A DNA stretch of 58,009 nucleotides, filler included, from Dugesia japonica (lineage: Eukaryota), in the NCBI GenBank assembly GCA_001938525.1. It is 5 parts of 5 records of this genome, joined end to end, with 100 filler letters (N's around TTAATTAATTAA, not from the genome) between each part and the next. Parts side by side here need not be neighbours in the genome. Positions count along the whole stretch, not along the records: positions 1 to 9,911 come from MQRL01440320.1; 4 more parts are not named here. One strand, written 5' to 3'. A program made the translations under genes and the position numbers. Position 1 is the stretch's first letter. Each line of letters opens with the position of its first letter. The notes beneath the pieces are model-generated. The model made no database searches and was not told where the DNA came from. It saw only the letters and a list, made by a program, of their open reading frames with translations. Of this stretch, positions 1 through 58,009 are shown piece by piece.

Positions 1-2572
1 ACCCCAACAGCAGTATTATTTAGATAACCTTTATTTTTTGATTTCTGTTAATTATTTAGTAGTACTGAAAATCAGATTTGATTATTCATACTATTGTATT
101 TTTCAATTTGAATTTTATTTAGATAATTATACAGTTGTAATAAACTGATTTATTTACTGTTAAATTGTTTTAAAATTTCTGCGCCTAAATTTCGATATTG
201 TAATACTGGTTTTCAATCTTTCTAGTTAAATATTTTATTTAGAACGTTATATATGCTAAAACCTAAAATGTCGCACTTCACAATTTTATTTGTAGCTTTT
301 TATCAATTATAAACTTTATTGATTTATTTTAATAAAATTTTTTTAACATAAAACTCGTTCTCTTAATTATTTATTATTATTATCATATTATTTTAATTAT
401 TTAAAATTAACTTTACGCCTATATTAATTAATTTGGAGTCAACTTTTAATATTTTTATTTCTTACCCACGAGATCTAACAACAGGAAGAAATATAGTAGG
501 TGGAAGGTACAGATGTCAAGCAAAATAAGATCTCTTGAGCAAACGAATAAGACAAAAATGAAATGCTTTACAGCTGGGTGGTTGGCAGGAACATTTTTAA
601 CATACCTTTTTATTTTTCTTTAATAGAAATATAATGATGCATCAATAAAATTTTATTTTAAAAAATTTAGCAAATGATTTTTCTCTTTGTGCATACTTTA
701 AATACCGCTCATAAATGCCGCTCATAAACAACTTAGTTTAAAGTAATCTTATTTAATTTAATATTGTAAAAAATCATAAAATTTATTATTAATATTATTC
801 AATCAATTTTATTCCTTATTTAAATTCTAAGTTTATTTATTATTATAATTTTGAGATATTTACCAAAATGTTTCATTATCAATCTATACTTATTAAAACA
901 AACCTAATGAAATAAAATAAGCTAAAATAAATCTTATGTTTCCCATCATTACAAAGGAAATTGGTGAAAAAACCAAAAAATGAAATAAAGTAATTTAATA
1001 AACAAAATGTTAGTATTTAAATATATATAAATTGCTTCTCTTCTAATAAAAGAGAATATTTCTTTAAAAGGTTGGGTCATTACTGTCAATATTTTATTTG
1101 CATACATAAACAGAAGAAATTGGTGAAAAGGTTTGGCAACTGTTTGTAGAGATCAGTAAAATTGAAAAATTAACCGGCACAATTGCACACACATCAATTC
1201 ATTGTTTATACAAAATATTTAATATTTACGATTTGCATTCTACATCCAATGGGACGAATCATTACTTATATCAAATAAATCTGATACTAAATTGATTCAA
1301 AAGTCATTCCATATTCAATATTTATGAAGAATAATAAACTCAGAATCATAAGTTACATAATCCATAAAATATAAGTGTTGGGGTGCAACACCCAGTCGGT
1401 AAAGAAAGCCAAGCTAGAGGCCAAAGTAGAAGAATTAATGAAGAAAAGGGGCCGAAAGAGAAGTTAATTAGGAAAAAAGTATTTATAATGGGAAAAATTA
1501 TGGTAATGACATAAACAAAAGCCACAAGAAAAGTGAATTAAGAATAATCAGTATGGCTAAATATTATGGAAATTAATTAATAAAAAGATCAAAGTACGAA
1601 GAAAAAATGGATATGAAAATCTTGGATGAACCAATCTGATTCACAATAATCAAAAGAAATTACGAAATTAATAATAAAAAGTCAAGAAAAGTATTACTGA
1701 AAAATAATTAATTATCAGAAGATATTAATTAATTTGGAATTAAGTCGAAATCAGGCAAAAATCTGTTTTTCATAGATAATTCCACTAATGAAAGTCACAG
1801 GAGCTTGGTGCAAGAAAATCCGAGAAGAAATTGTGACGGAGCATTAGGATTTTGCCATTAGAAAATCGTACCACCATCAGAAGGATCACCACAAGAGTTA
1901 AAGAAATAGGCCAATAAGAATAGGAGGAATAAAAATGAAACAAAGTCGTGATGATCACATGGCATTACAAAAATAGAAGCCAATGGAAGCCCATAAAGTC
2001 TACAAAATTTTCAAAAATTAGGCATTGGAACCAATAAGAAACGAGAATTTTAAGCTGGAAATAAGAATCTAATAGCGAGGATGGCGAGTTGTGTTTTGGA
2101 AACTATATAAGCGGTTGAAAATTCAGAGAAAAATAATAAATATTCATTTTATCAATCGTGAACGATAACAAACTATTGACCAATTTGCTAATAATATGTG
2201 AACAAGCTAATCTAGTATTAGAACATAATTCAGCAAACGGACTGATCATCAGAAAAATTTACGGAACTATAAAAGGCAAACATAAGTAACGATAGTATTG
2301 TAAGCAACCGAAAATAATTTTAGTTTGAAAGGAAATTAGGAATAGAAGTGATCAACGAATCCAGGATTATTCGAACTCTCCAGAAATTTCGTTGCAGAAA
2401 ACCATAATTACTTAGTAAGTATCTAGTTTTTGTTATTATTAATGGTAGTAAATAATTAGATATTAAGAATGAATTTTGATACAGTAATGTTATTGATTAG
2501 ACAAAAATTCTGTTACAGTATTAATAAAATTAATTACGTCGTCCTCTTATTTTCCTTTTTATTATATCTGAA

Positions 2573-2896
2573 TCACTGCAGTCGTGAAGTCATCAAGAAA
2601 TCGTTGATTGATGATGGATTTCCCTCTACGTTGTTGCTATTTTTAGGTAACGGTGGCATGAACTCATGAGTAATCGTCCCCTTTAAATATAAATCCAGTA
2701 AAGATATTAGCAAATTCTCTAATTGATACAAATTCTGATAGTCAGAGTTCAAGCACACATATATGACAAGGTTGTGTGGTTCAACTAAGGAATTCAATAA
2801 CGACTCTTTCGTAATGTTGTACAACATATCGACAACCGGTGTGTGGATGGTTTTGATGGCTGACTCATCCCATTTGTCACCAGTTGTAGGTGGTAC
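2573..2896 (-). pseudogene. Unknown ORF inside the 4.6-kb element (about 107 open codons)
   Basis: The 84-aa track ORF extends upstream in frame as VPPTTGDKWDESAIKTIHTPVVD-MLYNITKESLL... Composition looks protein-like. No family recognised. Confidence 0.35.
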
Positions 2897-3967
2897 TTAA
2901 TACACGCAGCAATGTTAAAATAAAATTTTCAATTAGTATGAAATCGTCTGAGAGAAGTAGTTGTCAGATAAAAAAAAACAATTTAACCAGCACAATTCGC
3001 GACCGTAAATGGCTATAAAGTTACTTGGTAAAGGGTGATTCTAGCTAAAGGAAAAGATACTATGCTCATCAATTCTAATGTTCGGAGAATAATATCTCGA
3101 CAATCGAGAAAATGATTTTTAATTGATAACGATGAAACTCAGGTTCATGTGGATATAAACAGTTTTCTTTGTCCAACTCAATCAATGATTTCTAACTTGT
3201 TATTTATGCCCGAATGTATATTACTGGAATTATTGTTATTACTCAAATAAATCTAACTATTACGATAAAATTGTTTTTTTTAATATTATTTCGAGTAGTA
3301 GTTTTACTAAAATCAATGATTATCTAAAATTCATAAGAATACTGGTTGATTACTCAGTAATTAAAATAACCGTTGGGTGAAAGAAGCGTTTAATAGTGGT
3401 ACTCCATAACTCATTCCCCATATTATTATTCTTGATAGCAGAGATGAAAGCGGAACTAATTTTGTTTTTAGGTTTTCCCAACCTGTTCAAATAACTTTGA
3501 TTCAACAATGCAAACGCCAGATAATACGTTTTAGACCCATTTTGAATTCTGAGGTCGCAAAGTTTTGCTTACCTGATCATGACTGGCGCCATTGCTCCGG
3601 TGTAGTTAATTTATAAAATTATCATTAATTTAGGTAATGCGGAGGCGACTATATTTAACTCTATCAATTCCCGATCTCGTTTTTGAATTAAATATAAAGA
3701 ATATTATGCATGGCTCTAATGATCACTATCGAAATATTTTATCGTGTACATTAATATAGATACTAGGTTTCTGCAGATGAGAAGGATTAATGGTAGAATT
3801 TTATGAATGTTCACTGTGAATTACCATAGAAGGTGTCGCAACATGCCTGGAACATATTTTTATTAGGATTTCGACTAGAGGTCCTAATGTATTTCGAAGG
3901 CGCCAGATTCTAAAACATAAACCATAGATACGACAAGCGAACCAAGTTAAGATTTCCTTTCATTTAG

Positions 3968-5725
3968 ATTATGTCCGACCCTCTCAGCCGTGTACTACGC
4001 CACATTCAGAAACAACGAAAAACCTCCAGGCTAAGGCAATTGTTAGATAACCTGTTGACTCACGGGAAGATCGAACATCCCGAAGAAATGGATTTGTGTT
4101 GTTTTGTCAAGATGTTTCCGTTGTCACCCGTCAAGGATTTTGATGGGGAAAATTAACAGTTTATTTAGTTTCATTTTGTTTTAAATAAATTATTCATTAA
4201 AATAATTGTTAATCTTACAATTAGTACAGTGCATGTCTTACATTTAATTTATAGAGTATATGTAATACATATGGGAGACCCTATTCGATTGACGTACTAA
4301 TAGGGTCGTTTTTCGCAGGTATTGGAACCCTCATGACCGAAATGCAGCGGTCCTGATCGATTATTCCAATTTATCCAGCATAGATGCAGAGAATGAAAAA
4401 GAGTTGGCTGCGGCTTAGCGCCAGGCCTTTTACCAATGGAAAGGACCCGATCGTACTCAAGAGGTACTCTACTGTGCCACAGTCGTAGACCCTGTAACTA
4501 ATCATCCTACTAGGGTGTGGCGAGACGGTCCAACGTTTATACCTGTGTCGGTTGCGCACCTGCCACCTGGTATTAGCTAGACGGAATCCGTGCAAAACAC
4601 GTTGTGTGAGTTACGTAACTGAGCAGATGGTGGGGCTTTGGAAAATGATAATATATTAACTTGAGTAAAGCATGCTTCATCATAGTTCAGATCTTGTTTT
4701 CGTGTTCTGTTGTGAAATAAAATGTATCTTATTTGTAACATTTGTTCGTTATCGCAACGTAAATTAGTATTTTGCCATGTCATGTTATAAATCTTAGACC
4801 AGTTAGCGTTTCGGATGTTATCTTACCTTTACGAAACCTGAATAACTTAATAGTTTCTGTTTATTTTTAGTGCACTCGTCTCTAAACCGTTCGTCAGCTC
4901 CGATGAAAAAGATGCGCGATCCTAGTGAGAACCAAGAGATGACTTGGGACCTCAATCGCCTCGCCAAACGACGGTGGGAGGTTGATACCGCGTCAGGAGA
5001 GGCCAATATCAAACGCTACAAGGCCAAATGTGTCTCGTATAGAAAGGAAGTGGAAGCGTCACATGCTTAAGAAAGAGTATGGAAGACTCAAGTTGAGTCC
5101 TTCGCAGTAATCATCCGATCCTACCAAGACCGCGAGAATAAACTGGTTAATGACGTCTTAAAATTAAAAGCAGCAATGCCCCTCGAACCATTGTTTGTCG
5201 ATAAGGGTATCCAAACGTCAAGACAATGACTTAATCATTGAACTGTATATAAAATATATTGTAAAATTTGGTTGCATTATTCTTTCCGCTCACTTTATTT
5301 TAAAGACATTTTCGCCTCACAATAAATAAACATAATTTGTTATAGTTATCATACTAAATATCATACTGTTTTCAGTGGCACAAATTAGAATTCCGAATAG
5401 CTTGTGACGTTGTCACCACCTGATACAAAAATCATTGGTAGAAAGACATGTCAAACGACAGAGTGAAAGGACCCTACTAAAACATCTGTCCCAGCGCAAT
5501 AAATTAATCAAAAAGATGGAAGTTATTGTTTAAAAGCAGAGTGACATGACAACGCAAACCAAGCAGCTCCTGCAAAATAAGATAGATTATATCTCCGACC
5601 TGTCTCGTCAATTAGGTAATGTGTCATGTTTGTCATGGGATGATAACGACAACACAGCCGTGTTTAATTTTATACCAGAAGAGCCTACCCTGTGGTTAGA
5701 CCCAGGTACTCTGGATAAAATGTGA
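3968..5725 (+). pseudogene. Array of four acceptor-led mini-ORF cassettes inside the 4.6-kb element
   Basis: Cassettes at 3968-4156, 4319-about 4654, 4871-5229 and 5376-5725. Each is GC-richer than its flanks, follows a pyrimidine tract plus AG, and holds one frame of about 60-120 codons with 0-3 internal stops. Confidence 0.45.
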
Positions 5726-7216
5726 TTTAAAATTAATACATATTATTATTAGTATTTTGTTTTTCTTTTTTATGATGATTAAAATAATAGGGAAATGAAT
5801 AGGGACCCAAACCCAAGGTGAAGTATGAACCTCGCAAGAAGTTGAAGGTCAACCTCTCTGAACTGAATATCTAATGTAGGGACGTTAGATTAAAATTCTT
5901 GAAAAATGAATTCCTGAGGGCCGTTTTTTCCCGGCCGATATCCTTTTCAATATAAACTCAGGTGGGAACCCAACATAAGTAATAAACAAATTTTAGCTAT
6001 ACAAATGCTATTGAATAATAGGTGTTACTCAATAGATGAAATAAAATTTAGTTTATATAAAAATTAATCACTCAGGCTGAATGATATAAGTAATATAGAT
6101 ATAATATTTGAAACTAAGTATAACTTCAGGCGTTACAAGAATATTTTTAAATAAGTTGAAATGAGACTACCATGTGATAAAATAACTTTAGTTGTAAATG
6201 TTGGAAGATATAAATAACAAAATTTACATATAAACGTGCAGAACAAATCATGCATGGTAATATCTAAATTTTAAAAGGTATTTATTACATGGAAAAAGGT
6301 ACGTAATATGTTATTATAAAGAATAAACAAAGAAATCGCAGTGAGTGTATTTCCCGTCCATACTAATATAAATGGAGCATATACTGAAATAGGTAATCAT
6401 CATCATAATCGTCATCATATTTTTAATTGAGAAAAATTAAAATTAAAAACGTACATTAATTAATAAAACTAAATTTAGAAAAATAAATATTAAATAAGAA
6501 TTTATTTATCTTTTTAAAAATTCTTTCCACTTTTTCTCAATATTTGTTTTTTTATTAAGCTAAATTTAAATTAATCATTCAAACGCTTCAGTTAATTTCC
6601 TCTTCGCTTGTTATAATTTTTATACTAACTGTGAAAATTTATTATTCTACAAATTGATTAAATTCCTAAATTAAACGAATTTCCAATCCGGAATATTTTC
6701 ATTTCATGATTATTTATAAATTAATAATAAATTGAGTTCCTGGTGAAATTGAATTCCGGATTCAAGTTAAAATTTTATTATTAAACTGAATAATTGAAAA
6801 AATTAAATGAATAATTAATTACAACATCGATTTCGACGTTCTATGAATGGAATTGATATTATCCGACATTTATTGAAATATAGTAAATTTTCTCTATTAA
6901 TAAATTAGTTTACAAAATAATTCGAGTTATTTTTAAAATTGTATAAATATTTTATAAATATTTTATAAATATTTATTTAGAACTTGTTATTAAATTTCGT
7001 TGGATGACTACAATAATGTTATTTAACCCCGCATTGTCCCTTGTGTCACACAATTATTTTACTTATTATTAAAAACTTGCAAACTGTTATATAACTCATT
7101 GTTATTTTAAGATATTCTTTTAAGTTCTCTTTTTGTTTAAATGCATTAATTTGGTTTTATTTGTTTATCAAGGATTCTGTTTCAATTTTGAATTACTTTT
7201 GAGACTCGATATATTT

Positions 7217-7394
7217 TGTCGGGGTAAACACGACACTTGTGAACTCTTTTATCAAATCATTACTATCTAAGATCCGACTGTATTCAGATCAGATGCGTTT
7301 CTCTTAATTAATTCTTCCAAATAAATAATAATCACTGTGATTGAATCCGATTAAACTGATTAAACGTTATTTATAAACACAAATAACTTTAACA
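7217..7394. mobile_element. Possible small solo LTR (178 bp)
   Basis: TGTCGGGG...TTTAACA termini, flanked on both sides by TATATTT. The flanks are AT-rich, so the duplication could be chance. Confidence 0.3.
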
Positions 7395-8789
7395 TATATT
7401 TTCGGCAAATCTGCAAATTTCATGCAAAACTGACTTTATAGTATATTTTAAGCACGCGAAAATGTTAAATTTTAACATTTTACACAAAAAATATTACAAA
7501 AATAAATAAAATATTAGCATACTCAATGTTGACTTTTACAAAAGTCCTCCAATAAAATAGTTCGTCAAATAAAATTCATAAAAATAAATTTCCAATCAAA
7601 TGATTTGGTCACTTCGAAATCCCATTGTTCGCACATCAACTTTTAATTATCGTTTTCAACAGAGGGTTTAGGATCGAACCCCTTAAAATTTTATTTTAAA
7701 ATTATTAGTAACCTCTATATTACTCATGTGTGAAATATTTTATATTCAAATAAATTATTTCATCTAAATTTAAATATTCAAAGTTTTTATAGTATGTTTT
7801 TAACCACCTCATCTACAAAAAAAATCTCACGTTATTTACTATGATTTGTGGAATTTAGACTTCATTTCAAATTATATATTTATATTTATTGTTAAACTGT
7901 GTTTCTCTTTTAGATACCCCCTTTTTCAGCAATACACGAATCAATTGTTTGTCTCATTATTTATATTGATTTTGTATCTTTATATAATTTATTTTTATAA
8001 TTTCATTTACAGTATTAAATACATATAAATTTTAAAACTGATATGTTTTAATTTATTTTGAGCTTTTGGAATATTAACTTTTATTTATTTTAATTTTCTC
8101 AACTATCACAATTTTAATAATTTAGTAAATGACTTCCCGCAATTTTAACAGATTGTTTACCCCAACCACCTCTTGCCACTACAAATATGATTCCACAAAG
8201 CTGTGACCGCCCCTACCACCAAAAAAGGTAAGAAATATTTCAAATAAAACATTTTAAATCCCCCTTACGGCAAAAATTTTTTGTTCGGACAGATGGTAGA
8301 AAAGAAATGTCTTTAGTATTGTGTAACGGCAAGGATGGAGGTATTATTTTTAAACAAATTCGTGTATTATATATCAGTCAAAATCTTTGGTATACTCTCA
8401 AGTGAATTATATTCTAAATTCTCTACGACAATTAATTAATGACAGTACTGAGATAATGTTTCAAATAAGGTGTCAAATTTAGATAATTCATCTAAGAATG
8501 AACAAAATAAAGCAATTCTTTAATTACCCGATTTGCTTTATTATTCTTTAATATTAGTTCAAATTCATGATTTATCTTTAATTAATCTTNNNNNNNNNNN
8601 NNNNNNNNNNNNNNNNNNNNNNNNNNNNNNNNNNNNNNNNNNNNAATTAACAAACGAAACTGAGTAATTCGAATTAGCAAAGTAGAAATAGTAATTATTC
8701 GATAGTCGAAAAAGTATTGAGCCTTAGGAAGTCCGAATTTAAACAAATATTTATTATATTTACAACAAACAATACAAACAAACAAGTAA

Positions 8790-8875
8790 ATATGTAATTT
8801 TGTTCGATAACATTCTGCCATTTTTCTGGGAACATCATAATGCCATCAATATAGTACTCCTGTGGTTTCTGCTCA
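8790..8875 (-). mobile_element. mariner transposase C-terminal fragment
   Basis: Minus strand reads QKPQEYYIDGIMMFPEKWQNVIEQN, matching the typical mariner C-terminus (FY..GI..LP.RW..V). Confidence 0.55.
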
Positions 8876-8879
8876 AAAA

Positions 8880-9215
8880 ATGGTGATAACTGGTAGAAAT
8901 GATGGAAATAGTAATATTATTGAGCATCAAAGAAAATGTATAAAATCAATTGGGTTTTCTGATTTTAAAATTTGGGACAATAGATTTAATAATTATTGGA
9001 AGAGTGATGTGTGAAGCTTTGTTGATGAGGGCATTAAATCCTAAAATTAATGTTCAGTTGACGGATTCAACATCGTTCTTAAAATTATTTTATTGATTAT
9101 TTATTGAGATTGTATAATTGAAATTATATAGTCATTTAAACTTTATAAATAGTTTGATTTAATANTCTTTAATTGCCTGATAATGACTGTTATTCCGTCG
9201 AAATATAATTATAAT
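8880..9215 (+). mobile_element. Penelope-like element 3' remnant
   Basis: Degenerate SNIIEHQRKC...FSDFKI...EALLMRALNPKINVQL resembles a GIY-YIG C-terminus. It is followed by a degenerate hammerhead-like core CTGATAA...GAC...GTCGAAATATA at about 9177-9207. Confidence 0.5.
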
Positions 9216-9911
9216 TATATTTATAATATTATTAATAATATATAATTAATATATTATAAAATAATATATAATTACAAAAGTATATTGTACAAAAATAGAC
9301 AAAAATATAATTCAAAATATAAAACTTACTTTAATAAATTTTACGAAATAGAATTAACAATGACCTACTGAGCTTTTTTCAAATCTTCCACGAAACTGTT
9401 TCTTAAACTATATTATTCAAAAAACTATTTTTACACAGAAAATAAACATTAATTATTTAATAATATACATTAATATTACATACATAAAAATGAATTAATA
9501 ATAACAATATTAACTTAAAACATTCCTAATATTTAATTATTTCCACACAACAATAATAATAATAATAGTGAGTGGTTTTGAAAAGCAAGTTAAAATTTTT
9601 GTGTGATTGGTGATTAAAATCTTTTGTTTAAAGGACAGATTTAAATTGTTGATGAAAAATTTAATTAATAAATATTTGGTTTAATGATAAATTAAAGTAA
9701 ACTAATTTTACAAATGATCACCAATGAAAACACGGGATTTTAATTAGTTTGAATAAACCAATAGTGTTAACCATAGTTTTATTTTGAAATAAATTTATGG
9801 TGTTGAATTTTGATGTTGATAATCCGAGTTCTCAAAACTCATCTAACAATAATATTAATAATAGTAATAAGTGGATTTAATACATTTAATTTTAATTTAG
9901 AAAAATTGTTT

Positions 9912-10011
9912 NNNNNNNNNNNNNNNNNNNNNNNNNNNNNNNNNNNNNNNNNNNNTTAATTAATTAANNNNNNNNNNNNNNNNNNNNNNNNNNNNNNNNN
10001 NNNNNNNNNNN
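9912..10011. other. Artificial assembly spacer N44-TTAATTAATTAA-N44
   Basis: Exactly 100 bp. The same structure occurs at 23752-23851, 33514-33613 and 45498-45597. Confidence 0.95.
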
Positions 10012-11194
10012 TTAAGCAACAAGAGCTACAAAAGAACGGGTGAAGAGGTGTCTGTTTCAGTTCTCTCTGAACCATTTTGGAAAAAATTTCAGTTGTACTT
10101 GGATATAAACACACCAGTTTTTCAACTGCTACGACTTGTTGATGATGAAGCCTCTGTTACTAGAAAAATTTATTTCCGAATGTTTACAATCCAAGAATTT
10201 ATAAACAACCTTCAAAATATATCAAAAGCTCAGCGTAAAGAGTTGCAGAATTAATTTTCTAGAAAATAGGCTATGATGCACACAACACTTCATGCTGTTG
10301 GATTCCTTCTAGATCCGGAATATGTTAACATGGCTCAACATGCAAATGACGAAGTCATGACTGGATTCTATGAACTAGTAGAACGATTGCATCCTGAAGT
10401 GAAGGAGCAAGTCATTATAACAAACCAATTAAATTACTTTATATCAAGTCAGGGAATAATTGCACGCCCAGTAGTAAAAGCTGCAGCGAGTACTATGCAC
10501 ATCAATGGTGGCACAGTTTTGGCTCGGGCTTACCGGAGCTCCAGAGATTTGCTATACGGGTACTAAGCCAAACCCCAACTTCGAGTGCTGCTGAAAGGAA
10601 CTGGAGCCTATTTGGTTTCTTCCAGAATCAGAGAAGGGTTCGGCTGAATCCAAAGACGATTGAGAAGATGGTTTATATCCACGCGAACACACGTATAATC
10701 TACAAAGTGGAACAAGTACATTACGTTGAAGAGAACGTGGAGTGGAATGAACCAAATGATTACATCAGTGATACTGATATGTCAGAACAAGAACAAGAAC
10801 AGTCACATTCTCCAGATGAATAGAATTTGGATAGTTTTGCAACTTTACACATTCATTCTTTATAATTGATATCATAATAATAAAGATGAATTGGTAAAAT
10901 TCAAAATTCATTGACGGACTTTATGGGTGTAGTTTAGAATACAAAATAAACGTGTGAATTGTGTTAGAACGGTTGCCATTCTTTAATTTTGCGATTATTT
11001 TTGTAATTCTATAATATATTTGTTGGGTTATTTAAGTTCAATTAAAAAAAAACTTATTTCACAACTTTATTTCGAGTAACTTAAACCAAAAAAACGTATG
11101 ATATTTATTAATTTAGCCAAAAAATAGCGTACGTGTACGGTACACATTTTTGCAGAAACAATAGCGCACGTTCCGTACGTATGGTTGAACTTTG
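10012..11194 (+). mobile_element. hAT transposon 3' half (DUF659-type, with hAT dimerisation domain), degenerate
   Basis: LHAVGFLLDPEY, then frameshifted HQWWHSFGSGLPELQRFAIRVLSQTPTSSAAERNWSLFGF...RLNPKTIEKMVY. GC-richer subterminal sequence ends near 11194. Confidence 0.85.
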
Positions 11195-11521
11195 GCACTC
11201 AATACAGACTTTTGGACATCAAACAACAAGGAATCGTATTGTGGTTTAATGGGAAACTGTATTGCTTCCGACTGGAAACTTATTTCAGTAACATTAAGTT
11301 GCCTAGTTTGTGAAGAAAAGCATACAGTTGATAACGTGGCCAGTTTCTATGAAGAGTTTGCAGCAAAAAAGAGCATTGCAGACAAAATATGCTGTATTGT
11401 AACTAATAGTNCTCGAAATATGGTCGCCGCTATTGGGCGAACGAATTACAATCACATACCATGTAACGCACACTGTCTGCAGATTAGCATATTAGCAGTC
11501 AAGATTAAGTATACCACATAG
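11192..11521 (+). mobile_element. Second hAT (ZBED/Ac-like) transposase fragment
   Basis: TDFWTS catalytic-D motif, HT..N, IVTN, and the IPCNAHCLQ (CxxH) motif. Confidence 0.8.
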
Positions 11522-13950
11522 TGTTAGCTTTCAGACTTTTTAGTCCAACTTTTTCTCTTGTCATCTTCTTTATGATAACCAATGGCTTCAAGAAATGTGC
11601 TTTTGGTATCCAATGCAAAATTGAATGCTGATTCAATTACCGCCATTTGCATATATTTATCGTTTATATCTTCAACCTTTAAATTATTTTGCGTTTATGA
11701 TGCTTCTTTGAATATAGTGTTAGGTAAATCTTCAATTGGTAATTCATTTTTCAAATCACAACTTACATTTTTAGATATTATTTATTTCACTACTACAACA
11801 CATGCTTGATAAAATAATTATAATTGAATAGAATTGATTAAATCTTAACATTGAATTTGGTCACTTTCTATTGGCTAAAGTTATTCATTAACAATTATTT
11901 TCTTATATCCCCCTTCTTAAGAAACTTTCTAAGTTTTCCACATTTCTTTCTAATAGCTGTCCTTTTTCTCCTTGTACCGCATACCGTCTTCCATGAGTTT
12001 TCTCAATTATTCGATAAGGACCTTCAAATCTGTCTTGACTTTTATTTCTTGTTTCTACCTTGATGAGTACATAATCTCCAACTTTGAATTCTCTTTTAAA
12101 AGTCACTTCTGAAATTCTTTCCTTATTTCTCTCTGAAAAGTCTGACTCATACTACTTTTTTCTGCTGATTTTCTTTACAAAAACGATTTCAACCAGGCTC
12201 TTTCCAGTAGTCTTCTGCTTTGTTGCATTCATTGTAAATTCTATTTCGAGTTACAGATCTGACCAATCTGTTGTCTTTCTCTACTGAAATTTTGCATTAA
12301 TTCAATCTCGAATTGTACTGAACTGTCCTTCAATTTGTCCATTTGCATTTGATGATAGGGACTCAAAAAGCGAAGTATAATATCTGGCTTCTGTATAAAT
12401 TCTCTCATAATTCTTGATTCAAAGCTTTTCCACAATTCAGTCTTATCTCTCTTGGACATCCAAATCTTAATATTCACTTCTCAAAAACAGCTTTCCGTAT
12501 TTTTTCTCGTCTTATCTAGGCAATGCTATAAGAACTAGATATTCACTGTACTCGTCTAATATTCCAAGAATATATTTTTTCCGTCCACGTGTTTCTTTCA
12601 TTCGCCTGCATATATATGTAAATATAGCTTCAAATAAATTGGTAGCTTCTAATTTGTTTGTCTTTTTTTTAGTTGCTGTCGTCACTACTTTGGTCTTCTG
12701 ACAAATTTCACTACTATGAAATATCTTCTGTATTTGGCTCCAGAAATTCTTTGCAATATATTTGTTTCTTATATATTCGTACACCATTTCAACTACTGCG
12801 TGGTATAATAATTTATCTATTTCTTCTATTGTTTCATGTAGTTTGTCATCCGGAATTTTCATTTTCTTGATTATATCATTTTCTTCAGAAATCTTTGATT
12901 GATCCTTTTTTCTTTTACAATTGTGTTCAGTACTCTTGTTTTAATTTTACCTTTTTTGGCATCTTCATGTGACATTTGACACTGTACACATATGTCAAAT
13001 TTTGGTCTAGATAACATATCTACATTACTATTTTGAATTCCTTTTCTATATTCCAAAACCATGTCTAAACTACTCAGATAATTAATTCATGTTTGGCATT
13101 GCGTCGTAATTGGTTTCTTCGTCGTTATCATGGCTCAAGGTTAGAGTTTTATGATCTGTTTCAAGATTAAATCTTCGTGTAATGCAGTATCCTTTTTCGT
13201 GACTCGTCATTGAGTGTGATCCATAAGCAACAACCCTTTCTCTTCCTTCTTTATCTCTCTGTGACAATACTGATCCAATTGTATCAAAACTGGCATCTAT
13301 ATCCAATATAAGTTCCTTGTTTATTTCTGGAGAACACAATATTGGTGAAGTAATTAGAGATTTCTTCAGACCCTCAAAAGTATCGTTTATTTTATCTATC
13401 CATTATAATTTCTTGTTTCTTGGTAACGCTACACAACTGTTCTAAGATTCTTGATTTTCTTGCGTAGTTTTCCATAAACTTTCTGTAATAATTACAAATT
13501 CTTTAGAAATTTCGTAGCTTCTTCACGCAATTAGGCTATCCCAGTGTTCTTATTGCTTTTATTTTAGACAGATCAGTTCTGGCACCATCCCTGCTAATTA
13601 AGAGTCCAAGAAATTTTATTTCGCTTTGAAGAAACTGACACTTTTCTGGATTAATTCTTAAACCAGCCTTCATTATTTTTGTCAGTACTTTCTCAATTTC
13701 TTTATAAGGTTGATCTTTATTGTTCGTAAATATCAGAAATTCATCAAGATAAACCGTGGCTCAATTGATTCCGCCCACTTCTTTTGTCATCATCTCCTGA
13801 AATGTACCCTGTGCCGCTGCGATGCCAAATGGTATACTATTAAAAGAATATTGTCCATGCTTCGTTGAGAACGCCGTTTTTTCTTGAGATTCTTCTTCGA
13901 GATCCACATGATAGTATGCATTTCCCAAATTTATTGACGTTAAAAGAGTT
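11522..13950 (-). mobile_element. Ty3/Gypsy remnant: RT (partial), RNase H, integrase, PPT, 3' LTR
   Basis: Motifs TAFSTKHGQY, PFGIAAA.GTFQ, VYLDE, DASFDTIGSVLSQ, TDHK, DMLSR, integrase H..C..C and RFEGPYRI. PPT AAGAAGGGGGA near 11908-11918. LTR about 11648-11907. Confidence 0.9.
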
Positions 13951-14205
13951 TTAGCCAGTCAAATGCCACATTTTGTCTGGTGAAGACAGAGTCAATATGA
14001 CTAAAACAGAGTATCGTTCACAAGCGTTAGAAACCATAATAATTGAAAATATAAGAAATATGATAGTTGTAGAATGCACCAGTTATATTGCTTATGAACA
14101 AAGATTCATACCTGATGCTTTAAATATGACGGATGTTTGATTTTAATTGTATCTTTTTGCTGTGAGATGTGTTCTAACTTATTCCTATTCTGTGTATTTA
14201 ATAAA

Positions 14206-14219
14206 AATCTATCTATCTA

Positions 14220-14260
<41 letters not shown>
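14206..14260. repeat. Compound microsatellite (ATCT)n(CT)n(AT)n
   Basis: Seen directly in the sequence. Confidence 0.9.
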
Positions 14261-14699
14261 GAGTAAAGAGTTTAAGTAATATTTAAAATTATTATATTCA
14301 TATTCAGCATCAAGTTTCCCCAGTTCAATGAAAATATCCGATTCCATTGTATCATGTCAATTCTCAAGTTCTTTATCAGATTCCTTCAGCGTTCCTACTT
14401 GGGGTTGTGACAATCTTAAGTAATGATTATATTTTTATTCAAATTTCGCTATTTTATTATAATTTGATTATTTTAATATATCAAATTTAGAATTTTTCAA
14501 GAATAATCCTCATTTTACAATTAGTTTCTTTAGAAATAACAATCATTTTTACAATTTTACAAACTTTTACTGTAGACAAATGATATCTTTTCGTAACTGT
14601 TTCAGAGTTTGCGTGACCAAATTTGCTCAACGTTTCTTCTTAAAATGTTCAACAAAAAATTAAATCATAGAGCATTTGATCTACAAAACAAAATTTGAT

Positions 14700-17600
14700 T
14701 CACAATNAGCAATTTCTTATTAAGTTTCGAACATTTACGCTGGCTGCGTCTTTTTCGTTCCTTCCTTGATTTTTGTTATTAACACTTTAGCTTTCTGGTA
14801 TGTTATAAAGCTTCGGACAACCTATTTTACTTTGTTTCACAAATGTTTTGTGTTATATTTATGCTTCATATACATTGCTACTTTTCTGCTCCAGCATAAC
14901 ACAAAAGATGGTGAATCCTCAATAATAACTTCTTCTACTTTATCATCAGTTATTCGTTTTCCTTCATCGTTTTCACCAAAAATGCCTTGTTTCTCTTGAA
15001 TATCTACTGTTTTAACATCCTTGTTTATAATTTCTACTTTTTGGATCTTCATGTGACATTAGACATTGTGCACATGTATTGCATTTACTTTTTGACAACA
15101 TATCCGCATTTTTATGAAGCGATCCTTTTCTTTATTCCAATTTTATATCTAAACTGCTCAAATAATTAATCTAAGTTTGAAACTGTGATGTAATCTGTTT
15201 CTTGGTATTTAGCATAAAAATAATAGCCTTCTGGTCTGTTCTGAGAATAAATCTATTTCCATATAAGTAATGTTTGAAATGAATGCAAAACTAGTAAATT
15301 GCGAGTAATTCTTTTCGCATAGTACAATATTCTTTCTCACGACTCCTCATTGCGTGTGACCCATATGCAATTACTCTTTCTTGCCCATTGTTCTCCCTTT
15401 GAGATAGTACTGCCTCAATCTTATCGAAACTTGCATCCGTTTCCAAAATAAATACTCTATTTATATCTGGAAAACATAATATTGGAGACATCTTAAGTGT
15501 TTTTTTCATTCCATTAAAAACTTATTTTAATTCATTCGCCCATTCAATTTTCTTGTTACTCAGTCCACTACACAGTTGTTCCAGCAATCTAGCTTTTCTC
15601 GAATAATATTTTTTAAACTTGCGATAGTAATTACAAATTTCCAAAATGCTTCTCATCTTCTTAACGCATTTTGGTCTACCAAAGTTCTTAATTGCTTCTA
15701 TTTTAGCTGGATCTGTTTTGATACCTTCTTTACTGATAACGTGTCACAAAAATTTGATTTCCTTCTTCGGATTAACTCTTAGACCAGCATTCTTAAATTC
15801 TGTTAATACTTTATTGACTATTTCATAGTGTTGCTCACTTGTTTCGGTAAATATGAGAATATCGTCTAGATAAGCCATCGCTCCTTTAGTTTTCTCGTTC
15901 ACTTTATTCATCATACCCTGAAACGTTTCTGGTGCTGCTATAATTCCAAAAGACATTATATTGAAACAAAATTGCCCTTGTTTGTTCGAAAAAGTCATTA
16001 TCTATTAAGAATCTTCACTGAGTTCTACTTGATAGTGTGCATTTCCCAAGTCTATTGAGCTAAAATACTTTGTACCTTCTAAAGCATACAGCATTTCGTT
16101 CACATTTGGCATAGGAAAAGCTTGTTTTTCTGTTATAGCATTGAGCTGTCTAAAGTCTAAGCATAATTATATATCCTTTTCTCTTTTTCCAAACGCAGAT
16201 TAATAGCGTATTCCATTGAGCATTACACTTCCGGGNGATACCGTTGTCATACAGATTCTCGATGGCCTCTTCAATCTTCTCTACTAGATTCATTGGTTGA
16301 CGATACGGTTTTATGTTGATTGGACCTCTTTTAAAGATTGTTCGATGCTTCTTTAAGTGTGTACATCCAATATCTCATTTATCCTCCATAAATACATCCT
16401 CATTATTCTGATTAATCTCAGTCAATCTATGATCTTTGTTAATTCCAAGAATCTCCACTGCATGTCTCAATCGATCACCTGTCTGTATCTGCCTTCCAAA
16501 TTTTGCCTTAATGTTGCAAACAAATTTGTTTCGATGATTATTGATGTCTAACATGCACTTTTCTGAAGATGATACCTAAAGNTATTCTGAAATTCCACTC
16601 CACCAATTAGATCTGGTATTAATTTCTCTACTATTATAAATGTTACTTCCTCGCATACCTCTGAAATTACAACTTCCACGCGTATTTTTTCAATTGTTTC
16701 TAATGAGCTATTATTCGCACAATGCAGTTGTTCCTTGCTTTTCCCTAATATTGTTTTTCCGAGTCTATTAAATCCTTTCATACTCATTACATTTATTCTG
16801 AATCTTGTATCTAGCAAACAATCAAACTGTTCGCCTTTGATCATCACTGAAATACTAGGTCTCCCTTGCATTTTATCATATGAAATTTCTGCGTTCTGTT
16901 TCTTTTCAATTATTCCTATCACTTCTGCTTTGTTAACTTCCGCATCATTGAAACTTCGGTTTTTTAGGAATCTGTACACTTTTTCTCCAACTTTGTTAAT
17001 CTCATCCCATTTCTCGTTTAATGAATGGCTCCGACCAACTCCTCTACTGATGGAGCCCTGCCTTTTGGGTATTCTCTTCTCGGATTTTCATTTTCTATTA
17101 TGCTCTCAGAAAATATCTCTTTATTCTCTTCATCATCTTCTTCTTGAATGGCATAAATTTGTCTGATCCGACTCCAATCTTTTGTTTGTTGTCCGCTTTT
17201 AAAATTGTATCTCCTTTCTTCTAGTCTTTGTTTATTAATGTTCGAATAACATTCTTCCGCTCTGTGACATGGTCTTTTACATCTCCCGCATACAATTTCT
17301 GTGCACATCCATCTGATATGACCAATCTTATCACACCCAACACATTTTGGTGGTTTCTTGTTTTGTTAATTTCTACTTAAATGCCCTTTCTTGTGTCAAG
17401 TCCAACATTCTACATGAGAATTTTTTGGACACTCTCTTTTTGTATGCCCACAACTCTGGCATGTCTAACACTGTAGTTCTGTTCTTTTCGCAAGTCTCTC
17501 GATATGTTGTCTCCTCTCTCGAGTACGTTTTCCACGTGTTATACTTGCTTAACTCTTTACTACGTTAAAAGGTTCTCTTCTTTCTATTTTTTCCACTAAT

Positions 17601-17860
17601 GATAACGTTTCTTTTATATCCTCTATTTTCTCCAATTTTTGCATGATAATCTCTTCTTCTACTTTTTTACTATCTGCACAAATAATTAGCATTTTGATAA
17701 AAGTTTTTCTTTTGTCAGCTTTCCATTTGCTAAAGATTTATCGACCAAATCTTCCACTTTTTTAAAAAATATCTCAAGTTCTTCATCACCGCGTCAACCA
17801 ACACCTTACAAATTTTGTAAATCATTTATTATGCTTCTCTTGCTCTCAAAGGCTAATCGC
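14700..17860 (-). mobile_element. Ty3/Gypsy remnant: gag, protease, RT, RNase H, start of integrase
   Basis: Two CCHC knuckles (CVGCDKIGHIRWMC and CGRCKRPCHRAEEC), protease CLLDT, RT AYLDDILIF, RNase H ETDASF. Confidence 0.9.
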
Positions 17861-18204
17861 AATTTCTCTCATTATTATAAAATTTTAAAATACACTAAAA
17901 ACATTTTACATTCATTTAATTTTATATTTTATTCTATTTAAAAAGTCATTAAATTTTACAATTTATTTGTAAGTTTTTTTTCTCATACAAATTTACATCC
18001 AAATTGGATTTTAAAAAAATTCCATTTTAAAATACAAAAAATTTAAGTTTGTTTACAATAAAATATCTTAAAATCACAAAACTTTTCAGCAATTAACCGA
18101 GAAAATGTTAATTTAATTTTACATTTCAATTAAAATCTAATGAAAATTGATTTTACTCAGATTTATTTAAAATCTGTTTTATGTCAAAGTTTGTAAAAAT
18201 GATT

Positions 18205-18392
18205 TACTGAGAAATAGTTCCTGAAGAAGGATATGCCGAAAAATTGAAAAAAATTGATCAAATATTTTTAAATAAATAAATAAAAATAAATTTAAATAAA
18301 ATTTATTTTCAATTGCAAAGATCAAAACGATGTTTTTCTATTTTCATAGAAGGTTCAATATTTCGGCTATCCCTTCTTCAGTAACTATTGCT
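18205..18392. ncRNA. Inverted pair of minimal hammerhead-ribozyme-like motifs (Penelope pLTR type)
   Basis: Plus strand about 18217-18250: GTTC-CTGAAGA-AGGATATGCC-GAAA-AATT-GAAA. Minus strand about 18353-18385: GTTA-CTGAAGA-AGGGATAGCC-GAAA-TATT-GAAC. Confidence 0.55.
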
Positions 18393-19100
18393 CCTTTAAG
18401 TTGTTTTTGAAATAAAAGTTTTTTTGTTGTTCAAAACGAGTTTATCGGTTTTTGAAAAGAATAATTTTTAAGTTTTAAAAAAAATTTAAAAATAGGTTTA
18501 AAATTGTTAGGTTTAATAAATTAATTTACAAATTAATTATACAAATTCGTTCATGTTTGTTCAAAGAAAGAGCATGAATTATCCAGAGAAGTGATCGTAT
18601 ATGAGAGGTGTATCACTTATAACGACTAAGAGCAACTTATTTACCACTATCAAACAACTAACTCGTAAAATAGAAAAATAGAAAAATCTTCAAGAGACCA
18701 TAAGAACAATCACAAAAAACNCACAACGGCTCAGGAAGGTAACTTATAAAAAAGAATTTTCTAATCACAATATTATAAACTAAAAAACAAAACAAACTAG
18801 AAAACAGGCGAGACCAATTGATAGCAATTTATCTTGATGAGGATAAATTCATCCAATAATATATTCCTTGTTATCCATTAATTTTGCATTACCTGTTAGT
18901 GAAGCTTTGACGTAATGAAGTTTCTCATGCTTTAAAAGATTTTTACTTCAGAAATAAGATAGGCCAAGATAGATTGTTATGTTTAGCGTTATTAAAAAAT
19001 CATAGGTATATAGATAGATAGATAGATATATGTTAATCTTGGTGATGTCATAAATTTATATGTAAATATTTGAAATAATCAATAATTTAATAACAATAAG

Positions 19101-22100
19101 TTAATCCTTACATCTCCCTCGATTAAAAGAATTTCTAAGCTTTTCTACGTTTCTTTCTAGCACTTTTCCATTTGCATTTCTTATACGATATCTTCTCTCA
19201 TGGACCTTTTCAGTGATCTTGTATGGGCCAGCGTATCTTTCATTGTCTTTTGTTCTAGTTTCTAGTTTATCAATACTTCGTATCCCACTACCAAAAATTA
19301 ATTCTGCTAGAGATATACTCAATGTCTTTGGCCTTGTTGCATTCAAAATGTATTCGATCTCCGGTATCCTGTTACTCCAATCCTTTCTTCTATCTTCCTC
19401 TGCGACTGCGTTAATACAGTCTCTGATTGTGCGGAATGGTCTCTCTATAAACATGTTTGTATTGTGATGATATGGAGATGAAAACTTATTTTTATGTTCG
19501 TCGATTCCATCCAATTCCTGAAGTTTTTGATTCAAATGTTTTTCCACTGTCCACGTGAACTTCTCTTGGAGCTCCAAGTCTCAAGATCCATTTTTTATTA
19601 TCACTTTTTTAATCGTCTCATCATCTTGCGTGCTGATTGCCGTTAGGCTGACATTTCGACTGTATTGACCTATTGTTCCACATATGTATCTTTTTATGTT
19701 CACAGTCTCTCGAAAAGGCCCACATATTCCTATATATACCTTTTCAAATGGGCAATTTGCTCTTAATTTTACTGTTGTCTCTTTTGTTGCCACAGTATTA
19801 ACTTTGTTCTTTTGGCACGCTTCGCATTGTCTTATCACTTCTGTGATTCTCTTATTCAGTTCTTTCATGTCGTGTTTGCTGATCATTTTTGCTGTTCCCG
19901 CATGTATTAACAATGTATGTATTTCTTTGATCATTGATATTCTTTTCTCTTTTGGAATCCAAATTTTTCCGTCACTTGTTTTCACTATATTATTTTGAAT
20001 ACTTTCCTTCTTGAATATCTCGTTTGATTATTTTGATTTCCTCTTTTCCCTCCTGCCGTTTACATCTTTCTATCTTTACCATCTGATTTATCTGTCTTTT
20101 TTTTATCTTTCCCATCTATTGATCTTCTTGTTGCATTTGACATTGAGTACACGTTCCGCATTTCATTCTTGAGAGCTAATCTGCGTTTGCGTGTTTCTTG
20201 CCTTGTCTATACATTAGTTCCATGTCTAAGCTGCTAAGGTAATTCATCCATGTCTGGGGCTGAGGTGTTATCGGTTTGTTCGTCTTTTTCATGAATACAA
20301 TGGCTTTGTGATCTGTGCTCGTTATTAATTTTTTCCATTTAAATAATGCTTAAAGTAATTGCAGAAGTAGTAGATTGTTAGTAATTCCTTCCATGTGATA
20401 CAGTTGCTATTTTCATGTGATGTCATTGCATATGAGCCGTAAGCAATAAATCTTTCTCTTCCATCATCATCATTTTGTGATAGGACCGCTCCTATTGCGT
20501 CAGTATCTAAAATAAATGTTTTCTTTATATCCGGGAATCTTAGAATAGGCGTTTCTATCAGTGCTTATTTTATTTCTGCGAAAGCTTTTGCACATCCATC
20601 TTACCATATTAGCTTGGTGCTGTTACTTTCACATAATTTTTCTAGGGCTCTTGATTTCTTTGAATAGTTCTTGATGAATCTCCTGTAATAATTGCATATT
20701 CACAGGAAGCTTCTCAGGCTCTTTACACATTTGGATTTCTCAAAGTTCTGGATATCTTCGATTTTCATTGGATTTGTTCGAATTCCTTCTTTATCTATTA
20801 TGTGACCAAGAGATTTCACTTCTTTGCGTAATAGGTGACATTTTTCTGGATTCACTCGCAGCCCTGCCTTTTGGATCCACTCTAATACCTGACCCAGAGT
20901 TATAAAATGCTCTTTTAGTCCTTCTGAGAATACCATTATGTCATTCATATACAACATTGCTCCATCTAGACCGTCCAATACCTTTGTCATTAGTTCTTGG
21001 AATGTTCCTGGGGCTGCTGCTATACCGAATGGCATTCTTGTGAAGCAATATTGACCATTTTTTTGTCGAAAAGGCTGTTTTCTCTTGTGACTCTTTACCT
21101 AACGGTACCTGGTAATACGCGTTTCTAAAGTCTGTGGTACTGAAATATTAAGCGCCATACTAATTGTCTAACATTTCTTCCACGTTTGGCATTGGAAAGG
21201 CTTGTCGTTCCCTAACAGCGTTCAGTTTCCTGAAGTCGATGAAAATTCTCACATCCTTTCTTTCTTTCTTCCAGACGCATATCAGTGGTGTATTCCACTG
21301 CAAATAACATTTATAATATTAGCGTCCGCTAAATCTTTTATAGCCGTATTTATTTTTCTTCTAGATTCATGCGTTGTCTCCAAGGTTTCATATTTATTGG
21401 ATTACCATTTGTCACTATCTTGTGTTCTGCCACCATTGTACATCCGAAATCCCAGTTATCTGCCATGAATACTCCTCGATGTTGCTCTATTATCTTTTCC
21501 AGTTTTTCGTCTTATTTTGTCATCAAAATTCTTAAACCTCTCTGTTCTCTTTCAACATCCACAATTTTCCGACCAAACCTTGCGTCTATGTTGCAGATCT
21601 ACTGTTCCACATATTGAACATCTAATTTTGTTACAATTTCTTCTTAAATGATTCACTGATCCGCATGCGTAACACGTTCTTTTCTTTTCCGGACAACTTC
21701 TGCTGATATAAACTATTTTCTGACATGACCAACATGTAATTTTTTAGCTTCACTTTGAGTTCGGTTAACTCCTGAGAAACGTTCTTTTGTTATGCCCCTT
21801 TTTACTGCATTGATGTAACTCACCACAGTATTTATATTGTCTGTTTCTTTTAGGTCCTCTTTAGTTCATCATTTGTTTTTATTGTTTCAAATATTTCTTC
21901 CGAGTTGGCTAATTTGCCTACTTTAATTTTTATTTGCATCCTTTTATCGCCGCAACTATTGAATATTTATTCTTTTGTCATCTCTTCTTTATCTAGTTTG
22001 TGTGCAAAGATTTTATCGACCAGTGTTAAAATCTTTTTCTTGTATTTTAAAGCTTTCTCCGAATCTTGTATGAGAGTAGTCTTTTTGTGGAATGCTTTCC

Positions 22101-22526
22101 TCAATCGGTCCTCAAAATCTAATAATTAAGCTTACATTCATATGCTTCTTTTAATTCTCGATCAATTACGCCAACCACCAAGAGGTTTTTATCCTTTTTC
22201 TTTGCACCAATATATTCGAAGTATTTGGCTTAACTATTGATAAACAGTTCAATATCGTCACCATACCGGTAAATTCCAGAGTGTAGGGCTTCTCGAATGA
22301 AGTCCATNNNNNNNNNNNNNNNNNNNNNNNNNNNNNNNNNNNNNNNNNNNNNNNNNNNNNNNNNNNNNNNNNNNNNNNNNNNNNNNNTTCAAATCTTAAA
22401 AAAATATTTTTTAAAGGCTGAATATTTAAACAAAGTTGTTTAACTATTTTTAAAAAATTGTTCAAATCTTTTTTAGCATTTTCTTCTTCAAACTTTAAAT
22501 TGCAATTTCAATTTTTAATTCTTACA
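19101..22526 (-). mobile_element. Ty3/Gypsy element with 5' LTR, gag, RT, RNase H and integrase; protease deleted and 3' LTR truncated
   Basis: 5' LTR remnant 22388-22526. CCHC knuckle CYACGSVNHLRRNC, then a direct jump to post-protease sequence. MPFGIAAAPGTFQ, YMND, SPYHH, YAGPYKI. PPT near 19113-19121. Confidence 0.9.
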
Positions 22527-22595
22527 ATTATTATTCTAAAAATTAATTAAATTAAATTAAAAAAGTTATACTATATTAATCTTTTCTTACAACAG

Positions 22596-23020
22596 GTGTG
22601 ATATGTTTGCTGTATGTCATATTTTCTTCGAAACTGGTATTCATTCAGGTTATTTGTAAATAGTAAAGAATTGCATGTACTAATGGACTGTTGAGATTCT
22701 AAATTCAAACAAATAAATGCGCTATTAACTAGTAGAGTAACAAATTAAACCATTCGTATATCTTCCTAAAAATTTATTATAAAAAATTATGCTATTTTGT
22801 GTAATATTAATGTATTATTTATTTCAGAATAAATAATAAATACCGACTACCATTTGGATATCTTGGAAATCCTAGATCTGACTTATCTATCAATAATAAT
22901 GACGAATATTTAAATCATTTTAGCTGTGGTATACCAGACCCATTACATGAAATGGATGCATTGTGTATTGCTATGCTTAGATTTATTGGAGCTACCAACT
23001 TCAAAATCTATTTTAATATG
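22596..23020 (+). CDS. Unidentified host-gene exon(s)
   Basis: Exon 22828-23020 has a TTTCAG acceptor and GTAATA donor and is open for 64 codons (INNKYRLPFGYLGNPRSDLS...CGIPDPLHEMDALCIAMLRFIGATNFKIYFNM). An upstream candidate exon at 22596-about 22736 has two in-frame TGA codons. Confidence 0.5.
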
Positions 23021-23249
23021 GTAATATATTTTAAGTGCACTTTTTTCTAAAAATACTTTTTTCTGATTATTTAAATTAAAAACGAATTACTTTCTTAATT
23101 TTGCAATAAAATATTTTACTAGTATACGATAGTTCTTTTAAAAACAGATTTAAATTTTTTTTATTTTTAAAACGGAATTTATTAAAATCAAAAGTATATT
23201 TAAATTTGTACCAGGAAAATATTTTATAAAATAAATTACTCAAATTTAA

Positions 23250-23525
23250 AGATTTTTAAATAAAATAAAATATAAATTAAATGAATGGAATATATTTAGT
23301 TTAGTGTTTTGAAACTATATATTAATAAATTTAATAATCAAAATATATTTTAAATAAAATAAAATATAAATTAAATGAATGGAATGTTTATTTTAGTGCT
23401 TTAAAATTGGATTTTAATAAAATTTAAGAATTTAAATATATTTTAAAAAGAATAAAATATAAAATAAATTAATGAAAAATGTTTATTTTAGTGTTTTAAA
23501 ATTAGATATTAATGAAATTCAATAT
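23250..23525. repeat. AT-rich minisatellite, about 92-94 bp x3
   Basis: The motif AAATAAAATATAAATTAAATGAATGGAA...TTTAGTG recurs with a period of about 93 bp. Confidence 0.75.
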
Positions 23526-23851
23526 TTTCCGTTTATAAATATGAATTATTAAATTTGTTTGGAAAAAAACAATTTATGTTTTAGTTTTTATTTTGAAATA
23601 AATTTTATGGAATTGAATTTGGATGTTGAAAATCCGAGTTCTCAAAACTATTCTAACAACTAGTACAAGGAAAATGTCATCAAAACTGCCTTTTCATTTT
23701 TAATGAGGAATTGATGAGTAATAAATATCGATATTTTCAAACAAATTTGAANNNNNNNNNNNNNNNNNNNNNNNNNNNNNNNNNNNNNNNNNNNNTTAAT
23801 TAATTAANNNNNNNNNNNNNNNNNNNNNNNNNNNNNNNNNNNNNNNNNNNN

Positions 23852-24613
23852 AAAATAAAATTTTTCAAAAATAAAATTTAACTTTTTAAAATTTTTTCCA
23901 TTCATTTCTTCTCACAAAAAATTCTTGTTTTCAATACAAAAATAATTTTTCAAAAAACTATTTCGCAAGTTGCTCAAAAACATGGGAGAACACAAGGACA
24001 TAATCTTTAGAACAGTATATCGTCACCAACATTCAACATAAAAAAATTTTAAAAATACCATAAATCTCCCCATTTTTCTTAATTTTTTCACATTTTAAAA
24101 CTTTCAAATTTCCAAAAAAATATTTTTGATTTTTCAGAAAATCATTTTTCAAAAATATTAAAAAACTTTTTCTTCCAATTAAAACTAATCATCTGTCTCC
24201 GGCCACACACCGTTCATCCACTTCAACAATTACCAAAACTCCAGTTCTCTTTTTTCCCGAGAAAAACCCATAAAACCATAACTTTCCACGTTACCATAGC
24301 AACCGTCCCATTCTTCGTCACCAAGCTCACAAAAAAATCTATTTCACTTTACAAAAATAATTTCTCTAAAAACTATTTCGCAAGTCACTCAAAAACATGG
24401 GAGGACACGAGGACAGATTTTTCGGAACCCTATATCGTCACCACCTTTCAAAATAAAAACTTCAAAAAATCATTTTTAATCCTTTCATATTTTTCTCGAT
24501 TTTTTCACATTTTAAAATTTTCAAATTTCTAAAAGAAATCTTTGGATTTTTCAGAAAAAACTCCCAAAAAAATATTTTAAAAAATTTCGTTGCCATGGAT
24601 ACGGCTACCTCGG
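23852..24613. repeat. Diverged tandem repeat, period about 415 bp
   Basis: AACTATTTCGCAAGT..CTCAAAAACATGGGAG..CAC.AGGACA...TATATCGTCACCA occurs near 23956 and near 24371. Bounded by gaps on both sides. Confidence 0.75.
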
Positions 24614-24665
24614 NNNNNNNNNNNNNNNNNNNNNNNNNNNNNNNNNNNNNNNNNNNNNNNNNNCC

Positions 24666-25185
24666 TGTCCTCATTTCCTCCTTATCCACTACTGGAGATA
24701 ATTACAGAAAAGAGAAAACAGATTCCAAAAGAAAATAAAGCAAAAAATAAGAACACTACGTTAAAAATTGAAGATTGGGTAATAGTAAAAACAGAAGAGA
24801 GGGGGTTACTTATAAAAGTTATACAGGACTGTGGATGGTAAGCAAGTTTCTCGGTAATTATAATTTAGAATTAGATGATGAAATAAAAGTAACTCGTGTA
24901 AACCTTCACCAAGGGAGAATTCAGAAATAAAAACGAAACGGTTAAAGAATGAATCATTAGTGCCACATATTTGACAGCTAACTACAGTGATGTAAAGCGT
25001 GTTTTTATAGACAACTCAGAACACGACAAAAGGTGATATCCAACGAGAGAGAGGAAGCCAAATACCAAATATATGATCAGCTCTTAAAAGAAAGAGGATT
25101 GTTATATGTGTTTTAATAAAAATAATTAATTTGTGTAGATTTTAAATAAATTTTAGTAAACACAAGTTTCTTTATTCAATAACAA
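24666..25185 (+). mobile_element. Gypsy integrase C-terminal remnant with PPT and a very short LTR-like segment
   Basis: LKIEDWVIVK resembles the GPY/F region. Purine tract AAAAGAAAGAGGA near 25086-25098, then TGTTAT...ATAACA. Confidence 0.45.
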
Positions 25186-25199
25186 TAACGTAAATAATA

Positions 25200-25575
25200 A
25201 TCATGACGATATTGATATGGAGAAATTTTTTGTAGAGAGATAAAGATTGCAGCGATTTATCACTGTTACTGCTAAACAAGATAAAATAGAAACATTAATG
25301 GAATTGTCTTATGAACCTTGGCAGTTTATTAAAAATTGTAGTCACGGTAATTTAGTAGCAAATATTTTTATAATTTTGCGAGATTTCCTCACTATTGTTT
25401 TTAGTGTAGTCACTTGTGAGACGAGTTTCTCAACATTAAAATTAATCTAAAACTCTTTAAGATCCACTGGGAGTAGCTTGCAGTTAAGAAATCTTGCCAT
25501 ACTCTCTATAGAGTACCAACTGACAGTGAAGACAGACTTTGACGACAGGAAATCAAGAAAAGTGGCATTATAGTC
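25200..25575 (+). mobile_element. hAT C-terminal dimerisation domain remnant
   Basis: LRDFLTIVFSVVTCETSFSTLKLI*NSLRST...LRNLAILSIE. Confidence 0.75.
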
Positions 25576-25845
25576 TTAAAATTATTTATTTTTTATTTAT
25601 TTTTTCATAAATTTATTTTGTTTTAATTTTATTTTAAATTTTAAATGTTTTAAACTATAAATTTGTTTTATAAACAAAATTTAAAACAAGCTAAGCATTT
25701 TTATTTAATTCTGACCGAAGGTAATTAAAAAATTATCTAATAATCAAAATCAATAATTTTTAAAATATTTTATAATTAACCAAAACTTTTTTTAATTAAA
25801 TTTTCCAACTTCTTTTATGAATTTAAATAAATTATTTATTAAAAT

Positions 25846-26772
25846 TGTTAGTTACAGATAAACTTTCTGAAAAGTGTATTAAATTTAATAAATTTTTATT
25901 TATAACACGAAATTTCAAATCTTCAAAAAACTATTTTTTAAAGCTGAATATTTAAAAAAACATTTTAAATATTTTAAAAAATTCTTGAAATATTTCATAG
26001 CATTTTCTTTTTCAAACTTCAATTTTTATTCCTTACATCCCCCTCGATAAAAAAAATTTTGAAGTTTTTCTACGTTCCTTTCAAGCTCTTTTATTTTCGG
26101 ATTTCGTATACGATATCTTCTATCATGTACCTTCTACGTTATTTTCTATGGACCAGCATATCGCGGCAACTATTAAATATTAATTCTTTTGTCATCTCTT
26201 CTTTGTCTAGTTTGGATCAACCAGTGTTAAAATCTTTTTCTTGTACACATAAACGTGTTCATCCGTTCTCATGTATTTTAAAGCTTCATCCAAATCTTGT
26301 ATAAGAATAGTCTTTTTGTAGTACGCTTTTCTCAGTCGGTTATCAAATTTTAATAATTCATCTCGGCATTCATATGCTTCTCTTAATTCTCGATCAATTA
26401 AACCAATCACGAAGAGGTTTTTATCCTTTTTCTTTACACCAATACATTTGAATTATTTGGTGCAAATATTGAAAAACTGTTCAATATCATCATCATGCCG
26501 GTAAATTCTTGGGTGCAATGCTTCTAGAATGAGGTCTATTGAAGCGTTGGTCGCCATGTTAGTTACAGATAAACTTTCTGAAAATTCCATTATATTTAAT
26601 AAATTTTTTATTTATAACACAAAATTTCAAATCTTCAAATATTAAAAAAACTATGTTTTTAAAAGCTGAATATTTAAACAAATATTTTAAATATGTAAAA
26701 AATTCTTGAAATATTTTATAACATTTTCTCCTTCAAACTTTAAATTCCAATTTTTAATTTTTAATCCTTAAA
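25846..26772 (-). mobile_element. 927-bp non-autonomous LTR element (TRIM-like deletion derivative of the 19-22 kb Gypsy family)
   Basis: Two related LTRs (26557-26772 and 25846-26037), PBS TGGCGACC, PPT GAGGGGGA and a 5-bp TSD AAAAT (25841-25845, 26773-26777). The gag N-terminus is fused to the integrase C-terminus. Confidence 0.88.
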
Positions 26773-27223
26773 AAAATATTTTCGTTAAGAACTTCGGTCG
26801 AATTATCAAAAAATGTAACTGTCTTCAACCATACTTACATTTAGTATTTAAAATTTATAGCACTTAATTTTTGTTTTTTCAAATTTTTACATTGACACAA
26901 ACAATATTTACAATAATCTCCAGTAAATCATCTATAACAAATGACGGAAATGATTATAGAATTTTCATTCTCATCACAATTAGTAATTATATCAATGCTT
27001 TAAAAATCGAAGACTTCATTCTTAATTCATTTTTACTTAAATATATAATATAAAGTTGTTTATAACATTGTCATTTCTTATGTTTTATTGTTCCGTCTTT
27101 ATTTCTTCTTTTTAATCGATTTGTGTCCCTTTTAACGCTAAATTCGTAAATTTGTACTAGATTTTACCTTATTTTGTCATTATTTTGACTTATTAAGTAT
27201 AATAATAATTGTGAAAATTATCA

Positions 27224-27711
27224 CCTTCAGAAAACAACAGGTAAAAACCCGGCAGAAACAGTGTTTGGTAGAAAAGTCAGCAGAGAAAGATGGTTTCCAC
27301 CTAGAAAACTAGAGTTCGAGAAGGTAAACAATAAACCGAAGGTTACGTACCCAACCAGGAGAACATATGCTATTGGAGATGCAGTGCTTATCAAGGAGGA
27401 AACCAGAAATAAGTATCAGGATCGATTTGTAGGTCCATTCTTAGTAGTAAAAAAGATACATGACCGAAAATATCTGATTCGAGATGATCTGAGCCGGACA
27501 ATGGAAAGAAATGTAGAAAAGATCAGAATATTTCTTAAAGAAGGGGGATGTGAGAAAGATATTTAAATTGTTTGATTTCAAATTTATATACACAATTGAA
27601 ATATTTATAAAGTTTTTGAAATTTAAAATATTTCAAAATAATTATTGCTTATATTTTTTAGAATATTAAAACTATTCTAATTCGGTTTTTCAATTTATAG
27701 AAACTTTGTCA
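27224..27711 (+). mobile_element. Gypsy integrase C-terminus, PPT and 3' LTR
   Basis: TTGKNPAETVFGR...RFVGPF...ERNVEKIR. PPT AAAGAAGGGGGA, then TGT at 27549. LTR end near 27711 (TTGTCA) is tentative. Confidence 0.8.
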
Positions 27712-28040
27712 TAAATAAATGTTGGATGAGGATAGCGTTTTTTTGCTTATAATAATAATATTAATAAAATCAAAATAAGCTTCAAACCATTCAAATTGTA
27801 TTGATAGTATTAGGTTAAAAACTAACTGGACATACATTATTCAATTATAAATTATTCTGTATTATTGTAATGAAATTACCTAATTTTTAATATATCCAGT
27901 AATTGGTTTAATTTTAATGTTCTTACCAATTAACTATAATCACTTGATAATCAAATAGTTGCATGCGTGATTATTGATTAGAATTCAAAGTATAATTATA
28001 TCATAACATTTATTTATTATTAATATTTCATATAGACAAA

Positions 28041-29519
28041 ATGTTGGAAGAAACTCATCATTATTGGCTTTTGATTTTCGTGCGAATTATTCAATTTTCA
28101 ATATTAAGTTTTCTTGTGGTCATTTTTCTCCATTTTCTATTCAGTGTAGAATATTTGGAAGAAATTCAGTTTATTTCCAATCAATTCCAGTTAATATTTT
28201 ATATAGTATCGATTATTTTCATGATATTTTATATTTTATTATATTTCTTTTGGAAATGTGTATCGAAATCGATAAATATCGAAAATAAACCATTTTTAGT
28301 ATCGAATATTTTCTTTGGAATAATTGGAATTTTATATAGTATTCATGAAATATTTTACGAAAAATCCAATAGTTATGAAAAAGCAAATAAATATTTAAAA
28401 ATACTATTTATTTTGATGATATTTGTGTTTCTTCCGATTTACTTAAAATGGCGACCTGATCCAAATGAAAAATTTGTAATAATTTCATCAATTTTATCTG
28501 GTTATTTAGTTCATTTATGCTGCCTTTATACTTCATTGCGGCATTTAACTAGAACTATAGAAATTAAAGAAAACGAAATCGATATGAAAAAGCTACGAAT
28601 GTTTAGTATTCTTTTTCTTTTCGTGACAAGTATTTTAATTTATTTTCCGATTCACGATGATTTCGATGAAATATTAAAACGACGACATTTTTATGAAAAT
28701 ATTGATAATGCCCAATTAACAAATCTGAACCAAAAAAGTGAAACAAAGTTTGATGAAGCAGATTTTCTTTTATTAAAAAATGATTCAAAATTCCAATTTA
28801 GATTTAAAAATAATTTAATTTCTTTAATTATTAGTAGTGTTTCTGCAATTTTATTGATAATTTGTGCTGTTCTATTTAATAATCGATATGATTATTATGG
28901 AAATACTACAACGATCAATGAGAATACATGCGCCTCATGCGCAACATATGAAATTAGTCGAATGGTTATTTCAATTTTATGTACGATATTTTCATTGTTT
29001 TATTTGTATGATATTTTACAATGTAAACTAGAGAAACAGTTGCGATCAAAAATTGATCATTTCATTTTGAATTTTGGAACATTTGCACAAGTTATTGAAG
29101 CAATGTTGATTATTGATTATTCAAAATTGAAAATTGAAAATAAATATATTTCTTATTCACTAGCAGTTTTTTTAAAGGTTTCATTGGCGTCAAATTTTTT
29201 CCATATTTTACAAATATTATTTCAATGGATTTTGATCAAAGAAATATTACAAAGGAAAATTATTGATATTTATAGAAATAAGAAAACATTTAAAAGACTT
29301 ATGATTTGGAAAAATTATATCAATCCTTGTTTGATTTTATGGATGATTAATTTTGCATTTCTTGTTGTTAATTTGTTGGATTATGTTTATACGATGGATT
29401 CATATAAGATTCAATCAACATACATTTGGAAATTGATTGGACTTATTTTTATTCCTTTGAAAATCTTAAATCGACTTCATGGATTTTCATTTTTACTTGA
29501 CATTTATATCAAATATTAA
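28041..29519 (+). CDS. Intronless multi-pass membrane protein, divergent otopetrin (OTOP) proton-channel-like
   Basis: Intact 492-aa ORF with roughly 11-12 hydrophobic segments. The C-terminal WKLIGLIFIPLKILNRLHGFSFL resembles the otopetrin W..I...P..IFYR.H signature. Upstream IDHFIL.FG, LQILFQWILI and LWMINFAF occur in the expected order. Confidence 0.7.
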   Translation: MLEETHHYWLLIFVRIIQFSILSFLVVIFLHFLFSVEYLEEIQFISNQFQLIFYIVSIIFMIFYILLYFFWKCVSKSINIENKPFLVSNIFFGIIGILYSIHEIFYEKSNSYEKANKYLKILFILMIFVFLPIYLKWRPDPNEKFVIISSILSGYLVHLCCLYTSLRHLTRTIEIKENEIDMKKLRMFSILFLFVTSILIYFPIHDDFDEILKRRHFYENIDNAQLTNLNQKSETKFDEADFLLLKNDSKFQFRFKNNLISLIISSVSAILLIICAVLFNNRYDYYGNTTTINENTCASCATYEISRMVISILCTIFSLFYLYDILQCKLEKQLRSKIDHFILNFGTFAQVIEAMLIIDYSKLKIENKYISYSLAVFLKVSLASNFFHILQILFQWILIKEILQRKIIDIYRNKKTFKRLMIWKNYINPCLILWMINFAFLVVNLLDYVYTMDSYKIQSTYIWKLIGLIFIPLKILNRLHGFSFLLDIYIKY

Positions 29520-30714
29520 TTTTTGAAATTCTAAATTTTATTTATTTATTATTGTCAGGTTAAGTAATAATGAATATTTTGAAGTTTCAAAATTTAGAAA
29601 TTAATAAGACATTATAAATATTTAAAAACGATAGTTGTTTGAATATTGAGTATTTCTGAAATTGCGAAATAATTTAATAGAAATGCTTTGGATATTTTTT
29701 TAAAGAAATTAATTTTAATCAATTAAAATTGGATGTTGGAATTCAAAATTCTTGTCAATATTTAGTTATAGGTTTTAAATTTTCTTTATCTGTTCCTTTA
29801 GTCTTTTTTCGAGATAATTGAAATTCTGTATCAGGTTATATATATATATATATATATATATAGTGCTAACAGTTTTTTGGATTCATCAGGCACCTGAATT
29901 CTGTTTAATTTATTTAGATTAAAATTATTCATGCTTAGTTTTCTCCACATTTTAATGAATGAGTTACAAATAAAATACATTATTCTGCTGTAAGAGGGTT
30001 TTCCCTTTATTCGTTATGTCCAATTTTATTTTTGGTAATTCTTTATTTTTGATTTTTTCATCATATTTTGCCAATAACGCATTGTTTTCATCTCTTTCGT
30101 TTTGTGAGTTATTTTTAAATTTTTCTAGTCATAAAACTAATTCTTCATTTTCATTTGATACACTTTCTAATATTAAACTTTTAGCAAATTTTACTGGTAA
30201 TAATTTGTTTAGCCATTAATTTATTTACTTCAGATACTTTTAAACTTTCAGATTCTGAACGCATTTCCATTAGAAAATCCAAATACATTATTATAGTTTC
30301 TTTGGTATAATCCTTGTATAAGATGTTTTAAAAAAATGTGATGATTTTAAAAATATAAGTTGTTTTAATAGAATAACATATTTTGCTTAACAAATAAAAA
30401 TACTTAAATATTTAAAAAAATTCTAATTAAACCGATGTCAAAACAACGAAATAGAAAGGAAATTACAAATAACATGTTATTTAAGACAATTATATTTTTG
30501 AAAACATCTTATTTTTCTTAAAACATCATATACTAGGATTATAAAGTTTCATATGTAATTTCACACTTTTCAAACTCTTAGATTTTATTAAGTGAAAACT
30601 TTTCAAAGTCAACAATACCTTCTAATGAAGTTACTAAATTTTTTAAATTCAGTTCACCCATTTTGTAAAATCAGTGTCTAAATGATGCATTTTATATTTA
30701 TCAGGAATTGTACT

Positions 30715-30952
30715 TATAAGAAAATAATTATTATTTAATATTTTTAGCCAATAGAAAGTCAGTTAATTCTGTACTAAGTTTCAATCAGTTCTTTTCAAGA
30801 ATAAATATTTCTAAATAGCAGAGTTGTTGTAGTAAAATAAATGATGTCTCAAAATATTATTTTTGATTTGGAAAATGAATTATCAATTGAATATTTACCT
30901 AACAGTACTATTCAATCGATTATATATAAAATCATAAATAACTAATTTGACA
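30715..30952 (+). mobile_element. Solo LTR of the Gypsy family at 11.5-14 kb
   Basis: Aligns by eye with the reverse complement of 11700-11907 (TATAAGAAAATAATT...TTTAGCCAATAGAAAGT...GAAAATGAATTA.CAATTGAA.ATTTACCTAAC). The 3' end is tentative. Confidence 0.65.
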
Positions 30953-31174
30953 TATTCCAAAATTACGAAACCTATATATGGAAATTTATTATATTTTGAA
31001 CTACTTATTCTGAAATGCATTGCTGCAGATTATTCTTCTTGTTGATCATTAAGAGTCAATATTTTACTACTTCTAAAGAATATTTTAGAAGCTTTCTTCT
31101 GAAAATCTCTATCACATGAAACAATTACAAAATTACATCTTTTTCTAATACCCTTTAAAGTGTTACTATAAAAT

Positions 31175-32775
31175 GCATTATTTAACAACTTGCAAAATAA
31201 TCTCCAAATTCATTCATGTTTCTTTTGAAAATATTTCTTTGTTGTCTATAAAAATTTTTCTTTTCCACAAATCTAGTTCCATCTCTCTCTGGTATCTAAA
31301 TCTCAATATCAACTTCTCAAAAATAGCTTTTTTGTGTAGTTTCCTCGTCTTATCTATTCAATGCTATAAGAACCAGTTATTTATTGAACTAGTCTATTAT
31401 TCCAAGAATTTATATTCTCCGTCCACTTGTTTCCCGCATTGGCCCACATATATATGTGAATGTGACTTCAAACAAATTGGTAGTCTCTAATCGTTTTCTC
31501 ATTCTTGTAGTTACTGTCATCAGTGGTTTAGCATTCTGACAAATTTCACAGCTACGAACTATATTCTGTATTTGACTCCACAAATTCTTCGCAACGTCTA
31601 TCATATAATTCGTACACCGTTTTAACTCCACAGGAAATAATAATTTGTGTATTTTTTCAATTGTTTCATGTAGATTATCATCCGGAATTTTTATTTTCTT
31701 GAGAAAATCTGTTACCTCAAAAATATTTAATTGCTCTTCCGTTTCTTTTTCAATTGCGTTCACTACTCTTGTTTTAATCTTTCCTTTCTTGGCATCTTCG
31801 TGTAACATTTGACATTGTACTTCATATCTTGGCCTAGATAACATATTTGCATTACCACGTAGAATTCCTTTTCTATATTCTGAAACCATGTCTAGATTAC
31901 TTAGATAATTAATCCATGTCTAGATTTGGGACGCAATTAGTTTTTTTTGTCGTAATCATGAATGCTAGAGCTTTATGATCTGTTCTAAGAGTAAATCTTC
32001 TACCGTACAAGTAATGTTTGAAATTCATACAGAAATAATAAACAGCCAATCACTTCTCTTGTGTAATGCAGTACCCTTTTTCATGACTCGTAATTGAGTG
32101 TGATTCGTAGGCCACAATTCTTTTTCTTCCTTATTTATCTTTGTGTGTCAATACGGCTTCAATTTTATAGAAACTGGCATCTGTATCTAATAAACGATTT
32201 TGTTTATGTTCCGAAAACTCAATTTTAGCTCAGTCATTCAAACTTTTTTCAGACTTTTAAAATTATCGTTTATTTCATCTGTTCATTCTAACTTCTAGTT
32301 GTTTGGTCCGATACACAACAGTTTTAAGATAATTGATTTTCTTGCATAGTTTTCTATAAATTTTATGTAGTAATCACAAATTCTTAAGAAACTTCGTAAC
32401 TTCTTTATGCAGTTAAGTTTACCAAATGTTTTGATTGCTTCTATTTTAGACAGATCAGTTCTAACACCATCCATGTTAATTATGTGTCCAAGAAATTTGA
32501 TTTTGCTTTGAAAAAACTAATACTTTTTTTATTAATTCTTAAAACAACCTTTATTCTTTCCACGAATACTCTATCAGTTACATCATAGTGTTGATCTTTA
32601 TTTTTCATAAATATCAAAATGTCATCAAGATAAATCATTACTCTAATTATTTCGCCTACCACTTTTTTCATGATCTCCTGAAATCTATCTAGTACCGCAA
32701 CGATGACAACTGGCATTCTATTAAAACAATATTGTCCGTGTTTCGTTGAAAAAGCCATTTTCTCTTGAGATTTTT
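31175..32775 (-). mobile_element. Ty3/Gypsy pol remnant (RT, RNase H, integrase), same subfamily as 11.5-14 kb
   Basis: AFSTKHGQYCFNRMP, IYLDDILIF, DAS, TDHKAL, ANMLSRP, KIPDDNLHETIE. Confidence 0.9.
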
Positions 32776-33613
32776 CCGAGCGAATTAAATTTTACATACG
32801 AACATCCACAGTGTGTAAGACGCCATACCGCAAAGTTGGACTAAAGCAGGAAAAGAGAGGCATGACACTGACAAATACTTGCAGATTCTAAGTTGCCTCT
32901 TAGACGGATTATGCGATCAATAAGTATGTTAATGGAAATCACGGAGAGAGAAAAATGAATATCAAAAACCTAGAATTCTAATGATACTTATGCATCACAA
33001 AGTAATAATTACAAGGTATATTACAAATACATATACAACATAACCATACAAATTCTCACATATTCAATATTAGCCAAGACAATCCAACAAAAGCTAAAAC
33101 AATATTCAATTCAAATAAATATTCTCTGTCAGATAAATTCAACACTCAATATCGAAAGAGACAAAAACCAATTCAAAATCAATCCAAAGATCATATAGGC
33201 ATTTTATTCTCTCACAGACTTACTGAGATCTTTTGAGGTCATTGTAAATTTTTTTAATTCAAATCACAATTATTGGACAAATTTAATTAGTGACATTTAT
33301 TAATGGCAATGTAAATAATTATGAAAAATTTATATAAACAAAATATATTGATTGAAAATTTTAACTGTATATGGAAAATGTGTAAATTTTTATGGAAAAA
33401 ATTATTATTTATATTTTAATTGTAATCGAAAATTTTAAAACTTGTGTTGGGGTTTTACCCTTTTTAATGTTGATAAGTTGTGTAATTAATTATAGGGGGT
33501 CCATCTTTATATANNNNNNNNNNNNNNNNNNNNNNNNNNNNNNNNNNNNNNNNNNNNTTAATTAATTAANNNNNNNNNNNNNNNNNNNNNNNNNNNNNNN
33601 NNNNNNNNNNNNN

Positions 33614-33870
33614 TTTTCCTAACCATTTGGGATGGATTTTGATAAACTATAGCTAGGATATCGCCTGCTTCAATCTTGGTTGGACGAGCAGAGAGAGGCG
33701 TATCGTTGATGTCGAAATTTCCAGAACGGAATTTAGAAAACTATTTCTGGCATACACATTCTGTTTATTGCATCATCTCCATAAATATTGCAAAGTTTTT
33801 TAAAGGATCCACNGCTTGCTTACCGTTTTTAAAAATAGTACAATGAAATATGTCTCAAATTTACATTTTA
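33614..33870 (-). mobile_element. mariner transposase N-terminal (HTH) fragment
   Basis: Minus strand reads CVCQK*FSKFRSGNFDINDTPLSARP. Confidence 0.7.
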
Positions 33871-34139
33871 GTCCTCTGTATTTATATTTAAATTGTTCTT
33901 TAATAATAATATTATTTAAACAAAAATTTGATTACATATATTTTGTGAAATATAAATCCTCTGACACATTCCAGTTGCACTTAAAATTAAGAAATGTTTC
34001 CACAGTAAGCAATTCCAAAATTTCATCTCAAAAATCCAAACTGACTTATTTGACAATCTATTATTATTGACAATAATTGGGATCAGTACAGAGATTGAGT
34101 AACGCGTATTCTCTTCATTGAGATAAATAGAACCACCGT

Positions 34140-37100
34140 TCAAGAAAGAAAATCCTTCTCAGGATAAAACAAGTTCTGGTTCGACCAGCTTAAAGCTGTA
34201 GAAGAAAAAGAAACAGAAAAGAAAAAGAAAGCACAAGGAAATGACCAGTAAATGTTGGAATCCTAATTTAGTTCTTCCATTATTTTTTGAGTTATATCAA
34301 TTAAAACCATGTAAATAAATTATTTATAAATAAAGTAAGCAAAATGTAATAAAACAAATATTAAACAATTTGATTTACCTTCTATAATTTGAGAATATTT
34401 TTCTATTGCATCAGCGGTCTAAAAAATGAAACATACAAATAAAATGCAAAAATAAATTAGACAATATAATCCATTTATTAATTATGTAGATCAGCGCTTC
34501 CCACCTTAATCCACGGGCAATTTTTTTCTTAAGCAAACATTTCACACAAATCCTCTATTGGCTGTTGCGCTCAGTCGATTTTAGTGAAGAATTTTGTCAG
34601 CTAAAAAAATCGACCTTGTGACGAGTTGCACACNTATAGATGTTTAAGAAACATCTCTTGAAAATGAATAGAGTAAAGATATGTGTCTAAACAAGTAAAT
34701 AACCAGTATTATAGCTTCAATGATGTAGTTTATATCGATATCTTTCATTAGTGCTTGTGAGAATTGGTAAAAAGAAATAAATTAATTAGAATTAAGATAT
34801 TTATTTGATGTCAAATGTACAATAACTCGCGGGCAGCCAGTTGGATAGCGCTGATGTCGATCGTTTAATAATCATTTAAAGGCAAATTTTATTTCAGAAT
34901 TTAAAGTTAATAAACACAATTCAATAGTAAAGAAAATATACACAAAAATATGAAATTTTATCTAAAATATTGTAATTTATAGTGAAAATATTCAAAAGAA
35001 TTTTAAAAAAATCGATAATTATCATAAAACAATTTCCAGAAATTTAAATTACCTCTTTTTTATAATTGAAAATTTCAATTTGATCATTTGGAGGACTGTA
35101 AAAATTCAATAGAAGTGAAAACAAATAGAATGCATTATCTCACCTTAGTAATCCAAGAATTATTGGTATTCCACCAATATCACGAAAGAATTGTATCTCT
35201 TCATTGTTAATTATCAACTGTAGTAAACACCACAGATATTTTGTCATTAATGTGCATTTTTCAGCAAAGAATTTCGGATTTGAAATGATTTCTTGATGCT
35301 CAAAGTGAACCTGATTTAGAAGTATTTGAATTGAATCGAATTCCTTTGTTAATGTCTGCATTTCATTATTATAATGAAAAAGAATATGCAATAATACATC
35401 AGTTATTGTTCTAAAGTAAAATATAAAAATCATTTGAATTTTCAAATATACAAATTAATAAATGAAGAATTTCTGTACATCCTAAGCATAACAAAATGTA
35501 TTTTTTCGTCAATACATTAAAAATGTTTAAAATCTCTAAAGGAGTTTAAGAGTTTTGTCACATAATTATTTTACTTATTTATTTATACTTTTTTAAAAAG
35601 TTTTTTTTTAATATTTAAGTTTTTTCTAAACTTTTTAATTTTAAATAACATTAAGCGGTTTTCAATGACTGCGTTTTACATAGATAACGAAATGCTATGA
35701 TATTAAACGGATTAAATAGAATTGGAAATTAGACATATAAGAAAAGGATAAAAACTCGAGAACCAGAATCGATATATATATATATATTGGATTGTCGGAA
35801 AAGTCATGGCGCAGAATCGTAAAAGAGTTATTTGCAGTTTCATTTATTATGCCATCAAATATCTTATTTGCAATATTATTTAAAAGTTGATATTTCATTG
35901 TTTACATAAATCAATTTAGAAAATTGATTGATAAAATTTTGTAAATTTTATAAAAATTTGAAGATGGAAGACCAAAGTTTGCATTTTCGTTATATTTTAA
36001 AATATATTAATCCCGAAAAGTGAAGAAGAACACGAGTGAAGCTTGTGAAAAGATGCGCAAAGTTTACGATGACAAGGCTTTACGAGAACGTCAGTGTCAA
36101 TGATGATTCACAAATTTCTATGTTGGTCACTTTGATTTCCACGACTCTTCTTTGTCTGTAAGACCGACTGAGCTCAATGCCGACAAAATAAAGACACTGG
36201 TTGAATCAAACTACCATCACACGGCACGAGAGATTGGAGAAGTAGTGAACATACACCAGTCAACCGTTCATAACTGCTTGAAGAAGCTGGAATACATAAA
36301 TAAGCTCGATATTTGGGTTCCTCATGAACGGAAAGAGGTTCATTTGAAGGCACTCATAAACATGTGTCACATGTTCATCAATAGTGAGTAAAACGATCCA
36401 TTCTTGAAACGATTGGTAACTGATGATCAAAAGTGGATTGTCTTAGTCTCGGAACAATAGTACATCTCAAATTAAATAGAAAACTGAGACTAAAGTTACT
36501 GGAATTTTAAAGGTGTCATGATTTTTGAGCTTCTATCAAGGAACTAAACAATCGATTCGGAAATTCACTGTCGACAATTGAGCAGTTTAAACGAATCCGT
36601 CATCTAGAAACGCTCAGGGTTCGTTAATCATAAAGGAATTGTATTGCAAAACAACAACGCAAAACCACATACAAATTTAATTACCCGTAAAAAAATATTG
36701 GAGTTTGAATAAGATGTACTGCTACAACTACCATACTCACCTGACCTGATGCCGTTAAACTTTCATTTATATCTCTCTTAGAAATTTCTTGTGTGGTGTA
36801 ACGTTCAATTCAGATGAGGTTATAATTCAGTTTTTGTCAATAAAGACAACTCCTTCTATTATCGAGGAATTATAAATTTCGCTGAAAGATGACAAACAGT
36901 TATTGAGAGAAATAGACAATATATTATTGATTGATATATGTTCTTCATATAAATAAATATACTTTTTATAGCAGAAAAAATACGTTATTATTAAAAATTT
37001 GATAAAAAACTAAAACAAGAATCGTTTTCTATATTTTTATATTTCACAATAAAACTTTTAAAATANATATTTTCAACGAAAATATTTTCCATGGCATCGT

Positions 37101-50304: not shown

Positions 50305-52199
50305 GTTAATTGTAAATTGATGCACTATCAAACTAAAACTTGAAATGAAATCAATTGTTTTAAGGATAAATGGACGAGGGAATAACTGATTAAGAAGATT
50401 AGGCACAAATAATAATTTACTTGGAATTAAAAACGTTTAACCAAATAATTAGTATATTACTCGTATTGTTGAAATAATTAAAACATTTAATTATAGACAA
50501 TTATTAAATTACAAACTAAACTAAGAAAATAATAGCATTAAAAATATATAATGCTAAAATAGAATTCCAAATTTTATTTATTTCTACCAGTTGTCACTAA
50601 CATGTGACTTTCGTTAAAAAAATGGTATATTTAAATCAATTTGACCCAGTCAAATTTTTTTTAATACCATATTAGCGACAAAAAACTGGCGCTCGGCTGT
50701 ACTTTTCACTGGATGGTTCTGGAAAGATTCCAGAATTTTGGATGACTAACGTGGTGCTCACGAGACAATTTTAAAGTGTCCGCATTCAAGTATCTGAAAA
50801 CTAGTAAATTCTCATAGTTGTAATAAAAATCTTAATAAAGTCGTAAAAATTGGACAATATGATTTTAATTTCTCCATTTTAAAAATTGTACAATTTAAGT
50901 CAAATGGTTAACCGACCTTAAATAAAATTTTGACTACGGACTCAATCAAAATTTTCGACAATTAGAGATACATCTGCTCGTGCATATACTAAACTAAATA
51001 TTTTCTTTTCCTACAATCATCTTTCGTACACGAGAAGTGAAGATTAAAATAAGCTGATCATACGGCGTATCCTATGTAGTTCGAAGTGGTAGTTTTTCAG
51101 GGTGTCTTCTTTGGTCCTGTCGAAATTTTATATTTCAGAAGTATGCCTCAATACTAAAAAAGGTTGCCGACCTCTGCTTTAAATTAAAGACAATTACAGA
51201 ATTACCAATTATCAGCAAATGTTATTATATCATTGATCGAGCGGATTAAAAATAATTATTTTAATGGTCCGTGAAATCTCATTGATTTAAACAATATTAT
51301 TAACCAGTGTAAGGATTATGGATTATAATACATAAGAACTTTTGTAGCACTGATTAGGGGTAATTTATTATTGAGCNNNNNNNNNNNNNNNNNNNNNNNN
51401 NNNNNNNNNNNNNNNNNNNNNNNNNNNNNNNNNNNNNNNNNNNNNNNNNNNNNNNNNNNNNNNNNNNNNNNNNNNNNNNNNNNNNNNNNNNNNNNNNNNN
51501 NNNNNNNNNNNNNNNNNNNNNNNNNNNNNNNNNNNNNNNNNNNNNNNNNNNNTAAATTTTATATTTGATTCCTTTATTAAAATCATTATTGAGGTTAACC
51601 GTGTTATTCTTAATAAATTTTAGTAACATTTACTTTGGTTATACTCATACATAAATTTAAGATCTAAATGAAAACTACTAATCCCAGCATTGCTAACAAC
51701 TAGAATGCAAAATCGATACAAACCAATTCAAGATTTATTGTAACAATAAAGTTAATTACTAAGATGTTTGAAAAAGTATAATCAAATTGAACGTCAATAA
51801 TTGATTAATTGAATTCATGATCCGTATAGTAAATTCAAAGTTGGCTCAAAATATTCATTGAAGTTACAATTTTTATCAACTACACCGACCGACTAAAGAA
51901 AAATGTTTTTTTAACTCATTTTTTAATGTAGACAAATTTCACCATTAACAATAATTTGATTTTACTATCTTTTACAAGACGCTCAAAAATTGAATTATCC
52001 TGAAAATTCGAATTTCGAATATTTTCCATCTAAAATTTACAAAACAGAAAAACACATAATACAATTAAGACCACATATTAATTTAAAGAGAGATTCTACA
52101 AAGATGTAAAAATTATAAAATTAAATGTTCCGATTAAAGAAATTTCTAGTCTAAATGTTGAAAAATATTAAGCTTACTGATTATCATAAATAAATAGTA

Positions 52200-52740
52200 T
52201 TATTGAAGAATATTATTGAAGAGATGAAATTGATTTCTCTCAAGTTGATAAAAAATAAATTCTTAAATAATGAATATCCAATTATATCGAAATATTTATC
52301 TACAAATACAAAACATAATAAAATCAATCAAAATATTGCGAAAAAAACTCATACATTTCTAGACCAGAACGATTTATTACAATGGTGATTGGGAACAAAT
52401 AATTACTTATAAATTAATTGTATTACACCACGATTCCATGTAAGCGCATATATATATATACATTTAATATAAACGCTTTGATCAATATTTTGGGTTTTTT
52501 ATTGATATTGGATAACAATTCGATATTTCGACCGTCTTCGTCAGGAATTGAAAGTCAATTCCTGACGAAGACAAAGTCGAAAATTAGAATTATTATCAAA
52601 AACAAAAAAACCAAATTTTGATCGACGCTTTTAATTTAATGAATTATGAAAAACGTCCAACAGTTATTCTTGAAATAATTGCAATTGTAAATTAAATACA
52701 AAAAAATTTGATAAAATTTATCATTTTAATTTAATTTTTA
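52200..52740. mobile_element. Penelope-like remnant with head-to-head inverted pLTRs
   Basis: FLNNEYP motif (PLE RT C-terminal NGYP). Imperfect inverted repeat centred near 52553, with a hammerhead core on each arm. Confidence 0.7.
52517..52591. ncRNA. Two minimal type I hammerhead ribozyme motifs in inverted orientation
   Basis: Minus strand 52549-52517: AATTC-CTGACGA-AGACGGTC-GAAA-TATC-GAATT. Plus strand 52557-52591: AATTC-CTGACGA-AGACAAAGTC-GAAA-ATTA-GAATT. Stems I and II can pair. Confidence 0.7.
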
Positions 52741-52831
52741 ATTCAAGCATAATTTTATAAAACTGAATTCATTATTAAAACNNNNNNNNNNNNNNNNNNN
52801 NNNNNNNNNNNNNNNNNNNNNNNNNNNNNNN

Positions 52832-53010
52832 GCATTAATTCTAAGTCCCTGTGGAAAGAAATAAGGAGGCATAACATGACCTTCGTTGCTGACAACACCC
52901 AATATGATTAAAGATGGAAACTTGGTGTGCATAACAGTAGGGACTTCAGAAACCCTAGAACACAGCCATCGATCGTTCCTCCTATTAATTTTTTGATCTT
53001 GAGTGAAAAG
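52832..53010 (-). mobile_element. maT (DD37D) Tc1/mariner-superfamily fragment
   Basis: NRRNDRWL...TKFPSLIILGVVSNEGHVMPPYFFPQGLRIN. Confidence 0.7.
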
Positions 53011-53269
53011 TTTTCATTCATTATTAAAACAAAGTAATAGCTTCAATCAAATCAGTCATTTGAAGCTATTAATTTATTTTAATGAAATCTTAAATGCGAT
53101 CAATGGTTACGTCCAACAATTATTCTCGCAATAATTGTAATTATGAATTCATAAATTTAAAAATTAAACAATACTCCATGTTATGTTTGTACGATTTCGA
53201 ATCCATAAATAAATATCTTTATTTAAAGCATTTTATTTAAACCAAAATTATTTTCAACAAAAATTATTA

Positions 53270-54150
53270 TAGACTATCTTCAAATGAAGAGATGAAATTG
53301 ATTTCTCTCAAGTTGATAAAAAATAAATTCTTAAATAATGGCTATCCAATAAAAATTATATCGAAATATTTATCTACAAATACAAAACATAATAAAATCA
53401 AACCAAAAACAAACANNNNNNNNNNNNNNNNNNNNNNNNNNNNNNNNNNNNNNNNNNNNNNNNNNNNNNNNNNNNNNNNNNNNNNNNNNNNNNNNNNNNN
53501 NNNNNNNNNNNNNNNNNNNNNNNNNNNNNNNNNNNNNNNNNNNNNNNNNNNNNNNNNNNNNNNNNNNNNNNNNNNNNNNNNNNNNNNNNNNNNNATGGTA
53601 GAAATATATGCAATAAGAAAAATGTCAATTATAAAATAACATGCACCATTTGTCAAGAATCATATATAGGTGAAACATGCAGAACCATCCGAAGAAGAAC
53701 TAAGAAACATCTAAAACAAAAAGAAAGTGAAGTCTTCAAACCTTTTCAAAAACAAAAATTAAATATCACCAGAACAACAGCATCACATAACATAGAGAAC
53801 ACTAGGAACAGGCTACATTTCTACACTTCATAGGNNNNNNNNNNNNNNNNNNNNNNNNNNNNNNNNNNNNNNNNNTAAAATCAATATAATTTATAATAAT
53901 TAAAAAATATTAAAATTAACCAATCAAAATTTAGTAAAAATAAATTAATTCAAAGAAAATTATTATTGTAAAAATAAATATTGAATGAATCAAAAAGTCA
54001 ATTCCTGAAGAAGACAAAGTCGAAATATAGGATTATTATCAAAAACCAAAAAGAAAACAAATTATGATCGAAGCTTTAATTTTAAATGAATTCTGAAAAA
54101 CGATCAATGATTAAGTCCAACAATTATTCTCGCAATAACTGCAATTGTAA
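53270..54150 (+). mobile_element. Penelope-like element 3' part (GIY-YIG endonuclease plus pLTR with hammerhead)
   Basis: FLNNGYP and NVNYKITCTICQESYIGETCRTIRRR..KH. Hammerhead motif AATTC-CTGAAGA-AGACAAAGTC-GAAA-TATA-GGATT at 54000-54034. Confidence 0.85.
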
Positions 54151-54538
54151 AACAAAAACTATTTTGTTAAAAGTACATTTTTATTTTACAATTAGCATAT
54201 TACACTTCAAAAGTTTTTTTGCTGCTAAAATTACCATCCTTTTACCGTAAACCTAAATGCAAATAAATGGTTTTTTGTCCAACTGTCTTTGTGTATTTAA
54301 ACAAGAGAACTTATTGAAAAAAATTAGATCCTTTTTAGAATGAAAAGAATAAAACTTTCAAGAATTTTTTTTTATACAAAATACTGATTTTATCAATTAT
54401 CTGCTTTAAATTTAAATGTAATCTAAGAATAATGTTATTGATAAATATTTCAAATATATGAAATTATTAACCAATCAAAATTGATTGCTTTTAATTGGAA
54501 CATTGTAAATAATTAGATCATTTAAAAATGCCACTTAC

Positions 54539-54840
54539 GTATGACAACAATTCTTCCTTTTTGTCACCTGATTTGTCTAAAATTTCTTGCAAATTTTTCA
54601 AATAAGCTTCTTCCAGATGATAAATTGATTGAATTTTAAAAAGAATTTCCTCAATTAAATTAGCATTTATATTAGCTAATTTCAAAGTGGTTAATGTGCT
54701 CTAGAAACGTGCGGAATTACAAATTCATGATTTATTACTTCTAACTTTATTATCGATTCCGATTTGTTTTAACAATGTTGATAAATTTTCAATGTCCATT
54801 TTTAACACTTTATAAGAAGATAAATCAATTACATTTTGGT
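54539..54840 (-). CDS. Unidentified host-gene exons (helical protein)
   Basis: An exon ending at 54746, a 45-nt GT-AG intron (54745-54701), and a 162-nt exon 54700-54539 ending at GTAAGT. The frame is open: ...KVLKMDIENLSTLLKQIGIDNK/STLTTLKLANINANLIEEILFKIQSIYHLEEAYL... Confidence 0.5.
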
Positions 54841-56347
54841 NNNNNNNNNNNNNNNNNNNNNNNNNNNNNNNNNNNNNNNNNNNNNNNNNNNNNNNNNNNN
54901 NNNNNNNNNNNNNNNNNNNNNNNNNNNNNNNNNNNNNNNNNNNNNNNNNNNNNNNNNNNNNNNNNNNAACATTTTATTATAAAAGCACAAATAAAACATA
55001 ATATTGTCAAAAATAAAATTTCCACCTTACAAATTTTATTGTTTTTCTAATTTTCAGTTGAATTCCCAATTAAACAAAATATAATTTACAAAATAGATTT
55101 TCCAAAAAAAAATTCGAGTAATAAGTTTTAATTTGTGTAAAGTGAATTTGATTGGATTATTGGATTCAGAAAACTAGTAGTTTCCATTTTAAATTTATTA
55201 TAAAACAAATACAACAAACATGAATTTGTTTTCATTTCTTTTCTTAATTGAAATTTTCATAATTCCGATTCATATATAAATTAAAAATAATCGTAAAGTT
55301 TTAAATCAAAATATGCTTAAAAATTTTAAATCCTTATTTTTTAAAAGCNNNNNNNNNNNNNNNNNNNNNNNNNNNNNNNNNNNNNNNNNNNNNNNNNNAT
55401 GTCCATTTTTAACACTTTATAAGAAGATAAATCAATTACATTTTGGTCAGTCTGTAAATCTTGTTGACAATCCGTTAACTAATAATATTATTAAATTAAC
55501 TAACACATTTAGTAAATATTTATAAAATGCAATCACATTTATTTGGATATTCTTATAGGTTAGGTTCTCTTGGTAAACATTTTATTATAAAAGCACAAAT
55601 AAAACATAATATTGTCAAAAATAAAATTTCCACCTTACAAATNNNNNNNNNNNNNNNNNNNNNNNNNNNNNNNNNNNNNNNNNNNNNNNNNNNNNNNNNN
55701 NNNNNNNNNNNNNNNNNNNNNNNNNNNNNNNNNNNNNNNNNNNNNNNNNNNNNNNNNNNNNNNNNNNNNNNNNNNNNNNNNNNNNNNNNNNNNNNNNNNN
55801 NNNNNNNNNNNNNNNNNNNNNNNNNNNNNNNNNNNNNNNNNNNNNNNNNNNNNNNNNNNNNNNNNNNNNNNNNNNNNNNNNNTATAAATTAAAAATAATC
55901 GTAAAGTTTTAAATCAAAATATGCTTAAAAATTTTAAATCCTTATTTTTTAAAAGCTATTTTAATTTAAAAACGATACTTGTCTTTGTCAACAAGAGTAG
56001 TTCAACAACGTGGAATTGTGCATGAAATGCGCTATTAAATTTTCAATTGAACTTTTTTTCTGTCACAATGCGAAACGTCTCAAAGTAAGGTATTGGTGTA
56101 TATAGAAAATAATTTAAAAAATTGATAAAAAACACAAAAATATTCAAAAAAAAATTTTTTGAAATAATTTAATTTAATGATTTATTAATATGAATAATAA
56201 TATAATTTCATATAAAAATTTTTATAATAATTTTATATAAAAGATTCTAAAAAAAATAATATGAGTCAGTAATAAAATAAAAATATAAATAAATAAAGTA
56301 ATAAATAAAAATAAAGTAATTTATTGAAAATTTTTTAAAACTTTCTA

Positions 56348-57790
56348 CCGTGTTTTCCATTAATATAATGCCCGGTCTTATTAAATTGTTTGAAAAAAAT
56401 ACAAAAAATTCGAAATAGGTAGAGATAGGCCTTAAATTTAATCATTATTAAAAACAAATAAATTAAAACGAAGAAATAAATTAAGTCATTTATTCAAGTC
56501 AATTATCATGATTGCCGTCTCATCATCTTCAAGAACATAATCAAAAGATAAATCATCTTAGGCCACTGTTTGTGGTCCCTCTCGTTCTTCAAGAGTTCTA
56601 CGAATTAAAGGTCCCAATCGTTCTTGTTTCGAAATAAATGCTTCTTCAAAAGAGAAATTCGCACCAAGATAGCTTGCTCGAAGCACATTCTTAATACAAT
56701 TGTCTGTTACTTTCTCTCACGCTTTCTTGACCCAGGTAACAACCTCTTATAATTCTGGCTTAACAAAATTTCCTTTTTTATTTAGCATCATTCTTTTTTC
56801 AATGTACTCATTAACTTCATGCCGTATGTAATCCTTAAATGGTTTGTTAATGACTATATTTAAAGATTGAAGATACGAAGTCGTTCCTGTAGGGATCCTA
56901 ATTTTATCGATTCTTCTACGTGCTAAAAACAGTTTCATTTCTTTTGTACAATNNNNNNNNNNNNNNNNNNNNNNNNNNNNNNNNNNNNNNNNNNNNNNNN
57001 NNNNNNNNNNNNNNNNNNNNNNNNNNNNNNNNNNNNNNNNNNNNNNNNNNNNNNNNNNNNNNNNNNNNNNNNNNNNNNNNNNNNNNNNNNNNNNNNNNNN
57101 NNNNNNNNNNNNNNNNNNNNNNNNNNNNNNNNNNNNNNNNNNNNNNNNNNNNNNNNNNNNNNNNNNNNNNNNNNNNTCGATGAAATATATATTGATGAAG
57201 TACCTCGATGGTCTATAGTTGTACTGGAACATTCTCCCATGTACATCGAGGTCTCATCGATTGCAATTACATTTAAAGGTAAAGAAATTCAGCAATTTTC
57301 AATTTGTCTATATAATCTTTATATTCAATTACTCTCTTCACAATTTCCGAGTCTTCCAATTTCAATAGTGGTCGATTTTCAAATGTATAACTCGTACTGC
57401 TTCAAAAATCAATTCAACCAATTCTGTGACGCTTTAAACTTCACGTTTTCCGTATTCGTCAATGGGTTTGAATTTCAGTTTTGCAGACAACTAATGATAG
57501 TGCACGACGTTCTGCAATCCATTCATATATAGCATCCTCTATTTCAGGAATGATGAGATACCTACCTGCGCCACACTTTCTTCTAACAGGATTTCACAAT
57601 ACACTTTCATTTAAAGGTTTGTTATACTCAGACCACCATTTTCTAAACCATTCGTAGATCTAATTTTCTATCATTACAGAATTTGGTCAAGTTTTTCCCC
57701 TGTGAATCTTGTACAACAGATTTTTTGAACTCGAGCGAATAAACTTTTCTAGAACACATTTTTAGATAGTGATTTATGTAACGCCAAAAC
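56348..57790 (-). mobile_element. pogo/Tc2-like DNA transposon (CENP-B HTH plus DDE_1), degenerate
   Basis: FKASQNWL and IPTGTTSYLQSLNIVINKPFKDYIR. Terminus TA|CCGTGTTTTCC at 56348. Confidence 0.8.
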
Positions 57791-57889
57791 TGTTACATAA
57801 TTATTTGATATGGCGGTCTTTATTTCTTTTAAAAAGTCAACGAAGATATCAAGTATTTCAGCATCCCAGAAAACCATATCAATAATCTT

Positions 57890-58009
57890 CTTGACTGACT
57901 TCTTGGAATTGACTGCTGGAAATACACTGTAATTTAACTTGCCAACATGTGAGCGAGAATTATCCATTTGAATAAAAACATTTTTACAACAGTGCATCCT
58001 CTTTCTCAT
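57890..58009 (-). mobile_element. Tc1/mariner-superfamily fragment
   Basis: VFIQMDNSRSH resembles the second catalytic-D motif (QQDNA.PH). Confidence 0.45.

What the first reader, a model, noticed from the sequence alone, without database searches (positions are those of the whole stretch)
1376..5975. 4.6-kb TG...CA element with a perfect 4-bp TSD: probable giant solo LTR
Seen in sequence: TAAG|TGTTGGG...CCCAACA|TAAG, 4600 bp, no recognisable gag, pol or transposase. Known: TG..CA ends with a 4-bp TSD are typical of Gypsy integrase products, and planarians carry giant Gypsy elements (Burro) with multi-kb LTRs. Inference: this is a solo LTR left by LTR-LTR recombination of such an element. It is about 20 times longer than the other LTRs in this window.
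Basis: partly seen in the sequence, partly recalled or inferred. Interest (0 to 1): 0.7.

Follow-up and report, generated by a model that had tools for sequence, protein, structure and literature searches.

The report
Giant solo LTR carrying small ORFs
This 4.6-kb stretch is a real insertion, most likely the orphaned end-piece (solo LTR) of a giant retrotransposon, and unlike ordinary LTRs it seems to carry at least one small protein-coding gene of unknown function.

Summary
Observation confirmed: TAAG|TGTTGGG...CCCAACA|TAAG, 4600 bp, no gag, pol or transposase by Pfam. The end motif alone is weak, since 98 such pairs occur in the window. This pair is the only one of the 98 with both ends within 3 bp of a strong composition step, and both ends fit the published LTR integrase-site consensus. 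There is no second LTR, PBS or PPT. A CCAAT x3 / TATA / AATAAA block sits 530-760 bp from the 5' end. A solo LTR of a giant Gypsy-type element is the best reading (about 0.7). The decisive test (other copies, an interior) could not be run, and the link to Burro is untested.

A 61-aa ORF (3971-4156) has a full-length homologue at 47% identity (E 4e-7) and follows the best-scoring plus-strand splice-acceptor-like site. Further small, partly broken ORFs follow, with weaker support. Giant planarian LTR elements are known; small genes downstream of an LTR promoter would be a new variant.

The parts
1372..1375 (.). left copy of the 4-bp target-site duplication (TAAG)
1376..5975 (+). inserted element, probable giant solo LTR (GC 0.35 vs 0.23 in the flanks)
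1376..1382 (+). 5' short inverted repeat TGTTGGG; fits the LTR integrase-site consensus TGTTRNR
   Evidence: consensus from PMC3601003; 2 of 98 chance pairs fit
1376..2103 (+). purine-rich U3-like block (A 0.45, G 0.20)
   Evidence: U3 assignment is inference
1909..2037 (+). three RRCCAATVR (CCAAT-box-like) motifs at 1909, 1978 and 2029, all on the + strand
   Evidence: 3 on +, 0 on - in the element; 15 window-wide; motif pattern recalled
2104..2110 (+). TATA-box-like TATATAA
2135..2140 (+). first AATAAA after the TATA box (candidate poly(A) signal; one of 13 on this strand)
2415..2420 (+). splice-donor-like GTAAGT (inferred only)
2573..2896 (-). ORF D: antisense stop-free frame of 107 codons (84 aa from ATG 2827); no homologue found
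   Evidence: 4 of 1000 local shuffles as open, block chosen post hoc; no hits
3950..3967 (+). best-scoring splice-acceptor-like tract on + (1st of 131 YAG sites), 3 nt before the ATG of ORF E
   Evidence: my own ad hoc score
3971..4156 (+). ORF E: intact 61-aa ORF with a full-length homologue P0001 (60 aa, 47% identity)
4293..4664 (+). ORF C: GC-rich frame of 123 codons with 3 in-frame stops; coding status unsupported
   Evidence: 511 of 1000 shuffles as open; no Pfam or PHROGs hit
4853..4870 (+). second-best acceptor-like tract on +, 32 nt before the ATG of ORF A
4903..5229 (+). ORF A: 108 codons with one in-frame stop; coiled-coil-like; no homologue found
   Evidence: ADIP E 0.014, below cut-off; 56 of 1000
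5408..5725 (+). ORF B: 105-codon frame with one stop (59 aa from ATG 5546); the ATG at 5448 after the acceptor-like site at 5375 is in another frame
   Evidence: two weak Pfam hits below cut-off; 66 of 1000
5969..5975 (+). 3' short inverted repeat CCCAACA; fits the consensus YNYAACA
5976..5979 (.). right copy of the target-site duplication (TAAG)

Best explanation
The segment is a solo LTR of a giant LTR retrotransposon, probably of the Gypsy/Metaviridae kind. Step 1 (inferred): a retroviral-type integrase recognised the TGTTGGG/CCCAACA ends and inserted a full element with a 4-bp staggered cut, giving the TAAG duplication. Step 2 (inferred): recombination between the two LTRs removed PBS, interior and PPT, leaving one LTR between the original TSD copies. 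Step 3 (motifs shown, function inferred): the first ~730 bp are U3, with CCAAT boxes and a TATA box driving + strand transcription from about 2130, so the other ~3.8 kb lie on the R/U5 side. Step 4 (shown in part): that part carries at least one small gene that was under protein-level selection in the family (ORF E), probably reached by splicing to the acceptor just before its ATG. Other small ORFs may belong to the same cassette but have decayed in this copy.
For: Both motif ends sit on composition steps in 1 of 98 pairs. The ends match the SIR consensus TGTTRNR..YNYAACA, described as about 7 bp long (PMC3601003). There is no direct or inverted similarity between the first and last 1.5 kb (scores 30 and 29; shuffle maxima 40 and 33). 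No purine tract precedes 1376 and no TGG follows 5975, and there is no PPT-like run inside, whereas short Gypsy elements in the same window show GAGGGGGA|TGT and AACA|TGGCG. CCAAT x3, TATATAA and AATAAA are in LTR order on one strand. Multi-kb LTRs have precedent: Burro internal region up to 25 kb with a total over 30 kb, Ogre LTRs 1.9-6.5 kb (PMC6431247). Public runs of 3 studies hold 0.62-0.80 of the sampled words of 1000-6400 (6 of 24 rows; one study may be the window's source), so most of the sequence exists in reads. ORF E: one hit among 1.84 billion proteins, query 199-258 vs protein 1-60, E 4.2e-7; starts align and ends differ by one residue; 15 of 32 mismatches are conservative against 17 of 5000 neutral-drift runs. 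Four ATG ORFs of >=55 aa on + against a mean of 1.2 in local shuffles (29 of 1000).
Against: No second copy, empty site or paired-LTR parent was seen, so 'LTR' and 'solo' rest on anatomy alone. That a 4-bp TSD points to Gypsy is recalled; the search for it returned 0 papers, and Ginger DNA transposons also give TGT ends and 4-bp TSDs. A 3.8-kb R/U5 would be very unusual, and the U3/R/U5 borders need RNA data (PMC3601003 says so). P0001 is a single unnamed protein on a 1041-bp contig with unknown context; the selection test is biased because the hit was chosen by score and P0001 is a called ORF. Taken one by one, stop depletion is marginal or absent for E (183 of 1000), C (511), A (56) and B (66). 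AATAAA after the ORFs is uninformative (57 of 72 AT-rich windows contain it). The acceptor score is ad hoc, and AT-rich spacers favour T tracts. GC alone puts the left step near 1780.
Confidence: 0.68

Rival explanations
1. The segment is an LTR-element remnant, but not one clean LTR: either a shorter LTR swollen by nested or captured DNA, or an internally deleted element that keeps the outer ends and a piece of an accessory-ORF region. The small ORFs would then be interior or passenger DNA.
For: Strong internal composition steps at about 4336, 4571, 4891 and 5191. Burro-like elements carry accessory ORFs outside the polyprotein (PMC6431247). The promoter and AATAAA sit only ~730-760 bp from the 5' end.
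Against: No internal PBS after a CA-terminated LTR end and no PPT-like run. No second LTR copy. The only internal TIR/TSD pair of this class (2186-2712) has no composition step (0.3 and 1.2). The internal steps coincide with ORF borders.
Confidence: 0.14
2. The segment is a complete non-autonomous DNA element with short TG..CA ends, moved in trans by a Gypsy-integrase-like transposase (Ginger-like) and carrying its own small genes; it never had a second LTR.
For: Ginger1 and Ginger2 have TGTNR termini and 4-bp TSDs (PMC2836005). The element has its own promoter-like block and ORFs.
Against: Ginger TIRs are about 40-270 bp (Ginger1) or 50-180 bp (Ginger2); here the inverted repeat is 7 bp. Ginger1 TSDs are CCGG or CCGT, not TAAG. 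No transposase remnant.
Confidence: 0.11
3. A solo LTR of a non-Gypsy LTR superfamily (BEL/Pao or Copia).
For: TG..CA short inverted repeats are shared by nearly all LTR retrotransposons (PMC3601003).
Against: These groups usually give 5-6-bp TSDs (recalled, not checked); the LTR-element fragments seen nearby carry Gypsy-type domains.
Confidence: 0.04
4. Coincidence: unrelated sequences with chance TG..CA ends and a chance 4-bp repeat.
For: 98 such pairs occur in the window.
Against: Only this pair has both ends on composition steps, and it also fits the SIR consensus.
Confidence: 0.03

Closest known systems
Burro / GYPSM1 giant Gypsy elements of Dugesiidae planarians (PMC6431247, section 7 read; the original description, Grohme et al. 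2018, was not held)
   Same: Multi-kb LTRs are implied (interior up to 25 kb, total over 30 kb); AT-rich host; accessory ORFs are a theme of the group.
   Different: No sequence link was shown; the review places accessory ORFs outside the LTRs or does not say; one BURRO1 primer has no match; the window's species was not established.
Planarian repeats named GLT and GLT2 (PMC8532177: passages and Table S1 rows)
   Same: By eye only, the first 400 nt of the probe cells alternate GC-rich blocks and AT-rich spacers, as here. That these are large LTR-type Repbase entries is recalled, not checked.
   Different: One primer each gave 0 matches at up to 3 mismatches; the probes were not aligned to the element; the paper gives no structure.
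Ogre (plant Tat-lineage Gypsy) LTRs (PMC6431247)
   Same: LTR length 1.9-6.5 kb brackets 4.6 kb; extra ORFs of unknown function.
   Different: Plant elements; the extra ORFs lie in the internal region, not in the LTR.
MMTV sag and HIV-1 nef, ORFs in the U3 of retroviral LTRs (PMC12789967, passages)
   Same: Protein-coding sequence inside an LTR, expressed by splicing.
   Different: Those lie in U3, upstream of the promoter, and are expressed from the 3' LTR; here the ORFs lie downstream of the promoter-like block, are 60-120 codons long and may be several; no sequence similarity was found.
Ginger1 / Ginger2 DNA transposons (PMC2836005, passages)
   Same: TGTNR termini and a 4-bp TSD.
   Different: They need 40-270-bp TIRs and encode a transposase; neither is present.

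Membership tests
solo LTR | TG..CA ends with ~7-bp short inverted repeats (TGTTRNR..YNYAACA) | tested here: met
solo LTR | short TSD directly flanking both ends | tested here: met
   TAAG/TAAG
solo LTR | no adjoining PBS, PPT or second LTR | tested here: met
solo LTR | TATA-like box and AATAAA in U3-R-U5 order | tested here: inconclusive
   motifs present, but 13 AATAAA on + and no RNA ends mapped
solo LTR | other copies share the exact ends with different TSDs | not testable with these tools
   no genome held; no reads were laid; 0 loci in metagenome, viral and prokaryote contigs
solo LTR | same sequence occurs as paired LTRs around a gag-pol interior | not testable with these tools
   needs the genome
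Gypsy/Metaviridae | parent pol with PR-RT-RH-IN order and Metaviridae RT | not testable with these tools
   no interior present; the 4-bp TSD rule is recalled
Burro/GYPSM1 | sequence identity to a Burro LTR | tested here: inconclusive
   no Burro sequence available; one BURRO1 primer of unknown position has 0 matches
Burro/GYPSM1 | host is a dugesiid planarian | not tested
   runs are coded 'organism A'; AT-richness is only compatible (PMC11410931)
Ginger1/Ginger2 | TIRs of about 40-270 bp | tested here: not met
   7 bp
Ginger1/Ginger2 | Gypsy-integrase-like transposase or its remnant | tested here: not met
   0 of 6 frames hit Pfam

The most novel reading that the evidence does not exclude
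The giant LTR is itself a multi-gene cassette: a 5' promoter (CCAAT x3, TATA), a leader exon ending at the donor near 2415, and alternative acceptors that each serve a different microprotein (E, C, A, B), plus an antisense ORF (D). Every solo LTR of the family would then be a self-contained expression unit for accessory microproteins, which would explain why these LTRs are so long.
Probability: 0.3. Interest if true: 0.7.

Novelty: new variant of a known kind. Interest (0 to 1): 0.42.

Why it matters
As a plain solo LTR this is ordinary: giant LTR elements of planarians are described. It matters more if the length comes from genes. Known LTR-borne ORFs (MMTV sag, HIV nef) lie in U3. Conserved microprotein genes downstream of the LTR promoter would make each solo LTR a portable gene cassette and would offer a testable reason for LTR gigantism. 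It would also change how derepressed planarian transposon transcripts, such as those seen after piwi knockdown (PMC8532177), are read. The novelty is uncertain, because the original Burro paper and the Repbase entries could not be seen and may already show such ORFs.

Tried and rejected
Genome search: no genome is held. Read-level test of ends, copy number and expression: no reads were laid, so this stays open.

Other copies: the 5'-end 20-mer gave 0 matches in metagenome contigs. ORF E+P0001 gave no confirmed locus in viral (0 of 32 pattern hits), metagenome (0 of 469) or prokaryote contigs (0 of 45). ORF D (0 of 9) and ORF A (0 of 7) gave none in viral contigs. Window self-BLAST gave only two short AT-rich hits.

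Proteins: no homologue for ORF A or ORF E alone in the word-indexed search; the E+P0001 profile returned only P0001 (1 of 2 candidates). Exact look-ups found 0 of 7 window ORFs. Pfam: 0 of 12 element and left-flank frames, 0 of 6 right-flank frames, only sub-cut-off hits for ORFs A and B. PHROGs 0 of 6. ESM Atlas: ORF D best 0.80 with low recognition, Tudor lead not accepted; ORF E no usable hit; ORF C was not searched there. AlphaFold of ORF E: pLDDT 56.5, three helices; Foldseek viral 0 matches at E<=0.001; neither is used. Rfam: 0 matches in 1-8000. The sigma-70 scan does not apply to a eukaryote.

Rejected: AATAAA after each ORF as support (57 of 72 background windows); the internal 2186-2712 TIR/TSD pair as a nested insert; Ginger membership.

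Literature: searches listed no paper whose title or abstract start describes ORFs inside planarian LTRs (70 and 79 returned 0 papers; 85 only unrelated ones). Grohme 2018 was not held, and the supplementary PDF of PMC8532177 was too large to read; both may bear on novelty. Earlier-findings look-ups were empty.
Full report
1. Observation. The ends are as described: TAAG 1372-1375, TGTTGGG from 1376, CCCAACA to 5975, TAAG 5976-5979, 4600 bp, with a 7-bp perfect inverted repeat. No element frame (0 of 6, X at stops) hits Pfam at E<=0.1, and Rfam finds nothing in 1-8000. A short LTR in the window measures 192 bp, so the element is about 24 times longer.

2. Is it more than chance? The motif by itself is not: 98 pairs of the same class (TG..CA, 7-bp inverted repeat, 4-bp TSD, 0.1-30 kb) occur in this AT-rich window. 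Two further criteria single this one out. First, it is the only one of the 98 whose two ends both lie within 3 bp of a local four-base composition step (LLR 20.0 and 19.0); the runner-up is 12 bp off with a right step of 4.2. Motif-free change points gave 1373 in 3 of 4 left ranges (1326 in one) and 5975 in 2 of 3 right ranges (6394 in one) (I chose the ranges). GC alone agrees on the right (5974) but prefers about 1780 on the left, 3.3 LL above 1376. Second, both ends fit the LTR integrase-site consensus TGTTRNR..YNYAACA (PMC3601003, abstract and passages), which 2 of the 98 pairs do. The segment is a discrete insertion. Six of 24 listed runs, from 3 studies, hold 0.62-0.80 of the sampled words of 1000-6400. 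The element is 85% of that query, so by my arithmetic a share of 0.75-0.80 needs at least about 70% of its words. One study may be the window's source, and this says nothing on junctions or copy number.

3. What kind of insertion? The first and last 1.5 kb share no direct or inverted similarity above shuffles, so it is neither a two-LTR element nor a long-TIR transposon. Ginger transposons share TGTNR ends and 4-bp TSDs but have TIRs of about 40-270 bp (PMC2836005, passages); that feature is not met. No purine tract precedes 1376, no TGG follows 5975 and no PPT-like run lies inside, while short Gypsy elements in the window show both signals. The first 728 bp are purine-rich (A 0.45, G 0.20) and end in three RRCCAATVR boxes (1909, 1978, 2029; 3 on +, 0 on -), TATATAA at 2104 and AATAAA at 2135. 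That is the order expected of U3-R on the + strand. It leaves about 3.8 kb on the R/U5 side, which is unusual and unproven without RNA.

4. The 3' two-thirds alternate GC-rich blocks and AT-rich spacers. One frame (3377-5722, X at stops) searched against 1.84 billion proteins gave a single hit, P0001: 60 aa, 47% identity to ORF E (3971-4156), E 4.2e-7, covering both proteins end to end. P0001 is a one-member cluster from an assembled public run, on a 1041-bp contig, with no name. Of 32 mismatches 15 are conservative; neutral drift to the same identity reached that in 17 of 5000 runs and kept both the ATG and an open frame in 140 of 5000. Both figures are favoured by how the hit was found. The two best acceptor-like sites of 131 on + (3967, 4870) precede the ATGs of ORF E (3 nt) and ORF A (32 nt). 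Of 226 YAG sites on both strands, 8 lead to an ORF of >=50 aa within 35 nt, and 2 of the 3 top-scoring sites are among them (score and thresholds are ad hoc). The + strand has 4 ATG ORFs of >=55 aa against 1.2 expected (29 of 1000 shuffles); the - strand has 2 against 1.8 (557 of 1000). Against a multi-gene cassette: block by block only antisense ORF D is clearly stop-poor (4 of 1000, post hoc), while E, C, A, B and F (3410-3616) score 183, 511, 56, 66 and 42 of 1000; AATAAA after the stops is background (57 of 72); only ORF E has a homologue. ORFs B, C and D were never given their own search of the large protein collections in their own right: B was inside the frame and had no hit, C and D were not in that frame. 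ORFs A, B and C carry in-frame stops, so this copy is decayed.

5. Mechanism. Shown: a discrete insertion, SIR-type ends, a 4-bp TSD, no PBS, PPT or second LTR, promoter-like motifs, and a conserved 61-aa ORF. Inferred: integrase-mediated insertion of a full element, then LTR-LTR recombination leaving a solo LTR (established mechanism, recalled); Gypsy rather than BEL or Copia (4-bp TSD rule recalled; one search found no paper); transcription from about 2130 with splicing from the donor-like site at 2415 to the acceptors. Confidence: solo LTR about 0.7 (0.68 Gypsy-type, 0.04 other superfamily); composite or deleted LTR-element remnant 0.14; non-autonomous DNA element 0.11; chance 0.03. ORF E a real family gene about 0.75; full cassette about 0.3. 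The function of ORF E is open. The model is low-confidence (pLDDT 56.5, three helices) with no fold match. My best guess, at low odds, is a small basic helical accessory factor that binds nucleic acid or a host protein.

6. Known relatives. Burro/GYPSM1 elements have interiors up to 25 kb and totals over 30 kb, and Ogre LTRs reach 6.5 kb (PMC6431247, passages and all of section 7), so a 4.6-kb LTR is within known range. Membership in Burro is untested: the original paper was not held, one primer each for GLT2, GLT and BURRO1 from PMC8532177 Table S1 had 0 matches, and the window's species was not established. ORFs inside LTRs are known for MMTV sag and HIV nef, both in U3 (PMC12789967, passages). 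Three unchecked notes of this scan report ORF-bearing solo LTRs in other genomes; they are leads only and suggest the theme is not unique. PMC11410931, PMC13238120 and PMC6238403 were seen as passages and added nothing on LTR structure. Searches listed nothing on ORFs in planarian LTRs, but Repbase and the Grohme supplements may hold it.

7. Verdict. Observation confirmed; interpretation partly supported. The decisive copy test remains open. It works like a solo LTR of a giant LTR retrotransposon; it is not filed under Burro or Ginger. The added feature, at least one conserved micro-ORF downstream of the promoter, makes it a probable new variant of a known kind. Interest 0.42; the cassette reading has probability 0.3 and interest 0.7 if true.

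Noticed in passing
window 2186-2712: An internal TG..CA pair with an 8-bp inverted repeat and AATT on both sides; no composition step at its ends, so probably chance.
   Followed up: yes
window 25846-26782, minus strand: A small two-LTR element of about 0.9 kb: 192-bp 3' LTR, PBS-like TGGCG after the 5' LTR and PPT GAGGGGGA before the 3' LTR; looks like an internally deleted short Gypsy. TSD not resolved.
   Followed up: partly
window 27996-29519, + strand: A 507-codon, very hydrophobic, uninterrupted ORF with no Pfam hit and no exact record; probably a host multi-pass membrane protein.
   Followed up: partly
window 9912-10011, 23752-23851, 33514-33613, 45498-45597: 100-base N gaps with TTAATTAATTAA in the middle: a scaffolding spacer, which explains the long 'repeats'.
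   Followed up: partly
window 10398-10823: hAT transposase dimerisation domain (PF05699, E 1.1e-10).
   Followed up: no
window 12400-22400 and 31200-32800, minus strand; 27189-27566, + strand: Several decayed, mutually related Gypsy-like pol fragments (RVT_1 E 1.8e-18 at 20703-21098; weak protease and SH3 hits).
   Followed up: no
window 11708-11907 and 30715-30915: Two inverted copies (80% identity) of a ~200-bp repeat, each with an RRCCAATVR box (11868, 30746) like those in the element's U3-like block.
   Followed up: partly
window about 957-970 and 1116-1129: A 14-bp word occurs twice in the left flank, each time inside a short peptide-like frame; possibly a decayed gene or repeat.
   Followed up: no

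What the first reader, a model, noticed from the sequence alone, without database searches (positions are those of the whole stretch)
3455..5790. Array of splice-acceptor-led mini-genes inside the giant LTR-like element
Seen in sequence: six same-strand cassettes, about 190-550 bp apart, each starting right after a pyrimidine tract plus AG (AG ends at 3471, 3776, 3967, 4318, 4870, 5375). Several have CTAA branch-like motifs. The last four hold one frame for about 60-120 codons with few stops and are followed by AATAAA/ATTAAA (4184, 4716, 5321, about 5778). Cassettes 4871 and 5376 both begin TG (TG-CAC-TCG, TG-GCA-CAA), so a leader exon ending in A would build their ATG across the junction. Inference: this is an accessory-gene battery in an LTR, expressed by alternative splicing of one leader to many terminal exons, or by trans-splicing. 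I do not recognise this arrangement from described LTR retrotransposons, and it is the best candidate here for an undescribed system.
Basis: partly seen in the sequence, partly recalled or inferred. Interest (0 to 1): 0.85.

Follow-up and report, generated by a model that had tools for sequence, protein, structure and literature searches.

The report
Small-gene battery inside a giant LTR
A 4.6-kb repeat with the ends of a retrotransposon terminal repeat carries a row of short, decayed reading frames, each behind a splice-acceptor-like site and mostly followed by a poly(A)-type signal, which likely form a set of small accessory genes that one leader exon would be spliced onto in turn, though no spliced RNA was seen.

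Summary
They lie in a 4,600-bp repeat (1376-5975) with TG…CA ends, a 4-bp target duplication and sharp depth edges: likely a solo LTR. On this copy alone the signal is modest: branch-plus-acceptor sites beat shuffles (3 seen; 2 of 500 shuffles), openness of the frames does not, and cassette 2 has no frame. Family data carry the case: at 4 of 6 internal stops in cassettes 4-6, 90-97% of laid DNA depth lacks the stop (P=0.0006). New here: a TATA box (2268), an ATG-free leader and a donor (2415) whose terminal A would build ATG in frame for cassettes 5 and 6; it fails for 1 and 4. Three RNA runs gave 41 reads, all under 90% alike, none over an acceptor, so splicing is untested. The proteins have no credible homologue. 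Verdict: likely a real LTR-borne multi-gene accessory unit; mechanism inferred; no description found in my searches, but the primary Burro paper could not be read.

The parts
1376..5975 (+). 4,600-bp repeat with TG…CA ends and a 7-bp perfect terminal inverted repeat; likely solo LTR
   Evidence: ends; DNA depth 13 in left flank, 150-845 from 1367, 33 beyond 6043
1372..1375 (.). left copy of 4-bp target-site duplication TAAG
5976..5979 (.). right copy of 4-bp target-site duplication TAAG
1376..2267 (+). A-rich, apparently non-coding left part; inferred U3-like region
   Evidence: AT skew +0.31; 15 breaks needed for a reading path in 1377-2414 against 15.7 in shuffles; 9 of the 12 listed indels among copies lie at 1535-1721
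2268..2275 (+). candidate TATA box TATAAAAG
   Evidence: sequence; function inferred
2276..2414 (+). candidate leader exon region, ATG-free, ending in A
   Evidence: A/T change point 2366, range 2289-2425; TATA-leader-donor arrangement in 83 of 2000 shuffles
2415..2420 (+). candidate splice donor GTAAGT
   Evidence: 0.9 expected by base composition in 1376-3471, so weak alone
3455..3692 (+). cassette 1: ACTAA, AG at 3471, 47 open codons 3473-3613 without Met, ATTAAA 3687; doubtful
   Evidence: frame already open from 3410
3757..3930 (+). cassette 2: AG at 3776 followed by ATG, closed after 9 codons; not supported as a gene in this copy
3950..4189 (+). cassette 3: AG at 3967, own ATG at 3971, 61 codons, stop 4154-4156, AATAAA 4184
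4296..4721 (+). cassette 4: ACTAA, AG at 4318, 114-codon frame 4320-4661 without Met, broken at 4416, 4578, 4620; AATAAA 4716
   Evidence: stops at 4578 and 4620 absent from 93% and 90% of laid DNA depth
4845..5330 (+). cassette 5: AG at 4870, TG then 118-codon frame 4873-5226 broken at 5068; AATAAA 5321 and 5325; predicted two long helices; most widely shared part
   Evidence: stop absent from 94% of laid depth; bin depth 1,680 and 23,548 against 134 and 223 in flanking spacer bins; most RNA reads fall here
5353..5783 (+). cassette 6: ACTAA, AG at 5375, TG then 115-codon frame 5378-5722 broken at 5405 and 5531; ATTAAA 5778
   Evidence: stop at 5531 absent from 97% of laid depth
2634..3251 (+). 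two further, weaker cassette-like stretches (AG 2646 to AATAAA 2919; about 2987-3250 to AATAAA 3246)
   Evidence: not beyond chance
5784..5975 (+). right end: widely shared stretch near 5861, ATTAAA 5889; inferred end of R and U5
   Evidence: depth 4,460 at 5861; hexamer

Best explanation
The 4.6-kb repeat is likely a solo LTR of a large retrotransposon family whose LTR is itself a multi-gene transcription unit: a predicted promoter at 2268 would make a short leader exon ending in A at 2414, which would be cis-spliced to one of several alternative last exons (best supported: cassettes 3, 5, 6, then 4), each ending at its own predicted poly(A) site and encoding a soluble protein of 60-120 residues. 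Splicing would build the ATG of cassettes 5 and 6; cassette 3 has its own; cassette 4 would need another donor or a small extra exon. Read-through of all internal sites would give the genomic RNA (a very long R region). The proteins are most likely accessory regulators of the element or its host cell, by analogy with CERV of Cer1 and sORF1 of MDG1 elements; this copy is decayed. Shown: ends, target duplication, repeat nature, motifs, stops not shared by most copies. Inferred: LTR identity, promoter, splicing, polyadenylation, translation, function.
For: TG…CA ends, 4-bp duplication, depth step at both edges. Branch-plus-acceptor sites on + only (3 against 0; 2 of 500 shuffles). Hexamer 45-160 nt before 5 of 6 acceptors (P=0.02). 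Of the 40 differences listed (748 more not shown), 25 fall in the frames of cassettes 4-6 and 4 of these sit on this copy's stop codons (18 of 1,041 nt; P=0.0006), each with 90-97% of depth lacking the stop. None of the 12 listed indels (48 more not shown) is in these frames although depth is highest there. The chosen frame has the best protein-likeness score of six frames in cassettes 4 and 5. TATA, ATG-free leader and A|GT donor occur together in 83 of 2000 shuffles; the junction gives ATG in the open frame of cassettes 5 and 6. One contig joins 2459 to 4260, keeping donor and cassette-4 acceptor 104 nt apart; another drops cassette 1. A start codon built by splicing is known for gypsy env (PMC2585583).
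Against: No RNA read over any acceptor, donor or leader, and no RNA joint: 34, 4 and 3 reads in 13.6, 11.6 and 10.5 million records read, all under 90% alike and only partly laid. Frame openness on this copy is not significant; the protein-likeness score does not pick the chosen frame as best of six in cassettes 1, 2, 3 or 6. Cassettes 1 and 4 get no in-frame ATG from the candidate leader; cassette 2 has no frame. Hexamers lie inside frames 5 and 6. The promoter and donor were found after the fact and the donor overlaps two stop codons, so may be chance. High depth also occurs over non-coding parts (810-845 at 1534-1867; 4,460 at 5861), so depth alone does not show coding. Four of 12 DNA joints break inside frames 3, 5 or 6. 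No full-length element, PBS or PPT was seen. No protein homologue.
Confidence: 0.4

Rival explanations
1. Long-U3 model: the genes are real but sit in U3, at the 3' end of the full element's RNA, and are cis-spliced from a donor near the 5' end of the full element that a solo LTR lacks, as with the LTR-encoded sag of MMTV; 2268-2420 is chance.
For: Cassettes 1 and 4 begin with G and would be started by an exon ending in AT, exactly as gypsy env is (PMC2585583); no such strong donor is in the left part (one search finds AT|GT only at 4262). R regions are usually short (recalled). The stretch near 5861 is widely shared and could be the promoter.
Against: Two different junction phases need two donors here too. 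Genomic RNA would still have to pass every internal poly(A) signal. No TATA-like motif by my pattern near 5800-5900.
Confidence: 0.2
2. Operon model: one precursor is cut into single-gene mRNAs by polyadenylation and spliced-leader trans-splicing at each acceptor.
For: Hexamer-to-acceptor gaps of 51-155 nt resemble the median 99-bp gap of Schistosoma operons, and flatworm retrotransposon copies bearing partial leaders are reported (PMC12582326 passages); planarians trans-splice (PMC10899757 passages).
Against: All reported flatworm leaders end in AUG (same paper), which is out of frame for cassettes 1, 4, 5, 6 (frames); cassette 4 has no Met in its frame. The host's phylum was not established. 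No loose end at an acceptor, though no read covered one.
Confidence: 0.13
3. The repeat is a non-autonomous carrier (internal-deleted or DNA-type element) that collected last exons or gene scraps from other mobile elements; the frames were once coding but do not work as one spliced unit.
For: Depth differs about a thousandfold between cassettes (35-46 over 1-2, about 200 over 4, up to 23,548 over 5), as expected if parts come from families of different abundance; joins that drop cassettes occur.
Against: Ends are LTR-like, with only 7 bp of perfect inverted repeat. All cassettes face one way with the same acceptor-frame-hexamer order. No match to known proteins.
Confidence: 0.15
4. The LTR is non-coding; acceptors and hexamers are chance matches in AT-rich spacers between GC-richer blocks.
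For: T-rich acceptor-like sites occur at 2-3 per kb elsewhere in the window; frame openness is not significant; no near-identical transcript.
Against: Stops of this copy are preferentially the places where other copies differ (P=0.0006); branch-plus-acceptor excess on one strand; no listed indel inside frames 4-6.
Confidence: 0.12

Closest known systems
Burro / GYPSM1 giant gypsy elements of planarians (PMC6431247, section 7 read)
   Same: Multi-kb LTRs implied (total over 30 kb, internal region up to 25 kb), thousands of copies, accessory ORFs, AT-rich host
   Different: The review describes extra domains in a giant polyprotein and an upstream accessory ORF, not genes inside the LTR; no sequence link to Burro could be tested and the host was not identified
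MMTV sag (PMC11998498, passages)
   Same: An accessory protein encoded in the LTR
   Different: One gene, transmembrane; here up to six soluble frames each with its own poly(A)-type signal
Drosophila gypsy env (PMC2585583, passages)
   Same: Start codon built across the splice junction (AT from the 5' exon, G from the 3' exon)
   Different: [quoted passage not shown]
MDG1/412 sORF1 and sORF2 (PMC11952523, section 7 read)
   Same: Small accessory ORFs of 70-110 aa near the 5' end, with an alternative poly(A) site between them
   Different: Two ORFs upstream of gag, no splicing seen in long reads; sORF2 has a membrane helix, which no frame here shows (best 19-residue hydropathy 0.3-1.4)
Cer1 CERV of C. 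elegans (PMC10309623, passages)
   Same: Orphan accessory protein of a gypsy element made from a spliced mRNA
   Different: One five-exon mRNA from the internal region
Spliced-leader operons of flatworms (PMC12582326, passages)
   Same: About 100 nt between one gene's 3' end and the next acceptor
   Different: Host genes, resolved by an AUG-ending leader that would be out of frame for four cassettes here
Adenovirus major late unit (recalled, no call)
   Same: One leader, many acceptors, several poly(A) sites
   Different: DNA virus; no retrotransposon ends

Membership tests
solo LTR of an LTR retrotransposon | TG…CA ends with short inverted repeat | tested here: met
   7-bp perfect inverted repeat
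solo LTR of an LTR retrotransposon | 4-6 bp target-site duplication | tested here: met
   TAAG on both sides
solo LTR of an LTR retrotransposon | interspersed repeat with sharp edges | tested here: met
   depth 13 to 150-845 at the left edge, 405 to 33 at the right
solo LTR of an LTR retrotransposon | occurs in pairs around gag-pol with PBS and PPT | not testable with these tools
   no whole genome held; no second copy in the window
Burro elements | sequence similarity to Burro LTRs and linkage to the giant ORF1 | not testable with these tools
   no repeat library available; primary paper not held
Burro elements | host in Dugesiidae | tested here: inconclusive
   host-gene search gave one unnamed hit; planarian-like only by composition and repeat content (recalled)
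spliced accessory genes of complex retroelements | subgenomic mRNA joining a 5' leader to the accessory frame | tested here: inconclusive
   no RNA read over any acceptor in three runs
spliced accessory genes of complex retroelements | frames kept open across the family | tested here: inconclusive
   4 of 6 stops in cassettes 4-6 absent from most laid depth; other 2 not among listed rows; dN/dS not computed
spliced accessory genes of complex retroelements | all mRNAs share the one poly(A) site at the end of R (recalled) | tested here: inconclusive
   motifs suggest separate sites after cassettes 1, 3, 4, 5, 6; no RNA 3' ends seen
spliced-leader operon | about 100 nt from poly(A) site to next acceptor | tested here: met
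   hexamer 51-155 nt upstream of 5 of 6 acceptors
spliced-leader operon | leader reads at the acceptors | tested here: inconclusive
   no coverage
spliced-leader operon | flatworm leader AUG usable as start, or own start codon in frame | tested here: not met
   out of frame for cassettes 1, 4, 5, 6; no Met in frames 1 and 4
Ginger-type or other TIR DNA transposon | terminal inverted repeats of tens to hundreds of bp (recalled) and a transposase | tested here: not met
   7 bp only; no Pfam match above cut-off for any element frame tested

The most novel reading that the evidence does not exclude
An animal retrotransposon family has turned its LTR into an adenovirus-like transcription unit: one promoter and leader exon feed a modular, gain-and-loss battery of five to eight orphan accessory genes by alternative last-exon splicing and polyadenylation, so that every solo LTR left in the genome is a free-standing multi-gene expression cassette.
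Probability: 0.3. Interest if true: 0.85.

Novelty: new variant of a known kind. Interest (0 to 1): 0.62.

Why it matters
LTRs are taken to be regulatory DNA that holds at most one gene (sag, part of nef). A multi-gene, alternatively spliced and polyadenylated unit inside an LTR would explain why some invertebrate LTRs are several kb long, would make solo LTRs carriers of protein-coding cargo, would add a set of orphan small proteins that annotation pipelines mask as repeat, and would pose a testable problem: how the genomic RNA passes five or more internal poly(A) signals.

Tried and rejected
No whole genome held. Rfam on 1-12000: nothing. Homologue searches: cassette 5 and cassette 4 none, near lengths only; cassette 5 against 1.84 billion representatives gave 2 hits, both tandem-repeat proteins scoring through 11 and 6 weak stretches, rejected. 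Pfam: no element frame reached a cut-off. PDB sequences with cassette 4: best E 0.66. Atlas: cassette 3 no usable hit; cassettes 4-6 not examined there. Related loci: none in viral contigs or metagenomes. Single-sequence folds: cassette 5 pLDDT 60, two long helices, no viral fold match under E 3; cassette 4 pLDDT 37, unusable. Run search: no RNA holder listed. Left part as a long decayed ORF: rejected. Cassettes as tandem duplicates: rejected, no self-similarity. Bacterial promoter scan is not applicable. Earlier scan notes: nothing relevant. Grohme et al. 2018 not held.

Full report
Observation. All six AG sites, their spacing, the four hexamers and the two TG starts are at the stated coordinates. 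ACTAA precedes three acceptors. Under a rule I wrote after seeing the sites, 3400-5800 holds 7 acceptor-like sites on + and 1 on - (35 of 500 shuffles reach 7), and 3 against 0 with a branch motif (2 of 500). A hexamer lies 45-160 nt before 5 of 6 acceptors (P=0.02). The claim of long open frames is not significant on this copy alone: 264 of 1000 shuffles are as low in summed stops, and with frameshifts allowed 15 to 131 of 200 shuffles are as open for cassettes 1 and 3-6. Cassette 2 has no frame, and cassette 1's frame runs through its acceptor from 3410.

The element. The cassettes lie in a 4,600-bp unit, 1376-5975, that starts TGTTGGG, ends CCCAACA and is flanked by TAAG on both sides. Contigs of DNA run X1 laid at 82% likeness rise from depth 13 in the left flank to 150-845 inside and fall to 33 beyond 6043. 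This fits a solo LTR, though no paired full-length element could be sought. The window is an AT-rich eukaryotic scaffold, likely animal, with decayed gypsy and hAT pieces (Pfam RVT_1 and Dimer_Tnp_hAT); its likeness to planarian DNA is recalled, and a host-gene search did not name the taxon.

Family evidence for coding. One search lists 40 best-supported differences (748 not shown). Twenty-five are in the frames of cassettes 4-6, and four of them fall on this copy's stop codons (4578, 4620, 5068, 5531), where 93, 90, 94 and 97% of depth lacks the stop; stops are 18 of 1,041 nt (P=0.0006). The two other stops (4416, 5405) are not among the listed rows. None of 12 listed indels (48 not shown) is in these frames; nine are in the left part. 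Depth peaks over cassette 5 (1,680 and 23,548 against 134 and 223 in the spacer bins), but also over apparently non-coding parts, and the tool warns it is no copy number. Cassettes 1-2 lie in a low-depth zone (35-46). Of 12 DNA joints, one links 2459 to 4260 (dropping cassettes 1-3), one drops cassette 1, one weakly supported joint drops 4-6, and four break inside frames; each rests on one contig.

Candidate leader. TATAAAAG at 2268 is followed by 139 ATG-free bases and A|GTAAGT at 2414/2415; such an arrangement appears in 83 of 2000 shuffles, and the A/T composition changes at 2289-2425. The left part is not a decayed long ORF. Joined to 4871 or 5376 the terminal A gives ATG in the open frame; cassette 3 has its own ATG; cassettes 1 and 4 get only out-of-frame ATGs. 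They begin with G and would suit an exon ending in AT, the way gypsy env gets its start (PMC2585583, passages); the only such donor-like site found is 4262. This is motif evidence found after the fact.

RNA. Three polyA or cDNA runs, a quarter or less of each read, gave 34, 4 and 3 reads, all under 90% alike and only partly laid; most fall on cassette 5, with first mates mainly on -, which in usual stranded libraries means + strand RNA, but numbers are tiny. Bins holding the leader, donor and all six acceptors have zero RNA depth, and there is no RNA joint. So near copies look silent in these runs, distant relatives are faintly transcribed, and splicing is untested.

Proteins. No credible homologue for cassette 5, cassette 4 or any frame in Pfam; cassette 3 has no Atlas hit. 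Cassette 5 is predicted as two long helices at low confidence with no fold match; cassette 4 gave no usable model. None has a clear membrane helix. Function is therefore argued by analogy only: small nuclear or cytosolic regulators like CERV (PMC10309623, passages) or sORF1 (PMC11952523, section 7).

Mechanism and rivals. Best reading (0.4): an LTR-internal promoter and leader spliced to alternative last exons with separate poly(A) sites. Rivals: genes in a long U3 fed by a distant donor (0.2); a carrier of gene scraps (0.15); a spliced-leader operon (0.13; spacing fits PMC12582326, but its AUG-ending leader is out of frame for four cassettes); chance (0.12). That at least cassettes 4-6 were coding in the family I put near 0.85.

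Novelty. Each ingredient is known: an LTR-encoded gene (sag; PMC11998498, passages), a splice-built ATG, small ORFs with alternative polyadenylation, giant planarian gypsy elements (PMC6431247, section 7). Paper searches listed no description of a multi-cassette battery inside an LTR; I saw most hits only as listings. I also read passages of PMC8532177, PMC4558846, PMC11410931 and PMC10899757, none describing it. Grohme et al. 2018, its supplements and Repbase reports could not be read and may already annotate ORFs or transcripts in Burro LTRs. Verdict: new variant of a known kind, interest 0.62.

Noticed in passing
window 27996-29519 +: Intronless 507-codon hydrophobic ORF with no Pfam match and a single unnamed relative at 31% identity: an orphan multi-pass membrane protein candidate.
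   Followed up: partly
window 2573-2896 -: 107-codon stop-free frame on the opposite strand inside the element, no Pfam match; borderline for chance.
   Followed up: partly
window 4255-4318 +: An AG at 4254 and AT|GTAAT at 4261/4262 could define a 7-nt micro-exon and 57-nt intron that would supply cassette 4's ATG; speculative.
   Followed up: no
window 5800-5895 +: Short lysine-rich frame of about 23 codons before ATTAAA 5889, under a depth peak of 4,460 at 5861: a possible further mini-exon or promoter element.
   Followed up: no
window 1-9 +: The window opens with a CCAACA-ending stretch like the element's right end; may be the end of another LTR or chance.
   Followed up: no
window 12400-22000 - and 31200-32800 -: Several decayed gypsy-type gag-pol fragments, 60-83% alike to each other; no similarity to the 4.6-kb element.
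   Followed up: partly
window 10398-10823 +; about 35900-36900: hAT transposase C-terminal fragment; a mariner-like relic recognised by eye (recalled, untested).
   Followed up: no
window 9956-9967, 23796-23807, 33558-33569, 45542-45553: TTAATTAATTAA between runs of N: likely assembly linkers, not biology.
   Followed up: no
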